From Dehalococcoidia bacterium (GTDB taxonomy: Bacteria > Chloroflexota > Dehalococcoidia > Lucifugimonadales > Lucifugimonadaceae): a stretch of 64,000 bases of DNA. The stretch lies in the NCBI GenBank assembly GCA_965203505.1, contig OZ241880.1, forward strand, positions 2,858,206 through 2,922,205, in the 5' to 3' direction. Position 1 is the first letter of the stretch, and every line of letters starts with the position of its first letter. The position numbers and the translations under genes were made by a program. Positions 1-64,000 of this stretch are shown here, piece by piece. A model generated the notes under the pieces. The model searched no databases, was not told the origin of the DNA, and worked only from the letters and a program-made list of their open reading frames with translations.

Positions 1-722
1 GTGATGTCATCTCCATCCTGCTCAAATTCGAAAAGCGCGATCAACTCGTCCTCAATGAATTGTGCTCCGACCGGTCGACAAATCAGATTCGGCAACTTTT
101 CGTCGCACACTGCAATGTCCTGCTCGATCTGGACACGGTTTAGGATATCGTTGCCTCACTTAGCTTGTATCGGCACAACGTAATGAGAACCTAGTTTGTC
201 TACGCCTACATACACTTCGTCGGTTTCAACTTGCCCAACTCCAGATGCAGTTGTCCTGAGGTGGTTTTGGAGAGAGTAACAGGTGATGCGCAAGAACACG
301 TCGATCAAACGGTTATACCTGACCCGCGCCAAAAGAGCTTGTTCGTCGGAAAACGCGTATTTGGCGATGATTCCGGGCGTGGCGTCGGGGATTTTTGTAA
401 CCGCAAGGTTGGGGTTCCGCGAAATCGGAACATCGGCTACCAAAACAAATGCGTACCTGCTCCGCCCCGCCGACCTGATGATCCAAATTTCACCTTCGGG
501 AGCCGCTTGAAGGATGCTCTCTGGCAGTGACTGCCTGTAACGAAAACTGTAGATGACGTCGCCTAGGTTTTTGGGAGGTTCGACGTTGAGGCGTTCAGCT
601 TGAGCGGAAATATCACTCCGATCGAAAACGACTTGACGATCACCCCGAGCATACTTGCTCTCGAATATCGCTTCGATGATTGTTGAGTAGCGATTTACCG
701 GTGGTATATCTGATCCCTCTTT
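1..722 (-). pseudogene. Disrupted PD-(D/E)XK-like nuclease gene, probable former restriction partner of the adjacent methyltransferase (runs off the window edge)
   Basis: One minus-strand frame stays protein-like from about 722 down to 1 (...EGSDIPPVNRYSTIIEAIFESKYARG...GQVETDEVYVGVDKLGSHYVVPIQAK*GNDILNRVQIEQDIAVCDEKLPNLICRP...). There is no ATG/GTG/TTG upstream of the TTG at 443. An in-frame TGA at 156-158 follows the D...QAK nuclease-like motif directly, and the frame then stays open to position 1. Confidence 0.4.
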
Positions 723-723
723 C

Positions 724-2097
724 TCATGCGTTCCCTGGCCATTCCAACAGAACCACTTCTTCTCTGAGTTGCTGACCGGTGACGGTCGACGGTCTCGTAC
801 GGAACAGATCGATGTCGACGACTCGGTATCCTAGCGAACAAGCCAGATCGGCAAGGATCTCACCCGTTCGTATCAACACTCTCAAATATGAGGCCTGATC
901 TCCCACGACATAGGCAAGTTTCGCTCCCGGGCGCAAGGCAGGGCGTAACGAGGCGAGATGCCGGGTCATTCCTCCGAAATACAGTTTGGTAACGCGTGGG
1001 TAAAGACGTTCGAATCCTGAAGTTTTCCGCAGTTCGATCCGACGCTGTTCTATGGCATCAGCGATTCGCTGTATCGTTTCGTTATCCTCAACCTGCTTGT
1101 CGTCGGAATCGGCCTTGTAAACGCCTCTAGTGTTGGACCGTATCAAATCTTGTTTGGATGACCTCAGTTGATTTCTATCCTTGATCAGGCCTAAAATCAC
1201 TGACTCTAGTCTCGTTGTCCGCGTGTAGTCTTTTTCGTTCGGGTACGGTGGTGAGGTAATCACGGCGTTTATCGATTTCGGTCCCAAGACGAGATCACAT
1301 TCTCGGGCATCCGCTTGATGAACAGATGCACTTGAGTGTGGTAGCTCTTTGACCAGACGGAGGTCATCGACCATGGCCCGCATCACATCTAGCCACACAT
1401 CTACAACTGGCGCATCGTATCTGATTTTTCCTATCCCGACCTCAGGGCCGAATTTCAAATTTCCGATCTCGGAAACCAAAGCCTTGGCAAGCGCTATCCT
1501 GCCATAGCGTTGCAGGTAAGGGTCGCCATGGTTTTCAATCTCTTCCAAAAGAACCAGAGTTTTGTGCAACGGTAACGGGCTGATCGAATTCTTGAGTATC
1601 AGCTTGGACCCTTGGACCCCGAGCGATTTTCTGACGACCCCATCTTCATCGAACTCCCATCCGCCAGCATCTGCGACAGTCTGCCAATCAACCCTGTCGA
1701 GCACTGCGTCGGCAACTTCGTCTGAGAATTCGATCAGCGCATCGGGGTCAACGGACCAGTCAACTTTCACCGAACTGGCGAAGTACGCCATCGGATTTGA
1801 TTCGACGCCGACGCTCGCGATCCCGAGCTTTTTGCACTCAACCAAGGTTGTGCCAGTTCCGCAGAACGGATCCAGGACCGTTTCCGTGGGTTGAACTTCC
1901 AAGCGCGCAAGGTAGTCGCGAACCAGATGTGGCGGGAAAGACAGAACGAATCGGTACCACTCATGGACGGCTCGATCTTCAGACCTGAGTTTGTTGCGGT
2001 ACTGCGACGCGGCGCGACGTTCTCTGATTGCGTCCATGGAAGTCCACTTTACGAAACTAGAGTGAAATGTGCCAGTTTCGCGATTGGATAGGAGCAT
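724..2097 (-). CDS. SAM-dependent DNA (N4-C or N6-A) methyltransferase
   Basis: 457-aa ORF. Motif I DPFCGTGTT (SAM binding) lies about 200 aa upstream of motif IV SPPY (VITSPPYPNEKDY). The true start may be the internal Met (MDAIRERR...). Confidence 0.85.
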   Translation of the reverse strand: MLLSNRETGTFHSSFVKWTSMDAIRERRAASQYRNKLRSEDRAVHEWYRFVLSFPPHLVRDYLARLEVQPTETVLDPFCGTGTTLVECKKLGIASVGVESNPMAYFASSVKVDWSVDPDALIEFSDEVADAVLDRVDWQTVADAGGWEFDEDGVVRKSLGVQGSKLILKNSISPLPLHKTLVLLEEIENHGDPYLQRYGRIALAKALVSEIGNLKFGPEVGIGKIRYDAPVVDVWLDVMRAMVDDLRLVKELPHSSASVHQADARECDLVLGPKSINAVITSPPYPNEKDYTRTTRLESVILGLIKDRNQLRSSKQDLIRSNTRGVYKADSDDKQVEDNETIQRIADAIEQRRIELRKTSGFERLYPRVTKLYFGGMTRHLASLRPALRPGAKLAYVVGDQASYLRVLIRTGEILADLACSLGYRVVDIDLFRTRPSTVTGQQLREEVVLLEWPGNA

Positions 2098-2266
2098 ACA
2101 GGTGCGGATTAAAACGAGACGATCTCTTTTCGTTCGAACACCAGAGAGATCGAGACCTCCACGACCTGAGCGGGCACTTCACTCGCCGAGTCTACGCCTG
2201 TGAGAAGATAGTCATCTTAGACTTCCGAACGATCACATCAGATATGGTGCAAGGTGGAGATCAACC

Positions 2267-5200
2267 ATGTACTTCGACCACAGACTTTTCGAACTGACCC
2301 GAGGCGTCCGCACGCGTATCCTATTTGCCGCCGTCTTGGGCCTGATCGCGGTCGGCGCGGGCGTCTCGCGCCTCGCAGTCTCCGGCGTCATCATCTACCG
2401 AGTCCTAGCGGGACAAGCCAGCTTCTCCGCCCTCGCGATGCCACTCTTGACAATCGCCGGACTGATCGTCGTGCGAAGTCTGTTCCAGTACTGGCAAAAC
2501 TCGGTCAGCCACCACACGGCCAACATCGTAAAGATCAAGCTCCGAGAAGAGGTCTACGGACACCTTTTGGAATTGGGACCTGGCTACGCCGACCGAACCC
2601 GGACCGGAGACCTCGCACTGACCCTCGTCGAAGGCATCGAGCGCATGGAGACATTCTTCGGTCAATACTTGTCCCAGTTCATCGTCTCCGTCATCGCTCC
2701 GATCGCCATCTTCGCCTTTATGGTCACGCTCGACCTCTACATCGCGCTCATATTCCTCGCATTCTCCGCACTCACCATGGCCGTGCCGGAGGTGTTTCGG
2801 CGTTGGAATCGCGAGAGCAGTCTCAAACGTCGCAGGGCGTATGGAGAATTTGGTTCCGACTTCCTCGACAGCGTGCAGGGTCTCGCGACGCTTAAGGCGT
2901 TCGGGCAGAGCAAGCGACGTGGTGCGCAACTGGCACAACGGGCAAACAATCTATATCGCAGCACGATGGGAGTCATGGCCGCGAACCAGACGACCAGCGC
3001 CGCCACCATCTTCTTCATGACAACTGGAGCCGCCATGGCATTGGTGGTGGGCGCGATTCGCGTCAGCAACGGCGATATGGAACTCCGCCCGCTATTGATC
3101 GTCCTCATGCTCGGGGTCGAGATCTTCCGCCCCATGCGCGAACTCACCAACCTGTTTCACATGGGTATGAACGTCCTATCGTCAGCGCAAAGCGTCTTCA
3201 GCATCATCGACTCAAAGGTCGCGATCACGGATCCGGAGGCAAACACAGACGCTCCGATACCCGAGCTTGCCCCTGAGGTTGCATTCGAAGGGGTCACGTT
3301 CGGGTACGACGGCGGTAACCGCCCAGCGTTGAGTGACGTGTCGTTCCAACTCCGCAGCGGCGAGACACTAGGCGTCGCCGGCGCCAGCGGTGCCGGCAAG
3401 TCCACGCTCGTTTCACTGATGTACCGGTTTTACGATCCGCAATCCGGTTTAATAAAACTTGGCGGTCACGACCTCCGCGAACTGCCGTTGAGCACCATTC
3501 GAGACAACATTTCTGTCGTCAATCAGGACACCTACCTGTTCCACGGAACCGTCGCCGACAACCTTCGCTTCGGCAAACCCGAAGCGACCCAACAAGAGCT
3601 TGAAGAAGCCGCACGCGTGGCCAACGCTCACGAGTTCATCGCGCGCCTCCCAAACGGTTACGACACAATCGTCGGCGAAAGAGCAGTCCGATTGTCAGGC
3701 GGCCAACGACAGCGATTGGCAATCGCCCGCGCACTATTGAAGGACGCCCCAATCCTCCTGCTCGATGAAGCTTTGTCGAGCGTGGATGCTGAAAACGAGT
3801 CGGTCATTCAAGAAGCCCTCGAACGCCTGATGGAGAACCGGACGACGCTCGTCATCGCTCACCGTCTGTCCAGCATCATCAACGCTGATCGTATCCTGGT
3901 TCTCGACGACGGCCATGCCGTAGAGATCGGTACACACAACGAGTTGATCGCCGCCAACGGGACCTACGCCGGCCTGATGCGCCAGCAAACCGAAACGGGC
4001 GTTGACGACGTTGCGTTCCCAACCGCGGCAGCGGCGCATTCCCACGCTCCGCACGTCCACGAACCCGCGTTGCCGCACCTCTCGACAGGTCATCACCATG
4101 CACCTCCATCGCAACATCAGGCAAGTAGGGAAGAGGTCAACATCCGTTCGCTCGCAGTCTGGCTCCGGTTGGTCCAACTCGTGCGACCCGTGCGTTTCCA
4201 ATTCATCGGTACAGTCGCGCTCGGCGTCCTAAACCACGGCTCCGTAATTGCGTTGGCCGCCTTCAGCGCATTACTAGTGGGTGCGGTGTTCCGTGACGAA
4301 CCACTGACAACCACCTTGATAATCGTCAGCGTTTTGGCGCCTATATCCGCGATCCTCTTCTATCTCGAAACCTGGCAAGCGCACGATATGGCATTCAGGT
4401 TGTTGGCCAAAATGCGGATCGACCTCTACGAGAAGCTGGAACCGCTCGCTCCCGCTTATATGGTCCGTCGCCGATCGGGCGACTTCGTCAGCGTCGTCGG
4501 TGGCGACGTCGAAACCGTCGAATTCTTCTACGGACACGCGGTCTCGCCCATGATCGTCGCAATCCTCATCCCGGTCGGATTGCTGATCACTCTGGCCGTT
4601 ATCGCATGGCCGATTGCAGCAGTTCTAGCACCGTTCCTCGTTGCCGTTGCAGTGAGCCCATACTTCGCAAATGAACGTACGGAGCGACTCGGCCATGAGA
4701 TAAGGGGTCGCATGGGCGATATCCATGCATTCATGGTCGACAGCATTCAAGGAATGCGCGAGATCGCAGCGTTCAGGCGCGGTGCAGACCGAAAAACTGA
4801 ACTGACCGAAAAAGGTTGGGCCTACGCCGGGTATCTCGTCAGGTTCCAGAAGTCTCAAGCTTTCCAGATCGGATTTATCGAGGCGATGATGGGTATCGGC
4901 GGACTGGCGGTGTTGGCGACGGGTGTGTGGCTCGTCCTCAATGATCAACTAGAGAGGACGCTCCTGCCAGCGGTAAGCGTCCTTGCGTTGGCTTCGTTCA
5001 GTCCAGTCACGGAGCTGGCTCGCACGATGAAGCAGATGATGGAAACCTTGGCCGCTTCACGCCGCATTCTGGCAATCCACGACGAAGAAGTTCCTGTGCG
5101 CGATGGTCCCGGAATTTCTCCTCTACCTTCCGCGGGAGAGGGCCAGGGTGAGGGGGATCATCCAACACCAACCGTTGATTTCGAACAAGTCGCATTCACC

Positions 5201-5893
5201 TACGCGGAGGGAGACCCTCAAGCCCTCGCCGACGTGTCATTGGATATCGAGTCAGGCCAAACCGTCGCTATCGTCGGCCGATCGGGTGCAGGTAAAACCA
5301 CGATCGCGTACTTGATGATGCGATTCTGGGACCCTGACCACGGTAAGATCGGCGTCGATGGCCACAGACTAGAAGAGTATCGTCTAGACGACCTACGAAG
5401 CCGCATGGCCCTCGTCGCGCAGGACACATACCTCTTCAACGGCACCATTCGCGAGAACATCCGGCTCGGCCGACACGGCGCCACCGATCGCGAAGTGGAA
5501 GAAGCTGCCCTGCAAGCGAACGCGGCTGAATTCATCGAGTCGTTCCCTGATGGCTACGAAACAAGGGTCGGCGAACGCGGCATGCAACTCTCTGGCGGTC
5601 AGAGGCAGCGCATCGCCATCGCCCGCGCAATCCTCAAAAACGCGCCTGTACTGATCTTGGACGAGGCCACATCGCACTTGGACGCCATCAGCGAAAGCAC
5701 AGTCCGCGAAGCCTTGGACCGCCTAATGATCGGACGCACAACCATCGTCATCGCCCACAGACTCTCCACAATCCGCGACGCCGACAAAATCCTCGTACTC
5801 GACGAAGGCGAAGTCGTCGAACAAGGCACACACGAACAACTACTCTCCCGCGGCGGCCTATACGCGCAATTGGTATCAGCACAGATGACATGA
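2267..5893 (+). CDS. Fused tandem ABC exporter (TMD-NBD-TMD-NBD), CydD/CydC-like
   Basis: 1208-aa ORF with two half-transporters in one chain. NBD1 has GASGAGKST, LSGGQRQRL and LLLDEA. A His/Pro-rich linker (HSHAPHVHEPALPHLSTGHHHAPP) follows. NBD2 has GRSGAGKTT, LSGGQRQRI and LILDEA. The TMD motif VEGIERMETFFGQYLSQ resembles CydDC-type exporters (from memory of the family). RBS aaggtggag lies upstream. Confidence 0.9.
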   Translation: MYFDHRLFELTRGVRTRILFAAVLGLIAVGAGVSRLAVSGVIIYRVLAGQASFSALAMPLLTIAGLIVVRSLFQYWQNSVSHHTANIVKIKLREEVYGHLLELGPGYADRTRTGDLALTLVEGIERMETFFGQYLSQFIVSVIAPIAIFAFMVTLDLYIALIFLAFSALTMAVPEVFRRWNRESSLKRRRAYGEFGSDFLDSVQGLATLKAFGQSKRRGAQLAQRANNLYRSTMGVMAANQTTSAATIFFMTTGAAMALVVGAIRVSNGDMELRPLLIVLMLGVEIFRPMRELTNLFHMGMNVLSSAQSVFSIIDSKVAITDPEANTDAPIPELAPEVAFEGVTFGYDGGNRPALSDVSFQLRSGETLGVAGASGAGKSTLVSLMYRFYDPQSGLIKLGGHDLRELPLSTIRDNISVVNQDTYLFHGTVADNLRFGKPEATQQELEEAARVANAHEFIARLPNGYDTIVGERAVRLSGGQRQRLAIARALLKDAPILLLDEALSSVDAENESVIQEALERLMENRTTLVIAHRLSSIINADRILVLDDGHAVEIGTHNELIAANGTYAGLMRQQTETGVDDVAFPTAAAAHSHAPHVHEPALPHLSTGHHHAPPSQHQASREEVNIRSLAVWLRLVQLVRPVRFQFIGTVALGVLNHGSVIALAAFSALLVGAVFRDEPLTTTLIIVSVLAPISAILFYLETWQAHDMAFRLLAKMRIDLYEKLEPLAPAYMVRRRSGDFVSVVGGDVETVEFFYGHAVSPMIVAILIPVGLLITLAVIAWPIAAVLAPFLVAVAVSPYFANERTERLGHEIRGRMGDIHAFMVDSIQGMREIAAFRRGADRKTELTEKGWAYAGYLVRFQKSQAFQIGFIEAMMGIGGLAVLATGVWLVLNDQLERTLLPAVSVLALASFSPVTELARTMKQMMETLAASRRILAIHDEEVPVRDGPGISPLPSAGEGQGEGDHPTPTVDFEQVAFTYAEGDPQALADVSLDIESGQTVAIVGRSGAGKTTIAYLMMRFWDPDHGKIGVDGHRLEEYRLDDLRSRMALVAQDTYLFNGTIRENIRLGRHGATDREVEEAALQANAAEFIESFPDGYETRVGERGMQLSGGQRQRIAIARAILKNAPVLILDEATSHLDAISESTVREALDRLMIGRTTIVIAHRLSTIRDADKILVLDEGEVVEQGTHEQLLSRGGLYAQLVSAQMT

Positions 5894-5959
5894 TCAGCTC
5901 GATAGTCCCCAAACCACCAACACCCCGCAATGGCGCCCCTAGTGGTTGCCCGAAAACAC

Positions 5960-6500
5960 CCCCGTAGAGGCGGTCCCTCGTGGTCGCCAGGGGTGGGGGA
6001 CAGCAGGATTGCCCCCGCTCGCGGGGGAAATGTCCGAAGGACAAAGGGGGCGCGACCCCACCTCGTAGCGGCAATCCCTCGTGGCCACCCCACCGTCCCC
6101 TTTCGCCCAGCGAAAGGGGACGCGGAGCCCAAGAGACCGACACAAGAACGCAGGGGTATGCCCGGCGCGGACGGGCCGGGTTTCCCCCGCTCCGCGGGGG
6201 AAATGTGCCACGCAGAGTAACTACGGCTACGACGTGGCAGAAGGACGAAATGGGCGCGACCCCGCCTCGTAGCGGCGAACCCTCATGGTCGCCCCACCGT
6301 CCCCTTTCGCTGTGCGAAAGGGGACGCGGAGCCCAAGAGACCGACACAAGAACGCAGGGGTATGCCCGGGGCGGAGAGGCGGCAGGGCGGTGACGCCGCG
6401 TACCCGCAGGGGCGATCCCTCGTGGTCGCCCGGCGCGGACGTGGGGCCGGGTTTCCCCCGCTGCGCGGGGGAAATGTCCGAAGGACAAAGGGGGCGCGAC
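5960..6500. repeat. REP/BIME-like mosaic of hairpin repeat modules (about 2.5 tandem units of roughly 200 nt)
   Basis: Three modules recur in alternating order. (A) A GTAG-containing element, gggcgcgacccc-cctcGTAGcggc-ccctcgtgg-cgcc, in 4 variants. (B) gtcccctttcg-loop-cgaaaggggac plus gcggagcccaagagaccgacacaagaacgcaggggtatgccc at 6095-6164 and 6299-6368. (C) tttcccccgc-loop-gcgggggaaatgt at 6008-6033, 6181-6206 and 6452-6476. All overlapping ORFs are translations of the repeats. Confidence 0.8.
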
Positions 6501-6567
6501 CGCAACGCCCCTTCCACCCCCCAACAAAAATCCCACCAATCCCCGAATCCCCGCTTCACACAACAAT

Positions 6568-6596
6568 TTGACTCTGATGCAACATATGTATTAATA
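6568..6596 (+). promoter_or_regulatory. Sigma70-like promoter candidate in an AT-rich island
   Basis: TTGACT (6568-6573), a 16-17 nt spacer, then tgtATTAATa (TG-extended -10-like). This is the only AT-rich patch in an otherwise GC-rich non-coding region. Confidence 0.35.
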
Positions 6597-6960
6597 TCGG
6601 AATCGAGGCGCACGATACGGCTTTATCAATCACCGGATCGAGCGCACAGAACCATCGCCGCGTCGAAACGGAAAGCGTGCGCAACTCTCTTTTTCGATGC
6701 TGTTAACGACCAACCTACAAGAAACCGGTCCGCGGGCGGGGCAAACCCGGAAGGCGTGAGCGAAAGCACACGAGCGACGGGCGACGGAACCCGCTGCAAG
6801 CCTGAGTGGTTCGGGCGAAACGCAGACCAGAAACCGGTCAGGCAGGGAGATTTGCCTCGGTGCGCGGATGCGGAGCAGATCGCTGGCTCCGACTAGCAAG
6901 CCAGGCGCGGCGCCGCAGAGATGCGGCCATCGGCCCCTCCCCTCGAGATGCGAGGGGGAC

Positions 6961-6999
6961 GCGAGCTGTAGGGGCGGGTTTCAAACCCGCCCCGCTCGC
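6961..6999. repeat. REP-like GTAG hairpin
   Basis: gcgagc-tGTAG-gggcgggttt-c-aaacccgcccc-gctcgc. A perfect 11-bp inner stem lies within a 6-bp outer stem, with a GTAG tetranucleotide at the 5' side. Confidence 0.6.
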
Positions 7000-7272
7000 A
7001 GGGGGCGCCCGTTCAAGGTCCGCGCGACTGCCCTGCCGTTGACACCGAAACCCTCCCGCGACGTCGCGCGGGGGCGGCTACAGCGCTGACGAGGAGGAAG
7101 GACCGAGTGAAACCGAGCGGCGAAACCACAGTCAACCGCACGACCGGCGATGGTCTGGCGACATCGCCTACGCTGGAACCCTACAAAAAACCAACAACCC
7201 CCTTATCGCAAACGTCGACCAACCCGACGCGGCGATGATTCGAAAACCTGACATAAGGGCGAACCCTCTTCC

Positions 7273-7340
7273 GTCCCCTTTCGGAACGAAAGGGGACGCG
7301 GAGCCCAAGAGACCGACACAAGAACGCAGGGGTATGCCCG
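7273..7340. repeat. Third, solitary copy of repeat module B
   Basis: gtcccctttcggaacgaaaggggacgcggagcccaagagaccgacacaagaacgcaggggtatgcccg is near-identical to 6095-6164 and 6299-6368 apart from the hairpin loop. Confidence 0.85.
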
Positions 7341-7576
7341 CCCACCACCCACCACCAAACAACCTGCACCCCCGCAGGTCATACCCTCATACCTCCGCGC
7401 CCATAAACAACCCAAGCCCCCCGACGCAACCCCCAAAACCAACACCCCATCAAAGCCCATCACACAAATCACCGTAATCAGCGGTTCAGACAACCTCCCA
7501 TCCATCCATGTAAGTCCCCAACCCGCGTTATCATTCTTATCTATCAGTCGCGAACGATTCACGGAGCCTTCACATC

Positions 7577-8560
7577 ATGCCTGCCATGACGAAAGAGCAA
7601 CTCGAACACTTTGAGCACTTCGGATTCGTCACAGCCGAGGGCGTGCTCGATCCAGAAAACGTCATCGATCCAGTGATCGAAGAGTACGCTGGCGTCCTCG
7701 ACGACCTAGCTGACGAACTATACGAGGAAGGCAAGATCAGTTCCAAGTACGAGGAACTGGAGTTTGGCGAGCGGGTCACGCAGATTTACGCCGAATCCGA
7801 CGAGGTATACAACGGCCACTTCGACTTTTCTCTGCCGCAAGGCGGCATCACCGAGGAAACACCGTTCTGGGCCGGTCCCGCAGTCTTCAACGCATTGACC
7901 GCGCCGGGCCTATTGGATGCCGTCGAATCTTTCATCGGGCCCGAAATCTACTCCAACCCAGTTCAGCACGTAAGGATCAAAGTTCCGGAAAGCCGCGCGC
8001 CTCGGGACGAAAAGGGTCACGTGAAGTTCGGGATCACACCTTGGCACCAAGACCAAGGCGTCGTGAATCCCGATGCCGACGAGACGCAGATGTTGACGGT
8101 GTGGTTCCCGCTAATGGATGCCGAAGTAGAGAACGGATGTCTGTCCGTAGTGCCAGGATCGCACAAGAACGATCTGCTAACACACTGTCCGGGTTTCGAC
8201 AACGGTTTGCAATCGGGACTTCAAATTCCTGAGACCGAATTCGAAGTCGGCAAGGCGGTGCCGATACCGCTCAAGAAGGGCGACGCACTCTTCATGACCA
8301 AGTTCACCGTGCACTCGTCTTTGCCCAACAACAGCGACCGCATCCGCTGGAGCTTTGACCTCCGCTACAACCCGATCGGGCAATCTACCGGACGCACGAG
8401 TTTCCCCGGCTTCGTCGCCCGCAGCCGCAGCAACCCGCAGAGCGAACTGCACGACCCGGCGATCTGGAACGAATTGTGGACAGACGCGCGGGATTCACTG
8501 GCTAAAGGCGAACAACCGTCGTTCAATCGCTGGGACGGCAGCGAACCGGCCTGCGCCTAA
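7577..8560 (+). CDS. Phytanoyl-CoA dioxygenase (PhyH) family Fe(II)/2-oxoglutarate oxygenase, paralog 1
   Basis: 327 aa. H-x-D in TPWHQDQGV and distal His in FTVHSS. Highly similar to the next two ORFs over the full length. Confidence 0.8.
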   Translation: MPAMTKEQLEHFEHFGFVTAEGVLDPENVIDPVIEEYAGVLDDLADELYEEGKISSKYEELEFGERVTQIYAESDEVYNGHFDFSLPQGGITEETPFWAGPAVFNALTAPGLLDAVESFIGPEIYSNPVQHVRIKVPESRAPRDEKGHVKFGITPWHQDQGVVNPDADETQMLTVWFPLMDAEVENGCLSVVPGSHKNDLLTHCPGFDNGLQSGLQIPETEFEVGKAVPIPLKKGDALFMTKFTVHSSLPNNSDRIRWSFDLRYNPIGQSTGRTSFPGFVARSRSNPQSELHDPAIWNELWTDARDSLAKGEQPSFNRWDGSEPACA

Positions 8561-8562
8561 CC

Positions 8563-9546
8563 ATGCCCGCAATCACCAACGAGCAGCTCGAACATTTCGA
8601 GCACTTCGGCTTCGTAACCGCCGAAAACCTGATCGATCCAGAAACCGTGATCGATCCCGTCATCGACGAATACACCGACGTCCTCGACAACCTCGCCGAC
8701 AAACTCTACGCCGACGGCACGATCAGCTCGAAATACGAAGAGCTGGAGTTCGGAGACCGAGTAACCCAGATCTACGCCGAATCGGGCGAAGTCTACAACG
8801 GCTATTTCGACTTCTCACTGCCGCAGGGTGGCATCAAGGAAGACACGCCATTCTGGGCAGGCCCCGCTGTCTTCGACGCACTCACCGCGCCGGAACTACT
8901 GGACGCCGTGGAGTCGTTCATCGGCCCCGAGATCTACTCCAATCCCGTCCAGCACGTCCGAATAAAAGTGCCGGAAAGTAGGGCACCACGCGACGAAAAA
9001 GGAATGGTGAAATTCGGCGTCACACCTTGGCATCAGGACGCCGGAGTAGTCAACCCCGACGCCGATGAATCGATGATCCTCACGGTCTGGTTCCCGTTGA
9101 TGGACGCCGACGCCGAGAATGGCTGCCTCCAAGTGGTTCCCGGATCACATCGAGAGGATCTGCTGACTCACTGCCCCGGGATGAAGAGCTCATCGCCGTC
9201 CGGATTGCAGATACCAGAGTCCCAGTTCGAGGTCGGCAAAGCGGTCCCGATCCCGTTGAAGAAGGGCGACGTGCTGTTCATGACGAAGTTCACGATCCAC
9301 TCATCGCTACCCAATAAAAGCGATCGCATCCGCTGGAGCTTCGACTTGCGATACAACCCGATCGGACACTCGACCGGCCGCACAAGCTTCCCCGGCTTCG
9401 TCGCTCGCAGCCGCAGCAACCCCAAAAGCGAATTGCAAGATCCAGTCATTTGGAACGAATTGTGGACCGAGGCTCGCGACTCGCTAGCCAAGGGCAATGA
9501 GCCAGCATTCAACCGCTGGGACGGCACCGATCCCGCCTGCGCTTAA
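8563..9546 (+). CDS. PhyH family oxygenase, paralog 2
   Basis: 327 aa, collinear with paralog 1 (MPAITNEQLEHFEHFGFVTAE..., TPWHQDAGV, FTIHSS). Starts 2 nt after the stop of paralog 1. Confidence 0.8.
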   Translation: MPAITNEQLEHFEHFGFVTAENLIDPETVIDPVIDEYTDVLDNLADKLYADGTISSKYEELEFGDRVTQIYAESGEVYNGYFDFSLPQGGIKEDTPFWAGPAVFDALTAPELLDAVESFIGPEIYSNPVQHVRIKVPESRAPRDEKGMVKFGVTPWHQDAGVVNPDADESMILTVWFPLMDADAENGCLQVVPGSHREDLLTHCPGMKSSSPSGLQIPESQFEVGKAVPIPLKKGDVLFMTKFTIHSSLPNKSDRIRWSFDLRYNPIGHSTGRTSFPGFVARSRSNPKSELQDPVIWNELWTEARDSLAKGNEPAFNRWDGTDPACA

Positions 9547-9575
9547 GCGTCTGCATCGAAAGGAACCGTTGAACC

Positions 9576-10559
9576 ATGCCCGCGATGACCAAAGAGCAAC
9601 TCGAACATTTCGAGCACTTCGGGTTTGTTACCGCAGAGGGCGTGATCGACCCCGAGAGAGTGATCGACCCGGTGGTCGACGAATACGCTGGAGTGTTGGA
9701 TAGCTTGGTTGAAGAGCTATATGAGGAAGGGAAGATCAGCTCGAAATACGAGGATCTGGATTTTGGGGAGCGGGTGACGCAGGTCTATGAGGAGTCCGGT
9801 GAGGTGCACCAAGGGTATTTCGACTTCACGCTTCCGCAGAGAGGCGTCACGGAAGATACGCCGTTTTGGGCCGGCCCGGCAGTTTTCAATGCGATGACAT
9901 CGCCAGACCTGTTGGATGCGGTGGAGTCTTTCATCGGACCGGAGATCTACTCGAACCCGGTGCAGCACATTCGCATCAAGGTGCCGGAAAGCCGTTCGCC
10001 TCGCGACCACCTGGGCCGGGTGAAGTTCGGTGTCACGCCGTGGCATCAGGACATGGGGGTCATAACGCCCGACGCTGACGAGTCGTTGATCCTCACCGTC
10101 TGGTATCCACTGATGGATGCAGATGAAGAAAACGGATGCCTGCAAGTCATCCCGGGATCGCACCGCGACGAAGAACTGTTGACGCATTGCCCGGGCGGAA
10201 AGAAAGTACTCGGCAGTTTGCACGTACCAGAAAGCGAGTTCGAAGTAGGGAAGGCAGTCCCGGTACCCGTGAAGAAGGGCGATGCTCTGTTCATGACGAA
10301 GTACACGATCCACTCATCCTTGCCCAACAACAGCGACCGCGTCAGATTCAGCATGGATCTGCGCTACAACCCCATCGGTCAATCCACAGGCCGCACAAGC
10401 TTCCCAGGCTTCGTAGCACGCAGCCGCAGCAACCCCGAAACCGAACTGCACGACCCAGTTGCTTGGAATCAGTCGTGGTTAGACGCGAGGAGTGCGCTGG
10501 CTAAAGGCGAGGAGCCCCCCTTCAACCGCTGGAACAGCGACCATCCGCTTTGTGCGTAG
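9576..10559 (+). CDS. PhyH family oxygenase, paralog 3
   Basis: 327 aa, collinear with paralogs 1 and 2 (TPWHQDMGV, YTIHSS). Confidence 0.8.
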   Translation: MPAMTKEQLEHFEHFGFVTAEGVIDPERVIDPVVDEYAGVLDSLVEELYEEGKISSKYEDLDFGERVTQVYEESGEVHQGYFDFTLPQRGVTEDTPFWAGPAVFNAMTSPDLLDAVESFIGPEIYSNPVQHIRIKVPESRSPRDHLGRVKFGVTPWHQDMGVITPDADESLILTVWYPLMDADEENGCLQVIPGSHRDEELLTHCPGGKKVLGSLHVPESEFEVGKAVPVPVKKGDALFMTKYTIHSSLPNNSDRVRFSMDLRYNPIGQSTGRTSFPGFVARSRSNPETELHDPVAWNQSWLDARSALAKGEEPPFNRWNSDHPLCA

Positions 10560-10627
10560 CGTGTAATCAGCGCGAAGACCGAGGTTGCGAACGTCGGTGC
10601 TGTGCGCCTTCCGAGTAGGTGCGCTCC

Positions 10628-10664
10628 AAAAAAAGAGACGCTCCCATGCGATGATAGGAGCGTC
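10628..10664. terminator. Hairpin with flanking A-run (terminator-like; reads as hairpin plus T-run on the minus strand)
   Basis: aaaaaaa-ga-GACGCTCC-catgcgatgata-GGAGCGTC. It lies between the PhyH cluster and the NYN gene. No minus-strand gene lies directly upstream, so its function is unclear. Confidence 0.3.
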
Positions 10665-10722
10665 GGGCCAGCGATACTATCTGCTGGGGGGTAACCAAGA
10701 TGCTACACCACCCTTGACCTGA

Positions 10723-11415
10723 TTGTCAACGCCTCTAGGTTCGACGAGATTTTACTACCGAGAAACGACCATAGTGCATCGCGTTACTGTTTACATTGAC
10801 GGCATGAATCTGTTTTACGGGATCCGGTCAAAACGGAAGGGACTGAAAGGGGATGCTTGGCCGTGTTACTACTGGCTTGACCTGCATCGGATGTCACGGA
10901 GACTGTTGCGTGAAGGACAGTCCTTGAAAAAGGTGAGTTACTTCACTGCCAGAGTGGACCACGATCCAGAAGACCCCGATAAACAGAGAGATCAGAGCAT
11001 TTACTTGGAGGCGTTAAAGGCCAGTGCAAACGTAGAGGTTGAGGAAGGGTATTTCATGCCGAAAGTACGAACTTGCCAGCGATGCGGCGCGTCGTGGAAA
11101 ACGTATGAAGAAAAGATGACTGATGTCAAGATCGGACTGTGGTCGCTAAACGATGCCCAGAATGACGTGTTTGATACCGCGATCATTGTCTCTGCGGACA
11201 GCGACCTTGTGGCCCCAATTTCGATGGTTTTGAAGAAGTTCGACCGCAAACGGATAATCGTAGCATTCCCGCCTGATCGAGCGTCGAAACAGTTGCGGCA
11301 GGTTGCGACCGGGTATATATCGATAGGTCAGGACACGTGTCGAAATAGTCAGCTACCGACTGAAATCGTGAATCGAGAAGGTTACACACTGACTCGTCCT
11401 GAAAGCTGGGCGTGA
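10723..11415 (+). CDS. NYN/LabA-like (PIN-related) nuclease-domain protein
   Basis: VTVYIDGMNLFYG at the N-terminus, CQRCG...EEKMTDVKI, and IIVSADSDLVAPI (SxDxD), typical of NYN/LabA domains. The start is uncertain (TTG at 10723, or the GTG giving VHRVTVYIDG). Confidence 0.7.
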   Translation: MSTPLGSTRFYYRETTIVHRVTVYIDGMNLFYGIRSKRKGLKGDAWPCYYWLDLHRMSRRLLREGQSLKKVSYFTARVDHDPEDPDKQRDQSIYLEALKASANVEVEEGYFMPKVRTCQRCGASWKTYEEKMTDVKIGLWSLNDAQNDVFDTAIIVSADSDLVAPISMVLKKFDRKRIIVAFPPDRASKQLRQVATGYISIGQDTCRNSQLPTEIVNREGYTLTRPESWA

Positions 11416-11426
11416 ATTCCTTGCCC

Positions 11427-11972
11427 CTAAAGGCGCAATCTCATGATGTGGCGGCGAGTGCCGGCCATCGCGACCTCTTCGAAACCAAGTCGCTCAAATG
11501 TACCGATGCGGCCCATGTAGCTGTAGCTGGGCGAATCGTAATCAACCGGATAGGCTTCGATCACTTTGGCACCGTTGTCGCGCGCATACTCGATTGCGGC
11601 GTTGATTAATCGAGTCGTCAGCCCTTGTCGACGGAACCCGCTGCGGATGTAGAAGCAGGCGATAGACCAGACATTCTCCGTGTCAGCTCCATCCGAAACG
11701 TAACTGCGAGTGCGGAGATTGGTGTAGGTTTCGAGCGGCGCGATAGAGCACCAAGCCACAGGTTCGTCACCGTCATACGCCAAGATGCCGACCGGCGTGT
11801 CGGCGGCAACAGTTTCGAACAAGGCCTGCTTCTTGGCGGGAGAACCAGCGCGTCGAAAGGCCGACGACATCGGTCGGAAAACCATGCACCAACAGTGTTT
11901 GGGTCCACCTCGAGATTCGAAGAATCGCTCAAGGTCCGACCATCGTTCTGGAATGACAGGGAGGAACTTCAT
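11427..11972 (-). CDS. GNAT family N-acetyltransferase
   Basis: 181 aa. RRQGLTTRLINAAIEYARDNGAKVIEAYP is an acetyl-CoA-binding-type Q/RxxGxG/A segment, and a CWCM motif lies near the N-terminus. Confidence 0.7.
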   Translation of the reverse strand: MKFLPVIPERWSDLERFFESRGGPKHCWCMVFRPMSSAFRRAGSPAKKQALFETVAADTPVGILAYDGDEPVAWCSIAPLETYTNLRTRSYVSDGADTENVWSIACFYIRSGFRRQGLTTRLINAAIEYARDNGAKVIEAYPVDYDSPSYSYMGRIGTFERLGFEEVAMAGTRRHIMRLRL

Positions 11973-12835
11973 CTCGGTCGAATGTCGCTAGCCGTTTTGG
12001 CGATCGCCGCTCCGTAGAGAAAGATGAATGAGGCGATATAGGCCCAGATCATGAGGACCACGACAGACGTGATGGGGCCGTAAATGTTGGCTTGGTAGGT
12101 GTCTTGGTTGTTTGCCCAGAAAAAGACGTGTTTGCCGGTTTCAAAGAGAATGATCGCGACGATCGCTCCAAATATAGCGTCGCGCCTGAGCACACGAGTG
12201 TTAGGTATGCGGTAGTAGATGATGGCGAAGATGAAAGCCGTGATGACGGCGGGCAGAACAGTCGCGACGATTCCGATAACAATCGTTGCGAATGTGGACA
12301 ATCCATGCGTTACCGGGGCGGATTCTTGGCTGAGTCGGATCAGAGCTTGGATCACGCTTGAAAGTCCGACGGAAATCATGAACAAGGCCACAACGACGGT
12401 CGCGAGGCTGACACTCTTGATGGTTACCTGTACGACTTTGGTGTTTCGTATGCCGAATACGCGGTTCACAGCTCGAGTCGTGGCAGCGAAGAGTCTGTTG
12501 GCACCGATCATGAGGTTGATGACGGCGAGTATCCCGATCGTGAGCGAACCGCCAAGGAGGCTGTTGATGGCGTCGTCGATGAGATCCCGCGATGCCGGGA
12601 ACAGATAGTGAAGCGCTTCGGTGAGGACTTCAACGACGCCGTCGGAGGGTCCGATGGCGATCAAAAGCATCGCCATGAGGGCGACGAGTGGCAGTTGGGA
12701 TAGGACGGTGAAAAATGCGAGTGATGCCGCGAGGTCAGTGCCATTGGCTTTTAGTAGCGTCGGAACTGCGCGGATTGGAGCAATCAATGGCCAAAGAAAC
12801 GTGTACTTGGAAGTGATGTTGGAGGAATCGATCAT
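11969..12835 (-). CDS. YihY/BrkB family integral membrane protein
   Basis: DLAASLAFFTVLSQLPLVAL plus multiple TM helices. ATG at 12835 is preferred over the ORF-track start at 12886, which overlaps the groEL terminator hairpin. Confidence 0.7.
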   Translation of the reverse strand: MIDSSNITSKYTFLWPLIAPIRAVPTLLKANGTDLAASLAFFTVLSQLPLVALMAMLLIAIGPSDGVVEVLTEALHYLFPASRDLIDDAINSLLGGSLTIGILAVINLMIGANRLFAATTRAVNRVFGIRNTKVVQVTIKSVSLATVVVALFMISVGLSSVIQALIRLSQESAPVTHGLSTFATIVIGIVATVLPAVITAFIFAIIYYRIPNTRVLRRDAIFGAIVAIILFETGKHVFFWANNQDTYQANIYGPITSVVVLMIWAYIASFIFLYGAAIAKTASDIRPR

Positions 12836-12875
12836 ACCCTGCGTTGAATGGAGTTCGGGTGTTGAATAAACGTCA

Positions 12876-12907
12876 ACGCGCCGCACCGGGATCCCGATGC
12901 GGCGCGT
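12876..12907 (-). terminator. Hairpin downstream of groEL
   Basis: 10-bp stem ACGCGCCGCA/TGCGGCGCGT with a 12-nt loop, about 35 nt after the groEL stop. The T-tract is weak. Confidence 0.4.
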
Positions 12908-12941
12908 GATTTGGCTCTTGAGAACCGGGTTCTAGTCGAAA

Positions 12942-14570
12942 CTAGAAGTCCATTCCGCCTCCGGGCGGCATGCCGGCTGGCGGCATAGGTGGCTCGGGCT
13001 GCTCGGTGATGAGTGCCGCGGTGGTCAGGATCATGCCTGCGACCGATACGGCGTTCTCAACGGCTGAGCGGGTGACCTTTGCCGGGTCTACGATGCCCAT
13101 CGCCATCATGTCGCCGTACTCATCGGTCATGGCGTTGAACCCGAAGTTGACGTCGTCGCTGCCCGCGACGCGGTCAAGAATGACGGCACCTTCAAAACCG
13201 CAGTTTCCGGCGATGATGCGGATCGGCTCGCGCAGGGACTTCGAGAGTATCTGCACGCCCGTCTGCTCGTCTTCGTCATCGAAGTCGAGCTCGTCCAGTT
13301 TGTCGGCTGCGCGGATTAGGACGCTGCCGCCACCGGGTACGATACCTTCTTCAACAGCCGCACGAGTCGCTTCCAAAGCGTCTTCGACACGTTGCTTCTT
13401 CTCCTTCATTTCGATCTCGGTGGCCGCGCCGACACGAAGGATGGCAACACCTCCCGATAGCTTGGCGAGACGCTCTTGCAGCTTCTCGCGGTCGTAATCG
13501 GAGGTCGTGTCCTCGACTTGAGCTTGGATTTCGGCCATACGACCACGGATGCCGGACTGATCACCGCTACCGTCCACGAAGGTCGTGTCGTCTTTCTTGA
13601 CAACGACCTGTCGACAGCGACCGAGGTCCTCAAGGGTTGCGGAGTCGAGCTTGCGTCCGATCTCGTCGGAGATGACGGTGCCACCGGTTAGGATGGCGAT
13701 GTCTTGAAGCATGGCCTTGCGGCGGTCGCCGAAGCCAGGGGCCTTGACGGCGACGCAGTTGAGCGTGCCGCGGAGCTTGTTGACGACGAGCGTGGCGAGT
13801 GCTTCGCCCTCGACATCTTCGGCGATGACGAGAACGTTCTTGCTGGTCTGCAAGACCTTCTCGAGCAACGGAAGCAGGTCGGAGACCGCAGAGATCTTCT
13901 GCGAGGTGATCAGGATGTACGGGTCATCCAGAACAGCTTCCTGGCGGTCAGGGTTGGTCACGAAGTAAGGCGAGAGGAACCCTCGGTCGATCTGCATGCC
14001 TTCCACGAAGTCGGTTTCGTAGGAAAGGGACTTCGACTCGTCAACGGTGATCACGCCGTCCTTGCCGACCTTCTCCATCACTTCGGCGATCAAGGTGCCC
14101 ATCTCGTCGTCGTGCGAAGAGAGGACCGCCACGTTGGCGATCTGGGATGAGCTGTCCACCGGGGTCGATTGGCTCTTGATGGAGTCGCGAATGGTGGCCA
14201 TGGCCTTTTCCATACCGCGCTTGATGGCCATCGGGTCGGCGCCGGCGGCGACGTTCTTGAAACCCTCGGCCACAATCGCCTGGGCAAGAACGGTCGACGT
14301 GGTCGTGCCGTCACCGGCATCGTCGTTGGTCTTCTTGGACGCTTCCTTCAAGAGTTGAGCACCCATGTTCTCGAACGGGTCCTCAAGGTCGACCTCTTTG
14401 GCGATGGTCACGCCGTCGGAGTTGACCTGCGGAGGGCCGAACTTCTTGTCAACGATGACGTTCTGGCCGCGCGGGCCGAGCGTCTTCTTGACGGTGTTTG
14501 CGAGGACGTCGATGCCTTCCTTGAGCTTGGATCGAGCCTCCTCTTCGAATAGCAAATCTTTTGCTGGCAT
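12942..14570 (-). CDS. groL: Chaperonin GroEL (60 kDa)
   Basis: 542 aa. Contains [15 protein letters not shown] and a C-terminal PPGGGMDF tail. Full-length GroEL architecture. Confidence 0.98.
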
Positions 14571-14639
14571 TGGCTAGTTTTCTCCTTGGTATGTCGTCTT
14601 GTGCGACGAAATCCGTAATCGATTGGGTATCCGGTCGGA

Positions 14640-14936
14640 TTATCCGACGATCGCGAGGATGTCGGATTCTCTCAGGATCAGATAGTCGTTGCCGTTCTGG
14701 CTGTACTCGGTACCTGCGTACTTCGAGTAGATCACGGTGTCGCCAACGCTCACAGAGATGTCGATCAAAGCGCCTTCGTCGGTGGTCCTGCCCGGACCTA
14801 CTGCGACGACGGAGCCTTGCTGGGGCTTCTCTTTGGCGGTGTCAGGAATGATGATCCCGCCTGGGCTGGTCGCCTGTTCCTCTTCGGACGGCGAGACGAT
14901 CACGCGATCGCTTAGCGGCTTCAAGTTAACCGTCAC
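14640..14936 (-). CDS. groS: Co-chaperonin GroES
   Basis: (M)TVNLKPLSDRVIVSPSEEE...GGIIIPDTAKEKPQQG. GTG start at 14936 is preceded by AGGAGG. The 144-aa ORF-track version is an N-terminal over-extension. Confidence 0.93.
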   Translation of the reverse strand: MTVNLKPLSDRVIVSPSEEEQATSPGGIIIPDTAKEKPQQGSVVAVGPGRTTDEGALIDISVSVGDTVIYSKYAGTEYSQNGNDYLILRESDILAIVG

Positions 14937-15040
14937 TCGGTCTTTCCTCCTTGTAGATTCGAAAAATTCGTCTTGCGGGTCCAGCCTGATGTCGCAGAAA
15001 TCACGATCGATGCAAACCAAACCCCGTGCGTCGAAATTCG

Positions 15041-15067
15041 TTAGCAGTCGACACGATCGACTGCTAA
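15041..15067. promoter_or_regulatory. CIRCE operator (HrcA binding site) of groESL
   Basis: TTAGCAGTC-gacacgatc-GACTGCTAA versus consensus TTAGCACTC-N9-GAGTGCTAA. It is a perfect inverted repeat with a 9-nt spacer. Confidence 0.85.
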
Positions 15068-15073
15068 CCGACA

Positions 15074-15101
15074 ATTATATTTCTGAGATTTCGAAACGCA
15101 A
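15074..15101 (-). promoter_or_regulatory. groESL promoter
   Basis: The minus strand reads TTGCGT, a 16-nt spacer, then TATAAT, immediately upstream of CIRCE. Confidence 0.6.
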
Positions 15102-15137
15102 AAACAAACTCTCAAAGCGGTAGCATCAGAACCAGAC

Positions 15138-15683
15138 ATGACGCTCGAAATGTGGATCATCGCCGCTGCCCGTGTGGCCGGCTCCTTGCCCGTGTTGCGA
15201 TGGGCATTCTTCGGCGCGATCTTGGCGATACTGGTCGATTTCTCCGACCTGTTCATGATGAACCTGATCCAACTCGGCGGGGTCACAAATTACCAGGCGT
15301 TCGACAAGTGGGTTGATCAGGTCTACATGCTGACCTTCCTTTGGGTCGCGGTGCGCCAATGGGACGGCCCCGGACGCACGATCGCAATCTTGCTGTTCGG
15401 TTTCCGATTGATCGGCTTCGTCACTTTCGAATTCGTCCAGGATAGATGGGTCCTGATGCTCTTCCCGAACGTCTTTGAGTTCTGGTTCGTCGCCATCGCC
15501 GCCCAGCGCCATTGGTGGCCCGAGTACGAGTTAACCAAGCCCCGGATCGTCATGTGGCTGGTCATCTGCACCGCGTTGAAGCTGATGCAGGAGTACATCC
15601 TGCACGTCTGGCAGGTGCTCGACAACTACACAGCCGTCGGAGTAGTCGAAGCGTGGTGGAACTTCCTGACGGGGCTGTTTTAG
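15138..15683 (+). CDS. Hypothetical polytopic membrane protein
   Basis: 181 aa, Trp/Phe-rich, with several hydrophobic segments. No family recognised. Confidence 0.5.
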   Translation: MTLEMWIIAAARVAGSLPVLRWAFFGAILAILVDFSDLFMMNLIQLGGVTNYQAFDKWVDQVYMLTFLWVAVRQWDGPGRTIAILLFGFRLIGFVTFEFVQDRWVLMLFPNVFEFWFVAIAAQRHWWPEYELTKPRIVMWLVICTALKLMQEYILHVWQVLDNYTAVGVVEAWWNFLTGLF

Positions 15684-15686
15684 CTT

Positions 15687-16679
15687 CTAGGCAGAGAAGT
15701 CGAACTCCTGACCAATCCCATTCGCAACCGCTTCTCGATAGACCAACGCCGCACACGAGATGTCCTGAATCGCCAGCCCAACGCTCTTGAAAAGCGTCAC
15801 CTCGTCTTCTGAGGTCCTCCCCGGAGTTACACCGTTGACGACATCTCCCAAGTTTCCGGCAACGTCTGACCACGAATAGTCGCCGTCTTCAACCGGTATC
15901 TGAAGGTCGCCCGCTTCAGCCATGCAAGCTTCGAGCTGGTCGCAGATTATGCGGGATCGCTGGATAGATGCGGTATCGAGTTCACGGACGCCCGGAGCGT
16001 GAGAGCCGATCGCGTTGATGTGAGCGCCCGGTTTCCACCAGTCGGCGCTGACGATCGGGTTCGCGGCCGTCGTGGCGAGCGCGACGATGTCAGACTCTCG
16101 GCAAAGCTGTTCGCCACTATCGGCGAGTTGGACATCCAAACCAGTCTGCTCTACGACCCAATCTGAGAACTCCTGGCGTGAAGCGTCGTCATCCAATGAA
16201 AACGTCAGGATGGTCTCGATATTGCTCGCTTCAGCGATCGCGACGGCCTGTTGCCGCGCCTGCACACCCGCACCTAGGACTCCACCGACTTTGGAATCAG
16301 CCCGCGCCATGTGCCGCGTCGCCACGCCCGACACGGCACCGGTTCGCATCGCGGTCAGGTAACCGCCATCCATCGCCGCCACTACTTCACCGGTCTCATT
16401 GTTTTGCACGAGGATCGTGCCGATAGTGGTCGGGAGTCCGAATTTGCCGGGGTTGTCCTTATAGACCGTGACCGCTTTGGCACCGAGAGCACCACCCGAT
16501 TTCAGGTACGCGGGCATATAGGCGATCCAACCGCCGACGCCAGGGTCGATCATCACGGTACGCGGCGGCATCTCAGCGGTTTCGCTGGCGAGTTCGCCGA
16601 AAGCAGCTTCAACAACGTCGATGGCTTTATCCATCGTCAATAACTGTTGAACGTCGGATCGGTTGAGAAGCAGTGCCAT
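15687..16679 (-). CDS. Ornithine cyclodeaminase/mu-crystallin family protein
   Basis: 330 aa. N-terminus MALLLNRSDVQQLLTMDKAIDVVEAAF and Rossmann segment GVLGAGVQARQQ. RBS aaggaa lies upstream. Confidence 0.8.
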   Translation of the reverse strand: MALLLNRSDVQQLLTMDKAIDVVEAAFGELASETAEMPPRTVMIDPGVGGWIAYMPAYLKSGGALGAKAVTVYKDNPGKFGLPTTIGTILVQNNETGEVVAAMDGGYLTAMRTGAVSGVATRHMARADSKVGGVLGAGVQARQQAVAIAEASNIETILTFSLDDDASRQEFSDWVVEQTGLDVQLADSGEQLCRESDIVALATTAANPIVSADWWKPGAHINAIGSHAPGVRELDTASIQRSRIICDQLEACMAEAGDLQIPVEDGDYSWSDVAGNLGDVVNGVTPGRTSEDEVTLFKSVGLAIQDISCAALVYREAVANGIGQEFDFSA

Positions 16680-16707
16680 CGCAGGTTCCTTGGTTTTAGT
16701 GCTCTAA

Positions 16708-16732
16708 GTTGACCGAGAGAAATCATACAACT
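16708..16732. repeat. 25-bp direct repeat, copy 1 (bounds the darTG cassette)
   Basis: gttgaccgagagaaatcatacaact matches 18175-18199 at 24 of 25 positions. On the minus strand it still encodes ...LYDFSRST-stop, a relic of the amidohydrolase C-terminus. Confidence 0.9.
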
Positions 16733-16826
16733 CTGGGTTAATTACCAAAACCAGCAGTGCAAAGAAAACGATTCAACCGATGAACCCAGTCCTGTTCAGC
16801 GGATTGCCAGAAGTAGGCACAAAGGC

Positions 16827-17348
16827 TTAACGGGGTTCGAAAACGATTACTTCGACTGACGGGAGTCGGTCAAAAGCCGATTCGATCTTCTGTTTCACAT
16901 CCGTCCAACGGAGCCCACCGAGACCGCACCCTAGCGGTGGGACCGCAATTGAGTGGATGTCTCGCGATTCAATCTCTGCTGTTAAAGACTCCAAGCCTGT
17001 TTCGATGTATTCAATTTTGCTGGGCTGGCGCCAGTGGTTTTTCGTAGGAAAATTAACGATGAAACGCGGAGATTCGCAACTTGGGCTTCCGTCAACAAAC
17101 ATATTGAGTTGAGTAGCATCGGATCCTTCGTCGAAATCCCCGTTTCGTTCGACGGCGGTGATGAAAACACGACCGGTACGAACATCGCCTTTATCGCAGG
17201 CGTCGGCGTATAGCTTGAAGTTGTCAGGAAACCGTTTTTTGAATTCGAGAGCGATCCCTTTGCCCATGATGCCTTTGCAATTGACTGTGTTGACTAACGC
17301 ATCCACTTGTTCGTCGAGAAGATTTCCCGAATTCCTGAATTCGATCAT
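16827..17348 (-). CDS. darG: Macrodomain protein, DarG-like antitoxin (macrodomain only)
   Basis: 173 aa. VDALVNTVNCKGIMGKGIALEFKKRFP is a macrodomain ADP-ribose-binding signature. It lies directly downstream of darT. Confidence 0.8.
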   Translation of the reverse strand: MIEFRNSGNLLDEQVDALVNTVNCKGIMGKGIALEFKKRFPDNFKLYADACDKGDVRTGRVFITAVERNGDFDEGSDATQLNMFVDGSPSCESPRFIVNFPTKNHWRQPSKIEYIETGLESLTAEIESRDIHSIAVPPLGCGLGGLRWTDVKQKIESAFDRLPSVEVIVFEPR

Positions 17349-17363
17349 TGGCTGGCCTCACTC

Positions 17364-18029
17364 CTAATAGTACCAGTCGGGCCGAACGACCACCGACGGA
17401 CGGTACTGCGCTTGTTCTGTCATCGACATGACTTGCCGTTGCATCTCTTCAGAAATGACGCCAATCCTGAGGATCCATGTCCACGGGAATCTGCCTCCAA
17501 GGAGGAACTCCGCTTGTTTTACTTCGCTTTTTTCGTTGTAGTTCCGTTCCCAGTCGTTGGAAGTAACCGTGAGCCAATCGATCTCGTTGATGTCAGCGAG
17601 GTTTTTGTAGTCCTCGAACCTGTTCGATGCGGCACTGGCGTTTGTGAACGCCCAGCGGATCCGGTTTCGGTTGGCGAATCTCACGACGTCGTGCAGGTCT
17701 GCTTCGAGGTGGGCGATGTTTTCTTGTCCACCGCGATAAGGGAGATCAGGGCGGGTCCCATGTATGTTTCGATGGATTGCTCGTAGCATGACGGATCGTG
17801 GACAGAAGTAGAACGGAACACATTGCCCGACAGTCAGGTCTGGATGACTATGTAGACGGCGTCGCATTCTTCGTGACTTAATGTGGGTCATGCCAATGGA
17901 TGTACCTGCGTTGGTTGCTAGCGATACTTCGGAATCGGGGAAAATCCAGCCGTCTTTGATGATCGAAGCAAGGGTGTTCATATGGACGATGTGATAGATC
18001 TTTGGCTTGTCGGGAATCATGACATGCAA
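17364..18029 (-). CDS. darT: DarT (DUF4433) ssDNA ADP-ribosyltransferase toxin
   Basis: 221 aa. N-terminal KIYHIVHMNTLASIIKDGWI and C-terminal KQAEFLLGGRFPWTWILRIGV (catalytic-Glu-type AEFL motif). Start is TTG at 18029 or ATG at 18020. Confidence 0.8.
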   Translation of the reverse strand: MHVMIPDKPKIYHIVHMNTLASIIKDGWIFPDSEVSLATNAGTSIGMTHIKSRRMRRRLHSHPDLTVGQCVPFYFCPRSVMLRAIHRNIHGTRPDLPYRGGQENIAHLEADLHDVVRFANRNRIRWAFTNASAASNRFEDYKNLADINEIDWLTVTSNDWERNYNEKSEVKQAEFLLGGRFPWTWILRIGVISEEMQRQVMSMTEQAQYRPSVVVRPDWYY

Positions 18030-18158
18030 ATTGATCGCAGGCGATCCTTTCGAATCGGTTTAGTTGGATGGCATCGGATACGCTGAAATTCTCTCGATAT
18101 GCCTGATCATTCGAGGGTTTATTTGCATTTCAAGATGGTCCTAAGTGATAACGCCGAT

Positions 18159-19040
18159 TTATGGAGGCGATTGTGTTGACCGAGAGAAATCATATAACTG
18201 GCCGGCCACTTCTGAGATCATCCGTTGCTTGAAAGGTGTCAAACTAGAGGCGCGCAAGTGGTCGAGAGCGCGTTTTTGGCTCAGCAACGGAAAGTCGCTC
18301 GCGAAGAACAACCGTGATCCGCCCACAATCTCATCTACCGTCGCGTAGACCTCGGGAGAATACAGAAACGGCGACGCAGCGGAGTCGAAAGACACGTTTT
18401 CCAACGCTTCATCGATCTCCGGCATGTGCTTGTAGAAGGGCAGACCGCCCCCGAAGTGGGAGAAGATGAACGCGTTGTCTGGATATCTTTTTGCAAGAAG
18501 CACGAGACGGTCTGGAGTCATCGTCCCCTTGCCATCGTAAGTGTGTCCGAGAGGTTCAGATCCATGGACCACGACGAACAAAATCCGACTGCGTCGCGCC
18601 ACGAAATCCCGCACAACCGCCATGACGTCGTCGAGACGGTCGTATGGTGGCTCGACCCAACCCTGTGTATCCGCATGAAGTTCGCCGATGCCGCGTGCAC
18701 CCGCTTTGAAGCATCTCTCAACTTCTACGGGCGCTGCGTCGCCGGGCCACAGCGGATTCACGCTGCATAGTGGGATCAAAATACCCGGGAAGCGGGTTGC
18801 ACACTCGATCAGATAGTCATTCGAGCGTCGGGCGAGTTCTTGGTCGGTCCAGCCGAATCCTGCGATTACCGATCTTTCGACACCGGAACGATCCATCTCA
18901 TCAAGAAGATGTTCGACCTGTACGATGCGCGCCTTAGGGTTGGAGAACAGTGCCGCGAACGTCCGGTCGCGGGCAAGGGCATCGTCGCGATAGTCGGAGA
19001 AATAAGGCGGAAGGATGTGTGTCAACGCATCGGTAATCAT
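18159..19040 (-). CDS. Amidohydrolase-2 (ACMSD-like TIM-barrel metal hydrolase) family protein
   Basis: 293 aa, with MITDALTHILPPYF at the N-terminus and the layout typical of the family. Its last 4 codons derive from the cassette side of the repeat. Confidence 0.7.
   Translation of the reverse strand: MITDALTHILPPYFSDYRDDALARDRTFAALFSNPKARIVQVEHLLDEMDRSGVERSVIAGFGWTDQELARRSNDYLIECATRFPGILIPLCSVNPLWPGDAAPVEVERCFKAGARGIGELHADTQGWVEPPYDRLDDVMAVVRDFVARRSRILFVVVHGSEPLGHTYDGKGTMTPDRLVLLAKRYPDNAFIFSHFGGGLPFYKHMPEIDEALENVSFDSAASPFLYSPEVYATVDEIVGGSRLFFASDFPLLSQKRALDHLRASSLTPFKQRMISEVAGQLYDFSRSTQSPP
18175..18199. repeat. 25-bp direct repeat, copy 2 (inside the 3' end of the amidohydrolase gene)
   Basis: gttgaccgagagaaatcatataact. 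On the minus strand it encodes QLYDFSRST within the extant C-terminus ...QLYDFSRSTQSPP-stop. Confidence 0.9.
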
Positions 19041-19139
19041 CGCGATTGAACATCATAAATCGAACCCATCGCGCCCCGTTTCTTGGGAATGCTTGGAATC
19101 ACACCAATCGCGGAGCGTTGAAACGCCAAAGATGCGCGT

Positions 19140-20441
19140 TCAAACCAATGCCACGTCTCGCAGTTTGATCACGTTGCCAGATTGCATGACCGTCGATGCC
19201 TGGTCCAAATCGCGGATGTTTACGGCCGGATCACCATCGAATGCGGCCAGATCGGCAACCTTCCCGGGGCTGATCGATCCCACTTCATCGTCGACTCCGA
19301 GCGCCTCTGCGGTATCCGATGTCGCCATCCTCAACGCGCTCCAGTTATCCCATCCGAGGTTTTCTACATACGACCAAGCGTTAGCCGCCGAGCGGTCGTG
19401 AGTGCCGTGCGGCATCCCCATGTCCAATCCGTTGATGAAACGGACGCCTTCATCGTGCATGAGGTTTAGTGTTTCGTAGTGGTCATTGTCGGTGACGTCC
19501 GATGCCGCAACCGACCAGTGGACAGCACGCGGCGGCGCCTCGCCCCTAGCCGATACCTCATGCCCGAGCATCCCATGACCGATTGTCGGATCGACCCACT
19601 GCCCCTGATCCGCCATTCGTTTCGTTGTGTCGATGTCGAAATCCAACCCCTTCGCCGGGTCTTGAGAGTACCAACGTGCGTGGACGAGGTTATGGACGTT
19701 TGCTTCCACGCAATTCTTCACACCATCTGCCGACAAACAATGAGCGGCCACCGTGATCCCGGATCGCGCCGCTTCGCGAACTGCCACAGCGAGCGCCTCG
19801 GCGGAATATTGCGGCAATCGAGGGTTGGCTGTAGGGGTGAACATCCCACCGGTTGACATGATTTTGATCGCGTCCGCGCCTAGTCTGACTTGGTTGCGGA
19901 CCGCCTTCGCGACATCGTCCACGGTGTCGGCTTGAGTGCCGAAAAACCAGCAGTGTCCCGCGGTGATCGTGATTGGTGTGCCTGTCACCAGAAGGCGCGG
20001 CCCGGGCATGGCACCGTCCTTGATCGCTTGCTTTATCCCAAATGCCACCTCGTTGCGTGAACCGATATCTCGGACCGTCGTCGTGCCAGCTAAAACGGCT
20101 TTCCGCATCGCGGACACCGCGCGCATCGTCAATCGTTGGATATCGTCACGCTCCTCCAACGCCAGTTTCTGTGCATCCGCCGTTGCGCTGCAATGCATGT
20201 GGCAATGGGCATCAACAAGGCCGGGCATCAACGAAACATCGCCCAAACTCACGACCTCAGAAGTCTCGCTGATGTCCGATGGCAAGTCCAAAAACCGCAC
20301 CACGGCGTCGATCTTGTCGTTGACGATGCGAACCGCGCCGTCGCGAAGCCAACCCGACATATCGGCGTTGGCGACGCGGTCAGCGGTTACGTATTTGGTT
20401 ACGCGGGTCAATACGTTACCTGAACCTTCAAGCGCCCTCAA
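19140..20441 (-). CDS. Amidohydrolase family protein (imidazolonepropionase/Xaa-Pro dipeptidase-like)
   Basis: 433 aa. Metal-binding MPGLVDAHCHMH motif and a later HC..AD segment. Confidence 0.75.
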   Translation of the reverse strand: MRALEGSGNVLTRVTKYVTADRVANADMSGWLRDGAVRIVNDKIDAVVRFLDLPSDISETSEVVSLGDVSLMPGLVDAHCHMHCSATADAQKLALEERDDIQRLTMRAVSAMRKAVLAGTTTVRDIGSRNEVAFGIKQAIKDGAMPGPRLLVTGTPITITAGHCWFFGTQADTVDDVAKAVRNQVRLGADAIKIMSTGGMFTPTANPRLPQYSAEALAVAVREAARSGITVAAHCLSADGVKNCVEANVHNLVHARWYSQDPAKGLDFDIDTTKRMADQGQWVDPTIGHGMLGHEVSARGEAPPRAVHWSVAASDVTDNDHYETLNLMHDEGVRFINGLDMGMPHGTHDRSAANAWSYVENLGWDNWSALRMATSDTAEALGVDDEVGSISPGKVADLAAFDGDPAVNIRDLDQASTVMQSGNVIKLRDVALV

Positions 20442-20504
20442 TCGCTGACAGAAGTTTATACATTGCCCCGCAATTGACGCGTGGGTGCTCCGAATTGGGA
20501 GACA

Positions 20505-21668
20505 TCAATTGCGTGGGCTAACGTTGCCCCGCACAACTCGAAAACTCTGTGCCGAAGCTAGTCTTTGTCGACCAACCAGCGCATCGTCAGTGGCAGTCAG
20601 CAAAGTCTGTTCGTACTGGGAAGCCCGTTCAAGGATGGTGCCGCGGCGGAAACCGTCCATCTCGGACAAAACATCATCGAACGCGATTATCGGACCACGA
20701 CCAGCGAATTCGGTAACGAGCGATGCTTCAGCAAGCCTGAGCGACAACGCAGCGGTACGAGCTTGTCCGCGCGACGCGTATCGACGTGCAGGAGCGCCGG
20801 CTATGTTGATGCCGAAATCATCCAGATGAGGTCCGATCACCATATGTCCAGCGGACTGCTCTTTCCTCTTGGAATCCATGAGCGCGTCATGGATGTGAGT
20901 CCGCAATTCAGAGCCTTCTAGTGTTTCGGATTTCGCCGCCATTGCACTGGAGCCTAGGTTAGGCCGATACGCCAACGCGAGTGTTTCGCCTTCACTCAAC
21001 TCGGTGTGAACCGGCGCAGCCCTCGATTGGAGCAACTGCATAACCTCGCGGCGCGTCTGGATTATCTTGGCGCTCTCATCGCAGAATCTGCCGTCCCAAA
21101 ATGCGATCTCTTCTTCGAAGTCGTGCACTTCGAACGTACCTCTCAATAGCGCGTTTCGGCTGGCCCGCACGCGGTTCAGGCGGAGCAACGCTTGAAGGTA
21201 CTCGGTATCGAACTGTCCGATGAGAATGTCGAGGTATCTCCTGCGCACCGCCGCCGCGCCGAGGGCAAGATCGAGGTCGCCGGCCTCGAATATCACGACG
21301 TTCGCTCGACCCACGAACTCGACCGGCGGTACCTTTACTCCGTTTATCCGCCACTCTTTGGACGCGACATTTAAACGGTTGAAATTCTCGGCCGTGCTCG
21401 GCGAAATCTGGAGGTCGAATTGCGTGCGAACCGACTCGGCTCCACTATTGAAAACGCCAAGAGCTTGCACATGTCCACCATTTATAGCGATCGAATGGTT
21501 GACGATTTCACGGTCATTGCTGGCGCGCAACGATTTGCCGACCGACAGCATGTGGACCGCTTCAAGCAACCCGCTCTTGCCGTGCCCGTTGGCGCCTGTG
21601 AAAACTACGAGCCCCGGTGCAAGGTTGATGTCGGTATCAACGTGGTTGCGGAAACCAGATAATTTCAA
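20505..21668 (-). CDS. recF: DNA replication/repair protein RecF
   Basis: LKLSGFRNH..., Walker A GANGHGKSG and an SMC-like signature region. Codons immediately upstream (AIHLTR) also look RecF-like but lack a canonical start. Confidence 0.85.
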   Translation of the reverse strand: MKLSGFRNHVDTDINLAPGLVVFTGANGHGKSGLLEAVHMLSVGKSLRASNDREIVNHSIAINGGHVQALGVFNSGAESVRTQFDLQISPSTAENFNRLNVASKEWRINGVKVPPVEFVGRANVVIFEAGDLDLALGAAAVRRRYLDILIGQFDTEYLQALLRLNRVRASRNALLRGTFEVHDFEEEIAFWDGRFCDESAKIIQTRREVMQLLQSRAAPVHTELSEGETLALAYRPNLGSSAMAAKSETLEGSELRTHIHDALMDSKRKEQSAGHMVIGPHLDDFGINIAGAPARRYASRGQARTAALSLRLAEASLVTEFAGRGPIIAFDDVLSEMDGFRRGTILERASQYEQTLLTATDDALVGRQRLASAQSFRVVRGNVSPRN

Positions 21669-21726
21669 ACGCGTGAGATGGATGGCAAACCCCTCTTCAG
21701 GGCCCGATTCAGTAGCTGTTCAATCC

Positions 21727-21754
21727 TTGGACAACCTGTAATGCGTATCATAAT
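21727..21754 (+). promoter_or_regulatory. Promoter candidate for the DUF3179 gene
   Basis: TTGGAC, a 16-nt spacer, then CATAAT, about 90 nt upstream of the ATG at 21842. Confidence 0.3.
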
Positions 21755-21841
21755 CACAGCAGCCAAAGAACTTGGAGCACACTTGTCATCTTCAACATCG
21801 CGCGTGGCACATACACAAGCGTAAAGCCACCAACCAACGCC

Positions 21842-23092
21842 ATGCGTGTTATCCCGATATCGCTTTTGATCGTCTTTGCGGCGATTGTTGTGGTCGCCTG
21901 CGGGCAGGCAACAGACGAACCACTTGTTGCGACTTCGGTGTCGACTGAGGTTCCAACCGCAGCTCGGGCACCGGTAAGCACTCCGACTGTTGCCCCAACA
22001 GAGGCGATTCCCACACCGACAACCGAACCCGCGCCCGCGGCCAAAGTTGTCGAACCGACTGCCGCCACAGCCAAGCCTGAATCAGCGGAGCCGCAGCCAA
22101 CAGCACCTCCCGAGGCGAAACTGGCCCCCGAGCGCGATCTTGATATCGTTACGCTTCTTCCCCCTGACGCTATACCCGCGATCAACAATCCAATGTTCTT
22201 CTATACCACCGAAGAAGCGGACACGGTGTACAGCGAAGGCGAATATGTTCTCGGTGTTGAGATTGACGGCGACGCTCGGGCTTATTCCGTCCCTCTTCTC
22301 AGCAGTCATGAGATAGTCAACGACACCGTAGGGGGCAGACCGATCGCGGTCACGTGGTGACCGCTCTGCTTTACTGGAATCGGGTATTCCAGAGAGGTCA
22401 ATGGACAAACTCTAACCTTCGGCGTGTCGGGCAAACTGACGTTGAACGCGCTGATCATGTTCGACCGCGAAACCGACACCTTGTGGAGCCATTTCCTGTC
22501 CGAAGGAATTGAGGGAGAACTTAAAGGTTTCAAACTCACCAATGTGCCGCTGATTCTCACCACCTGGAGGGAGTGGAAGCAATCGTTCCCTGAAACAAAG
22601 GCGCTGTTTAAACCAAGTAAGGGGTTCGATCCGTACACCAGTTACTACCTGCGCGGGGATGCGGGAGTAATCGGCGAAACCAACAGAGATGACAGGATCT
22701 ACGGCAAGGATTTGGTCCTTGGGGTGGGATTCGATGAGGGCCCAATCGCCTTCCCGCACACTGCACTCCAAGAGCAGGAAGTTATTAACACCGAAATCAA
22801 CGGACAACCGGCAGTCATCTACTACGATTCGCAGAATACGACGGCATTGGTTTACTCCCGCACCGTTGGTGATGAAACTTTGGAATTCTCGGTGTCCGTT
22901 GAGGAAGAACCCGAAGATGTATCTCGAAGGTGGTTGGTTGATGAGGCTTCGGGCACGAAATGGCTGCCGCTCAACGGGCAGGCATGGTCCGGCGAGTTCC
23001 AAGGCACGCGTTTGGATCCACTCCACGGCGTCAATGTATTCTGGTTCGCTTGGAGCGATTTTTACCCCGATACAGAGATCTACGGCCAATGA
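21842..23092 (+). CDS. DUF3179-domain lipoprotein with in-frame TGA (candidate selenocysteine) at 22358-22360
   Basis: ORFs 21842..22360 and 22424..23092 share one frame. Read-through gives ...IVNDTVGGRPIAVTW-U-PLCFTGIGYSREVNGQTLTFGVSGKLTLNALIMFDRETDTLWSHF..., a continuous DUF3179-like sequence with the TGA at the first Cys of the CPLC motif. The N-terminus has a lipoprotein signal (LLIVFAAIVVVAC-G). Confidence 0.7.
22374..22392 (+). promoter_or_regulatory. SECIS-like hairpin downstream of the in-frame UGA
   Basis: CUGGAAU-CGGGU-AUUCCAG has a perfect 7-bp stem and a G/U-containing 5-nt loop. It starts 13 nt after the UGA. Confidence 0.5.
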
Positions 23093-23625
23093 GCGTCGAT
23101 TTGAGAGATTGGATCCGCAACGTTCCGGACCATCCAAAACCTGGAATCCAATTCAAGGACCTGACTCCGATCTTTGCTGATCCCGCGGCTTTTCGCGCCT
23201 CCTTAAACTGGTTCACGGATCAAGTGACGAGGTTCAGGCCGGATGTGATTGCCGCCGTCGATGCCCGGGGCTTCGTCTTCGCATCGCCCGTAGCTGATCG
23301 GCTAGGCATCCCCCTTGCGCTCGTAAGGAAAGGCGGCAAGCTCCCCCCGCCGGTAATCAAAACCCAGTATTCGCTTGAATATGAGGACTTGTCAGAGATC
23401 GAGATGCAGTCCGACGCTCTTTCATCAGGCCAACGCGTCGTGATCGTCGACGATCTATTGGCCACTGGCGGCACAGCCGTCGCGTCTGCTGAACTTGCAG
23501 AGGAACTAGGCGCGCAAGTGGTGGCTCAAATCTTTTTGGTCGAACTCGCGTTTTTGGACGGCCGCGATCTCATTACGAGCCGCGATCCAAACTGCGAAGT
23601 TGTCGCTGACATCGTCTACGAATGA
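23089..23625 (+). CDS. apt: Adenine phosphoribosyltransferase
   Basis: MSVDLRDWIRNVPDHPKPGIQFKDLTPIF... and PRPP motif VVIVDDLLATGGT. The ATG overlaps the upstream stop (ATGA). Confidence 0.92.
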   Translation: MSVDLRDWIRNVPDHPKPGIQFKDLTPIFADPAAFRASLNWFTDQVTRFRPDVIAAVDARGFVFASPVADRLGIPLALVRKGGKLPPPVIKTQYSLEYEDLSEIEMQSDALSSGQRVVIVDDLLATGGTAVASAELAEELGAQVVAQIFLVELAFLDGRDLITSRDPNCEVVADIVYE

Positions 23626-24344
23626 TCGACCGCGAGGCGCACCTCCGTCAATCGAGCGCCTACGTAAAGTCCCGTGAATTCGACCACTGTCAGAAGCGCG
23701 ATGAACAACGTCGCCTCCAAAAAGAACCGCTCTGGGAACAGGAGCAACAGGTAGTGGCGAAACGGATCAAGTTGCCATAGGTCGTTCGCGAAGCTCAACA
23801 GATGGAATTGCGTAAAGACCCAACTGAAGTCGATGACTGTTGCGACGAGTAACGCACCGACGACAATCCCCCAGATCAGCGCGCACCAGCGAAGCCACTT
23901 CGACATCGTCGCAAAGAATCGACTACGCCGTATCACAAGCCCGAGCAGCAAGCATGCAGCCAATACGATGCCCGTCCATATTGATGTAGAGGCGACGAGG
24001 CGCATCAAATCTTTAACGTCGATCATGTGCAAGATCTCCCGTTCGACGAAAAGGTTCACTTGGCCCCGCGACGTGTTGACAGTCACATCGAGCCTCTCCG
24101 CGTCGTTCGCGAAGTAGTTCTTGATCTGATCGGCAACGCTGTCTAGCTCGGACGTCGGCAAGCCAGTACGGTCTGGTATCCCGTTGCGCCACCAGTTGTA
24201 GGTGTAGAGCCAATCAGAATCGGTGACGTAAACAACGTTGATCGCGATCAAGAAAATCGGCAGGCACGCGGAGAATACAATGCCCAATCCAAGCACCGCC
24301 CAAAAAGAGCCGCCACGTACCCGAAGATCGTTGATTAGCTTCAT
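23616..24344 (-). CDS. Integral membrane protein, DUF1461/TIGR01906-like
   Basis: 242 aa. An N-terminal TM helix, an extracytoplasmic segment with FVEREILHMIDVKDLM, then three C-terminal TM helices. Family assignment is from memory. Confidence 0.5.
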   Translation of the reverse strand: MKLINDLRVRGGSFWAVLGLGIVFSACLPIFLIAINVVYVTDSDWLYTYNWWRNGIPDRTGLPTSELDSVADQIKNYFANDAERLDVTVNTSRGQVNLFVEREILHMIDVKDLMRLVASTSIWTGIVLAACLLLGLVIRRSRFFATMSKWLRWCALIWGIVVGALLVATVIDFSWVFTQFHLLSFANDLWQLDPFRHYLLLLFPERFFLEATLFIALLTVVEFTGLYVGARLTEVRLAVDHS

Positions 24345-24374
24345 TTAACGTGCGTTGAATCCCGTGTTCCCACG

Positions 24375-24749
24375 TCAGCTTGAGAGCGTCGTGTAAGTGG
24401 GAACCGAACCTAAGTTAACCGCGATTTCATTCGCGACTCTAACGTTGTGCTCTTGAGTGAGTTTCTGGTGGTTGACGACATCAATGATGGTTCCAATGAA
24501 GCATAGGCCAGCGGTGAAAAGATACAGAAAACCCATCCCGATCTGGCCGAGGAAAAACCTCTGGACACCAGCGATTGCGACGAATCCAACCAGAGTAAGC
24601 AACAACACCGTCGTTTCGTCTTTGCGCTGTGATCGATAAGCCATCGCAAAACGTTGCGCATTGTCATCTGAAACGCTGTTGGTGATACCGGCGATCGCGG
24701 CTTGTTCTCCGGGAGGTATTTCGGGCAAGATGTCCATCACATGAGCCAT
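24375..24749 (-). CDS. TM2 domain-containing membrane protein
   Basis: GVQRFFLGQIGMGFLYLFTAGLCFIGTIIDVV matches the TM2 two-helix signature. Confidence 0.7.
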   Translation of the reverse strand: MAHVMDILPEIPPGEQAAIAGITNSVSDDNAQRFAMAYRSQRKDETTVLLLTLVGFVAIAGVQRFFLGQIGMGFLYLFTAGLCFIGTIIDVVNHQKLTQEHNVRVANEIAVNLGSVPTYTTLSS

Positions 24750-24751
24750 GA

Positions 24752-25069
24752 TCAGTTGCTCCTACTCCGTTTGATAAGCCGGTATTCGAGCGTGACGATT
24801 CGCCACGCCAGGATCGCTACGGCTGGGATGCCTAAGATGTGGGTTTCAATCGCTGCCATTACGTCGCCGCGGAAGAGATACGATATCGAGTGGCCCAAAC
24901 CATAACCCGGACTCTTCATGTCCCACAAGTAGTACGGCCAGAATATCGTGAAGTGGAAATCAGATTGAGGATCACCGAGGGACAACACAATCAAGCCGAC
25001 AACCCATATCCCAGCTTCCCGATCGACGAATCGGGACAACGACGCAAACACTGAAGCCCCCAATCTCAT
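24752..25069 (-). CDS. Small membrane protein, DUF2752-like but lacking the usual cysteines
   Basis: Starts at ATG 25069 (MRLGASVF...). The longer ORF-track N-terminus is Arg/Pro-rich and implausible. Adjacent to the TM2 gene, as is common for DUF2752. Confidence 0.35.
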   Translation of the reverse strand: MRLGASVFASLSRFVDREAGIWVVGLIVLSLGDPQSDFHFTIFWPYYLWDMKSPGYGLGHSISYLFRGDVMAAIETHILGIPAVAILAWRIVTLEYRLIKRSRSN

Positions 25070-25092
25070 ACCTAGAGAATACACGTTTAGCC

Positions 25093-25887
25093 GTGGCTGA
25101 CCGACGAAGAATGATTGACATGGATTCAACAAATGAAGTGATCGAAGACGCCGGGAACGCTTTTCAACATCTGGTTGAGACCGTTCGCCGATTGAGAGAT
25201 CCTGACGGCTGCCCTTGGGACGAGGAACAAACCCATCTGTCCCTGCGACCAAATCTGTTGGAAGAGGCCTACGAAACCTTAGAGGCGATCGAAAGCGAGG
25301 ATGGTGCTGCAATCGAGGAGGAACTCGGTGATCTATTGATCCAGATCGTTTTCCATGCCGACATCGCGCGCAGGAACAGAGATTTCGATGCCAGTTCCGT
25401 CTGCCGCAAAGTCGCCGAAAAACTCATTCGCCGCCACCCGCACGTGTTCGGCGACGCACAGAAGCTGGGTTCAGGCGAAGACGTTATCGACCGATGGGAG
25501 CAAATCAAGCGCGAGGAGGCGGGCGGAGTGCGTTCAATCGTCGCGTCGGTTCCGAAGTCACTGCCGGCGTTGGCACAGTCATCGGTTCTTCAACGTCGGG
25601 CCAAGCGCGCTGGCCTACGTCTTTCGTCGCGATCAATCGATATCGACGATTTCGCTCAACGCGACACCGACGAGTCGGATGACGAAATCGAGTTACGCGC
25701 CGGCGAATTCCTTGCCGCTGCCGTTCGGAGGGTTCAGGAGCAAGGTGTCGATCCCGAGACGGCGCTGTTGAGAGTCAATTCGATCCTCCGCGATCGGGTG
25801 TTGCGCGCCGAAGAACTTGCCGAAGGAGTAGCGTTGGCGGAACTACCCGATGACGAGCGGGAACGGATCTGGGAACGCGCTCGTTAA
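25093..25887 (+). CDS. mazG: MazG nucleoside triphosphate pyrophosphohydrolase
   Basis: LRDPDGCPWDEEQTHLSLRPNLLEEAYETLEAIE and EELGDLLIQIVFHA motifs. Confidence 0.9.
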   Translation: MADRRRMIDMDSTNEVIEDAGNAFQHLVETVRRLRDPDGCPWDEEQTHLSLRPNLLEEAYETLEAIESEDGAAIEEELGDLLIQIVFHADIARRNRDFDASSVCRKVAEKLIRRHPHVFGDAQKLGSGEDVIDRWEQIKREEAGGVRSIVASVPKSLPALAQSSVLQRRAKRAGLRLSSRSIDIDDFAQRDTDESDDEIELRAGEFLAAAVRRVQEQGVDPETALLRVNSILRDRVLRAEELAEGVALAELPDDERERIWERAR

Positions 25888-26933
25888 CTGCTGACTTCAA
25901 CAGCTTTGCCGTTGAAAGAGGTCACTTCGCCCACCACTGATCCGGAAACCCCGCGGCCTTTCAGGTCGTTCAACAGACCGTCGACTGAATCGCTGTGAAT
26001 CGAGATGAGCAAACCTCCAGAAGTCTGAGGGTCGCAAAGAAGCAACCTATCGCTATCTTGAATGCCGTCGCCCCACGTCACCGCGTCGTCGCAAGATTCG
26101 ATGTTACGGTGAGTCCCGCCCGGCGCGATACCTTCCCTAAGAAGTTCGTCTACACCCGGCAAAATCGGGATCGACGATTTGTTCAAACGCCCGGTAGTGC
26201 CGCTCGCCCGCATCATCGTCATTAGGTGACCCACCAATCCGAAACCCGTAACATCGGTCGCCGCGTTCGCCTTTGCCTTGGTCATGGCCTGTGCAGAGTC
26301 GCGATTCAACCGCAACATCGAACTGACCGCGCCATCCAAAACGTCATCCACGGCATTCCCGTTTTTCAACGCGGTAGTCACGATGCCAGTTCCAATAAAT
26401 TTGGTAAGAACCAAAACGTCGCCCGGTTGCGCCGTCGAGTTCTGGACTTGGCGCCCCGGTTCCACAGTGCCTACGACCGAAAGTCCATATTTTGGCTCAT
26501 CGTCGTCAACCGTATGCCCGCCTACGATGATCGCACCCGCTTCCGCAACCTTCGCCGCACCTCCTTTGAGAATCTCGGCGAGGATTTCCATCGGCAAGCT
26601 GCGCGGAAATGCTGCGATGTTCAGCGCGGTGATTGGACGTCCGCCAACCGCGTAAACGTCGGAAAGAGCGTTGGCTGCCGCGATCGCACCGTATGTGAAC
26701 GGGTCATCGACGATCGGCGCGAAGAAATCGACAGTCAGAACCAAGGCGGCGTGATCATCTAAACGGTAGACGGCAGCGTCATCTCCGTGTTCGAAACCGA
26801 CCAACAAATCTGGGTGCAGGTCGGCTCCATTCATCAGCCCGCCCAAAACCTGGGCGAGTTCGCCTTGGCTAAGCTTTCCCGCTCAACCAGCACAGCTGGC
26901 GAGTTCCGTCAGCCGCGGCACCTTTTCGTTCAT
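25884..26933 (-). CDS. selD: Selenide, water dikinase (selenophosphate synthetase) with in-frame TGA (Sec) at 26883-26885
   Basis: From ATG 26933 the sequence reads [58 protein letters not shown]. This aligns with E. coli SelD LTQYSHGAG-C-GCKISPKVL...LLVGNETRDDAAVY, placing the TGA at the Cys17 position. The ORF track only reports the part downstream of the TGA. Confidence 0.85.
26841..26855 (-). promoter_or_regulatory. Candidate SECIS apical hairpin in selD
   Basis: The mRNA reads GCCCA-GGUUU-UGGGC, about 27 nt after the UGA. A second small hairpin GGCG-AACU-CGCC lies just upstream. The fold has not been computed. Confidence 0.3.
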
Positions 26934-27063
26934 ATCTCTAGCGTTCTCCGTTCGTAACCGGGATCCAAGCGATCGCGTCAATTTACCGGTTAATTTCAAT
27001 GGTACCGTTGCTATGTTCCTTGACGTTGAAGTGCAGTGGACACAAAATTGAAAACACCACTCT

Positions 27064-28425
27064 GTGGATGTCCTTCATCCCCTTCTGGATTCCAACGCCA
27101 TGCAAGATCTGCCCCTCGCCGACGTGCTACCTATATCAGCGTCTGTTAACGACGCTGGACGACTTGCCTTGCAAGATCGCGATGTACGCGAGGTCGTTGA
27201 AGAGTTCGGCAGTCCGCTCTACATCTTCGACGAGGCCACGATTCGTGGCATGTGCCGCGAATTCGTCGGTAACTTCAGGCGTTTTTACCCTCAGACCGAC
27301 ATCGAGTATTCCACAAAGGCGTTTTCCAACCCCGCAGTCCTGAAAATCATCGAGGATGAGGGGCTACACATCGATGTCGTAACGGGTGGCGAACTCGCGT
27401 TCGCACTTGCAGCCGATTTTCCAGCCGAGAAGATCAACTTCCACGGCAACAACAAAGTGCGCGACGAGCTTCGTGAAGCGGTAGAAGCCGACATCGGACG
27501 GATCACGATCGACTCGTTCCACGAGATCGAACTTCTAAACGAAGTCGCCGGAGAACTCGGCAAGACCCAAGCGGTCAACCTGCGCCTCTCTCCCAGCATC
27601 GACCCTCACACCCATCGCTTGACCACCACCGGCGTTCTCGATTCCAAATTTGGATTCTCGATCGAGACAGGCGACGCGGAAAAGGCTGTCGATGCTGCAC
27701 TGTCTCAACCGAATCTTGAAGTAACCGGCCTTCATTTCCATTTGGGTTCGCCCCTTTTCGAGTTGGAACCGTACGAGGAGGCGATCGAATACGTTTGCGC
27801 TTTTGCGGCGAGGATGAAGTGGGTGCACCATCTCGATACGCACGAGTTCAGCCCCGGCGGCGGCATGGCGATCGGCTACCTTTCTTCAAAATTGCCTCCG
27901 ACGATCGCTGAGTACGCGGAGACCATCACCTCATCGCTGAGGTCTGCATGCACCAAATACGGGTTGGATGAACCTAGGTTGATCATTGAACCGGGCCGAT
28001 CCATCGTCGGACGGGCCGGCGTCGCCGTCTATACCGTTGGGGGCATAAAACGAATCCCAAGCGTGCGCACATACGTCAGCGTCGATGGCGGAATGGGTGA
28101 CAACATTCGACCAGCTCTTTACGAAGCGGAGTACGAGGTCATGTCCGTAGACGATCCCCTCGGCGATCCCGTTCAAAAGGTGACGATAGCCGGGAAGTTC
28201 TGCGAATCGGGAGATGTGTTGGCTAGAGATGTCGATCTACCCGAACTGAAAACTGATGACTTGCTCGCGTTGCCTGCTTCGGGTGCGTATTGCGTGCCGA
28301 TGGCCAGCAACTACAACCTCCAGACCCGCCCTGCGATCGTTCTTGTCACCGAGCAATCGGAAGCGCGTCTGATCCGCAGGCGCGAAACTTACGCAGATCT
28401 GCTCTCCACATCGATCTATGAATAA
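27064..28425 (+). CDS. lysA: Diaminopimelate decarboxylase
   Basis: 453 aa with the Orn/DAP/Arg decarboxylase fold (PLYIFDEATIR..., ...CESGDVLARD...). The start could be the ATG at 27100 (MQDLPLADV). Confidence 0.88.
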   Translation: MDVLHPLLDSNAMQDLPLADVLPISASVNDAGRLALQDRDVREVVEEFGSPLYIFDEATIRGMCREFVGNFRRFYPQTDIEYSTKAFSNPAVLKIIEDEGLHIDVVTGGELAFALAADFPAEKINFHGNNKVRDELREAVEADIGRITIDSFHEIELLNEVAGELGKTQAVNLRLSPSIDPHTHRLTTTGVLDSKFGFSIETGDAEKAVDAALSQPNLEVTGLHFHLGSPLFELEPYEEAIEYVCAFAARMKWVHHLDTHEFSPGGGMAIGYLSSKLPPTIAEYAETITSSLRSACTKYGLDEPRLIIEPGRSIVGRAGVAVYTVGGIKRIPSVRTYVSVDGGMGDNIRPALYEAEYEVMSVDDPLGDPVQKVTIAGKFCESGDVLARDVDLPELKTDDLLALPASGAYCVPMASNYNLQTRPAIVLVTEQSEARLIRRRETYADLLSTSIYE

Positions 28426-29522
28426 TGCTCCAAGCAGCGACAAGCGTCGGTTCAACCGGAAAATGGCAAACGATCGGTAACTCCGCCGCGATCACTCTGC
28501 TCAAAGGCGCTATAGATCAAGATCGGGTCTCGCACGCGTACTTGTTCACGGGTCCAAACCGCGTCGGCAAAAGAACACTAGCCATAGATTTCGCCCGCGC
28601 GCTAAATTGCAACGCCAAAGATGTCGTCGCACCCGGCTGGGCAGATATCCAGCCCGAAGTTCCGTGTGGCCAGTGTTCGGCGTGCGATCGCATCGCCCGT
28701 TCAAACTACGCCGACGTTCAGATCATCACGTCCGCGACACAGACATCCAACGATGCTGATGCCAAGGCGGCGCAACGGCGCGTCATGATCGGCATCGACC
28801 TGATCAAAGACATTCAATCCGACTCCATGCTCGAGCCTTACGAAGGACGGGCGAAAATCTTCATCATCGACGAGGCGAACCGAATGTCGCCCGATGCTTC
28901 GAACGCTCTTCTCAAGACGCTCGAAGAACCGCCGGGCAACGTACACATCATCCTCACGGCACCATCCGCCGATCTGCTACCTGAAACCATCACTTCGCGC
29001 TGCCACCTCGTCAGAATGCGACCAGTGCCAGCAGAAATCATCGAAGAAGGATTAGCAACACAACTTGAGATTTCTAGTGAAGACGCGCGCAAGTTGGCAA
29101 AAATGTCGATGGGCGCACCCGGATGGGCGATCGCAGCCCTGAATGACCCATCGCTGGTCGACGTTCGCAGACAATCGGCATCGCGAATCATCGACGTTAT
29201 CAACTTCGACCTACCATCTCGTTTCGAGTATTCATTCGAAATGAGCCGCGAATTCCGCAGCAACAGAAATCTTGCGTTAGAGGAAGTCGAACGCTGGCTC
29301 GAAATCGTTCGCGACATCGCGATGATCCAGAACGGATTGAACCAGCACGTGACCTATGACGACCGCCTCCAAGAGTTGAGAGACCTCGCCAACACTCTGA
29401 CCCCAGATGAAGTCGCCGCCGCCGCCGGGACGATTCGGCGCACGCGCGATGCGCTGATGGTCAATGCACTGCCGCAACTAGCGTTTGATGCGATGATGCT
29501 CAAGGTGCCGTACATCGGGTGA
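28425..29522 (+). CDS. holB: DNA polymerase III delta-prime subunit
   Basis: HAYLFTGPNRVGKRTLAIDFARALNC, zinc module CGQCSACDRI, and IFIIDEANRMS. Confidence 0.85.
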   Translation: MLQAATSVGSTGKWQTIGNSAAITLLKGAIDQDRVSHAYLFTGPNRVGKRTLAIDFARALNCNAKDVVAPGWADIQPEVPCGQCSACDRIARSNYADVQIITSATQTSNDADAKAAQRRVMIGIDLIKDIQSDSMLEPYEGRAKIFIIDEANRMSPDASNALLKTLEEPPGNVHIILTAPSADLLPETITSRCHLVRMRPVPAEIIEEGLATQLEISSEDARKLAKMSMGAPGWAIAALNDPSLVDVRRQSASRIIDVINFDLPSRFEYSFEMSREFRSNRNLALEEVERWLEIVRDIAMIQNGLNQHVTYDDRLQELRDLANTLTPDEVAAAAGTIRRTRDALMVNALPQLAFDAMMLKVPYIG

Positions 29523-29579
29523 CAATACAAGGTATAATCGCTTTAATCGTTTCGATTTAGTATCAGGATCACCTTTTGC

Positions 29580-29954
29580 ATGCTCGCACCGGAACATGAC
29601 CAACTCGCACGACAATTTCTCGTTGACGCCGACAAGGAATTCGAAGATGGTGACATCTTTCAAGCTTCGGAGAAATTGTGGGGTGCCGCGTCACACGTTG
29701 TAATTGCAGAGATGCACCGGAGAGGCATCAAACAGAGCGGCCATAGGGTGATGGTCAGAGCCGTCGAATCTTTCGCCGACGAATTCAAAGATCCGACGTT
29801 GGATTTCCTATTCTCAAGCGCCGAGACGTTGCACGCCAATTTTTACCACGGATTTTTGGACGGGGAAGATGTGCGGCGCCACCGCGATCGCGTCAACATG
29901 TTCGTAAACCGGATGCTCGAGTTGACGGACGAGCAAAACGAGGCTGACAACTAA
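29580..29954 (+). CDS. PaREP1-like (HEPN-superfamily) small helical protein
   Basis: ASEKLWGAASHVVIAEMHRRG...LHANFYHG resembles the PaREP1 family pattern (from memory). Confidence 0.4.
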   Translation: MLAPEHDQLARQFLVDADKEFEDGDIFQASEKLWGAASHVVIAEMHRRGIKQSGHRVMVRAVESFADEFKDPTLDFLFSSAETLHANFYHGFLDGEDVRRHRDRVNMFVNRMLELTDEQNEADN

Positions 29955-30547
29955 CCCGCCGCAGTCGGCAACGACTGCTTTGCCAACCAGGGCATGAACG
30001 GAAGCCAAGCGGGATCGACACGGTCGGCGCTGAAACCAGCATATGGATTTGGCCGGGGTTCGCGCGGTTTCACTCGTAGCTTCATCCCCGCTTCACGCGG
30101 TGTAGACCCAGCTTTGCGGTGGTTGCACCGTTGGCAAGCCGTAACCACGTTATCCCAAGTGTGCTGACCGCCTTTGCAACGCGGGACGACGTGGTCGAGC
30201 GTCATCTGCGAATTCCGCTGGCCGCAATACTGGCAGCTATAGCCGTCACGCTGGAAGACCTCTCGCCGAGACAGTTTCCGGCGATGCAGCGGTTTGCGCA
30301 CCATGTAGACGAGCCGAATCACCTCGGGGCGCTCAAACATCCTCGAGACGGTGTGGATGTATTCGACTCCGTGTTGAACCGTTTCGGCTTTGCCCTTGCC
30401 AAGGAGCGAAACGGCGCGGCGCACGTCGCAGATGTTCAGCGGCTGATAGTTCTGGTTAAGCACCAACACCCGAGAACGTATCAGCGTTAACGCTTGATCA
30501 GTCACAGTGCTCATTTTACAGTCGTACGCGCTTAATCGAGATAACAA
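29951..30547 (-). CDS. HNH endonuclease
   Basis: CQYCGQ...LDHVVPRCKGGQHTWDNVVTACQRCNHRKAG (HNH plus zinc-binding Cys pairs). Confidence 0.85.
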   Translation of the reverse strand: MLSRLSAYDCKMSTVTDQALTLIRSRVLVLNQNYQPLNICDVRRAVSLLGKGKAETVQHGVEYIHTVSRMFERPEVIRLVYMVRKPLHRRKLSRREVFQRDGYSCQYCGQRNSQMTLDHVVPRCKGGQHTWDNVVTACQRCNHRKAGSTPREAGMKLRVKPREPRPNPYAGFSADRVDPAWLPFMPWLAKQSLPTAAG

Positions 30548-30578
30548 TCGAGTTGTTCATCCTCGCGGGCACCGACGC

Positions 30579-31172
30579 TCAATCTACGCGGGAAAAGAGG
30601 ACATCGACCGCGATCCCGAGCTCACGAGGAGCGAACGGAACGATCAACGGGTGAAGATTCACCAAAATCTCTACGAACATCGATCCGGTCAATTGATGAT
30701 CGATCCACGCACGAGGACCGGAAGACAAGTAGGTCCGTGAAAACGTTTCTGAATACGAGGCTCCGCCGTAATCCAACGCCCCGTCCGGCACGACATACGT
30801 GAATACCGCCGCGACGGCGATGAATCCGACAACCGCGAACACGCCGAATACAAGACCCAAAACCGCGCCGCCAAGGTCGTTCACCCAACGTAATGGCGTA
30901 AAGTTGATCCCGGATCGGAGCGACACCGAGATGGCGCGCGCGACCATGAAAACTGCCGCCGAAGCCGATATGTAGGCAACAGACGTTGCTAACGAAGCAA
31001 AATTACCGGGGAGACCCAATCTCGGCATCGTCCAGCCCACGATAAGGGCACCCAAAACGACCGAAATGTAGGCCGCAATGAGCCAGATCGCGGCACCGAT
31101 CACTCCGATCTTGAACCCCCAAATCGCCGCCAGCACGATGGCGAGCATGAATATTCCGTCTAAGCCGTTCAT
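30579..31172 (-). CDS. cvpA: CvpA family membrane protein
   Basis: MNGLDGIFMLAIVLAAIWGFKIGVIGAAI... with four TM helices. ATG at 31172 is preferred. Confidence 0.65.
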   Translation of the reverse strand: MNGLDGIFMLAIVLAAIWGFKIGVIGAAIWLIAAYISVVLGALIVGWTMPRLGLPGNFASLATSVAYISASAAVFMVARAISVSLRSGINFTPLRWVNDLGGAVLGLVFGVFAVVGFIAVAAVFTYVVPDGALDYGGASYSETFSRTYLSSGPRAWIDHQLTGSMFVEILVNLHPLIVPFAPRELGIAVDVLFSRVD

Positions 31173-31344
31173 CGATTTGTAAGCGCGCCGAAGCCATCCG
31201 TTAAAGCAGGGCTTCACACTCGCTGTCTATAATCGAATCCTAGATTCGCTGAGGATGGAAAACCTTTCCGATCAACGCGTGTTGAGGCGCAATATCCGGT
31301 CCCGTAGGTGCCAACAAACGTCCCTAGTCGTTCATCAATCGATC

Positions 31345-32076
31345 ATGAACTCCAACCAGAACGCCGCGCCCATGCAGATCGCATTAGATGGCCTCCTGGC
31401 TTCCGGCAAGTCGACCGTGGGCACAATGCTCGCCGATAAGTTGGGATGCGATTTTCTCGACACCGGCAAGATGTACCGTGCGGTTACGTTCCTCAGCATC
31501 AAAAACCGAATCTCCATTAAAGATATTGACGCAGTCCACAACATCGCTGCCAACACCAACTTCACCTTGAGCCAAGACCAAAACGGCACCTGGCGGCTGT
31601 TCGCCGATGGAAAAGACATCACCGACCACCTTTACTCCGACGATGTCAACTTCAACGTCTCAGCCGTATCTGCGATCCCTGCTGTGCGGCGCGCTCTCGT
31701 GCGACAGCAACGCGCAATCGCAAGTACTGCACCAATCGTTATGGCCGGCCAAGACATCGGAACAGTCGTACTACCCCATGCCGGCGTAAAAATCTTTCTC
31801 ACCGCTTCGGCTGAAACACGCGCCCGCCGACGAACCAAAGATGCCGACGGCAATGCCGATCAACGGCCCTACAATGAAGTTTTGCAATCAATTCAACGAC
31901 GCCAAAGGATCGACTCCAGCCGTACCGACTCCCCCCTGCGTCCAGCCAATGATGCGATCATCGTTGCGACCGATGATTTGACCGCGGAAGAGGTGGTTGA
32001 AAAAATACTTTCGCACTTCTATAACAAGACGAATCTAATCGACTCCCCACAGATGATGGGAGGGCACGCCGGGTGA
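31345..32076 (+). CDS. cmk: Cytidylate kinase
   Basis: IALDGLLASGKSTVGTMLADKLGCDFLDTGKMYRAVT. Start is ATG 31345 or 31372. Confidence 0.88.
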   Translation: MNSNQNAAPMQIALDGLLASGKSTVGTMLADKLGCDFLDTGKMYRAVTFLSIKNRISIKDIDAVHNIAANTNFTLSQDQNGTWRLFADGKDITDHLYSDDVNFNVSAVSAIPAVRRALVRQQRAIASTAPIVMAGQDIGTVVLPHAGVKIFLTASAETRARRRTKDADGNADQRPYNEVLQSIQRRQRIDSSRTDSPLRPANDAIIVATDDLTAEEVVEKILSHFYNKTNLIDSPQMMGGHAG

Positions 32077-32831
32077 AACCAAACCGACAATGGTTCTTCC
32101 CCTTCTGCAACACCGCCTTCCGCGGCACTTTGGCTATCTTCGCCGATATCGAGGTGCAACACCGAGAACGCATGAGAGTCGATGGCCCGGTCATTTACGT
32201 CTGCAATCACTTGGCAAATCTGGACCCCCCGATCGTCGCATCCCTGCTCCCACGACGGGCCCTGTTCATGGCCAAGCGCGAACTCTTCAACAATCCGCTC
32301 TTCACACTCCTCCTCAAGGGTTGGGGTGCATACCCTGTCAGTCGCTATTCTGCCGACCTTCACGCCCTGCGTTGGGCAAGAGCCATGCTCGCTCGTCAAC
32401 GCGCCGTCGTGATGTTCCCTGAAGGCACTCGTAGCCGCAACCTCGAGGGATTGAAAAAAGCACAAATCGGAACCGCTCTCCTAGCCGCTCAATCCGATGC
32501 GACGCTGGTGCCAATCGGAATCTACGGAACTGACAACTTGCAAAATATCCTCAAAGTATTGATGCCGATCGCCAAAATCAGAGTCTCAGTCGGAGAACCA
32601 TTCAGAATTCACGGTAACCTAACTGATCGCGCCGCGCTCGAGCATGCTACCGAAGAGATCATGATCAGAGTAGCAATCAATCTACCACCCGAACGCCGCG
32701 GCATCTACGCCGGCAATGTGCCCGACAGTTTCCAATTCACAACATCAATCAAAAACCGTCAGCCGAAAGAACGCGATACCGAACCAAGCAACGCCGCCAT
32801 CTCATCGCCAACAAGCAGAAGATCAGCCTAA
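32073..32831 (+). CDS. plsC: 1-acyl-sn-glycerol-3-phosphate acyltransferase
   Basis: NHLANLD (HxxxxD) and FPEGTRS motifs. Confidence 0.85.
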   Translation: MKPNRQWFFPFCNTAFRGTLAIFADIEVQHRERMRVDGPVIYVCNHLANLDPPIVASLLPRRALFMAKRELFNNPLFTLLLKGWGAYPVSRYSADLHALRWARAMLARQRAVVMFPEGTRSRNLEGLKKAQIGTALLAAQSDATLVPIGIYGTDNLQNILKVLMPIAKIRVSVGEPFRIHGNLTDRAALEHATEEIMIRVAINLPPERRGIYAGNVPDSFQFTTSIKNRQPKERDTEPSNAAISSPTSRRSA

Positions 32832-32833
32832 AA

Positions 32834-34672
32834 ATGTGTGGAATCGTGGGGTACACAGGTAACGGCGACGCAAAGTCATTCCTGCTACGAGCGCTCAAAG
32901 ACCTCGAATACCGAGGTTACGACAGTGCAGGCGTCGCGGCTGTAAACGGCGACGGCATAACTACGATCAAACGCGCAGGTCGAGTTTCCGCTCTCGAAGA
33001 GACGATCAATGGGCAGTTCGGGCAGACGACGACAGGAATTGGGCACACTCGTTGGGCCACCCATGGCGCGCCGACCGATGCGAACGCTCATCCTCATCTC
33101 AGTTACAACGGCAAGGTATCGATCGCGCATAACGGGATCATCGAAAACCATGCCAAATTGCGGAGCAGACTTGAAGCCGATGGCATCGAATTCAAATCTG
33201 AGACCGACTCTGAAGTGATCGCGCACTTAATCGCTCGTCACATGGAAGCGGGTGATTCCTTGCTCACCGCGACCAAGAAAACCAGCAGGCGTCTAAAAGG
33301 TCTGTCGGTGATACTTGCTATTTCGGCAGATGAACCAGACGCAGTGGTGGGAATCAGAATCGGTTACGCCGGCAGTTTGATGATGGGCGAGTCTGCCGAC
33401 GCTTGGATCATCGCCAGCAACGCCGCGGCGATGCCTTCCAACGTGAACGCCGTGACGCATATCGATCACTGCGAAGCGGTTCGCATCAGTCCTGATGGAG
33501 CCACGATCGTCGATGTGTATGGCAAACCGGTCGTAAAGGAATCTGTGAGGCTACTCACCGGAAATCGCATTTCTGAGATCAACGGACACCCTCACTTCAT
33601 GCACAAGGAGATATCCGAGCAGGCCGCGGCTGTGCAAGGCGCTCTGCGCGGAAGGGTCGACTTCAGCAACAAGTGGATCAACATTCCTGAACTTGGTTCG
33701 TTACCGCGTAAATTGGATCGAATCGTATTGGCGGGTATGGGCACGTCGCATTTCGCGGCGATGACCGGCGCTCGGAGGATCGAGCGATTGGCTCGCATAC
33801 CAACCTCGGTCGAATACGCCGGAGAGTTGGCGGATCGCGACCCAGTGATGAGCGAACGCGACCTGTTGGTAGCAGTTACTCAGTCAGGGGAAACTTACGA
33901 CACGCTAGTCGCCATTGAGAAGGCGAGGAGCGTAGGAAGCACCGTTGTTGTCGTCACCGCCAACGTTCACAGCGAGGCGGCACGGATGGCGAACGTTTCT
34001 ATCGATATCGGCTCAGGGTTGGAAGTCGCCGTCCCCGCCACTAAGACGTTCGTCAATACGATGCTCGTTCTTTACATGACAGCACTGCAACTAGGGCGCG
34101 ATTCCGGGCGATTGAGCGAGCCCGAATTTGATCGACACGTCCAATCAATAGCCTCTCTACCAGGCGCGATAAACCGCACTTTGGGGCAGGAAATCGAAAT
34201 CGAAGCACTCGCACGCGATCGCTTCACCGATGTAGAAAACGTGCTCATTCTAGGACGCGGCGACCTCTTTCCGATCGCGTTGGAAGGCGCTCTCAAGATG
34301 AAGGAGACCGCATACATTCACGCCGAGGGTTGCTCCGCTTCCGAAATGAAACACGGCATAAACGCACTCATCGAACCCGACACTCCCGTCATCGTCCTCG
34401 TACCCGAAAACGGCGAACTCCGAACCAAGATGCTCACCAGCATCTACGAGGTCCAGAGCCGAGGCGGCGAAGTCATCGCACTGGCTCAGCACGGCGACAT
34501 CGAGGTTGAAGCCCTCGCCGACGCATGGATTCCGATACCTACCAATGATGACGAACACACGCCGTTCCTCATGACCATACCCCTTCAGCAACTTGCATAC
34601 CACACCACCGTCGCACGCGGCTACAACCCCGACCGACCGCGCAACCTCGCAAAGACGGTGACCGTCGCATGA
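32834..34672 (+). CDS. glmS: Glutamine--fructose-6-phosphate aminotransferase
   Basis: Begins MCGIVGY (Ntn Cys), has two SIS domains, and ends ...LAKTVTVA. Confidence 0.97.
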   Translation: MCGIVGYTGNGDAKSFLLRALKDLEYRGYDSAGVAAVNGDGITTIKRAGRVSALEETINGQFGQTTTGIGHTRWATHGAPTDANAHPHLSYNGKVSIAHNGIIENHAKLRSRLEADGIEFKSETDSEVIAHLIARHMEAGDSLLTATKKTSRRLKGLSVILAISADEPDAVVGIRIGYAGSLMMGESADAWIIASNAAAMPSNVNAVTHIDHCEAVRISPDGATIVDVYGKPVVKESVRLLTGNRISEINGHPHFMHKEISEQAAAVQGALRGRVDFSNKWINIPELGSLPRKLDRIVLAGMGTSHFAAMTGARRIERLARIPTSVEYAGELADRDPVMSERDLLVAVTQSGETYDTLVAIEKARSVGSTVVVVTANVHSEAARMANVSIDIGSGLEVAVPATKTFVNTMLVLYMTALQLGRDSGRLSEPEFDRHVQSIASLPGAINRTLGQEIEIEALARDRFTDVENVLILGRGDLFPIALEGALKMKETAYIHAEGCSASEMKHGINALIEPDTPVIVLVPENGELRTKMLTSIYEVQSRGGEVIALAQHGDIEVEALADAWIPIPTNDDEHTPFLMTIPLQQLAYHTTVARGYNPDRPRNLAKTVTVA

Positions 34673-35790
34673 TCGACGCTCTCGCAGTTCATCAATCACA
34701 CACAAGTCACTCGCGCGTCAGGCACCGCATCGAACAACGAGAAGCCGCCCTCTCTCCGTTCGCATCAAAATCCGCCGATGCTATCCGAGACCGCGACGAA
34801 GAACCGTCCTCCGTACGCGCCGCCTTCCAACGAGACCGCGACAGAATCATCCACTCCAACTGTTTCCGACGGCTAAAGCACAAGAGCCAAGTCCTCGTTA
34901 ACCCGCAGGGCGACCACTACACGACGCGCATGACCCACGTCCTGCAAGTCTCACAAGTCGGACGCACCATCGCCCGCGCTCTCAACCTCAACGAAGACCT
35001 CGTCGAAGCCGCCGCTCTAGCCCACGACGTCGGTCACACGCCATTCGGACACATCGGCGAACACGTTCTCAACGAACGCCTCCCCGACGGCTTCACCCAT
35101 GCCGCGCAAGGCGTCCGAACTCTCACCATCCTCGAAAAACACGGCGAAGGACTGAACCTGACGCACGACGTGATTGAGGCCGTCAAGCGCCACTCCAAAC
35201 CCGAAGGGAAATTCATCGCCGCCGACGCTGTTCACGGAATGTCCCTCGAAGCACAGATCGTACGCATCTCCGACGCCATTGCTTACCTCGCTCACGACCT
35301 CGCCGATGCCCAACGCGACGGCATCCTCCACACTACCGACGTCCCAATCGAGATCCGAGACGCCCTCGGCGACGCACACTCCACACGACTGAACGCGATG
35401 GTCGTCGACGTCATCGATGCATCATGGGACTGTACCGGCGAGAAACCTGAAACCGACTCCAAGCCCTGGATCCGCATGTCTGAACCCATGCGCGATGTAA
35501 CCACCCAACTTCGCAACTTCATGTTCGAACGTGTATACCATCCCACATCCCAATCCCCCGAAGGACTACGCGCCCGCGACGCCGTCCACATCATGCACGA
35601 ACACTACAGCAAACACATCGACGAAGTCCCCGAATGGATGCGGGTTATCTCCATCGAACCCGAATACGCCGCGGCCGATTTCGTCAGCGGTATGACCGAC
35701 TCCTTCGCCGTAATCGCGCTTGAACGAATCTCCCCCGGCAGCACTCAAGGCCTGTACCAAGGCCGCGTCACCGTGCCCACTCCCCACTGA
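34669..35790 (+). CDS. dGTPase-like HD-domain triphosphohydrolase
   Basis: FQRDRDRIIHS, TRMTHVLQVSQ and AHDVGHTPFGH motifs. Confidence 0.85.
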   Translation: MIDALAVHQSHTSHSRVRHRIEQREAALSPFASKSADAIRDRDEEPSSVRAAFQRDRDRIIHSNCFRRLKHKSQVLVNPQGDHYTTRMTHVLQVSQVGRTIARALNLNEDLVEAAALAHDVGHTPFGHIGEHVLNERLPDGFTHAAQGVRTLTILEKHGEGLNLTHDVIEAVKRHSKPEGKFIAADAVHGMSLEAQIVRISDAIAYLAHDLADAQRDGILHTTDVPIEIRDALGDAHSTRLNAMVVDVIDASWDCTGEKPETDSKPWIRMSEPMRDVTTQLRNFMFERVYHPTSQSPEGLRARDAVHIMHEHYSKHIDEVPEWMRVISIEPEYAAADFVSGMTDSFAVIALERISPGSTQGLYQGRVTVPTPH

Positions 35791-35997
35791 TCCGCTTCGA
35801 CAGTGACACGAAACTAAGATCGTGCGAACTTCCGCGACGGCTTGTTTGCCGTTTGCATTAAAACAAATCTCGGTTATACTTCGTACGTCCACAGTGTTGA
35901 TCGACGATGTGCAACCCACACATCGGCCTACACTGGGACAGATAGAAGGGCGATGGTGGATGGTGGCAACTACCTCACCGTTGGTAAGGGAGAGCAG

Positions 35998-37908
35998 ATG
36001 ACCTTAGTCGACGAAGTCAAGGCAAGGTTGACAATCGTTGATGTCGTGTCTGACTATCTCGCGCTCGACAATCCATCATCTCGTACGCCCAAGGCGCTCT
36101 GCCCATTCCACGAAGAACGAACCCCTTCGTTCAGCTTGTCCCTCGACCACGACTCTTGGCGATGTTGGGGAGCATGCGGTGTCGGCGGCGACATGTTTAG
36201 TTTCGTGATGCGTGCTGACGGCATCGAGTTCAAAGAAGCGCTCGAAAAGTTGGCCCGCAAAGCCGGCATCGAAACGGAATTTCGCAACGAAAATCCCAAC
36301 GGTCGTCGCAGAGGCAAGTCGGCTACGATGCACCAAGTCAACGAGGTCGCCGAGGAGTTCTTCTTCCGACAGTTGGTGGGTGCTCAAGGCGAAGATGCTC
36401 TCGCATATCTAGTTTCACGCGGCATCGACGCTCAGACAGCCCGTCGACGCGGCATCGGCTTTGCTCCCGGCGGAGTAAATTCACTCTTCGCACACCTCAA
36501 ATCCATCGGCGCCGATAGCCAAGCCGTCGTCCAAGCCGGCCTCGTAGTCAAAGGTGAAGACGGATCGTGGCGAGATATGTTCGCGAACCGGATCACCGTT
36601 TCAATCAAGGACCCGCGCGGCAACATCATCGGTTTCGGCGCGCGTGCCATGGGCGATGCGCAACCCAAGTACCTGAACACGCACGAGACGGCGATCTTCA
36701 ACAAATCTCAGACCCTCTATGGGCTGCACTGGGCGTCAGACGCGATCCGCGCTTCAGGCCGAGCAATCGTCGTGGAAGGCTACATGGACGTCATAACCGC
36801 CCAAGAGCGCGGATTCAAAAACGTCGTCGCCTGCATGGGCACATCGGTCACATCGCAACAGCTTCAAACGGTCGCCACGTTCCTGCCGGACGATCCCGAT
36901 AACCCACCGTCGGTGATTCTGTGCCTCGACGCCGATGAAGCTGGGCAACAAGCGGCGTTACGCGGACTCCGCATAGCGATCTCTGAACTCGGCCGACATG
37001 CAACTAACAGCAGGGCATCACGTCGCTCACCGGTCGACATACGAATCGCCAATCCAGTGGTTTCTGAACAAGGCATCGCGAAAGACCCCGACGAAGCCAT
37101 TCGGACAGACAGCGCCGAATGGATAGCTTCCATCGACCGTGCAGACGACATCATGCAATTCGTTATCCGCACGAATCTTGAAAAGCACAACGCCAAGACC
37201 GACAGCGGAATGGATGCCGCGATCAATGAGATCGAACCGTTCTTCGAGCGGATTCCCCCCCACACCATACGCGAACAGCGCGTCCTTAACGATTTCGCAG
37301 GGCAACTCAATATCGACGCCGATCACCTGATGAACTTGCTAAGGCGCAAACGGTCGGATCGAGAAACCGCCGTCGGCGTGTCCCAACCAACAACCGCGCC
37401 CCGCAAGAGTCGATCCAGATCGTCTAGAAAATCGATACCGGTCATTCCGGCGGCCGCATTGCAAGCTCCATGGGAGGTGACACTCCTAGCATGCATGGTC
37501 CAACACGAATTCGCGATCGATCACGCTCAGGTGGTCGAGCCTCAGCATTTCGTGGACCCTTCCCGCATGCGGATTTTCGAATCTCTGCGGACCACCGGTA
37601 ACTTGGATCATTGCCTCGCTCTCATCGAAGGTGAATCCGACGCGATGGACCTCGTGGAACGATTGCAACGAATCCCCATTTCGCCCGGAGACGTCGGAAT
37701 CGAGGATGAAGCCGCCGTCATTCAGATCGCACAAGACTGCGCGATCAGAACTCGGCAAGAATATCTGAAACGAAACAAACAGAAAGAGGTGCAGCTGGCA
37801 AAACAAAACGGGAACATGTTCCGTGATGAGGACATGACCAGTGCGGTTGAGACAAACCGCCAAATCAGGGAATTGGCAGTTCCGCTCAACGCGGCGCCAA
37901 AACACTAG
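35998..37908 (+). CDS. dnaG: DNA primase
   Basis: Starts MTLVDEVKARLTIVDVV after RBS aagggag. Has zinc finger CPFHEERTPSFSL...WRCWGAC and TOPRIM EGYMDVI. The ORF-track N-terminal extension is rejected. Confidence 0.92.
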   Translation: MTLVDEVKARLTIVDVVSDYLALDNPSSRTPKALCPFHEERTPSFSLSLDHDSWRCWGACGVGGDMFSFVMRADGIEFKEALEKLARKAGIETEFRNENPNGRRRGKSATMHQVNEVAEEFFFRQLVGAQGEDALAYLVSRGIDAQTARRRGIGFAPGGVNSLFAHLKSIGADSQAVVQAGLVVKGEDGSWRDMFANRITVSIKDPRGNIIGFGARAMGDAQPKYLNTHETAIFNKSQTLYGLHWASDAIRASGRAIVVEGYMDVITAQERGFKNVVACMGTSVTSQQLQTVATFLPDDPDNPPSVILCLDADEAGQQAALRGLRIAISELGRHATNSRASRRSPVDIRIANPVVSEQGIAKDPDEAIRTDSAEWIASIDRADDIMQFVIRTNLEKHNAKTDSGMDAAINEIEPFFERIPPHTIREQRVLNDFAGQLNIDADHLMNLLRRKRSDRETAVGVSQPTTAPRKSRSRSSRKSIPVIPAAALQAPWEVTLLACMVQHEFAIDHAQVVEPQHFVDPSRMRIFESLRTTGNLDHCLALIEGESDAMDLVERLQRIPISPGDVGIEDEAAVIQIAQDCAIRTRQEYLKRNKQKEVQLAKQNGNMFRDEDMTSAVETNRQIRELAVPLNAAPKH

Positions 37909-37920
37909 GAGGCGCTCAAA

Positions 37921-40239
<2,319 letters not shown>

Positions 40240-40292
40240 GATCCGCCGCCCCAATCAGATCCAATTGCCGCAGACGTCAGTCGCGCACGGTA

Positions 40293-41123
40293 TCAGCGCT
40301 CGGTAACCGAGCCGCCGTTGATGTTGATCGCCTGACCAGTGATGTAAGCCGCACGCGGGCTACAGAGGAATCCGATAAGCTCTCCGACTTCCATGTCTTC
40401 TGCCGGCCTGCCAAGCGGCACTTGAGCGGCGCGACTCCACCACGCGTCGCCGCGACCGATTGGATCTAACCGCGCCGTCTCCGTCATACCGGGGCAGACG
40501 CAATTCGCGGTTATATCGTGTTCCGCCACTTCCTTGGCCAAAGCTTGCGTGAAACCATCCACCGCGAAGTTGGCGGCGTTGTAAGCCGCCATGTTGGCAT
40601 TGCCGCGTTTTCCCGCCGTCGAAGAGATGTTGATGATGCGTCCGCCGTTGCCTTGCTCGATCATCTGAAGCGCCGCCGCTTTTGAGCAAAGGTAAGTCCC
40701 GACTACCTTCACCTCTAGCACCTTCTTGAATACATCTTCCGCAACTTCGACAACCGGCACTCGGTCCGCACCGTACGGTGCCGCGGCGTTGTTTATGAAG
40801 ATGTCGACACTGCCCAACTTACTCACGCTGTCGTCGATCAATTTCTGCACTTCGTCGGCATTCGTCACATCCATAACGACCGGCAGAGCCCGGACACCAA
40901 ACGACCGCACTTCGTCGGCAGTCGATTCGATGTCGCGCCAACCAGCATCCTTCTCGTCAGGTGGGAACGTCGCGGGGTCGCGCCCTGTGCCTGTCACGAC
41001 GACATCCGCCCCCATTCGAGCCAAAACATTAGCGGTCGCTCGACCAATACCTCGTAACCTTCCAGCCCCTGTTACGATGGCGACCTTGCCGCTCAATTCA
41101 CGCTCTGATCCTGTCATCGTCAA
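40293..41123 (-). CDS. SDR family oxidoreductase (FabG-like)
   Basis: GKVAIVTGAGRLRGIGRA and active-site segment MAAYNAANFAV (YxxxN/K-type). Confidence 0.85.
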   Translation of the reverse strand: MTMTGSERELSGKVAIVTGAGRLRGIGRATANVLARMGADVVVTGTGRDPATFPPDEKDAGWRDIESTADEVRSFGVRALPVVMDVTNADEVQKLIDDSVSKLGSVDIFINNAAAPYGADRVPVVEVAEDVFKKVLEVKVVGTYLCSKAAALQMIEQGNGGRIINISSTAGKRGNANMAAYNAANFAVDGFTQALAKEVAEHDITANCVCPGMTETARLDPIGRGDAWWSRAAQVPLGRPAEDMEVGELIGFLCSPRAAYITGQAININGGSVTER

Positions 41124-41184
41124 TCCTCCCGAGAAAATTAAGGGTTAGACGCGAGCAATTGCTGAGCAGCAATTGTACGGAGGT

Positions 41185-42336
41185 CTACGCCCCCGGCGCG
41201 CCAAGCGTCACCGGAATCTCCATGATCGTTGCATCTTGACCCGCGCCGCGCACCGCCGTGACCAAGATGTCCGTTCCGCGCGGATGCGTGCGCAAGAACT
41301 CGGTGAAATCGGTCTTGCCGCGAATTGGTGTGTCGTCGATCTCTACGATGATGTCATCGACCATGAAACCGACAGCCGCCGGGGAATCGGGGTCAACGTA
41401 CCGGACTCCGAATCCTTCGCTGACCGGCAACGCCTGTTGAAAGGCGATGTAAGGCGTGACATCCACGCCGCCCACACCTAGATAACCGGGACTCTCACGC
41501 TCTCCCAACGCCACCAAACGTCCTGCACCCGCCACAACGGTGTTGATGTCAAGCGCAAAGTTTGCGCCTTGACCAACGTTGATCGTACCTAGGTTGATCC
41601 CGATGACCTCGCCCGCGGAGTTTACCAGCGCACCTCCGCTGCTACCAAGGTTGATCGCCGCGTCCGTCTGGATCAGACCGTCGAAAATGTTGCCGTTCTC
41701 GTCCGCCACCGTGCGGTTCAACGCACTCACAACGCCGCGACTGACGCTCGGGCCGCCGCTGAGGCCAAATGCATGTCCGATAGAGACCACATCCTCACCT
41801 ACACGGAGAACATCGGAATTGCCGAATGTGGCAGCCGAAAGGTCTACGGAATCGACTTGAAGGAGAGCCAGGTCAAGCGAACTATCTTCCCTCAATAGAG
41901 TAGCGCCATAACGTTTGCCTACGTTCGAAGTGATTTCGATCTCTTCTGCACCTTCAATTACGTGCCAATTCGTGACGATCGAACCAGACGAATTGAACAC
42001 TATTCCCGTCCCGCGTCCTACGCCATCCGCTCGACGTACCGTGACGTTGACGATCGATGGTGCCGTTGCGTCGACGACATCGGGTATCCACGAATTCGAC
42101 GCCCCAGTTTCACGCTTGAATACCGCTGTCGATTCGGGTGACCCATTCGACGGTGTGGAGGACACACAAGCCGAAACCGCCATGGCGATGATTGCCATTC
42201 CGACGATGGCTAGCGCCAAGCTTGACGTTAACCGCTGTTTGAGTTCCACTTCATGCCTCCTGACCGCTCGAGAAAGTGGATGGAGGTGCTTAGTTGCATT
42301 ATATCGGCGGTGATGCTGGCACTGGTTCCGAGTCAC
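41185..42336 (-). CDS. HtrA/DegP-like S1C serine protease with PDZ domain
   Basis: Triad context TNWHVIEGA, DLALLQV, GSSGGALVN, with a C-terminal PDZ domain. The start is uncertain: a signal-like AIIAMAVSAC begins about 45 aa into the ORF. Confidence 0.85.
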   Translation of the reverse strand: MTRNQCQHHRRYNATKHLHPLSRAVRRHEVELKQRLTSSLALAIVGMAIIAMAVSACVSSTPSNGSPESTAVFKRETGASNSWIPDVVDATAPSIVNVTVRRADGVGRGTGIVFNSSGSIVTNWHVIEGAEEIEITSNVGKRYGATLLREDSSLDLALLQVDSVDLSAATFGNSDVLRVGEDVVSIGHAFGLSGGPSVSRGVVSALNRTVADENGNIFDGLIQTDAAINLGSSGGALVNSAGEVIGINLGTINVGQGANFALDINTVVAGAGRLVALGERESPGYLGVGGVDVTPYIAFQQALPVSEGFGVRYVDPDSPAAVGFMVDDIIVEIDDTPIRGKTDFTEFLRTHPRGTDILVTAVRGAGQDATIMEIPVTLGAPGA

Positions 42337-42643
42337 CTCGAAACACTGCCGTTGATCGCGAAACCAACGAACTTTCCGACCAGCTTATTCGCCAATTGCC
42401 ATGAAATTGTCAAGACCGCCGACAGATCGAGTTGCGTGAAGAACCAAACAGTGTCTTTCGGCGTAATACTTGGTTGTCGCTTTTACCATCTGACATGATC
42501 GCAAAACTCCGCGTTACAATTGTGGGTTGGGATTCTGAGACGTCGTTGGTCGAATTTCGCATGATCTTCATGCGCCATCAGTCTTCGTAAGCCCCAATTC
42601 ATCATGCTCAGCTCATAAACCGCGGCACTAAAGGACGCGAGAA

Positions 42644-45600
42644 CTGAACTTCCTCAGATTTACACTGCGCCGGATCTCGGGCGAAGGAACGCTTTTAATA
42701 GGCGCATTTATCGGGTCTCTGATCACCGCAACTGTTGTCGCCGGTGCACCCGTGTACCTTCGCACGCTCGAACGCGCCGGCGTTCAAGACACGATCGACT
42801 CTGCCGACAGTACCTACACCCACCTTCAAGTGAGCACAAGGTGGCTACCATTGGAAGTCGGCAAATACGTCGCGGCGAACGAATCGCTAGCCGCCGCCCA
42901 GGAAGAATATCTTGACGGTGCTTTCACGGGCGATGCGTCCCTGATAAAAACACGTCGTGCCAATTGGGGCAAGCAAGGCGAAGGATTGCGCCGGCACAAC
43001 GAAGCCTCGCGGGCAATGTTCTTGTCGATGACCGGCATCGACGATCGCATCGTGTACATCGACGGTCGCGCACCGTCAAATCGTCTCGTTTACTCCGAGA
43101 ACGTTCCCACCGTCGAGGCCGCTATCGTTTGGGATCGCGCATCACGGTTCGACATCCGAATCGGCGATGTCATCGAAACCGTCCCGGAAGCCCGCGGCAT
43201 CGGTCTCGTCAATGTCACCATCACCGGAATCTTCACTGTTCCCGATCCGTCCGACGACTATTGGGTCGGACTATCGGACCCTATAGTTCGCCCGATGCCG
43301 ATAGTAGATGGGCGCGAACCACCAATCGTGATGCTGGTTCATCCTTCCGTGATGCTGAACACGGTGGCCGAAGCCAACGCCGGGTTGCCCGCCGATTTCA
43401 GTTGGTATCTCTACGTCGATACCGACTACTTCAAACTTTTGAACCTCAACGAATCCATCAGCAGGCTCACAGAATTCGAAGAAAGGATCGGTATCGAGAT
43501 CACGCGCGCCGACGTGTTGACGATCCTCGATTCGCGGTTGAATTCGTTGCAACGACGGATGTTGTTCGCTCGAATACCGATGTTGCTATTGGCCGCGTTG
43601 GCAATCACATCGATCGCCTACTATCTGTTCATGGTCGCCGGCATCATCGCCCGGCGTCGATCCCTGGAAACATCGATGCTGCGCAGCAGAGGCATCACAG
43701 TTTTGCAGGTGATCCGCTCATACGCGATCGAAAGCGTGTTGATAGCCGGAGTGCCGGCTTTAGTCGCGCCAATCGTCGCCGTCGGCTTGGTAGCATCCCT
43801 CGGGCTGCTGCCCGCATACCAAAGCGTCAACGAATCACTGTTCCTGAATGTCGAATTTGCTTGGCAATCATGGATCTGGTCGATCACCGCAGGATTCGCA
43901 GTCTTCGCGATATTGCTGCTGCCGGCCATACTCGGCACCCGCCGCGGGATCATCGACCAGTATCAGTCGGAGGCACGACCAGAACGCGCACCACTTTTCC
44001 AGCGCTACTACTTAGATGTCATTTTCCTCGTGATCGGTTCACTCGTCTGGTGGGAACTCACCACTAGAGGCACGGTCATCGCCTCGACCAGAGAGGGCGA
44101 AAACTCCGCTGACATCACGCTGCTGTTCTCACCCGCAATATTCTTGCTCGTCGTCGCACTCCTGTTTATGCGTCTCTTCCCGATCCTGGCGCAAATCATC
44201 GCGGTCGTCGGATCCAGATTCCCATCCGTTGAGGTGACTCTCGGACTTTGGCGGCTTCGCCGTAGCCCGTATTGGTACGTCTGGCCGGTTTTGCTGCTGG
44301 TTCTGGTCTCTGGCTTGGGTGTGGTTTCTGGCACTCTGGCTTCAACTCTCGCGCGAAGCACGGAAGAACAGATCCTCTACGAATCGGGAGCCGATTTCCG
44401 GTTTGTACCGACCCAACCGCCGAGCAATGAAAAAGTTGAAGCATCTCGAAACATCGATGGCGTCGTCAACGCCACACAGGCGTTCAGAGCTTCCGGTCGA
44501 TTCGGCACCACGGCACTGGGATTTCAGTTCAATCTCCTCGCCGTCGACTCAGACATATTCGCCCAAACCGCTTGGTTCAGAGAAGATTTTTCGGAGACCG
44601 AGTTCCAAGAGCTGACCTCGAAGATCGCCGTCGAGGTTAAACCTGAACCTATATTCCTGCCGCCCGACACCGTCAAACTCGGTGCATGGGCTAGAGCCGA
44701 GCCGAGGGTCGAAAATCTGTTCCTTTGGTACGTCATCAAAGACGCCAGAGGACGTTCGAGAACTATCACCCTCGGGCAGATAGAAGGCGAGTGGCAACAG
44801 CAGGTTGCAGAACTTTCGAGCAAGTTCACCGAACCCGCTCAGATTGTGTCGGTGCAGACCTTCATGCAAGCGGGGCCCGACGGAGCTGAGCCTACCGTGG
44901 TTTTCATCGACGACGTTTACGCCGAAAACAGCCAAGGAGAGAGATTCATCCTCGCTGATTTCGACGGTTCGGAAGAATGGACCGGCATGCCGACTTCCAA
45001 CGGCCTCGACGTAACTTTCGGCATTTCAGATGAACCCGACGGACTCGTTGTCGGGGTGCCCGGTGATCGTGGGCCGTCAGTCGCTCGAATCGAGATGGAC
45101 CGCGGCAACGATCAAGGCGTTAGAGGTATCTATCGAACCGCGACCGGCGAACCGCTGCCCGTGATCGCCAGCGATGCATTGATGTTCTCGACAAACACCG
45201 ATGTCGGATCGAAATTTATCGTTCAAATCAACGGAGGATACTTGCCCGTCGAGATCGTCGACACCGTGACATACTTCCCGACGTTGAACCCCTCACGCGC
45301 ACCGTTCATGGTTTCGAACGTCGAATCGACTATCGATTTCCTGGAGTTGCGTGGCTTGACGGCTCAAAGACCCAACGAACTTTTCGTCTCGATCGAACCC
45401 GATATGCACGCTTCTGCGCTGCGCGACTTGCGTGAAGTTCTCGGCTTCGGCGCGTTGACCGACCGCGCCAGCCTGCTTGAAGATTCAACTGTAGACCCAT
45501 TAGTAGTGGCAGGATGGCGAGGTATCAGTATCGTCTCCATTCTGATGGCTGGTGTCGCCGCAGCTTTCGGTTATATGACCTATCTTGCCGCGCACGCTTA

Positions 45601-45934
45601 CCGCACCAAAAAAGAATCGGCCCTGCTATCGAGTATGGGAATGAAAACGTCTTCATTCGGCGTGTTGGTGTTGATCGAACATGCCATGGTGGCCCTGCTC
45701 GGAATGGGCATCGGGATCGCTAGCGGTTGGTACGTGAGCCGTCTCGCGGTCAGCAGTCTGACGTTCACCCAATCGGGCGGCGAACTCTTACCACCTTTCG
45801 TGATGCAGACGAACTGGGTCCCTGTAGCGATTCTGGCCGCTGTCATCATTGGCGCGACGCTCATCGCCGTTTACACCATCATGCGCCAATACCGCACTTT
45901 GCCGATACACGAGTTGACACGCGACGCGAATTAA
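42644..45934 (+). CDS. Large double-FtsX-domain ABC permease 1 (MacB/BceB-like, about 10 TM)
   Basis: The ORF track starts at GTG 42752, but the in-frame upstream codons (after TAA 42629-42631) encode NFLRFTLRRISGEGTLLIGAFIGSLITATVVAGAP, the TM1 that matches the N-terminus of permease 2. The only start-like codon there is CTG at 42644. Two FtsX modules are separated by large extracytoplasmic domains. Confidence 0.75.
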   Translation: MNFLRFTLRRISGEGTLLIGAFIGSLITATVVAGAPVYLRTLERAGVQDTIDSADSTYTHLQVSTRWLPLEVGKYVAANESLAAAQEEYLDGAFTGDASLIKTRRANWGKQGEGLRRHNEASRAMFLSMTGIDDRIVYIDGRAPSNRLVYSENVPTVEAAIVWDRASRFDIRIGDVIETVPEARGIGLVNVTITGIFTVPDPSDDYWVGLSDPIVRPMPIVDGREPPIVMLVHPSVMLNTVAEANAGLPADFSWYLYVDTDYFKLLNLNESISRLTEFEERIGIEITRADVLTILDSRLNSLQRRMLFARIPMLLLAALAITSIAYYLFMVAGIIARRRSLETSMLRSRGITVLQVIRSYAIESVLIAGVPALVAPIVAVGLVASLGLLPAYQSVNESLFLNVEFAWQSWIWSITAGFAVFAILLLPAILGTRRGIIDQYQSEARPERAPLFQRYYLDVIFLVIGSLVWWELTTRGTVIASTREGENSADITLLFSPAIFLLVVALLFMRLFPILAQIIAVVGSRFPSVEVTLGLWRLRRSPYWYVWPVLLLVLVSGLGVVSGTLASTLARSTEEQILYESGADFRFVPTQPPSNEKVEASRNIDGVVNATQAFRASGRFGTTALGFQFNLLAVDSDIFAQTAWFREDFSETEFQELTSKIAVEVKPEPIFLPPDTVKLGAWARAEPRVENLFLWYVIKDARGRSRTITLGQIEGEWQQQVAELSSKFTEPAQIVSVQTFMQAGPDGAEPTVVFIDDVYAENSQGERFILADFDGSEEWTGMPTSNGLDVTFGISDEPDGLVVGVPGDRGPSVARIEMDRGNDQGVRGIYRTATGEPLPVIASDALMFSTNTDVGSKFIVQINGGYLPVEIVDTVTYFPTLNPSRAPFMVSNVESTIDFLELRGLTAQRPNELFVSIEPDMHASALRDLREVLGFGALTDRASLLEDSTVDPLVVAGWRGISIVSILMAGVAAAFGYMTYLAAHAYRTKKESALLSSMGMKTSSFGVLVLIEHAMVALLGMGIGIASGWYVSRLAVSSLTFTQSGGELLPPFVMQTNWVPVAILAAVIIGATLIAVYTIMRQYRTLPIHELTRDAN

Positions 45935-45940
45935 ATCGAG

Positions 45941-48900
45941 ATGCGCAGCACGATACAACTCATGCTCAAACGCACAATCGCGAACTGGCGATTGTTGTCG
46001 GCCGTAATCATCGGCTCCGTCCTCGCAGGCACCATCATGTCTGCCACCGTTGTCTATTTCGAATCCCTCAGGGACATCGCGCTCCAGAAGGAGTTGGCAG
46101 ATCAAAATCCCGCCGACCTCGACATACTCATCGAAGCCGATCAGACTCCGATCAACAACGAAACGCACGCGGAACTCACCAGCTCTATGGAGGCCTTGCT
46201 GCTCGCCCGCGTCGGGAAGTTCACCACGCAATACAACCGCGCCATGCGAAGTTGGACCTTCTTTGTCGATGAACCTCCCGAACTGGTTCCGATGGGCGAG
46301 TGCCCTTGCAGGCCGACAGTCGCAGAACCCGATTCCTTCAACGAACGCGACGAACCATTGATCGAGTGCGATTGCCGCCGAATTCAATGCTTGACCGTGC
46401 CGGACGAACCGCACAGCATCGATGTCACCCAAGGGCGATTCCCAGAGATCAACGCCGAGCCTGCCCCCGGCTCCGATCTGACGATAGAAGCATTGCTCGA
46501 CGAGGACGCATCCGAACTTTTTGATCTCGAACTCGGCGACGTGATCCCGGCACGTCCTCACTGGGACGAACAGAACCTCAACGTCAACATCCGCCTGGCT
46601 GGCATCTACGAACGGGCACATCCCGAAGACCCAGAGTGGAGGATTTTCGACCAAGCGTTCGGTTCCCGAAGCACAACTTTGGAGTTCGCACAGTTCATCG
46701 TGCCGCAGCAAGCGATGCTCGAAACCCTGGGCGTCTATTTCCCCAACATGGGCGCGGAATACGCATGGTTCCTAGACGTTGAGCCGACCACGATCCACGC
46801 AACCGACACACAAGAGATCCGCCAAACACTCGAGATCACCGAAAACGAGCTCAGATCGCAGGTCGACGGATTCGTGCTGGATACCGAGCTCGACAAAACA
46901 CTGCTCCGGTACGAGATCGAACTCTTCTTTAACCGGTTGCCAATGTTCATCGTCCTGATCCTGATCGTCTTGGTCGTGGTTTACTACACCGCCACGCTCG
47001 CCGGACTTCTGATTGAGGCACAATCTGCCGATGTCGCTCTGCTGAGAGGACGCGGCACAACGTCAAGGCAGTTGTTATTGATGTTTGCGGTCGAGACGGT
47101 GATAATCGCAGCTTTCGCCATAGTCTGCGGTCCGTTCCTCGCCATCTGGGGCGTTTCATTCCTCGGCACGTTGCCATTCTTCGGCGAACTTAATGCCGGT
47201 GAAGCCCTGCCCGTGAACCTGACGCGCAGCGTATACGTCATGGCTGCCATAGGTTCGGTAATGACCATGATCGCGCTCATGATCCCGGCATTTCGAGTTA
47301 CGCAACAAGGCGTCATCGCCGAGCGCGCTGGGCGAGCCAGACCCCAGAGATTAGCCTTCATCCAACGCTACTACCTAGACCTAGGATTTCTGGCTGTGGT
47401 CCTGTTTCTTTTCTGGCAACTCACCAGACAAGGCTCGTTCGTGGCTAACGACCTATTCGGCGAAACCACCGTGAACCAAGTGATACTAGCAGTTCCAGCG
47501 CTCTTCCTAGTCGCCGCCGGCGTCGTATTGCTGCGGGTCTTCCCGCTGGCAATGGATCTACTCGGAAGATTGATGACCACCGGTATCGCTTCGAGGATCA
47601 TCTCCCCCGCAGTGGTGTTGGGAATATGGCAGATGGCGCGCAACCCAGCCCACTACTCCCGGGTTTCGCTTCTCTTGATACTGACCGCTGGTTTGGGCGT
47701 GTTCGCCGCAAGCTTTGCCGCAACCCTCGAGCGCAGCGCCCGCGATCAGGTCCTCTACCAAACTGGCGGCGAAATCCGCGTGCCCGGAATTTCGAATCGG
47801 CCCGGCGGACGGTCGTTCAATCTCGAAGAGGACCTCAAGAGCATCAAAGGCATCGAGGACGCCACCACAATCTACCGTCTGCGCGGTTCCTTCACCGCTG
47901 GATTCAACTTCGATCAATTCTCAGTCCTAGCCGTAGACCCCGACGAAATCAGCGGCATAGCATGGCGACGTGAAGACTTTACCGACGACGACTACGCAAC
48001 AACATTCCAATCGATAGCGTTCGATTCGGACGAGGGTATACCGCTGCCAGAAGACGCACGGTTCATTACCGCCCGTGTAAAGCCGTTATTCCCGATGCAA
48101 GAGGTGCGATTCGTCGCCCGACTCAGCGACGCCAACAATCGGTTTTACAGCGTCGATTTAGGCAATCTGTTCCCTGAATCGCGTTCACGAAACCGATTCC
48201 CGTGCGTTCTCGAATATGCAGACTCCGAAAACGACGAGTTCCCGTTGCCTTCATGGTGTCGCATCGGCACGTCCCTGCAACCAGCGCCGTTCGGAAGGGA
48301 ACGCGTCCTGCTGCCTGTCGGCCCACTCAAGCTACATTCGATCGGCGTTTCGACTTTCGACGGATCGCTGAGAAGCGGTGCCGTCGACATCGACGACATC
48401 TCCACCATCAGCAACGACGGCACCAAGATGTACCGTCTCGAATTCTTCGATGGCGAATCCGGCTATACATGGAATCTGATGAGACCAACATCAGAGGCTT
48501 TTGCCGATACGCTCGATCCATCGCCTTTGCCGCCCGAAGAGGCCGAAAATCCGGGCATAATGCGACTGCGCTGGGCTGCTGGCTCCTTGAACGAATTCCG
48601 CGGAATCTCATCCGGACGCACTATCGAAAACATCCCGGTGTTGGCGAGCGAGTCACTGCTCGACAAGATCGGCGCAAGAGTCGGCGAAACAATCGGCGTC
48701 TCGATCGACAACGAAAGAACCTCCCTCGATATCGTCGGAGTCATCGACTATTTCCCGACACTCAACCCAGAAGAGAGCAGCTTCGTCGTCATGGATTTCG
48801 ATGCTGCCCACAACTTGGTCAACGCCCGGCGCCACACCGGCGAACGCGTCGCGAACGAAGCCTGGCTCAAGACCGAAGCCGGAACGCCATCTATCGAACA

Positions 48901-49486
48901 GCTAGAGATGATGAAGGACGAAGCCGACGGCTCTCGCCTTCGATACACCGCCACGTCTTCAGTCGAACGCAACATCGATCTGTTACGCCTAAGGTCTGGT
49001 CCCATTAACGACCGTTTGGCACTGTTGGCCGGCGTGAGCGTCGATCCGTTGGTCTCCGAAGGTTGGAGAGCGCTGCTAGGCGTCGCGTTCGTTACCGTTC
49101 TGATAGTGAGCGCAATCGGATTCGTCGTCCATACACGCGTCGCGTTCCGCCGCCGCCTCGCCGAATTCGCACTCCTGAGGACCATCGGACTATCGATGCG
49201 TCAGCTCCTGCTGCTCATATTGCTCGAACAAGTGATCGTGGTGGGAGTCGCCGTCGCGATCGGCATCTTCATGGGCACTCGCCTAGGCGACACGATCATT
49301 CCATACCTCGCACGTTCCGGCCAAGACGCCAACGTGGTGCCGCCGATGACCCTTGAAATATACTGGACTGGGTTCGCGACCACGTTCGGATTGCTCGCCA
49401 TCGTATTCGCAGTGGTCATCGCAATCAGCCTAGTTTCCGTCTACAGCATGGCTATCCATCGAGTGATGCGCATCGGAGAAGCCTAA
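45941..49486 (+). CDS. Large double-FtsX-domain ABC permease 2
   Basis: 1181 aa. MRSTIQLMLKRTIANWRLLSAVIIGSVLAG..., two FtsX-type 4-TM modules, and a Cys-rich first extracytoplasmic domain (ECPCRP...ECDCRRIQC). Confidence 0.8.
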   Translation: MRSTIQLMLKRTIANWRLLSAVIIGSVLAGTIMSATVVYFESLRDIALQKELADQNPADLDILIEADQTPINNETHAELTSSMEALLLARVGKFTTQYNRAMRSWTFFVDEPPELVPMGECPCRPTVAEPDSFNERDEPLIECDCRRIQCLTVPDEPHSIDVTQGRFPEINAEPAPGSDLTIEALLDEDASELFDLELGDVIPARPHWDEQNLNVNIRLAGIYERAHPEDPEWRIFDQAFGSRSTTLEFAQFIVPQQAMLETLGVYFPNMGAEYAWFLDVEPTTIHATDTQEIRQTLEITENELRSQVDGFVLDTELDKTLLRYEIELFFNRLPMFIVLILIVLVVVYYTATLAGLLIEAQSADVALLRGRGTTSRQLLLMFAVETVIIAAFAIVCGPFLAIWGVSFLGTLPFFGELNAGEALPVNLTRSVYVMAAIGSVMTMIALMIPAFRVTQQGVIAERAGRARPQRLAFIQRYYLDLGFLAVVLFLFWQLTRQGSFVANDLFGETTVNQVILAVPALFLVAAGVVLLRVFPLAMDLLGRLMTTGIASRIISPAVVLGIWQMARNPAHYSRVSLLLILTAGLGVFAASFAATLERSARDQVLYQTGGEIRVPGISNRPGGRSFNLEEDLKSIKGIEDATTIYRLRGSFTAGFNFDQFSVLAVDPDEISGIAWRREDFTDDDYATTFQSIAFDSDEGIPLPEDARFITARVKPLFPMQEVRFVARLSDANNRFYSVDLGNLFPESRSRNRFPCVLEYADSENDEFPLPSWCRIGTSLQPAPFGRERVLLPVGPLKLHSIGVSTFDGSLRSGAVDIDDISTISNDGTKMYRLEFFDGESGYTWNLMRPTSEAFADTLDPSPLPPEEAENPGIMRLRWAAGSLNEFRGISSGRTIENIPVLASESLLDKIGARVGETIGVSIDNERTSLDIVGVIDYFPTLNPEESSFVVMDFDAAHNLVNARRHTGERVANEAWLKTEAGTPSIEQLEMMKDEADGSRLRYTATSSVERNIDLLRLRSGPINDRLALLAGVSVDPLVSEGWRALLGVAFVTVLIVSAIGFVVHTRVAFRRRLAEFALLRTIGLSMRQLLLLILLEQVIVVGVAVAIGIFMGTRLGDTIIPYLARSGQDANVVPPMTLEIYWTGFATTFGLLAIVFAVVIAISLVSVYSMAIHRVMRIGEA

Positions 49487-49534
49487 GCATTTCCACCAGT
49501 CGCAAACACCACTGAATTACCGGAGACATCGAAC

Positions 49535-50413
49535 TTGGACGCAAGCAACAGCGAATACATCATCTGCAGCGGCCTCTACAAGATATACAAAGCCGCCGGA
49601 CTCGAAGTCGTCGCACTGCGCGGCTTGGAACTCACCGTCTATGAAGGCGAGATTATCGCAATCGTCGGCGCTTCAGGCTCCGGCAAATCGACCCTTCTGA
49701 ACATCCTGGCAGGATACGATTCACCATCCGCTGGCACCGCCCGTGTCGGAGATTTCGACCTGCTCCACATGACCAGCAAAGAGGTCGTCGACTACCGACG
49801 CCACGAAGTCGGATTCATCTGGCAGGAAACCTCACGAAACCTCTTCCCGTATCTCACCGCCGCCGAAAACGTCGAACTACCCATGGTTCTGACCGGCGTC
49901 TCACAAACCGATCGCAACGACCGCGCGAAAGAGCTTCTAGAGATCGTCGGACTCGGCCACCGCACCGCACACAGACCGGAGCAGCTGTCAGGAGGCGAGC
50001 AGCAGCGAGTCGCCATCGCCGTCAGCCTCGCGAACCAACCGCCACTTTTGCTGGCCGACGAACCCACCGGAGAACTCGATGATCTCACCGGACAAGAAAT
50101 CCTAGACCTGTTCAACGAAGTCAACCAGCAGTTAGGCACCACTATCGTCATCGTCACACACGATCCCGCCGTCGCGACCAGCGTCGGACGAGCCATCACG
50201 ATCCGAGATGGCAAAACCAGCACCGAAACCACACGCAAAGTCTCGTTCCAACGCAGGGTCGGGGGGAGCGCGAGCGACACTGAAGAGTTCCTGATCGTCG
50301 ATTCGTCTGGTTCCGTGCAAATTCCCAGAGACATGCTCGACCAACTCGAAATTAACCGAAGAGTCCGAGTCGCCGTTAACCAAGGAAAGGTGACCCTTGA
50401 ATCAGGTGAATGA
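49535..50413 (+). CDS. ABC ATPase 1 (MacB/LolD-type) with about 65-aa C-terminal extension
   Basis: GASGSGKST, LSGGEQQRV and LLLADEPTGELD. The C-terminal tail is ...FLIVDSSGSVQIPRDMLDQLEINRRVRVAV. Confidence 0.9.
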   Translation: MDASNSEYIICSGLYKIYKAAGLEVVALRGLELTVYEGEIIAIVGASGSGKSTLLNILAGYDSPSAGTARVGDFDLLHMTSKEVVDYRRHEVGFIWQETSRNLFPYLTAAENVELPMVLTGVSQTDRNDRAKELLEIVGLGHRTAHRPEQLSGGEQQRVAIAVSLANQPPLLLADEPTGELDDLTGQEILDLFNEVNQQLGTTIVIVTHDPAVATSVGRAITIRDGKTSTETTRKVSFQRRVGGSASDTEEFLIVDSSGSVQIPRDMLDQLEINRRVRVAVNQGKVTLESGE

Positions 50414-51116
50414 AAACCGCAACGGCGATCCGACCATTGAAGCCATCGAGGTGACGCGCACCTTCCAATTGGCAGGTGAAGACGTTACCGCAGTTAAACA
50501 GCTCAGCTTCAACGTCCACCACGGACAATTCATAGCATTGGTAGGCCGATCCGGGTCCGGCAAAACAACCCTGTTGAACCTGCTCGCAGGTCTTGACCAC
50601 CCGACGACCGGAAAAGTGCTGTTCGAAGGCCGAGACATGGCCGATTTCAACGAGCGAGACTTTATCGAACTGCGCCGAAACCGCATTGGCGTCGTATTTC
50701 AATCATTCGCACTCCTGCCTCTGCTGTCGGCATACGAAAACGTCGAGTTGCCCATGCGTATCGCAGGACTCTCCGCTCGCGAACGTTCCGAACGGACTAA
50801 CGACGCATTGGAGATGGTCGCCCTAGGCCGTCGCGCCCGCCATCGACCTTACGAACTATCCGGCGGTGAACAGCAACGAGTATCCATCGCACGCGCCATC
50901 GCCATGCGACCCGACATCGTACTCGCCGACGAACCCACCGGCGAACTCGACTCAAGCAACGCACAGTCCATATTCGGACTCTTCCGCGAGATGGTCACCC
51001 ACCAAGGAATGTCCGTAGTCGCAACCACCCACGACCACACCCTCCTAGACATGGCAGACCGAATCTACACCATGCAAGACGGCGAGATGGAACTCACCGA
51101 AGATCGGTTGAGTTGA
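50397..51116 (+). CDS. ABC ATPase 2 (MacB/LolD-type)
   Basis: GRSGSGKTT, LSGGEQQRV, IVLADEPTGELD and H-loop ATTHDH. Overlaps ATPase 1 by 17 nt. Confidence 0.9.
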   Translation: MNQVNENRNGDPTIEAIEVTRTFQLAGEDVTAVKQLSFNVHHGQFIALVGRSGSGKTTLLNLLAGLDHPTTGKVLFEGRDMADFNERDFIELRRNRIGVVFQSFALLPLLSAYENVELPMRIAGLSARERSERTNDALEMVALGRRARHRPYELSGGEQQRVSIARAIAMRPDIVLADEPTGELDSSNAQSIFGLFREMVTHQGMSVVATTHDHTLLDMADRIYTMQDGEMELTEDRLS

Positions 51117-51184
51117 GCGACCCGGATGGAGTCGACTGTTGCTGTATTCTTAACAAAGACCAGAGACTAGTCATAGAAATCTGA

Positions 51185-51463
51185 TTATGTCCGCACATCG
51201 TCCCAGTCAGCACGAACACTCTCGACGATCTGAACCTGCAAACCTAGAAGATGCCGTAGAGAGAGCAAATCGTTCTCTGGCAAATCTGCAAATCCTCGCA
51301 GAAGACGGGATTCGAGAAATTCATCGAGCCGTTCGGCTTGGGCCCGAAAGTCCGCACCCGAAACCTCCGCTCCTTGCCGAGGAGGCCAGACGACAGCGAG
51401 AGCGATCATAGTCAACAGTCTTGATATTTGCCTGTTGTAGTCGAAATCTGATCCTGGAGTCAT
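51185..51463 (-). CDS. Small conserved hypothetical protein, paralog A1
   Basis: MTPGSDFDYNRQISRLLTMIALAVVWPPRQG...LRGFADLPENDLLSLRHLL... aligns end to end with the ORF at 54796..55107. The start was set by that alignment. Confidence 0.5.
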   Translation of the reverse strand: MTPGSDFDYNRQISRLLTMIALAVVWPPRQGAEVSGADFRAQAERLDEFLESRLLRGFADLPENDLLSLRHLLGLQVQIVESVRADWDDVRT

Positions 51464-51531
51464 TACGCCGATTATAGCCCCGACTCCAAGGGCATATTTT
51501 CTCAAGCAACAGGCAAGATAGATACGATTCG

Positions 51532-51610
51532 CACACTCCTTGACATGGCCGACCGCTTCTACACAATCCAAGACGGCGAGATGTAGCTAACCGAGGACTG
51601 GTTGACCTAA
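51532..51610 (+). pseudogene. Decayed copy of the 3' end of the ABC ATPase 2 gene
   Basis: cacactccttgacatggccgaccgcttctacacaatccaagacggcgagatgtagctaaccgaggactggttgacctaa aligns to 51037-51116, with a 2-nt deletion and a premature TAG. Confidence 0.7.
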
Positions 51611-51666
51611 GGAGCTTAAACCGGAACAAAACCGACCGGCGACCCACGGATCTGGAGAGGCCTGGT

Positions 51667-54084
51667 TTGAACCAAATCGAAAAGCTGATTGCCGAGAACG
51701 CGGCGTTGCGCGAACGGCTGTCGAAACTCTCCGAAATCGGCATACGGATCAACGAGAGCCTGGACTTCGACACCGTGGTACAACGCGCCTTGGACTCCGT
51801 ACGCTCCCTGACCGGCGCCCGCTACGGGGTGATGACGTTACTTGACGACGCGGGACGCGCACAGGACTTCCTGTCCTCGGGGATGAGCGGCGAGGAGGCG
51901 GAATGGCTATGGCAGACACCGGGCGGTGAGGAGATTTTCGAGCGGCTGGGCAGCATCTCCGAACCCCTGCGAATTCCCGACCTGGTCGGCTACGTCAGGT
52001 CCCTAGGATTCGCTGAGTTCCGGTTGCCCCTGCCCACCGAGCCGGCTTACCCCTTCCTAGCAACGCAGATGTTCCTCGGCAACGAGCGGCTGGGCAATAT
52101 ATTCCTGACCGGGCATGAGGGAGGGCTGGAGTTCAGCCGAGAGGACGAACAGACCTTGGTGATGTTCGCATCGCAGGCGGCGCTTGTCATCGCGAACGCA
52201 CGCCGACACCGCGAGGAACGACGGGCACGCGCCGACCTGGAGACACTCATCGATACCTCCCCGGTCGGCGTGGTGGTATTCGATGCAAGCACCGGAAACA
52301 TTGTTTCGATCAACCGTGAAGCCGCACGCATCGCTAAGAACCTGTGGTCACCCCCGCTCCCCCGAAATCAATCGGTCGAAGAGGTGCTCAAAACCGTCAC
52401 GATCGTGCGCGCCGACGGTCGCAAGTTCTCCATAGACGAGGTCCCGATGTCCGATCTGCTGAAAAACGCCGAGACGGTCCGCGTCGAGGAGGTCGTTCTA
52501 AAGGTCCCCCACGGGCGCAGCGTGACCACGCTCATCAACGCGACACCGATCTTCGACACCGAGGGAACTGTCGAGTCATGCGTGGTGACATTGCAGGACC
52601 TGACGCCGATACAGAACCTTGAACGACTGCGCGCCGAATTCCTCGGAATCGTCAGTCATGAACTGAGAGCACCACTGACCGCGGTCAAGGGTTCGGCTAC
52701 GACGCTGATCCAAGCATTCGACGATCTCGAGACTGCCGAGATGCTCCAATTCTTCAAGATCATCGACGAGCAGACGGACCGGATGCGCGACCTTATCGGC
52801 GAGCTTCTACAGGTCGCACGAATCGAGGCCGGTACACTCTCCGTGCGACCGGAACCGTTAGAACCAGCTGATCTGATCGATGAGGCCAAGAAACGATTCC
52901 TCAGCGCCGGCGGCAGAGACAACATCGCCATCGAACTCGATCAATACTTGCCCAGAATCATGGCCGATAGACGCCGCATCGTTCAGGTACTGAACAACCT
53001 TCTAAACAACGCCGAGAAATTCTCGCCCGAACCCACACCCATACACATAAATATCGGGCGCAAGGAGCAGTACGTACAGATTGCCGTAACCGATCACGGT
53101 CAAGGCATTTCGACAGACGCCCTGCCTAACCTCTTCGCAAAGCTCGCACGTCACGCCACCAGCGAAAATGGAGACCAGATCGGAAGAACCGGACTCGGAC
53201 TCCCAATTTGCAAAGGGATAGTGGAAGCCCACGGAGGACGAATATGGGCCGACAGCCAAGGGCCGGGCACCGGAGCCAAATTCTCGTTCACGTTGCCAGC
53301 GTTTCAAGAAGCCACGACGAACGGTTCGGTCCAACAGGACGTCGTGTCTTCTGACAACGCTCAAGGTGCAGGGAAACGAGACCTGGGGCGTATTCTGGTC
53401 GTTGACGACGATCCTCTGGTTCTAAGGCAGGTGCGCAACACACTCAACAAGGCCGGATACGCGCCACTCGTCACCGGAGACCCTGAAGAAGTGAAGAAAC
53501 TCATCATCGAAAATCAACCCGACCTCATACTGCTAGACCTGCTATTGCCCGGTACCGACGGCATCGAGTTGATGGAACGTATCTCCGACACTGTTAACGT
53601 GCCCGTCATCTTCTTGTCCGCTTATCGCCAAGACGAAGTTGTCACCAAGGCATTCGAACTCGGCGCCGCCGACTACATCGTGAAACCTTTCTCAGAATCC
53701 GAACTGGTCGCACGCATCGGTGCTGCCTTGCAAAAGCGGACCACGTATCAGATGCCCGTTATGCCCGAACCGTACTACCGAAAGGGACTGTCCATCAACT
53801 TCGCAGGGCATGAGGTGACCATTGACGGACGACCAGTCGATCTAACTGCAACCGAAGCGAAACTCCTCTTCGAGTTGGCGGCCAACGCCGGAACCGTCCT
53901 CGAATACGAAGACCTCCTCCAACGCTTATGGGGCCCGAAACGAAAGCAGGGACGTGGGCTCGTACGCACCGTCGTCAAACGACTTCGGCAGAAAATCGGC
54001 GAGGATGCCAGGAAACCAGAGCACATATTCACCGCATCCGGGGTCGGATACCGGATGATGAAAGCCGACACCAACGGCGACTGA
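51667..54084 (+). CDS. Single-polypeptide two-component system: GAF-PAS-HisKA-HATPase-REC-OmpR/PhoB winged helix
   Basis: 805 aa with no TM segment. H-box SHELRAPLTAVKG, N-box NNLLNNAEKFS, G-box GLGLPICKGIVEAHGG, REC ILVVDDDP...DLILLDLLLPGTDG, and wHTH LTATEAKLLFELAANAG...VKRLRQKIGE...GVGYRM. TTG start follows ggagagg. Confidence 0.88.
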   Translation: MNQIEKLIAENAALRERLSKLSEIGIRINESLDFDTVVQRALDSVRSLTGARYGVMTLLDDAGRAQDFLSSGMSGEEAEWLWQTPGGEEIFERLGSISEPLRIPDLVGYVRSLGFAEFRLPLPTEPAYPFLATQMFLGNERLGNIFLTGHEGGLEFSREDEQTLVMFASQAALVIANARRHREERRARADLETLIDTSPVGVVVFDASTGNIVSINREAARIAKNLWSPPLPRNQSVEEVLKTVTIVRADGRKFSIDEVPMSDLLKNAETVRVEEVVLKVPHGRSVTTLINATPIFDTEGTVESCVVTLQDLTPIQNLERLRAEFLGIVSHELRAPLTAVKGSATTLIQAFDDLETAEMLQFFKIIDEQTDRMRDLIGELLQVARIEAGTLSVRPEPLEPADLIDEAKKRFLSAGGRDNIAIELDQYLPRIMADRRRIVQVLNNLLNNAEKFSPEPTPIHINIGRKEQYVQIAVTDHGQGISTDALPNLFAKLARHATSENGDQIGRTGLGLPICKGIVEAHGGRIWADSQGPGTGAKFSFTLPAFQEATTNGSVQQDVVSSDNAQGAGKRDLGRILVVDDDPLVLRQVRNTLNKAGYAPLVTGDPEEVKKLIIENQPDLILLDLLLPGTDGIELMERISDTVNVPVIFLSAYRQDEVVTKAFELGAADYIVKPFSESELVARIGAALQKRTTYQMPVMPEPYYRKGLSINFAGHEVTIDGRPVDLTATEAKLLFELAANAGTVLEYEDLLQRLWGPKRKQGRGLVRTVVKRLRQKIGEDARKPEHIFTASGVGYRMMKADTNGD

Positions 54085-54175
54085 AAGCCGACCGCGCCCG
54101 ATAGATTTTTCCGCCCCCTCGCCGCTGACGCCATATCGGGAGGTTCGCACAACCACCCTCATTCCGGCGAAAGTG

Positions 54176-54212
54176 AAACCCTCCCCCTTGCGCATCAATG
54201 GGGAGGGTTTTG
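54176..54212 (+). terminator. Rho-independent terminator of the sensor-regulator gene
   Basis: AAACCCTCCCC-ttgcgcatcaat-GGGGAGGGTTT followed by T. The stem is 11 bp. Confidence 0.6.
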
Positions 54213-54601
54213 ACAACAGCGCTATTCCAATTCACGGTGTCGTTTTAGCGTTATTCCCGCGCTCTCCCACTGAAGAGCAATCAACATGTTCCCGTATGTT
54301 GACGCGCATATGCCATAAAATTTTTTGGCGCTTAGCCAGAGAACTAGGCTCGCTCTAACTGATGAAGGGCGCTCGTACCCCCCCCCCTATTTTGAACAAA
54401 TGAGGCATTTTAACTGCTCCACAACGAGTCCGCCGCAGGTCCATTCGTCCGCGACAACATGCTGGCTAACATTCTTACTCAACCATATTATCGAATCATA
54501 CATAATTTGCGCGAACATGAAACTCCATAGATCAGAGTGAATTGCCTTAACTAAAGTACCTCGTACCCTCCAAGTCGTGGTCTACCGGCTCAGACCGCGA
54601 A

Positions 54602-54753
54602 AGTCCATATTCGGCCTCTTCCGAGAGATGGTCACCCACCAAGGAATGTCCGTAGTCGCAACCACCCACGACCACACCCTCCTAGACATGGCCGACCGCA
54701 TCTACACCATGCAAGACGGCGAGATGGAACTCACAGAGGATAGATTAAGTTAA
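54602..54753 (+). pseudogene. Intact-frame duplicate of the last 152 nt of the ABC ATPase 2 gene
   Basis: Collinear with 50965-51116 without indels. About ten substitutions, all synonymous or stop-to-stop (gga/ggc, cgc/cga, gca/gcc, cga/cgc, acc/aca, gaa/gag, cgg/aga, ttg/tta, tga/taa). A GTG at 54577 could initiate a 58-codon ORF through it. Confidence 0.8.
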
Positions 54754-54795
54754 TTGCCGTTAGGTCGAATTAAGGTGGTATGGTTGCATTAGAAG

Positions 54796-55107
54796 CTATT
54801 CAAGGATTTCGGACCATGTCTGATATTCATCCCAATTCGCCCGAACGTCTCCGACAAGTTGATCCAAAACTCTTAGAAGATGCCGTAGCGCGATCAAATC
54901 GGGCTCTGGAACGTCTGCAAACCCTCGCAGAACGCGGAGTTCGAGAAGCTCTTCAATCCTTCGAGCCTGATCGGGGAAATTCTCGCCAGACGGGGGATTC
55001 CCCTGTTCCGGAGGCCAAACCACAGCAAGAGCCGTCATCATGAGAAGCCTGCCGATGAACTGGTTGTAATCTGGTTCGGAATCCGGCTCTAAGGTCATTA
55101 ACGACAT
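54796..55107 (-). CDS. Small conserved hypothetical protein, paralog A2
   Basis: MSLMTLEPDSEPDYNQFIGRLLMMTALAVVWPPEQG...LRGFADVPEPDLIALRHLL... Lies 26 nt downstream of the otsA/B fusion on the same strand. Confidence 0.5.
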   Translation of the reverse strand: MSLMTLEPDSEPDYNQFIGRLLMMTALAVVWPPEQGNPPSGENFPDQARRIEELLELRVLRGFADVPEPDLIALRHLLRVLDQLVGDVRANWDEYQTWSEILE

Positions 55108-55133
55108 TATACGCGTTGCGGCGCGTTTGGCTG

Positions 55134-57317
55134 TTATCCCGCCTTGGCTCGTAGCAACGCGGTCAACATCTCCCGCAAGGATCGCGGCGATGCGACCGCA
55201 ATCTTTGCCGCGGAACTCCCTGAGCCTATCTTGACTGTGTGGACGTTCTGGTCAACGTGGATAAACAGGTCTTCATCGGTACGGTCATCACCCGTCGCCA
55301 ACTCGAAATCGAATGGACCGAAACGATCCAGCACGATGTCATACGCCCGCGCCTTCGTTAAACCCTGTTGTCGAACCTCCACCACCTTCGAACCGTGCAT
55401 CACCTGCACCGGTTCACCGCGCAGGTTGTTCTCCAAGAGCGAAACCAGCTCCAAAGCCTGCCAGTTGCCCAACGTCTCCTCCGTCTGGCGGTAGTGCCAC
55501 GCCAGCGAAGTCTGCTTCTCCTCGATCCTCGAACCCGGTGTCCGAACCACGTAGTCATCCAGAATTCCGTGCACGTCCGATTTCCAACTCGTGTCCAACA
55601 CACCCAACAGACTCCACTCCTTTTTGCCCGCTTCCTTCATCCACGCACCATGTTCCGCTATCAGATCTATCGGACAGTCATCGAACCACTCTCCAAGCGT
55701 CTCATGGTCGCGCCCGCTGTTGATAAAGACCTTCACATCATCGCGGTTTCCGAAACGATGAAGCAAACCGAGTATCTCCGGCGTAGGAGTCGCGTCTTCA
55801 AACCGATCGCAAAACTCCCTGAGTGATCCGTCGTAGTCCAACATCACCAGCGAACACTCAGACGACCTGAAGTCGTTCGCCAGCGTATCTGCGAGCACCG
55901 TGGAAGTCAGCATTGGAGGCACTCCCATAGGCGTGCTCTCAGCACCCTCCAACGATGTCATGAAATCCCTCACCCAGCGGTGCAAGTCGTTCTGAACGAT
56001 CCGGCTATGCATCGGCATCATCCGTTCATTCCGCTCGCCGAGACTCATCTCAAGAGCACGTTCCAACTGATTCGCAGTCCCTTCTATATCCCAAGGATTG
56101 ACCCGCAGCGCTTCACCCAGTTCGCTGACCGCACCCGCGAATTCACTGATCACCAACGTCCCGCCGCCATCATCGCGACAAGCCACATACTCTTTCGCCA
56201 CCAAGTTCAGACCATCTCGAACCGGCGATACGAAACAGACGTCGGCAAGACGATAGAGCGCGCAGAGCTCCTCCTGCGTCACCGTCTGGTACAGATAGTT
56301 GATCGGACTCATAAGCGGCGAGCCGTGAATGCCGTTGATCTCGCTGACCCGCCTCTCAACCTCGCCCTTCAAGTCTTGGTAGGTATGGATGCCAGCACGC
56401 GTCGGAACCGCCAACTGCAAGAACAACACACGTTCCGCCCAACGCGGTGACCTATCCAACAACCGCTCAAAAGCCTGTAGCTTCAGCAGCAAACCCTTCG
56501 TGTAATCCAACCGATCAACACCCAGTATCACCTGTCGGTCACCCACGTTCCTCTTCAACTGCGTCAGAAATCGCTCCGCGCCCTGCGAATAGGCTTTCTC
56601 GCGGAACTCCTCCGTATCGATCCCCAAAGGATGGGCCTCCACGCGCACATTGTGGTCCCGCATCCTGACCGTCCCGCCCTGCGCCTCGATGCCTAGAATC
56701 CGACGCACGCTTCTCAAGTAGTTGTACGCGTAGTCGTACGTGTGCATCCCAATCAGATCGGCTCCCAACAACCCACGCAGTATCTCGACGCGCTGCGGCA
56801 GGATCCGGAACGTCTCATCTGCTGGGAAGGGGATATGCAAAAAGAACCCGATGCGTACATCCAGCCCGCGCTCCCGCAACATCCGGGGCAGCAGCATCAG
56901 ATGGTAGTCATGAACCCAAACCGCATCGCCCGGCTCCGCAAGCTCAAAAACCACATCCGCGAAACGCTGATTCACCCGCTTATAAGCCTCGAACTGCTCC
57001 GGGACGTATGAACCGAACTCCGTGAAGTAGTGGAACAACGGCCAGATCGCATCGTTCGAATACCCGTCGTAATAACCGCGGTAATCATCGTCGTCGAGAT
57101 CGACCGGCACAAGGTTGCTTTCTTCGAGTTGTTTCCTAACCTCATCGCTTGGATCCGCACCCGGATATCCCACCCAAAGTCCGCCAGAACTCTCGTGCAA
57201 AGGGCGCAGGCCAGTCACCAGCCCGCCCACACTGTGCGTCAGTGTCTGTTCGCCCGTCTCAGGATCGACGCCGATTGTCACCGGCAGTCGGTTCGATACC
57301 AGAATCGGACGTCTCAT
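55134..57317 (-). CDS. otsA: Bifunctional trehalose-6-phosphate synthase / trehalose-phosphatase (OtsA-OtsB fusion)
   Basis: Starts [13 protein letters not shown] (GT20 N-terminus). The C-terminal HAD domain has [10 protein letters not shown]. The ORF-track 5' extension overlaps the upstream moaD-like gene and is rejected. Confidence 0.88.
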
Positions 57318-57378
57318 CGATGAATTCCCTGTCTCGCCGCCGCGCTCATCACCTTGCCAAACTGGTTCACCGCCGTCA

Positions 57379-57642
57379 TCAACCGCCCGATATCGCGGGC
57401 ACGAAATGGACCTCTGTGTCAGGTTCCAACGGCTGCAACAAGCCTTGCCGCGTCGCCGCATAGCCCACGACAGCCGCAAGACCAGGCTTCAATCGACCGT
57501 CCTGCAAGAGATGTTCCGAAATCCCCGGATACGACTCTTCGAGATTGTTGACGACATCCCCCAACGTCGCGCCCGGCACATCCAACTCGCCCTTGCCGCC
57601 AGCGAAACGGCGCAACTCATACGGCAAAAAAACCTTCGCCAT
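57379..57642 (-). CDS. MoaD/ThiS family sulfur-carrier protein
   Basis: 87 aa ending in ...VHFVPAISGG (C-terminal Gly-Gly). RBS gggagg. Confidence 0.75.
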   Translation of the reverse strand: MAKVFLPYELRRFAGGKGELDVPGATLGDVVNNLEESYPGISEHLLQDGRLKPGLAAVVGYAATRQGLLQPLEPDTEVHFVPAISGG

Positions 57643-57778
57643 GCTTCGCTAACCTCCCGGCTATATCTGAATTCGCGTTATCTATCAGTCGTCCCATCGA
57701 TTAGAACGACTATTCCCATCGCGTACTCAGGATACCACTGGCAAGTTAACGAAACATTTCAATCAGACTGCGCGCCGA

Positions 57779-58009
57779 TTAGTGGTGTTGTCCACGTCCG
57801 TTAACGAGTCTCGAACCACCTGCAAACCCCAAAATAGCCCCGACAGATGTCTTCACCATCCAATCGCCGAGGACGCGCAGCGTTTCGTGTGCTTCGTTAA
57901 ATTCTTCAAACGAGGAAATCAAAAATAAGATTCCGGTGCCGAAAATGACCAGAGCAAATAGCCCCAAATAGACCCACGTAGCGGGCACGCCTTTGTTCGA
58001 TTCGCGCAA
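57779..58009 (-). CDS. Hypothetical small membrane protein
   Basis: 76 aa with two hydrophobic helices (WVYLGLFALVIFGTGILFLI; SVGAILGFAGG). Confidence 0.35.
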   Translation of the reverse strand: MRESNKGVPATWVYLGLFALVIFGTGILFLISSFEEFNEAHETLRVLGDWMVKTSVGAILGFAGGSRLVNGRGQHH

Positions 58010-58028
58010 CGATCTGGTTCACCAAGAA

Positions 58029-58178
58029 TCAGACGCGGCCAGAACTACTTTGTTCGCGTATGGTATCGACCGACCGTTGCGTAAGCTTCCAACGAACTAG
58101 ACCAACAACCGCTACCACGAGCATTACGAACCCCACCGAAATCATCACCAAACCGATTATCGATGTTGCGCTATCCAA
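58029..58178 (-). CDS. Hypothetical 49-aa single-TM peptide (below the ORF-track cutoff)
   Basis: The TTG start gives (M)DSATSIIGLVMISVGFVMLVVAVVGLVRWKLTQRSVDTIREQSSSGRV-stop. It lies just upstream of the 76-aa membrane ORF. Confidence 0.25.
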   Translation of the reverse strand: MDSATSIIGLVMISVGFVMLVVAVVGLVRWKLTQRSVDTIREQSSSGRV

Positions 58179-58199
58179 TTCAGTTACCTTTGTTACCTA

Positions 58200-58239
58200 T
58201 GACCCTTAGTCTAATCTATTGACCCTTAGTCTAATCTAT
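58200..58239. repeat. Perfect 2 x 20-nt tandem direct repeat
   Basis: tgacccttagtctaatctat occurs twice, head to tail, 22-62 nt upstream of the 49-aa ORF start. Possible operator or iteron-like site. Confidence 0.85.
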
Positions 58240-58330
58240 ACCAAGATGATACTACAACTATACGTACTCGCGAACGACAATGCCCGCCAGATTTGCGAGT
58301 CGGCCCAGACTCGGCACCGATAAACAAAAT

Positions 58331-58370
58331 CCGGGGCAGCCGACACGACTGCCCCGGTTTTCGGTTTTTT
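58331..58370. terminator. Bidirectional rho-independent terminator (after the CoxL-like gene)
   Basis: CCGGGGCAG-ccgacacga-CTGCCCCGG is flanked by ttttcggtttttt on the plus strand and attttgttt on the minus strand. Confidence 0.65.
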
Positions 58371-58387
58371 GAACGTTGGCGGGTTTC

Positions 58388-60676
58388 TTACCCGCCGTTC
58401 TTAGCGGCCAAGGCCTCCAAGATCCGTCCCGGCTTCATCGGCTGTTCTTGCAACCGAACACCGACGGCGTCGTTGATGGCGTTTGGTACCGCTCCAAGCG
58501 GAGGTGCGATCGGAACCTCGCCAACACCGCGCACACCATACGGGTGCATTGGGTTCGCGACCTCTACGATGTGGGTTTCCAACATCGGAAGGTCTAGAGA
58601 CGTCGGCATCCGGTAATCCAAGAAGCTGAAGTTGGCCATCGCGCCGTCTTCGTTCATGAAGTACTCTTCGTTCAACGCCCAGCCGATGCCTTGCGCTGCT
58701 CCGCCTTGCATCTGGTTTTCTACATACGACGGGTGGATCGCCTTACCAGCGTCTTGGAACACGCTGTAGCGCACGACATCCGTCTTACCCGTGTCAGGGT
58801 CGATTTCAAGGTCGCAAATGTGAAGACCGAACGCGTTGCCGGCCGCCGCAAGGTTGACCGACGATGTCGTCGAGATCGGGCCGCCAGTATCGCCTAACCG
58901 AGTTGCCAAGTCCTTGAAGCCAAGGTTCAACTCCGGATCAGACTTGCTGCTGAACACGCCGTCCGAGAACTGCACATCGTCCTCATCGATGCCCCAGAGC
59001 GCCGCTGCCCGCACCTTCATCTCGTCAACCATCTTCATGGCCGCTTCCCACGCCGCGAATCCAGTCGCGTACGTCACGCGGCTGCCGCCGGTAGTTCCGG
59101 TGTAGCCGATCTCATCGGTGTTAGGAATGCTTGGGTGAACATCGTGAGCATCGAGACCAAACACTTCAGCAGCCTGCATCGCAATCGATGCCCGAGAGCC
59201 GCCTATGTCCTGCGAACCCTCATTCATCGCCACCGTGCCGTCGTCCTGAAGCATCAAGTCAACGGTAGACTTGCCGCCACCGTTCATCCAAAAACCGACT
59301 GCGACTCCGCGCCCACGTTTGTTGCCGGGTGCAGGCTCGCCTAGCGGCGAGTTCCAGTGATCAGAGTCTCGGGCCTGCTCGAGCATCTCCACGAGACCGA
59401 TGCGGTTGAACATCACACCGTTGCCGTTGCGAGAACCTTCCGTCGACGCGTTGTCGAGACGGAACTGCATCTTGTCCCAGCCCATCGTCTCGCAGATCTC
59501 GTCCACAACCGTCTCGATAGCAAAGCAGACTTGGGGCGAACCCGGTGCGCGGTACGCCGCCGACTTCGGCTTGTTAACAACTACATCGTGGGCGTCAATC
59601 CGAGAATTCGGGACATCATATGCGGCGCGGAAGCAGTTGATCCCAGCCGTAAATGCCGAGCCAGGGTAGGCGCCCGCTTCGTACCAGAGCTTGCCGTCGA
59701 AAGCATGGATCTTCCCGTCTTTCGTAACGCCCATCTTCACCGAGACTTTGCCGCCCGGAGCAGGGCCACTCGCCATAAAGACCGCCGGCCGATCCATCAC
59801 CATCTTCACCGGTCGATGGTTCGACTTCTTCGACAAAATCGCCGCTACCGGAGCTAAGTAAGTCTTCGTCTTGCCTCCGAAACCGCCACCGATCTCAACT
59901 GACTCAGCGACCACATTCGAGTCCGGAAGGCCAACCAACGCCGCGGTCTGTTCTTTAACGGCGAACATCCCCTGCGTGCTCTCCCAAACGCGCACGTGAT
60001 CATTCTCATCCCAAATCGCGGTCGCGTTGTGTGGCTCGATGTAACCCTGGTGAACCATCTCAAGCGAAACTTCACGCTCCACTACTAGATCGCAGTCATC
60101 GAACGCACCATCAGGATCGCCGAATTCGTGACGTACCGCGATAGCGACGTTCGTGTTCGGCACGCTCTCGCCGAAATGATTGCCGACCAGATCTTCGAGC
60201 AAAATCGGCGCTCCGACCGCCATCGCCTCGTCGACGTTTCGCACCGGCGGGAGCGTCTCGTACTCCACCTTGATGCGTCGCACCGCTTCCGTCGCCGTGT
60301 TCCTGTCAACCGCCGCAACCGCCGCGACCACGTGACCCACGTACAGAACCTTGTCCGAAGCCATCACATTATCTTGCGTGCGCTTCATGTTCAGCACTTC
60401 CTCACCCGTCTCGACCTCCATGTCAGCCGCCGTCGGGAAGTCCTCGTGAGTCGCTACGGCGAACACGCCGGGCAACGATTCCGCTTCGGACGTGTCGATA
60501 CTCACAATACGCGCGTGGACTTGGTCCGTCCTCAGCACATCGCCCCAAATCAGACCAGGCAACTTGACATCGCCGCCGTAGACCGCACGTCCGGTTACCT
60601 TGTCTAGCCCGTCATGCCGAATCGGCCGAGTTCCAACGACTGAGAAGTTCTTTTTCTGCTCGAAAGTGGCTACCAT
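58388..60676 (-). CDS. Xanthine dehydrogenase/aldehyde oxidase family molybdopterin-binding large subunit (CoxL-like)
   Basis: Starts MVATFEQKKNFSVVGTRPIRHDGLDKVTGRAVYGGD after AGGAGG. About 760 aa with a typical a/b-hammerhead plus MoCo-binding layout. The ORF-track extension is rejected. Confidence 0.85.
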   Translation of the reverse strand: MVATFEQKKNFSVVGTRPIRHDGLDKVTGRAVYGGDVKLPGLIWGDVLRTDQVHARIVSIDTSEAESLPGVFAVATHEDFPTAADMEVETGEEVLNMKRTQDNVMASDKVLYVGHVVAAVAAVDRNTATEAVRRIKVEYETLPPVRNVDEAMAVGAPILLEDLVGNHFGESVPNTNVAIAVRHEFGDPDGAFDDCDLVVEREVSLEMVHQGYIEPHNATAIWDENDHVRVWESTQGMFAVKEQTAALVGLPDSNVVAESVEIGGGFGGKTKTYLAPVAAILSKKSNHRPVKMVMDRPAVFMASGPAPGGKVSVKMGVTKDGKIHAFDGKLWYEAGAYPGSAFTAGINCFRAAYDVPNSRIDAHDVVVNKPKSAAYRAPGSPQVCFAIETVVDEICETMGWDKMQFRLDNASTEGSRNGNGVMFNRIGLVEMLEQARDSDHWNSPLGEPAPGNKRGRGVAVGFWMNGGGKSTVDLMLQDDGTVAMNEGSQDIGGSRASIAMQAAEVFGLDAHDVHPSIPNTDEIGYTGTTGGSRVTYATGFAAWEAAMKMVDEMKVRAAALWGIDEDDVQFSDGVFSSKSDPELNLGFKDLATRLGDTGGPISTTSSVNLAAAGNAFGLHICDLEIDPDTGKTDVVRYSVFQDAGKAIHPSYVENQMQGGAAQGIGWALNEEYFMNEDGAMANFSFLDYRMPTSLDLPMLETHIVEVANPMHPYGVRGVGEVPIAPPLGAVPNAINDAVGVRLQEQPMKPGRILEALAAKNGG

Positions 60677-60883
60677 CCAGGTGGTCCTCCTGCTTTCTTG
60701 TTGTCGTTCGCATGCATACCCGCGACTCGACAAACTGAAATATCGTGCTTTCGCCAAACCAGCGCGACTATCTGACCAGTTCACACCAAGTCCGCGAACA
60801 ATTGAATGTTAATGCAAAAGCCTAGGGTTTCCCCCACCAGTGGTGGAAAAGTCACAAGGACGAAGCCGGCAACCTGACCGCAC

Positions 60884-61855
60884 CTAAGTCCGCGTCCGCG
60901 TCTCCGGAACAATCCCCGCCGGCCGCACCAGCAACACCACAACGATCATCAGGCCAATTACAGCCAGCCGAATATTCGGATCGCCCAAAAAACCTGGCAA
61001 GAACTGTGAACTCGAAATAATCGCCCACAGCACGAACGCGCCCAAGATCGCACCCCGGTGGTTGCCGCTGCCACCGAGTATCAACATCGCCCAGATGATG
61101 AAGGTAGCGAAGAACGGCTCAAACGCCTGTGGGGTGATTGAGTGTTTCGCAAACGCATACAACGCACCTCCGACCCCCATCAATGCCGCCCCGTAAGCAA
61201 ACGCTTGCAACTTGAACTGGAACACGTTCTTTCCCACCATCTCCGCCGTGTCCTCGTTCTCTCGGATCGCAAGAATAACTCTGCCCCAAGGCGAACCAGC
61301 CAATCGTTGCGACACCAGATAAACGATCAACAGCACGATCAAAACAAGCGGCAGGAACACGAAATCGTAATAGTGCGGATCCACCAAGCCGTCGAGCACC
61401 CTTGGTATACCGTTCAATCCCCGCGTACCATCGGCGAGCCAACCCTCGTTTGTGAACAACAACCGGACCGCTTCACCAAGCCCCAACGTCGTTATAGCCA
61501 GATAGTCGTCGCGCAACCTGATCGTGATGCTCCCAACCAAATAGGCCACACCCGCGCACACTCCCGCCGCTGCCGCTAGCACCAACGGGAACCACAAATC
61601 GAACCCAACTTTCGTCGGGCCCAATGTAAACGCAAGATTCCCACCCCACTCATAACGCTGGTAAAGATCGGGATTCGGCGGCGGCATCACCAATATCGAT
61701 GCCGCATATGCGCCGAGCGCGAAGAACGCAGCGATACCGATGTTGAATAGTCCGGTATGCCCATAGTGCACGTTAAGACCAACGTTGATGATCGCGTAAA
61801 TACCCGCGATCACCAAGAAACTCCCGATGTGTAGGGTCAAACCTTCGATGTCCAC
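60884..61855 (-). CDS. livM: Branched-chain amino acid ABC transporter permease (LivM-like)
   Basis: HTGLFNIGIAAFFALGAYAASIL and about 8 or more TM helices. Confidence 0.8.
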   Translation of the reverse strand: MDIEGLTLHIGSFLVIAGIYAIINVGLNVHYGHTGLFNIGIAAFFALGAYAASILVMPPPNPDLYQRYEWGGNLAFTLGPTKVGFDLWFPLVLAAAAGVCAGVAYLVGSITIRLRDDYLAITTLGLGEAVRLLFTNEGWLADGTRGLNGIPRVLDGLVDPHYYDFVFLPLVLIVLLIVYLVSQRLAGSPWGRVILAIRENEDTAEMVGKNVFQFKLQAFAYGAALMGVGGALYAFAKHSITPQAFEPFFATFIIWAMLILGGSGNHRGAILGAFVLWAIISSSQFLPGFLGDPNIRLAVIGLMIVVVLLVRPAGIVPETRTRT

Positions 61856-61864
61856 GACAGTCCT

Positions 61865-62926
61865 CTAAGCCCTACTTTCCCCGAACAAGCCATTAGGCCT
61901 TACCAAAAGCAAAACAATGATCGCCGCGAAGAACACCGCTGGTTTGTAAGACGGGTCCAACCAAGCAGTCGATACTTCACCAACGACACCGACAAATATC
62001 GCTCCTAGGAATGCACCGTACGGGTTACCGATCCCACCTGCGACTACCGCAGCGAAAAGCGGGATAAGTATCTTCCAACCCGAAATGGTCAGCAACTGCC
62101 CCTGACCTGCAGCGAACAATATCCCTGCCGCGGCCGCCATGCCACCGCCGATCACCCAAGTCAACAGATTCGTTCGCTCGACGTCGATTCCCGTAACTCG
62201 CGCCAAATCCTCATTGTCCGCCGCTGCTCGCATCGCCTTGCCCCAGCGAGTCATGTTGAGAAACAAATACGTCGCCAACGTCAGAACTACAGCGGCGATC
62301 GCGACGAAGATCATGTCCGGCGGAATGCGAACCTGAACGTCCTGCAAGTGGAACAGATCCACAGTCCAAATGAAGAACTTCTTGGACACCCTCGGAAAAT
62401 GTTCCACTTCGGTGCCCCAGATGTACTGGATGAATCCCCGCAACGCGATCGCCACACCCAGCGACGCCAGTGCCATCACTCCCGGCAACGCACCGCGACG
62501 ACGCATCGTCCGGTAGACGAGTTGATCCACAACCACCGCGAACGTCGCCACCACCAACACGCCGATCGGCAAAGCGATGAAAAGCGTGTAACTGAACGTG
62601 AACGGGCCCACAGAGTTGTCGCTCCAAGCCTCAGGCAACATTGATGTGAAGACGAACAACGCCGCGAACGCACCGAGAGTCATGTAATCGCCGTGAGCGA
62701 TGTTTGGCAGGTGCAAATTCCCGTACACCAGCGAAAGACCTACCGCGCCGAGGGCATAAACCGATCCGACCAGCAAGCCGTTCACCGTCAAATCCAATTG
62801 CCAAATCAATGCCCATATCGCCAATCCCGCAACCGCGAACAGCGCGAGCCGCTCAATGAACTTGAAGCCGCGCTCACCGATCAGCGATACAACGCCGTCG
62901 CGTAGTGCATTGGTATTGATATCCAT
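61865..62926 (-). CDS. livH: Branched-chain amino acid ABC transporter permease (LivH-like)
   Basis: LLVGSVYALGAVGLSLVYGNLHLPNIAHGDYMTLGAF. Confidence 0.8.
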   Translation of the reverse strand: MDINTNALRDGVVSLIGERGFKFIERLALFAVAGLAIWALIWQLDLTVNGLLVGSVYALGAVGLSLVYGNLHLPNIAHGDYMTLGAFAALFVFTSMLPEAWSDNSVGPFTFSYTLFIALPIGVLVVATFAVVVDQLVYRTMRRRGALPGVMALASLGVAIALRGFIQYIWGTEVEHFPRVSKKFFIWTVDLFHLQDVQVRIPPDMIFVAIAAVVLTLATYLFLNMTRWGKAMRAAADNEDLARVTGIDVERTNLLTWVIGGGMAAAAGILFAAGQGQLLTISGWKILIPLFAAVVAGGIGNPYGAFLGAIFVGVVGEVSTAWLDPSYKPAVFFAAIIVLLLVRPNGLFGESRA

Positions 62927-62940
62927 CAGGTGCCGAAACT

Positions 62941-63705
62941 CTATTGACCGCTATCGTTTGCTTCGTTGCCGCCCAGTCCAAGGAAAACTCTGCCTATGTC
63001 TGGATTGCTCAAGAGACCGTCAGCGGTATCTTCGACGAAGTTGCGCCCGCGGGCCAACACGTAGGCCCGATCGCTGCGACGTAGTGCTTTAATGGCGTTC
63101 TGTTCCACCAAGAGTGTCGAGACGCCAGATCGATTTATCTCGGCTATCCGATCGAGAACCTCGTCCACAACCTGCGGCGCTAACCCCGCGGTTGGTTCAT
63201 CAAGCAACAAAACGCTCGGTTCAGCGACCAAAGCACGCGCTAGAGCCAGCATCTGACGTTGACCACCAGAAAGCTGGCCGGCTTTGCTGCCCCAACGTTC
63301 GCGCAACAAGGGAAACAGATCTTGGACACGTTCCATGTTGCCGCTTGAATCACCCCGCAACGTAAATGCGCCCATCTCCACATTCTCCCGTACCGAAAGG
63401 GTAGGGAACACGTTTGCCGCTTGCGGCACGTAACCGATCCCCATCGCGATCAAGCGGTCCGCCCGCTCACCCGTGATGTCGTCACCGTGCAAGCGGATCG
63501 AACCACCGGACACATCCGACAGTCCAAATATCGCCTTGATTGTCGTCGATTTCCCAGATCCATTCGGTCCGATAATTGTCACCATCTCGCCCACATTTAC
63601 CGTTATCGAAATACCGCGCGCGATCAACGTCGGCCCGTACCCAGCTTCCAGATCCGTTATCTCCAAAGCAGGGGAGACCGTATTCATTTCTACCGCCGCG
63701 CTCAC
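62941..63705 (-). CDS. livF: Branched-chain amino acid ABC transporter ATPase (LivF-like)
   Basis: GPNGSGKSTTIKAIFG, LSGGQRQMLALARAL and LLLDEPTAGLAP. Confidence 0.85.
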   Translation of the reverse strand: MSAAVEMNTVSPALEITDLEAGYGPTLIARGISITVNVGEMVTIIGPNGSGKSTTIKAIFGLSDVSGGSIRLHGDDITGERADRLIAMGIGYVPQAANVFPTLSVRENVEMGAFTLRGDSSGNMERVQDLFPLLRERWGSKAGQLSGGQRQMLALARALVAEPSVLLLDEPTAGLAPQVVDEVLDRIAEINRSGVSTLLVEQNAIKALRRSDRAYVLARGRNFVEDTADGLLSNPDIGRVFLGLGGNEANDSGQ

Positions 63706-64000
63706 GCCTCTACACCACCCAGATATGCATCCAACACCCGCTTGTCGGTACGTACCTCTTCCGGCGTTCCGTCCGCAATGACTTTCCCCTCCGCCATCAC
63801 GATCACCCGATCGCTCAAATCCATGATCAACGGCACATCATGCTCAACAATCACCCAAGTTATCCCGCGATCATCCCTCAGTTGCCGTATCGTATCGGCG
63901 ATCTCACGCATCAACGTCGGATTCACTCCCGCAGCTGGTTCATCCAACAACACCAGCTTTGGAGATGCCATCAACGCACGACCGATCTCCAACAGCTTCT
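63702..64000 (-). CDS. livG: Branched-chain amino acid ABC transporter ATPase (LivG-like), 3' part only; continues beyond the window
   Basis: ...LEIGRALMASPKLVLLDEPAAGVNP...VIVEHDV... The frame is open to the window edge. Confidence 0.8.
   Translation of the reverse strand, partial: KLLEIGRALMASPKLVLLDEPAAGVNPTLMREIADTIRQLRDDRGITWVIVEHDVPLIMDLSDRVIVMAEGKVIADGTPEEVRTDKRVLDAYLGGVEA

Follow-up and report, generated by a model that had tools for sequence, protein, structure and literature searches.

The 64-kb stretch of Dehalococcoidia DNA analysed here (the window) carries a foreign DarT-DarG cassette of the DarTG2 type, 1442 bp long and lacking a recombinase, which appears to have entered the space between an amidohydrolase gene and ocd through recombination over 25 nt; we put the probability of this reading at roughly 0.6. 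The crossover sequence would be the 25 nt that close the amidohydrolase reading frame, whose final codons are conserved. All genes of the locus lie on the minus strand, and its features are as follows.

18159-19040, minus strand: amidohydrolase gene (Amidohydrolase_2, PF04909), 293 aa; last four codons and stop (18159-18173, QSPP-TAA) supplied by the cassette
18175-18199, minus strand: repeat copy U (attL-like), within the amidohydrolase coding sequence, encoding (Q)LYDFSRS(T)
18030-18174, minus strand: left cassette end, non-coding; holds the surrogate tail with its stop and, beyond these, about 130 nt leading up to darT
17364-18029, minus strand: darT (ssDNA ADP-ribosyltransferase toxin family); open reading frame open from TTG at 18029, likely start ATG at 18020, 218 aa
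16827-17348, minus strand: darG, macrodomain only, 173 aa (Macro, PF01661, E = 8e-21)
16733-16826, minus strand: right cassette end, non-coding; 94 nt, 93.6% identical to that of a second carrier, contig L030
16704-16732, minus strand: repeat copy D (attR-like, 16708-16732) with a relic Thr codon and TAG stop, directly upstream of ocd
15687-16679, minus strand: ocd (ornithine cyclodeaminase/mu-crystallin family; PF02423, 8.9e-77), the downstream neighbour

A two-gene cassette between 25-nt direct repeats

The original prediction, made from the letters of the window, placed a pair of 25-bp direct repeats around the cassette, and both the coordinates and the identity of 24/25 were borne out. On the plus strand the repeat reads GTTGACCGAGAGAAATCATA[C/T]AACT at 16708-16732 and again at 18175-18199, with a start-to-start spacing of 1467. 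With up to three mismatches allowed, the window contains no match beyond these two, and 100 dinucleotide-preserving shuffles yielded none. The figure of 1467 bp, previously given for the DNA in between, corresponds to this spacing; the unique DNA amounts to 1442 bp (16733-18174), and its content of darT and darG only stands as predicted. Equally in agreement with the prediction, no recombinase or transposase open reading frame is found between the repeats, nor are there terminal inverted repeats at the cassette ends. RNA folding of both ends is unremarkable (z = -0.08 for the right end, +0.42 for the other), with no attC-like or terminator structure, and the single sigma-70-like match upstream of darT (TTGAAA-16-AATGAT, 18133-18106) is not above chance.

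The two repeat copies translate exactly as had been read. Copy U, inside the gene, gives (Q)LYDFSRST and then QSPP-stop; copy D, proximal to ocd, gives ELYDFSRST-TAG. The closest amidohydrolase homologues are 287-289 aa long, and all 8 of the closest protein clusters terminate in ...YDFSRST. Copy D with its relic Thr codon and TAG is the end that the amidohydrolase gene originally had. In QSPP the cassette brings a surrogate tail for the gene, probably derived from a naturally longer (293-aa) class of amidohydrolase alleles: the first 22 nt of the cassette match the tails of 293-aa-type genes in register at 9-13/22 positions, compared with a null mean of 5.6. Beyond copy D, the relic stop (16704-16706) is followed after 24 nt by the ATG of ocd (16677-16679), the same spacing as in empty-site relatives, and both the AAGGAA ribosome-binding site and the 24-nt spacer before ocd are unchanged relative to empty sites. 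Measured from the end of the repeat, the ATG lies 28 nt away, which corrects the earlier figure of 31 nt.

Base composition sets the cassette apart. Its GC content of 0.500, against 0.563 for the window, falls within the lowest 0.2% among windows of the same size, and the DarT homologues next in rank reach no more than 55% identity; together these observations argue for a foreign origin. Exact-protein look-ups with the amidohydrolase, ocd product and DarG of the window returned nothing on record.

Empty sites in relatives

Relatives with an empty site, the check that had been proposed for an insertion into the 3' end of the amidohydrolase gene, are common and lend it strong support. Among 29 related Dehalococcoidia loci, 24 show the amidohydrolase stop followed 21-52 nt on by ocd; darT and darG are present in 0/29, and no other element occupies the amidohydrolase-ocd site in any of them, which leaves no independent hint of a recognised attB at this place. 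The closest relative, L001, is collinear with the window over about 15 kb (27052-11424), a single large indel of 1467 bp, the cassette, setting the two apart; a stretch of 22 nt in L001 can be aligned with either repeat copy. Nor does the 25-mer behave as a common regulatory motif found at many loci, the observation that had been named as speaking against the insertion: it is present as a single copy per related locus, and its core has no copy in the viral contigs scanned.

One empty site differs from the others. In L004, ATA replaces a TTG codon that is otherwise invariant, making it alone among 21 empty-site genomes, and this ATA matches copy U of its cassette-bearing relative L030. Judged by this single codon, L004 is a possible revertant that would have lost the cassette.

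The same cassette at the same site in divergent genomes

The same cassette occupies the same site in two further contigs, L030 and L111. Between the window and these carriers the flanks differ by 14-24% in nucleotides and the cassette by 4-9%, with dS values of 0.5-1.8 and 0.1-0.3, respectively. For L030, identity to the window is 96.1% in darT, 94.8% in darG and 89-94% in the non-coding ends of the cassette, as against 76.5% in the amidohydrolase gene, 85.8% in amido1 and 86.3% in ocd; dS is 0.11-0.15 in the cassette and 0.67-1.78 in the flanks. L111, the third carrier, shows about 91% identity in the cassette and 77-82% in most flanks. Conversely, L030 (filled) and L004 (empty) are 92-97% nucleotide-identical in the flanking genes. 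The presence of the cassette at one spot in three divergent species, with their nearest relatives empty, indicates a real mini-element that spreads horizontally.

The limits of the shared DNA are sharp. The tract of high identity between the window and L030 starts directly after copy U and stops at copy D plus TTAG, and in each of the three carriers D marks its right-hand limit. The 24-nt spacers that follow D fall into three lineage types (window-type, L004-type and L001-type), and ocd, 24 nt past D, begins with 27 identical nt despite the differing spacers. Since the spacers are of different lineage types beyond D, the right-hand crossovers must have fallen repeatedly inside the 25-mer, not in a long homologous flank.

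The two repeat copies have distinct histories. Copy D is nearly identical in all three carriers, reading [A/C]GTTGTATGATTTCTCTCGGTCAAC, and includes TATGATTTC; no invariant run of nucleotides in the gene is longer among the 21 empty-site genomes compared. Copy U is lineage-specific, differing at synonymous sites among the window, L030 and L111; mismatches between U and D number 1/25 in the window, 4/25 in L030 and 5/25 in L111. Because D is nearly constant and U follows the host lineage, the copies are not a local target duplication. The prediction had held 25 bp to be too long for a typical transposon target duplication; the puzzle that it saw in this length dissolves. Instead, D travels with the cassette, and the transferred unit would therefore consist of the cassette, one 25-nt copy and the surrogate gene end, an arrangement resembling attL and attR. 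The near-identity of D could in part reflect host constraint on an element upstream of ocd, not co-transfer. A scan for promoters and terminators did not pick up the conserved TATGAT inside the repeat, and that the 25-mer holds the ocd promoter is a guess.

How often the cassette arrived depends on the reading of L030 and L111. Their amidohydrolase alleles are alike (dS 0.26, close to the cassette dS of 0.29), so these two carriers may represent one event followed by co-inheritance or co-transfer, leaving two clearly independent placements. From these comparisons, two divergent Dehalococcoidia species at the least, and probably a third, have received the cassette here. A metagenome scan with DarT turned up no additional carriers; its matches were distant relatives with identities of 52% or less. 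Scans of viral contigs returned no close DarT, the two matches being 49-50% identical; with the 25-mer core missing from these contigs as well, nothing here points to a phage as the vector.

The predicted toxin and its macrodomain-only antitoxin

The assignment of DarT is secure on several profiles: Pfam PF14487 (E = 1.4e-53; 182.1 bits, cutoff 22.5), NCBIfam toxin_DarT (NF048013; 218.9 bits, cutoff 150) and the PADLOC DarT profile (2e-59). It also matches the Thermus DarT structure 7omv (1.3e-27), with conservation of the motifs YHIxH and VPFYFCPRS and presence of the catalytic Glu in KQAEFLL. In this alignment the query has E where the crystallised chain, an E160A mutant, has A; the position is E160 of Thermus DarT, the ARTT glutamate. 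The encoded toxin would ADP-ribosylate thymidines in single-stranded DNA.

The darG gene is adjacent and co-oriented, its start (17348) being separated from the darT stop (17364) by a 15-nt spacer with an AGGAG ribosome-binding site. DarG matches the macrodomain structures of T. aquaticus DarG (5m31, 1.6e-47; 5m3i, 7e-45), and its catalytic-Lys motif NFPTKNHW aligns with NFPTKKHW, which contains K80 of the T. aquaticus protein, a residue whose role has been described (PMC5179494). Coverage is confined to positions 1-145/329 of the PADLOC DarG profile and 1-148/338 of the NCBIfam DarG profile, where the score of 234.8 bits is under the equivalog cutoff of 250. The C-terminal DarT-binding domain of about 190 aa found no match in the cassette or in the whole 64-kb window. 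A candidate remnant downstream of the macrodomain gene, a 12-aa match to residues 195-206 in another frame with E~1, was not credible.

Values of dN/dS are 0.22 for darT against L030 and 0.13-0.18 for darG, or 0.13-0.22 for both genes across the three carriers, and at about 0.2 they indicate purifying selection, which is indirect evidence that the pair functions. Experiments with truncated constructs from T. aquaticus and EPEC have shown that an isolated macrodomain suffices as antitoxin (PMC5179494, PMC7003065). As the C-terminal domain that sequesters DarT is absent, the 173-aa DarG would neutralise the toxin enzymatically only, in the manner of a type IV antitoxin. A weaker possibility is that an acidic loop, formed by a 28-residue insertion at residues 64-91 (6 D/E, 1 K/R), substitutes for the missing ssDNA-mimicking C-terminal domain.

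The small size of this DarG had been singled out as an oddity, and it is indeed unusual, being a minority form: in the loci recovered by the metagenome scan with DarT, the partner is a DarG of 345-426 aa in 63/63 cases where it is complete. It is not unique. Three further pairs, in L113, L118 and L119, resemble that of the window in that a DarT gene is followed directly by one for a macrodomain protein of 173-190 aa, with 49-51% identity to the DarG of the window; in L113 the macrodomain also bears an insertion in the corresponding position. They differ from the window pair in lying in unrelated hosts and loci; moreover, the DarT of L119 is fragmented and that of L113 bears a 148-aa C-terminal extension. 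Direct repeats flanking these three pairs were looked for and none were seen. No specific description of a natural macrodomain-only DarG subclass was found in the literature searched.

Discussion

Taking these observations together, we propose that the mobile unit would be the cassette with one copy of the 25-mer, followed by the surrogate four-codon tail and stop. Recombination of its att-like site with the chromosomal 25-mer would create attL, copy U, where the gene stays intact and gains the tail of the cassette, and attR, copy D, where ocd is still preceded by the former gene end with its stop, the spacer and the ribosome-binding site. Integration in this manner would damage neither host gene. 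The mobile form would be a circular intermediate with an expected junction of ...GGTAATTAACCCAG-AGTTGTATGATTTCTCTCGGTCAAC-ACAATCGCCTCCATAA..., and the cassette can probably be lost again through recombination of U with D. The crossover itself could be the work of the host, through homologous recombination (RecA) over some 25 identical nt, or of an integrase of the tyrosine or serine type acting in trans.

The second of these routes leads to a distinct and possible explanation, to which we give a modest chance: that a site-specific integrative element has decayed into this cassette, which would be CIME-like or satellite-like, with the 25-mers as its attL/attR cores and with excision and integration driven by a tyrosine or serine integrase from a helper element or from a complete relative of the cassette. 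Site-specific elements that integrate at gene 3' ends are bounded by repeats of 8-60 bp (PMC5704250), and the layout seen here is the textbook one, with direct repeats of which one includes the 3' end of a protein gene, so that the gene is left undisrupted; integrase-less derivatives (CIMEs) likewise keep attL and attR (PMC5704250). The identical insertion point in three species and the confinement of crossovers to the 25-mer fit as well. Against this, neither the cassette nor the collinear sequence on its two sides encodes an integrase, and the site is free of integrase-bearing or other elements in the 29 related genomes. Furthermore, the drift of U from D by 4-5/25 in L030 and L111 implies that an att pair has not been maintained there.

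Recombination across the 25-mer must also be set against spread by longer homology, in which a single ancient insertion, with the repeat as its illegitimate founding scar, would have been passed on through homologous recombination in the flanking core genes, the route taken by many defence islets. The flanks are indeed mosaic, the amidohydrolase gene of L111 being 94% identical to that of L030, amido1 82% and the spacer L001-like, and the similar dS of amidohydrolase and cassette between L030 and L111 points the same way. Crossovers in the arms should, however, carry along donor flank of variable length, whereas the tract shared by the window and L030 is bounded by the repeats at both ends, and the right end falls at D in three genomes although the well-conserved ocd adjoins; we therefore regard this route as unlikely. 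Direct repeats around a short, promoter-poor two-gene unit could also suggest a transposon-like insertion that duplicated 25 bp of its target, or else an integron-type gene cassette, either being extremely improbable. A DDE transposon or insertion sequence is contradicted by the missing terminal inverted repeats and transposase and by the 4-5/25 differences between U and D in L030 and L111 alongside a nearly constant D; an integron cassette is contradicted by the lack of an attC-like fold (right end z = -0.08) and of an integron integrase, in a neighbourhood of collinear housekeeping genes. Use of the same site three times fits neither.

The cassette stands close to several known systems and differs from each in some respects. 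The order darT-darG, the short spacer and a DarT above curated cutoffs are shared with DarTG of T. aquaticus, M. tuberculosis and EPEC, and the TARG1-like macrodomain with its catalytic Lys is shared with T. aquaticus DarG; unlike known DarTG, however, the protein ends at the macrodomain, without the C-terminal DarT-binding and -occluding domain of about 190 aa, and the macrodomain bears the 28-residue acidic insertion. As in integrase-type elements and CIMEs, the 3' terminus of the target gene makes up the repeats, whose length falls within 8-60 bp (PMC5704250), a replacement gene end is supplied, relatives have empty attB-like sites and integration genes are lacking. The cassette departs from such elements in spanning only 1.4 kb with two cargo genes, in the putative nature of any recombinase action and in that none of 29 genomes showed a helper or parent element there. 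With defence islets it shares presence/absence polymorphism in a conserved core-gene neighbourhood and cargo that is less diverged than the flanks, yet its exchanged tract ends at the 25-nt repeat on both sides, not inside the flanking genes.

The components, DarTG and att-like repeats at a gene 3' end, are already known, and the case is an instructive variant, not a new system. It bears on the recurring open question of how small defence or toxin-antitoxin modules move without an obvious mobile element, and provides natural material for it: a site filled in three species, empty in their nearest relatives and perhaps reverted in L004. As the boundaries of the transferred unit can be read to the nucleotide, the route of transfer, 25-nt recombination or an integrase in trans, is directly testable. 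Equally, a natural macrodomain-only DarG under purifying selection in uncultivated SAR202-like Dehalococcoidia would represent a purely type IV antitoxin version of DarTG and may show what the C-terminal sequestering domain adds. More tentatively, the cassette might exemplify a class of "homing mini-cassettes", recombinase-less defence or toxin-antitoxin cargo for which a short, ultra-conserved host gene end is the sole determinant of mobility. The 25-mer copy would permit circularisation and re-integration across species by the host recombination machinery, with the target gene and its downstream neighbour unharmed.

Elsewhere in the clade, duplicated 3' ends of ocd adjoin insertions in L003 and L012, a hint of the same trick at neighbouring genes.

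A repeat-bounded cassette and its empty sites

The presence of a repeat-bounded darT-darG cassette between the 3' end of the amidohydrolase gene amido2 and ocd, a gene of the ornithine cyclodeaminase/mu-crystallin family, is confirmed. The repeat, GTTGACCGAGAGAAATCATA[C/T]AACT, lies where the original prediction had placed it, at 16708-16732 (copy D, proximal to ocd) and 18175-18199 (copy U, within amido2), with 24 of 25 positions identical. The copies are spaced 1467 nt from start to start, leaving 1442 bp of DNA between them, and are the only two matches to the 25-mer in the 64-kb window (≤3 mismatches), against none in 100 dinucleotide-preserving shuffles. The genes concerned are:

19140-20441, minus strand: amido1, amidohydrolase (PF01979)
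18159-19040, minus strand: amido2, amidohydrolase (PF04909)
17364-18029, minus strand: DarT (PF14487, 1.4e-53), probable ATG at 18020
16827-17348, minus strand: macro-domain protein, 173 aa
15687-16679, minus strand: ocd (PF02423)

In gene orientation, copy U supplies LYDFSRST codons followed by QSPP-TAA. Copy D reads ELYDFSRST-TAG; a 24-nt spacer with AAGGAA separates it from the ocd ATG, which begins 28 nt from the end of the repeat, slightly off the 31 nt first reported. The DNA between the repeats holds no recombinase ORF, as had been claimed, and no terminal inverted repeats; its GC content of 0.500, compared with 0.563 for the window, falls in the lowest 0.2% of same-size windows.

Scanning related loci with one genome per species yielded 29 loci, all from Dehalococcoidia (SAR202-like) MAGs. 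Neither darT nor the macro gene was detected by tblastn in any of the 29, and in 24 of them a gap of 21-52 nt separates amido2 from ocd. The closest empty sites read ...GGCCAATTGTATGATTTCTCTCGGTCAACTTAG-(24 nt with AGGAA)-ATGGCA, which has the same look as copy D and its right flank in the window. One related locus, L001, is collinear with window positions 27052-11424, the sole large indel being the unit of 1467 bp, and a 22-nt piece of L001 aligns to U as well as to D. Among amido2 proteins, the eight closest clusters (83-92% identity) measure 287-289 aa and terminate in ...YDFSRST. The insertion interpretation is therefore supported, the existence of 24 empty sites being at odds with an arrangement common to all relatives. 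The alternative that the 25-mer is a dispersed regulatory motif is ruled out, since it occurs as one copy per related locus and is absent from viral contigs.

Horizontal spread among carriers

A search of 5.8 billion proteins returned a single close homologue of the window's DarT (95% identity), in contig L030, the next best reaching ≤55%. Cluster-mates of the L030 protein led to a further carrier, L111, and to L112, a short identical contig. Both L030 and L111 have the order amido2 (293 aa)-darT-darG (173 aa)-ocd.

Table. Nucleotide identity and dS between the window and L030.
Region; identity; dS
darT; 96.1%; 0.11
darG; 94.8%; 0.15
Cassette non-coding ends; 89-94%; not applicable
amido2; 76.5%; 1.78
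amido1; 85.8%; 0.67
ocd; 86.3%; 0.72

The flanks of L030 are 92-97% identical to L004, its empty-site relative, and the L111 cassette is ~91% identical to those of the window and L030, with most L111 flanks at 77-82%. Base-by-base alignment places the start of the high-identity tract directly after U and its end at D + TTAG. Because the cassette is less diverged than its flanks, it must be much younger in the carriers than the mutual split of their genomes, and both of its genes are under purifying selection (dN/dS 0.13-0.22). The cassette is thus a horizontally spreading unit found at one and the same 25-nt site in divergent species. The amido2 alleles of L030 and L111 are similar (dS 0.26 for amido2, 0.29 for the cassette), so these two carriers may go back to a single event, and the number of clearly independent placements is then two. 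One codon also hints that L004 may have lost the cassette by recombination between U and D: its Leu codon is ATA, the only deviant from TTG among 21 empty-site genomes, and ATA is also found in U of L030.

Repeat ends and a surrogate amidohydrolase tail

Copy D is near-constant across the three carriers ([A/C]GTTGTATGATTTCTCTCGGTCAAC), whereas U is lineage-specific (AGTTATATGATTTCTCTCGGTCAAC in the window, AGATATACGATTTCTCTCGATCAAC in L030 and AAATTTATGATTTCTCCCGGTCACC in L111), such that U and D differ at 1, 4 and 5 positions, in that order. Three different native types are represented among the 24-nt spacers that follow D on its right (window-type, L004-type and L001-type). Target-site duplication would give identical U and D matching the local sequence at the insertion, and is contradicted by this pattern of U, D and spacers. 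The pattern is instead that expected of recombination between an element-borne and a chromosomal site, which yields attL and attR. What is transferred comprises the cassette, one 25-mer and the 16 nt after U, which encode four extra codons and a stop.

These extra codons form surrogate tails (QSPP, KSPP or KSPL before the stop) equal in length to the natural tails of the 293-aa amido2 class, such as PKNQT and PNTRP. Compared in register, surrogate and natural tails match at 9-13 of 22 nt (null mean 5.6, 99.9th percentile 13), and the surrogate was probably captured from a 293-aa-class allele. The repeat had been judged too long for a typical target duplication; its length is no puzzle, because on the tail-capture reading it marks the end of the conserved LYDFSRS coding block rather than how far a cut was staggered. 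Site-specific elements at the 3' ends of protein genes carry repeats of 8-60 bp, one of them with the gene end, and integrase-less derivatives that retain both attL and attR go by the name of CIMEs (PMC5704250). The ends of the cassette are attL/attR-like, with a surrogate gene end.

The amido2 C-terminal tail is naturally variable (window 18159-18173, L001-L021), with classes of 289, 292, 293 and 296 aa; a CAG-to-TAG change seems to have produced the 289-aa class from the 292-aa one.

A conserved landing site and the route of transfer

When 21 empty-site genomes are compared (amido2 proteins 64-94% identical), no stretch of amido2 stays invariant for longer than the 9 nt of TATGATTTC, the next reaching 5 nt; allowing one deviant sequence extends it to TTGTATGATTTC. 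Four consecutive near-invariant codons have a permutation p of ~0.012. This ultra-conserved patch is the reason that the same landing site is available across species. In the carriers, invariance has gone from U (first codon TTA, ATA or ATT; second codon TAC once) and is kept in D, which may either be constrained in front of ocd or merely be young, having come with the cassette. A candidate for such a constraint is the -10-like TATGAT, at which a consensus scan made no call.

The data speak against ordinary exchange through long stretches of flanking homology. The right crossover falls within ≤29 nt (D + TTAG) in all three carriers, yet ocd, 86-89% identical overall, starts only 24 nt beyond that tract, with a 27-nt identical stretch; between the window and L030 the left boundary of the shared tract is likewise at U. 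Two routes remain: integration of a circle or U-cassette-D fragment by host homologous recombination on ~25 nt of identity, or the action of a site-specific recombinase supplied in trans. The latter idea is weakened by the absence of an integrase from the cassette and the collinear flanks, and by the lack of any other element at this position in 29 genomes. Both DarTG and repeats of att type at gene 3' ends are known kinds already; our analysis adds horizontal spread, attL/attR-like ends, a surrogate gene end and a shared 25-nt site in divergent species.

DarT and a macrodomain-only DarG

DarT exceeds the curated thresholds of Pfam and NCBIfam, matches the PADLOC DarT model and Thermus DarT structures (7omv, 1.3e-27), and has its catalytic Glu and other motifs in place. 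DarG matches macrodomain structures from T. aquaticus (1.6e-47) and M. tuberculosis (7e-45), with NFPTKNHW as its catalytic Lys motif and a 28-residue acidic insertion. Its match to the DarG profiles, which are 329-338 positions long, is confined to the first 145-148 and scores below the NCBIfam equivalog cutoff, and no remnant of the C-terminal domain was found after darG or elsewhere in the 64-kb window. Experiments with truncated DarG from T. aquaticus and EPEC show that the macrodomain is enough to de-ADP-ribosylate DNA and to rescue cells, the C-terminal domain contributing DarT sequestration (PMC5179494, PMC7003065). DarT would therefore act as an ssDNA thymidine ADP-ribosyltransferase that DarG likely curbs purely enzymatically; by analogy only, an anti-phage activity of the pair is plausible.

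DarG measures 345-426 aa at every one of the 63 metagenomic darT loci whose partner is complete, and the closest relatives of the window's macro protein are mostly stand-alone (147-190 aa). The 173-aa form, flagged as unusual, is indeed a minority form seen in none of those 63 loci, but it is not unique: of six relatives whose context was examined, three lie directly downstream of a DarT gene (L113, L118, L119), one belongs to a split DarG (L117) and two are orphans (L114, L120).

Several of these contexts have features of their own. At L113:2860-4567, a 363-aa DarT with a 148-aa C-terminal extension precedes a macro-only DarG of 188 aa; similarity between the extension and a DarG C-terminal segment is only weak (E = 0.05), and the arrangement could reflect a domain rearrangement or an artefact of a 6x long-read assembly. 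At L117:3001-4055, with no adjacent DarT and a PemK/RHH pair upstream, a macro ORF (170 aa) overlaps the beginning of a second ORF (181 aa), the product of which shares 37-43% identity with C-terminal domains of DarG. L119:2323-3522 holds a small unit of darT and a 173-aa macro gene between glycosyltransferase genes; a search revealed no flanking repeats, and its DarT, in two frames, could be a pseudogene or reflect long-read frameshifts.

Further features of the locus

A 16-nt inverted repeat (window 18016-18031 and 18121-18136, 88% complementary, with ATTTGCAT and ATGCAAAT) brackets the upstream region of darT and extends over the gene's start; either an operator or chance could account for it. 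On the plus strand, 7577-10559 holds a tandem array of three paralogous ORFs (327 aa each), which L001 and L013 match at several offsets.

A variable segment of ~5 kb lies between ocd and a 181-aa membrane-protein gene in L002, L003, L004, L010, L014, L018 and L030 (for example, L030:12432-17733) and is missing from the window, L001, L013 and L005; it looks like a second accessory-gene hotspot adjoining the cassette site. The ocd 3' end is partly duplicated beside an insertion in L003 (9682-9887 and 10888-11093; 206 nt, 89% identity) and in L012 (9676-9911 and 9938-10173; 236 nt, 85% identity), which is the same architecture of a gene end duplicated at an insertion as in the cassette, one gene over. 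In L003 the two copies stand on either side of ~1 kb of hairpin (REP-like) repeats, and beyond them comes an island encoding a type-IIG-like methylase/nuclease of 1351 aa.

Follow-up and report, generated by a model that had tools for sequence, protein, structure and literature searches.

The in-frame TGA of a DUF3179 gene from an uncultured Dehalococcoidia (Chloroflexota) bacterium is almost certainly a real selenocysteine (Sec) codon that possesses its own RNA insertion signal, and the features described below suggest that the gene very probably encodes a functional selenoprotein. The gene was found in a window of 64 kb, which is the whole stretch of DNA analyzed here. From the ATG at 21842 to the TGA at 23090-23092, one reading frame is maintained, with the TGA at 22358-22360 as its sole interruption, and no further stops or frameshifts were detected. 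A previous sequence-only reading had pointed out that the ORFs 21842..22360 and 22424..23092 share this frame and are separated by the TGA and 21 sense codons. This layout was confirmed, and read-through translation yields ...GGRPIAVTW*PLCFTGIGYSREVNGQTLTFGVSGK..., with the asterisk denoting the internal TGA. A GTG start codon is present downstream of the TGA, at 22424. Coordinates of the features discussed in this work are compiled in Table 1.

Table 1. Features of the DUF3179 selenoprotein gene and of neighboring genes, given as positions in the window
Feature	Position	Strand	Basis or remark
Complete predicted selenoprotein CDS	21842..23092	+	416 codons plus TGA stop (23090-23092), internal UGA read as Sec173; same architecture in orthologues
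Predicted signal peptide with lipobox V-V-A-C	21842..21901	+	Pattern match only; Cys20 (21899-21901) is the predicted lipid attachment site
Low-complexity linker (Pro, Thr, Ala, Glu), residues 21-108, from anchor to domain	21902..22165	+	Length and sequence vary among orthologues
DUF3179 domain (PF11376), residues 109-411	22166..23074	+	Pfam match
Repeat module 1, approximately residues 126-254, with S-x-H156-E157 ... U173-P-L-C176	22217..22603	+	hhalign; coordinates approximate
His156 and Glu157 codons, 17 and 16 residues before Sec	22307..22312	+	Homologue alignment
UGA codon, predicted Sec173, first position of U-P-L-C	22358..22360	+	Homologue and orthologue alignments, species survey
Cys176 codon (TGC), putative resolving or partner Cys of U-x-x-C	22367..22369	+	Invariant in orthologues; 43/43 homologues
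Predicted SECIS upper stem-loop	22374..22392	+	5' arm 22374-22380, loop CGGGU 22381-22385, 3' arm 22386-22392; covariation and SECIS criteria
Repeat module 2, approximately residues 285-413, degenerate, without H-E and CxxC	22694..23080	+	hhalign; coordinates approximate
Phosphoribosyltransferase-family gene (apt-like)	23089..23625	+	ATG overlaps the DUF3179 stop (ATGA)
selD (selenophosphate synthetase) with its own predicted Sec codon (26883-26885)	25884..26933	-	In-frame TGA; AIRS/AIRS_C Pfam matches in orthologues

With the TGA read as Cys, DUF3179 (PF11376) was the single Pfam match of the protein (274.3 bits at a cutoff of 27, E = 1.7e-81), spanning profile positions 2 to 292 of 292 and continuous across the TGA, and a search of the read-through protein against NCBIfam matched no family. 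This unbroken match and the alignment of homologues bear out the earlier proposal that the TGA occupies the column of the first Cys in a (W/Y)-C-P-L-C motif. In all 43 full-length homologues this column is Cys, and so is the position three residues on. The homologue consensus reads ...HEIVNDxVGGxPVAVTW-C-P-L-C-F..., and the gene under study has W-U-P-L-C. Further upstream, the column of His156 is occupied by His in 39 of 44 sequences and that of Glu157 by Glu in all 44, and these conserved residues may act as partners of the U-x-x-C site.

The closest proteins in a collection of 5.8 billion sequences (52 to 77% identity) were all C-terminal fragments of 228 to 231 residues, starting just past the TGA position. 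Each of the seven closest orthologous contigs, all independent assemblies, carries an upstream DUF3179 fragment that ends in TGA at W-[TGA]-P-L-C. Collecting Cys- and Sec-containing orthologues had been suggested along with the sequence-only reading, and a survey with one genome per GTDB species showed that among the best 80 loci 57 have TGA and 21 have TGC or TGT, with 2 unresolved. The TGA is thus retained in independent assemblies, which makes a base-call error very unlikely. TGA forms among these 80 loci belong to Dehalococcoidia, Anaerolineales, Promineifilaceae, Chloroflexia, a SAR202 genome, and one member of Methylomirabilota; the Cys forms derive mostly from Acidimicrobiia and other Actinomycetota and also from some Chloroflexota. 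The Sec form of DUF3179 is predominant in Chloroflexota, and the nearest relatives in the species scan (74 to 79% identity) were Dehalococcoidia and "Chloroflexi bacterium" metagenome-assembled genomes. Synonymous sites are saturated between the gene and its orthologues (pS 0.67 to 0.91), and wherever dS was calculable, dN/dS amounted to about 0.07 to 0.2 on both sides of the TGA; both halves of the gene are subject to purifying selection.

The hairpin CUGGAAU-CGGGU-AUUCCAG, composed of a 7-bp stem and a 5-nt loop, starts 13 nt past the TGA. Folding of 22358-22420 gave -18.9 kcal/mol (z = -2.69; equally stable folds in 3 of 200 shuffles), an energy that by itself is only mildly unusual. A metagenome pattern scan combined with the genome loci provided a Sec-form set of 143 distinct 60-nt sequences. 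In 133 distinct 45-nt Sec-form sequences, each of the seven stem pairs is formed in 96 to 100%, with exchanges of the types U-A/G-C, G-C/C-G, A-U/C-G/U-A/G-U, and A-U/G-C, and the loop is always N-G-(G/U)-N-U. In a comparison of 90 distinct Sec forms, 97.9% of the stem cells are paired, compared to 82.5% in shuffles (0/500), 71 cells distributed over four of the seven pairs changed on both sides, and covariation reached 0.357, compared to 0.089 in shuffles (0/500). In controls with the 3' arm shifted by 1 to 3 nt, pairing dropped to 17 to 54% of cells. The full set of seven pairs is present in 124 of 135 Sec forms, whereas Cys forms show only one to five of the seven, not in register.

The stem also leaves its mark on the protein. 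Codons +3 to +11 past the TGA are almost frozen synonymously in close orthologues, whereas the flanking codons vary freely, a sign of constraint at the level of the RNA. Because residues +5 to +11 are encoded within the stem, residues +6 and +10 covary, occurring as Gly/Ser, Gly/Ala, Ala/Gly, and Ala/Ser, encoded by the codon pairs GGA/UCC, GGC/GCC, GCC/GGC, and GCU/AGC.

Criteria published for bacterial SECIS elements comprise a loop of 3 to 9 nt, a stem of 4 to 16 bp, a G in the first two loop positions, a distance of 16 to 37 nt from the UGA, and a minimum free energy of -7.5 kcal/mol or lower (PMC13188914). With the 5-nt loop CGGGU, in which a G at position 2 is followed by another G, the 7-bp stem, a UGA-to-loop spacing of 20 nt, and -13.5 kcal/mol when the conserved stem is enforced, the hairpin agrees with each of these. 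This agreement, the covariation, and the lack of register in Cys forms support the earlier claim that the hairpin at 22374-22392 acts like a bacterial SECIS. At gathering thresholds, Rfam returned no match in the 64-kb window. Similarly to the Escherichia coli fdhF-type SECIS, the hairpin is a coding-region stem-loop that closely follows the UGA on the 3' side and whose small apical loop presents G and then G/U at a fixed distance. However, the sequences differ, and the present hairpin has no evident bulged U and no conserved lower stem. The upper stem of the minimal fdhF element is located 11 nt past the UGA, compared to 13 nt in the present case.

Two other RNA structures were considered and rejected. 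The lowest-energy fold combines an alternative inner pairing with a UGACC/GGUCA outer stem, and neither element is conserved in orthologues. A terminator-like palindrome at 22346-22364, which includes the UGA and might have acted as a UGA-sequestering hairpin, was judged to be a by-product of the coding sequence: five of its eight pairs are fixed by the A-V-T-W-U-P-L codons, and the three free pairs form in 51 to 68% of Sec forms, about as in Cys forms.

The window was also said to encode a selD gene with a Sec codon of its own, and this holds true. selD is located 2.8 kb from the DUF3179 gene on the opposite strand, and its in-frame TGA, in the context ..ELASCAG*AGKLSQ.., recurs in each of the 11 orthologous loci examined, together with a downstream hairpin showing compensatory changes. 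Besides selD, no component of the Sec machinery is evident in the 64-kb window: a Pfam scan of about 40 ORFs in the window revealed neither selA nor selB, nor were these genes found in the available flanks of orthologues, and ARAGORN detected tRNA-Sec neither in the window nor in any of 60 related loci. On a contig from a more distant member of Chloroflexota (L209), a Sec-form DUF3179 gene directly adjoins divergently transcribed selA-selB, followed by a Cys-form paralogue. Of the 45 genes in the window, 20 end with TGA as their normal stop codon, the DUF3179 gene itself among them, and hence the genetic code is not reassigned.

Insights into the architecture of DUF3179 came from modeling a 50%-identical Cys homologue with AlphaFold2 in place of the Sec protein (pLDDT 93.1, pTM 0.88). 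The model is almost entirely beta, and its two halves show the same order of secondary-structure elements. Together with the hhalign comparison of the N-terminal and C-terminal modules (probability 99.9%, E = 3.6e-33), this identifies DUF3179 as a tandem duplication of a module of approximately 130 residues. The module coordinates were transferred by offset from the homologue P0006 and are approximate. Only in module 1 is the S-x-H-E...(U/C)-P-L-C signature conserved, and in the model, CxxC is situated at the turn between two beta strands. A Foldseek search against the PDB gave no strong match (E-values of 0.01 to 0.5 over approximately 100 aligned columns). The matches with local probabilities of 0.85 to 1.0 were all Rieske-fold domains, namely NirD (3c0d and 4aiv), the Rieske domain of carbazole dioxygenase and its ferredoxin, and PetC3, and these matches are local only, with target-normalized TM-scores of 0.45 to 0.62. 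Sequence and profile searches of the PDB found no relative, and Pfam searches with 45 family members at E <= 10 found no Rieske or other second family. A thioredoxin fold is absent, given the all-beta model and the lack of thioredoxin Pfam matches and of thioredoxin-fold Foldseek matches.

Apart from recoding as Sec, the split reading frame could be explained by a pseudogene or a sequencing or assembly error, the two ORFs being remnants of a broken Cys-form gene. Indeed, all public records found list the gene as two ORFs, a split made by gene callers. However, conservation of the TGA in the 7 closest orthologous contigs and 57 species-representative loci, along with low dN/dS in both halves at saturated dS, practically excludes this explanation, and considering in addition the otherwise uninterrupted frame and the conserved, covarying SECIS, we regard it as effectively refuted. 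It is very improbable, too, that the UGA is a true stop giving rise to two polypeptides, or is read through without Sec, by a near-cognate Trp or Cys tRNA or under a reassigned code. Taken in isolation, the GTG start downstream of the UGA would fit the production of a second polypeptide, but the positions of downstream start codons vary among orthologues. Moreover, the TGA falls within a beta-hairpin of one compact module, and therefore separate fragments would not fold. The use of TGA as terminator in the window, the restriction of the SECIS hairpin to TGA forms, and the need for Sec decoding of selD likewise argue against a stop or a non-Sec read-through.

The comparative evidence thus demonstrates the recoding, whereas the chemistry of the site is an inference. 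The UGA at 22358-22360 of the mRNA is very probably translated as Sec, and the conserved stem-loop that starts 13 nt past it, with its stem of 7 bp and the loop N-G-[G/U]-N-U, serves as bacterial SECIS, which would recruit SelB carrying Sec-tRNA(Sec) to the ribosome. The product of approximately 43 kDa would be exported and lipid-anchored at Cys20. The sequence-only reading had noted a lipoprotein signal, and V-V-A-C20 indeed conforms to the lipobox pattern [LVI][ASTVI][GAS]C, a pattern match only; the lipobox Cys was found in all seven reconstructed orthologues. The Pro/Thr-rich linker might keep the DUF3179 domain off the membrane. Of the tandem all-beta modules that would make up this domain, each of approximately 130 residues, only the first is predicted to bear a reactive U-P-L-C, positioned at a beta-hairpin turn, where Sec173 and Cys176 could cycle between the selenol/thiol and selenenylsulfide states. 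In those genomes in which its gene adjoins the DUF3179 gene, a TlpA-like thioredoxin may recycle the DUF3179 protein.

An extracytoplasmic redox function of the DUF3179 protein is plausible, and the chemistry that we favor, at about even chances, is that of a selenenylsulfide-based extracytoplasmic oxidoreductase. A redox role is favored by seven loci from several lineages in which a gene for a TlpA/Redoxin-like thioredoxin lipoprotein and a Cys-form DUF3179 gene are no more than 5 kb apart. Counting against it, these seven loci stand among about 21 Cys-form loci, no TlpA-like neighbor was present at the Sec-form loci examined, and the fold is not that of thioredoxin. Like the DsbA-like, thiol:disulfide interchange, and TlpA-like selenoproteins (UxxC/CxxU), the DUF3179 protein is predicted to be exported or membrane anchored, has U-x-x-C, and is plausibly redox active. 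In contrast to the DsbA-like and TlpA-like proteins, it is all-beta, contains two repeated modules, and shows weak similarity to Rieske domains. This similarity and the upstream His and Glu fit a metal site equally well.

Indeed, the same recoding might serve metal binding. A metal (e.g., Cu, Zn, Fe, or Hg) would then be bound by Sec173 and Cys176 plus His156 and/or Glu157, in a site located on the tip of a Rieske-like beta module, and the protein would be an extracytoplasmic metal-binding or metallo-redox protein rather than a selenenylsulfide oxidoreductase. We consider this a real, if somewhat doubtful, possibility. Rieske motifs have the spacing C-x-H-x15-17-C-x-x-H, which the S-x-H-E-x15-[U/C]-P-L-C spacing of DUF3179 parallels. 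Both the local structural similarity to Rieske and NirD-type domains, extending over approximately 100 residues, and the placement of a ligand-like motif with comparable spacing on two neighboring loops are consistent with a metal site, as is the conservation of His, Glu, and both Cys positions in module 1 only. On the other hand, the E-values of the structural matches are marginal, no Rieske signal emerged at the sequence level, the C-x-H and C-x-x-H ligand motifs are replaced by S-x-H-E and U/C-P-L-C, and 4 of 44 homologues have Arg instead of the His. Genes for a MerA-like reductase and a heavy-metal (HMA) P-type ATPase flank one Cys-form locus, a neighborhood in line with metal binding but restricted to this single locus. 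Several catalogued UxxC selenoproteins bind metal (PMC9312934, PMC13188914).

We tentatively put forward a broader reading, which we rate as rather unlikely, that DUF3179 represents an unrecognized class of extracytoplasmic selenium/thiol center. In this reading, a duplicated Rieske-like beta module with Sec/Cys-x-x-Cys and His/Glu would form a metal or redox site. If this were true, the Sec form of DUF3179 would be the prevailing version throughout Chloroflexota, with marine SAR202-type and sponge-associated lineages among them, and would be one of the main exported selenoproteins of this phylum. The tandem modules and the constellation of His, Glu, Sec, and Cys lead to testable hypotheses on DUF3179 function.

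The family itself was known. [quoted passage not shown] is listed as a selenoprotein family with GenBank examples in two reviews (PMC9312934, 2022; PMC13188914, 2026), and thus the Sec form of DUF3179 had already been catalogued. Both credit Zhang and Gladyshev 2007 (PMC1976440), who described new families, each with a SECIS-like downstream stem-loop and most with Cys homologues. In that work the DUF3179 selenoprotein was first reported, from the Olavius algarvensis delta-1 symbiont (PMC1976440); judging from table order, its name at the time was probably "OS_HP1." The Sec form found here is therefore a correct rediscovery of one catalogued since 2007. It shares with the catalogued protein the Pfam domain, Sec as the first residue of U-x-x-C (the first Cys of CPLC), the SECIS-like hairpin just downstream, and the existence of Cys homologues. 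The host is a member of Dehalococcoidia (Chloroflexota) instead of a deltaproteobacterial symbiont, and nothing essential differs. According to a 2026 database paper, Dehalococcoidia genomes are among the richest in selenoproteins, with 46 to 49 genes each, and a Sec-form DUF3179 in such a genome is unsurprising. The accessible literature on the family gives no function, localization, or fold for DUF3179 and makes no mention of Sec forms prevailing in Chloroflexota, conserved lipoprotein anchoring, the tandem modules, or the covariation of amino acids and RNA in the SECIS stem.

The practical value of this work lies in the annotation of DUF3179 selenoprotein genes. All public gene calls found, for this gene as well as for its orthologues, represent it as two fragments, implying systematic misannotation of an exported selenoprotein that is abundant in Chloroflexota. 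The cleanly covarying SECIS in approximately 135 to 145 distinct Sec-form sequences, a number that varies with the length compared, might well be used to train or test predictors of bacterial SECIS elements. Moreover, the stem provides an example of an RNA structure constraining the amino acids that it encodes.

Clustering of the gene neighborhoods of the 80 loci revealed no universally conserved partner gene, and the contexts are mostly lineage specific. In the genome under study, the apt-like gene, whose product is probably an adenine phosphoribosyltransferase, follows the DUF3179 gene with an ATGA start/stop overlap, an arrangement that suggests that both genes are probably cotranscribed. 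The same arrangement was found in the related loci L001 to L006 and L008 to L015.

The stem of the selenocysteine insertion sequence (SECIS; window positions 22373-22393) falls within the codons of residues +5 to +11, counted from Sec, and the amino acids at +6 (Gly/Ala) and +10 (Ser/Ala/Gly) therefore co-vary, both here and in every Sec-form locus. In Cys-form DUF3179 proteins, unlike the Sec forms, residue +10 is usually Asp. The palindrome spanning the UGA is largely dictated by the codons for A-V-T-W-U-P, and at its free positions Sec forms pair no more frequently than Cys forms do.

The in-frame TGA of selD is kept in 11 orthologous loci. A hairpin, CUCGCCC-AGGUUUU-GGGCGGG, is situated 3' of this codon in the window, and a compensatory change from C-G to U-A was found in the hairpin of the related loci L004/L005.

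Further features of the window
Feature	Position	Strand	Remark
Three tandem PhyH (phytanoyl-CoA dioxygenase) family paralogues	7577-10559	+	each exactly 327 residues
DarT (ssDNA thymidine ADP-ribosyltransferase) gene and Macro-domain (DarG-like) gene	16827-18029	-	toxin-antitoxin pair
8-bp palindrome GCGGUCAC-GUG-GUGACCGC	22346-22364	+	spans UGA; flagged terminator-like
Lit (lipoprotein intramolecular transacylase, PF07314) homologue	23616-24344	-	directly downstream of lipoprotein-apt operon
selD	25884-26933	-	in-frame TGA at 26883-26885, context ELASCAG-U-AGK
Two very large neighbouring ORFs	42752-49486	+	1060 and 1181 residues
Two ABC ATPase genes	49535-51116		after the 1060- and 1181-residue ORFs

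In contig L209 (1497-7056), selB and selA divergently adjoin a Sec-form DUF3179 gene (TGA at 5276-5278), which is directly followed, with an ATGA overlap, by the Cys-form paralogue P0050. Contigs L044, L129, and L135 each carry two Sec-form copies, one of those in L044 having the variant motif T-Y-U-P-L-C-D.

Genes for TlpA/Redoxin-like thioredoxin lipoproteins adjoin Cys-form DUF3179 genes in seven loci (L082, L085, L086, L069, L087, L084, and L208). L082 and L087 also encode a polytopic membrane protein that contains an N-P-C motif and resembles CcdA but gave no Pfam match, and in L085 genes for a MerA-like reductase and an HMA P-type ATPase lie upstream.

Loci L001-L006 and L008-L015 keep the Lit homologue in its position beside the operon of the DUF3179 lipoprotein and apt-like genes. 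Because Lit is a protein known from Firmicutes, it is curious to find a Chloroflexota copy adjoining a lipoprotein gene. Elsewhere in the window, the DarT/Macro-domain pair sits between ornithine cyclodeaminase-like and amidohydrolase genes. Two syntenic relatives, L002 and L003, have these flanking genes side by side, which gives the pair the look of an insertion.

Follow-up and report, generated by a model that had tools for sequence, protein, structure and literature searches.

Gene content of the locus

The window analysed here, a stretch of 64,000 nucleotides of a Dehalococcoidia genome, carries two large FtsX-type permeases of one operon, two ABC ATPase genes and a variable locus that is bordered by ATPase2 on the left and by otsAB on the right (Table 1). 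Three modules lie in tandem between these borders, in the order ATPase2-A1, tail3-HKRR-spacer and tail2-A2-otsAB, in which the tails are copies of the 3' end of ATPase2. The intact gene end (tail1) and the orphan copy tail2 have a spacing of 3637 bp, and the unit contains A1, a decayed tail and a one-polypeptide sensor-regulator (HK-RR), as the initial annotation had claimed.

Table 1. Features of the ATPase2-otsAB locus and its flanks (positions in the window)
Feature	Coordinates	Strand	Evidence and remarks
Second large FtsX permease, same operon as the next	42752-45934		
FtsX-type permease, 1181 aa	45941..49486	+	Pfam FtsX; conserved left flank, collinear with L001, L003, L006, L008, L093
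ABC ATPase 1, 292 aa	49535..50413	+	Pfam ABC_tran 2e-33
ABC ATPase 2 (ATPase2), 239 aa, intact	50397..51116	+	Pfam ABC_tran 1.8e-37; conserved left border of the variable locus
tail1, last 152 nt of the intact ATPase2 gene	50965..51116	+	Alignment with tail2
A1, small helical orphan protein, A1-type allele	51185..51463	-	57% aa identity to A2; 63% to P0127 of L092
TATAAT box, 7 nt upstream of the A1 ATG	51471..51476	-	Conserved in all eight aligned A loci; putative function
tail3, decayed ATPase2 3'-end remnant, 87 nt	51524..51610	+	Alignments; best relative L092
Promoter-like TTGACA-16-CACAAT in tail3, ~100 nt upstream of HK-RR start	51540..51567	+	Consensus scan; not significant against shuffles; speculative
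HK-RR, sensor kinase and response regulator in one polypeptide, 805 aa, intact	51667..54084	+	Pfam GAF-PAS-HisKA-HATPase_c-REC-Trans_reg_C
Non-coding spacer	54085..54601	.	First ~50 nt match the L006 HK-RR 3' flank
tail2, orphan repeat of the final 152 nt of ATPase2	54602..54753	+	Alignment; coding potential intact, no gene body upstream
A2, small helical orphan protein, A2-type allele, 100 aa from conserved ATG	54796..55098	-	95% aa identity to P0001 of L001
TATAAT box of A2	55106-55111		Alignment
otsAB, trehalose-6-phosphate synthase/phosphatase fusion (OtsA-OtsB)	55134..57479	-	Pfam Glyco_transf_20 + Trehalose_PPase; conserved right border

The HK-RR protein shares 67-70% amino acid identity with the genes directly 3' of ATPase2 in the related loci L006, L008 and L093. 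The spacer behind it contains a terminator-like hairpin at approximately 54177-54212 and otherwise has a GC content of ~48%; blastn and tblastx against all fetched loci give no homologue of its segment 54135-54601. A1 and HK-RR are the only ORFs in 51117-54601, and Pfam reveals no recombinase there. Additionally, there is no Rfam match in 50800-55300 and no tRNA in the window.

A1 and A2 are convergent to the ATPase2 copies that precede them, and had been described as far more diverged than the tails. The comparison agrees with this description: the two proteins are 57% identical with saturated dS, whereas the tail protein is 100% identical, and the proposed dN/dS calculation yields ~0.2 for the pair (~0.2-0.3 for A1), as for real paralogues. 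Their true starts are likely the ATGs at 51463 and 55098. The A1 frame has a premature TAA at 51185-51187, beyond which it runs on as SDFYD to the canonical TAG at 51167-51169. The TATAAT box so close to the A1 ATG suggests a leaderless transcript. Neither protein has a Pfam match, the family comprises only 7 cluster representatives in 1.84 billion proteins, and no match is present in plasmids or phages. The AlphaFold model of A is a helical bundle (pLDDT 74) that matches no PDB fold at E <= 0.001. Duplication of the flank as a property of A insertion was rejected, because the dispersed A copies in L005, L089 and L091 are not flanked by gene-end repeats.

Three copies of the ATPase2 3' end

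The initial annotation had reported that the last 152 nt of ATPase2 recur at 54602-54753 without indels, with about ten differences that are all synonymous or stop-to-stop. This is borne out by an ungapped alignment of tail1 and tail2 (93% nucleotide identity), in which exactly 10 differences are observed (50978, 50987, 51056, 51062, 51098, 51101, 51105, 51107, 51110 and 51115). Nine of them fall in eight sense codons and are synonymous without exception, the tenth changes TGA to TAA, and both copies encode the same 49 residues. Chance is excluded as the source of this pattern: an all-silent outcome occurs in none of 200,000 simulations of 10 random substitutions, and the analytic estimate is ~1e-6. 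The left edge of the repeat is sharp, with no more than 1-2 nt of similarity to the left of 50965/54602. Translation of tail2 from the GTG at 54577 is unlikely, as inspection finds no Shine-Dalgarno-like sequence before it.

The 49-residue tail is 100% identical in L001 and 92-94% identical in L003, L006 and L008, and judging from the identity with L001 the functional copies are under strong purifying selection. The differences between tail1 and tail2 are clustered, with 6 of the 10 in the last 19 nt (Fisher p = 4e-4), and the longest identical blocks measure 68 and 35 nt. This clustering probably reflects a site constraint and not necessarily a breakpoint; the tail middle is almost invariant across all eight lineages compared. 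A breakpoint at 51063-51097 was not accepted as established because every lineage concentrates its differences at the tail ends. Co-transfer of the tail with the module type was likewise rejected as the cause of low tail divergence, since pS is uniform (~0.4) over lineage pairs whatever their module type.

The third copy, tail3, is degraded. Positions 51532-51610 align without gaps over 79 nt at 80-81% identity and contain a premature in-frame TAG (51584-51586) as well as the residue changes I>F, M>I, R>W and S>T. Compared with L092, the best relative, homology extends as far as 51524, and the 5' margin contains one 1-nt indel. The remnant and its premature TAG are thus as first annotated, but the 2-nt deletion also assigned to 51532-51610 is absent and the 1-nt marginal indel is found instead. 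Five of about ten changes relative to the nearest functional relative are missense or nonsense, the pattern to be expected of a fragment that would be older and unselected. Two tail3-specific substitutions bring the promoter-like motif TTGACA-16-CACAAT nearer to the consensus than in the functional tails.

Module arrangements in related genomes

Related Dehalococcoidia MAGs carry one of the three modules between the conserved ATPase2 and otsAB. Only the A2-type gene is present in L001/L002, L003/L004 and L090 (ATPase2-A-otsAB, with neither HK-RR nor a second tail), L001/L002 being two independent assemblies with 84-89% nucleotide identity. Only the A1-type gene is present in L092, where P0127 sits between ATPase2 and otsAB, and HK-RR directly follows ATPase2 in L006/L007, L008 and L093. 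otsAB adjoins A in L001, L003, L090 and L092 and lies beyond the HK-RR module in L008. The comparison across related genomes that had been proposed for this locus therefore identifies a module-exchange site with the same flanks. The composite arrangement is known from one genome (n=1), from assembled sequence, and no orphan tail is present at the eight other loci compared. A contig search with ATPase2, dominated by the generic Walker-B peptide pattern, gave no close relative and no further orphan tail among the matches listed, the best of which has 74% amino acid identity. A search of metagenome contigs with a degenerate 36-nt tail pattern recovered one contig, L093, of the HK-RR type.

The modules of the window are collinear, piece by piece, with these single-module relatives. 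Window positions 51532-54081 align as a single block to L093, from its ATPase2 end through the intergenic region into HK-RR, and 51533-51941 align likewise with L006. tail3 and the intergenic region behind it follow the order of the ATPase2-to-HKRR junction in L006, L008 and L093. Positions 50965 and 54602 both map to position 10536 of L001, and deletion of 50965-54601 yields exactly the L001 order, which makes the suggested excision through the direct repeats plausible; a variant of this genome with the unit excised was not observed.

Two junctions delimit the modules. At 54601|54602, ATPase2 homology starts abruptly beside a spacer that has no homologue at any ATPase2 locus, and at ~51523|51524 the region upstream of A1 abuts mid-ATPase2 sequence. 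Microhomology amounts to at most 1-2 nt at the former, and ACGA at 51524-51527 is possible at the latter.

Divergence from L001

Synonymous divergence between the window and L001 was determined by NG86. The dS values of the flanks are 0.62 for ATPase2 (98% amino acid identity), 0.65 for FtsX, 0.73 for ATPase1 and 0.67 for OtsAB, and that of tail1 (0.46) is similar to the rest of its gene, in contrast to 0.14 for tail2 and 0.087 for A2. tail2 differs from the L001 tail at 4 of 152 positions, all synonymous, and its 3' flank is of identical type. For the tails by themselves the comparison is 4 (tail2) versus 11 (tail1) differences, a contrast weakened by the generally reduced synonymous divergence of the tail. 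That the distal tail had evolved in a functional ATPase gene was part of the initial interpretation. It agrees with the match of tail2 and A2 to L001, where the ATPase2 end and the A gene are contiguous, and the silent-only differences indicate that tail2 was recently part of a working gene. A2-type genes have low dS in every comparison (0.09-0.2), so part of the recent-import signal may be intrinsic to the A gene. Synonymous divergence of otsAB from L001 is mosaic (pS 0.11-0.72), which indicates frequent recombination among these lineages. No donor genome was found among the relatives, the nearest of which are at dS of at least 0.09.

Origin of the orphan tails

We consider it reasonably probable that the tails are scars left when recombination added modules through one illegitimate end, in the manner of homology-facilitated illegitimate recombination (HFIR), within a region where homologous recombination is mosaic. 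The usual event in the ATPase2-otsAB interval would be a module swap by homologous recombination in both conserved flanks. Here, modules would have been added and not replaced, by incoming DNA that was homologous on one side and formed an illegitimate joint on the other, through HFIR or an equivalent process, and each added piece would open with a short truncated 3' end of the donor ATPase2. The 87-nt tail3 would head the HK-RR module, having been orphaned earlier and decayed since. The 152-nt tail2 would head the A2 module and may have resided until very recently in the working ATPase2 of an L001-like lineage, which would explain why it differs from the resident tail at silent sites only. The tail3 junction would have formed first, and the tail2 junction, or its refreshment, later. 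RecA recombination has length requirements for homology, and on this ground the orphan tails are probably short because longer ATPase2 homology would allow a scarless double crossover.

The events are reconstructed and not observed; we infer the mechanism, the polarity (the side of the anchor) and the order of events. Either the ATPase end served as the homologous anchor, or donor fragments were anchored on the otsAB/A side and the ATPase end is just where they were truncated. If the anchor was on the left, the illegitimate joint would lie upstream of the homologous crossover, a geometry that calls for a circular intermediate or for two sister chromosomes. With the anchor on the right, L001-like sequence should continue into otsAB, whereas the last 60 otsAB codons are highly diverged from L001 (pS ~0.7). 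The initial proposal of cassette recombination anchored on the conserved gene end is therefore retained in part: modules are exchanged at the locus, but the middle tail is broken and the distal tail pristine, and classic C-terminal displacement anchored on a gene end predicts the opposite order of decay.

A single homologous crossover of Campbell type within the 152-nt tail would remove the topological problem of the linear left-anchored models. A circle carrying an ATPase2 end, A1, tail3, HK-RR and the spacer would integrate and leave the tail duplicated on both sides, as integrative elements restore target 3' ends. The insert is indeed flanked by direct repeats of the 3' end of an intact target gene, and the perfect 68- and 35-nt blocks are common to both tails. 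Additionally, tail1 departs from tail2/L001 in its last 19 nt, which adjoin the divergent A1, and those of tail2 are L001-like and adjoin A2, exactly the pattern to be expected from a crossover near 51063-51097; the clustering is also accounted for by a site constraint that all lineages share. The absence of an integrase or other recombinase from 51117-54601, and of a tRNA or Rfam element, argues against integration. The tail of the circle would be within 3% of the resident over 133 nt, yet A1 is ~35% diverged, so that the donor would have to be mosaic. When L001 is taken as the outgroup, 3 of the 4 left-part differences fall on the functional copy and 1 on the orphan, the reverse of what simple post-duplication drift predicts. 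Integration of this type is thus unlikely.

A similarly low probability is given to an old composite, in which the stacked arrangement would be ancestral, single-module forms would arise by deletion between tails, and tail2 would be kept pristine by repeated overwriting from tail1 or from homologous DNA of relatives whose tail and A adjoin each other. The exact L001 form results when the segment between tail1 and tail2 is deleted, and the ATPase2-HKRR form would result from a deletion between tail1 and tail3. Loci of different module type are interspersed in ATPase2 similarity (L008, of the HK-RR type, is closest in protein to L092, of the A1 type, at 95.8%), mosaic recombination is evident, and the L001-like patch ends within the A2 N-terminal region, as a conversion patch would. 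The dS values of HK-RR (0.91-0.95) and A1 (0.79) against their nearest relatives are no larger than the backbone dS of the same genomes, so neither need be a recent import. However, orphan tails could not stay in frame and recombination-competent over the depth of the clade (dS > 1), and tail3 is broken at a much smaller divergence. Conversion from tail1 would also have missed the last 19 nt, which hold 6 differences, and the eight other loci are free of orphan tails.

Simple tandem or segmental duplication followed by divergence was rejected, since divergence is uneven along the copies: the tails share 93% of their nucleotides and 100% of their residues, protein identity between A1 and A2 is 57% at saturated dS, and the sequence between the genes is unalignable. 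An assembly chimera of co-occurring strains with different modules, joined through common tail sequence, is hardly credible even though the source is a metagenome-type assembly and relatives with alternative modules exist in nature: such a chimera would switch inside common sequence, whereas no sequence is shared to the left of 54601|54602 and hence no common-k-mer graph path explains that junction, the 10 differences preclude a collapsed repeat, the placement of HK-RR on a single 3.1-Mb contig suggests a long-read assembly with reads that would span the 3.6-kb unit, and mis-joining cannot produce tail3 and its decay.

Comparison with known systems

The same kind of process as additive recombination at this locus is described in PMC5361080 for the T6SS effector-immunity arrays of Vibrio cholerae and for Rhs loci; on HFIR it cites de Vries & Wackernagel 2002 and Prudhomme et al. 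2002, and on Rhs C-terminal displacement Jackson et al. 2009. For conjugation, HFIR is shown in PMC3240628.

In T6SS arrays, Rhs loci and the orphan cdiA-CT/cdiI modules of CDI systems, as here, a conserved gene supplies homology beside a variable region, where incoming alternative modules join the resident one instead of replacing it. Truncated pieces of the 3' end of this gene persist as orphans in direct orientation (here tail3 and tail2), and single-module relatives show that ordinary replacement is commoner. The locus differs from these systems in that no toxin or immunity function is present, the modules being a regulator and an orphan small protein. The variable part lies wholly downstream of the ATPase2 stop codon, and the 49 tail residues are identical where the known systems have a variable C-terminal tip. 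The small gene A is convergent, unlike the co-oriented immunity gene, and the order of decay (middle oldest, distal freshest) is opposite to that of displacement by proximal insertion. ATPase2 matches only ABC_tran and related P-loop models in Pfam and has no toxin domain. The likeness to orphan modules of polymorphic systems that the initial annotation drew is thus formal only, and the locus is not a polymorphic-toxin system.

With HFIR in naturally transformable bacteria the locus would share one homologous and one non-homologous end, by which foreign DNA is gained next to a conserved anchor. Both single-module arrangements that such an event presupposes, of donor and of recipient type, exist in relatives, and neither the homologous crossover point nor the side of the anchor could be located. 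Sharp junctions between parentally unrelated sequences, a criterion of HFIR, are found at 54601|54602 and ~51523|51524. However, microhomology at the joint is at most 1-2 nt as against the criterion of 3-10 nt, and the geometry of tail1 and tail2 duplicates, instead of deleting, recipient-type sequence, which is not the textbook outcome. The process is here deduced from sequence, for an uncultured member of the Dehalococcoidia.

Integrative elements at gene 3' ends (att duplication) likewise leave a directly duplicated 3' end at both ends of the insert and an intact target, and their excision would restore an empty site. In contrast to such elements, the locus contains no integrase, excisionase or mobility gene, its repeats are 152 nt long at 93% identity and not a short identical core, and the insert is composite with a decayed tail inside. 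No conserved att-like core could be defined in the tails, and no second example is present among the loci and contigs searched.

Implications for gene-neighbourhood evolution

A more speculative reading, to which we assign little probability, is that the ATPase2 3' end is a dedicated, recombinase-independent landing pad for shuffling regulatory modules (HK-RR and the A genes) behind the ABC transporter. The orphan tails would then be kept by co-option, tail3 as the promoter of the isolated HK-RR, through a TTGACA-16-CACAAT motif that tail3-specific substitutions created, and tail2 as the 3' UTR of the convergent A2 transcript or as its antisense partner. The antisense fold of the tail is stable (z = -2.6). 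If the landing-pad reading is true, this fold and the low synonymous divergence of the tail in all lineages would reflect a function at the nucleic-acid level.

The locus is a clear if unremarkable instance of a known process and not a new type of genetic system. It provides a clean, datable snapshot of gene-neighbourhood rewiring in an uncultured marine and probably host-associated lineage of the Dehalococcoidia. Alternative modules are exchanged between lineages at one locus, and occasional one-sided recombination would stack modules and leave gene-end scars. A purely synonymous orphan fragment is thereby a practical marker of very recent recombination. The locus also indicates that a one-polypeptide two-component regulator, normally tied to an ABC transporter operon, is separable from the operon by a small inserted gene. 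Additionally, the HK-RR unit could be lost through deletion between the two direct repeats, a point that bears on strain-level variation in metagenomes.

A repeated gene end in the window

A 152-nt ungapped direct repeat with a spacing of 3637 bp was found by a repeat search and by reading of 50,000-56,000: the end of the intact ATPase2 gene (tail1) recurs as an orphan copy (tail2), and similarity stops abruptly to the left of both 50965 and 54602. Of the 10 differences between them, 9 are synonymous (in eight codons) and one changes the TGA stop to TAA; both copies encode the peptide SIFGLFREMVTHQGMSVVATTHDHTLLDMADRIYTMQDGEMELTEDRLS. A silent-only outcome was obtained in 0 of 200,000 simulations (ten random substitutions each), and the analytic estimate is ~1e-6, which rules out chance. 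The initial annotation of this repeat as encoding one peptide with about ten synonymous or stop-to-stop differences is confirmed. Six of the differences fall within the final 19 nt (p = 4e-4), a clustering for which site constraint accounts equally well because every lineage concentrates changes at the tail ends.

The third copy (tail3) has a 79-nt gap-free core (51532-51610, 80-81%), and comparison with the best relative extends the homology as far as 51524, with a single 1-nt indel near its edge. The premature stop described earlier is present as an in-frame TAG, whereas the 2-nt deletion is not, as the core is ungapped. Approximately 10 changes in 78 nt, five of them missense or nonsense, separate tail3 from its nearest functional relative, which suggests that it is the older scar.

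Features of the region, with dS between the window and locus L001 (Nei-Gojobori) and the module (piece) to which each is assigned
Feature	Position	Strand	Piece	dS	Assignment
FtsX permease	45941-49486			0.65	Pfam
ABC ATPase1	49535-50413			0.73	Pfam
ABC ATPase2 (intact)	50397-51116		1	0.62	Pfam
tail1	50965-51116		1	0.46
A1	51185-51463	-	1
tail3	51524-51610		2
Intergenic region, 56 nt			2
HK-RR, single polypeptide GAF-PAS-HisKA-HATPase_c-REC-Trans_reg_C	51667-54084		2		Pfam
tail2	54602-54753		3	0.14
A2	54796-55098	-	3	0.087
OtsA/OtsB fusion (otsAB)	55134-57479	-	3	0.67	Pfam
Further A locus, L005	10001-10246
Further A locus, L089	6049-6345
Further A locus, L091	10001-10246

The transporter operon (42752-51116) encodes two FtsX-type permeases of very large size (1060 and 1181 aa) together with two distinct ATPases, the frames of which share 17 nt (50397-50413); this heteromeric MacB-like layout is unusual and is conserved in all relatives. 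The fused sensor-regulator HK-RR, of the OmpR type, has a very large number of family members, with 7990 database proteins at E <= 1e-30. Apart from itself, the nearest homologue shares only 70% identity, and a paralogue (P0051, 58% identical) lies on the same 3.1-Mb contig. Inside tail3, ~100 nt ahead of where HK-RR starts, is a TTGACA-16-CACAAT site (51540-51567), the match of which is improved by two tail3-specific substitutions relative to the functional tails. Sites of this type are no more numerous in the region than expected from shuffles (not statistically significant), and use of the scar as the present promoter of HK-RR is raised as a possibility.

One module in relatives, three in the window

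Contigs of related Dehalococcoidia were reached via homologues of the small orphan genes A1 and A2. An A2-type gene lies between ATPase2 and otsAB in L001/L002 (two independent assemblies with 84-89% nucleotide identity to the window), L003/L004 and L090, and an A1-type gene occurs in the order ATPase2-A-otsAB in L092, the protein of which (P0127) is 63% identical to A1. In L006/L007, L008 and L093, HK-RR directly follows ATPase2 and precedes LRR-protein genes, beyond which otsAB is found in L008. No second tail is present among these relatives. The ATPase2-otsAB interval is a variable locus with alternative modules. Very large, eukaryote-like LRR and WD40/RCC1 repeat proteins occur in and around it (L006 10753-18298; L008 13131-16313; L003 2458-5964), which hints at a host-associated lifestyle of the clade.

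The window holds the three modules in tandem. In alignments with L093 (51532-54081), L006 and L008, piece 2 matched in one block from the ATPase2 end through the intergenic region to HK-RR, which indicates that tail3 is the remnant of the ATPase2 gene natively preceding the regulator. From L001 position 10536 on, piece 3 and L001 are collinear; window position 50965 also maps to this L001 position, so that deletion of 50965-54601 would give the L001 arrangement. In the 517-nt spacer between pieces 2 and 3, only a hairpin and the initial ~50 nt, which match the 3' flank of HK-RR, are recognisable, and blastn and tblastx gave no homologue of the remainder in the loci retrieved.

The hairpin after HK-RR is terminator-like (54177-54212; AAACCCTCCCC...GGGGAGGGTTT, then T's), and similar G/C-rich palindromes flank the A genes in L003, L089 and L091. 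A run of 9-10 C (54378-54387) lies in the otherwise AT-richer, homologue-free part of the spacer.

Silent divergence of the gene ends

L001 has the same 49-residue tail, and the identity of this tail is still 92-94% in genomes whose nucleotide identity to the window is only ~77%; functional ATPase2 tails are under very strong purifying selection. The dS values of tail2 and A2 are far below those of the flanking genes, which suggests that they share a far more recent ancestry with the contiguous ATPase2 end and A gene of L001 than the surrounding chromosome does; tail1, at 0.46, behaves as the resident gene. The differences between tail1 and tail2 probably arose in two working ATPase2 genes, and tail2 would have been orphaned, or last replaced by homologous sequence of a lineage in which it is functional, too recently for decay. 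The silent differences and the tail2/A2 dS values support the proposal that tail2 evolved under selection in a functional ATPase gene. However, the signal of recent import should not be overstated, because A2-type dS is low in all comparisons (0.09-0.2) and pS of the last ~80 ATPase2 codons (~50890-51116) is reduced (~0.4 vs 0.6-0.7) in 28/28 lineage pairs, whatever module lies downstream. On its antisense strand, the tail gives a more stable fold than shuffled sequences do (z = -2.6, 3/200).

The A gene family

A1 and A2 share 57% protein identity and have no Pfam match. Alignment with six database homologues places the conserved frame on the minus strand, and translation probably starts from ATG at 51463 (A1) and 55098 (A2). 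In 8/8 A loci aligned, a TATAAT precedes the ATG by exactly 7 nt (51471-51476 and 55106-55111, minus strand), which implies leaderless transcripts. The A genes have this self-contained promoter-like box, and some copies have a hairpin at the stop codon (GACTAG...CTAGTC in A1 and L005). A1 ends at a TAA (51185-51187) seven codons ahead of the normal family end, and its frame continues as SDFYD up to the canonical TAG (51167-51169); the TAA has the appearance of a nonsense mutation of recent date, by which the final residues are lost.

The family is very rare (7 cluster representatives in 1.84 billion proteins), is found in at least four unrelated genomic contexts, and gives a helical structure model with no structural match in the PDB. 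The low dS among A2-type copies, compared with 0.6 to >1 for their host backbones, suggests that this small gene has been spreading recently or is constrained at the nucleotide level.

Origin of the tandem arrangement

Modules would usually be swapped at this locus by a double homologous crossover, whereas here they would have been added, with one end of the incoming DNA meeting homology and the other joining illegitimately. This process, homology-facilitated illegitimate recombination (HFIR), is set out in PMC3240628 and has been invoked for sequential displacement at T6SS and Rhs loci (PMC5361080). Additive recombination appears to be the most economical reading. Homologous recombination between these lineages is evidently frequent, because the synonymous divergence of otsAB (55134-57317) from L001 is mosaic, with pS swinging from 0.11 to 0.72 in 40-codon windows. 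That the orphan tails are short (87 and 152 nt) agrees with the view that more extensive ATPase2 homology would have given scar-free replacement.

If the anchor were on the otsAB/A side, the tails would be truncated donor ends, and the order of decay fits; however, the last 60 otsAB codons are not L001-like, so either the donor would have been unlike L001 in that stretch, or a later conversion ending inside A2 would have produced the patch. If the anchor were the ATPase2 end, classic C-terminal displacement would predict the youngest module in the proximal position and the oldest orphan in the distal one, whereas the distal copy of the tail is pristine and decay is seen in the middle copy. Additionally, the illegitimate joint would lie upstream of the crossover, which needs a circular intermediate or sister chromosomes.

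A less likely reading, an ancient composite followed by differential deletion and conversion, has in its favour that dS of HK-RR and A1 against their nearest relatives does not exceed that of the backbone, but orphan tails could not remain intact over the depth of the clade. A strain-chimeric assembly is unlikely, since the 54601|54602 joint has no shared left sequence at which an assembler could switch and the decay of tail3 cannot come from an artefact. An integrase-mediated element is unsupported: the structure resembles an island inserted in a gene 3' end, but no recombinase is encoded in the insert, and searches for tRNAs and known RNA elements gave no hit. Plain duplication is excluded by tails that are 93% identical next to A genes with saturated dS.

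The likeness to orphan modules of polymorphic systems, drawn in the initial annotation, holds for the logic of formation and is formal only; unlike polymorphic toxin loci, this locus has a tail with no variable tip, no toxin domain and a convergent neighbour gene, and is not a member of that class. It is best filed as a further case of what would be HFIR-type additive recombination, at an ABC-transporter/regulator locus of uncultured Dehalococcoidia, and as such is probably a well-documented instance, of modest interest, of an already known evolutionary process.
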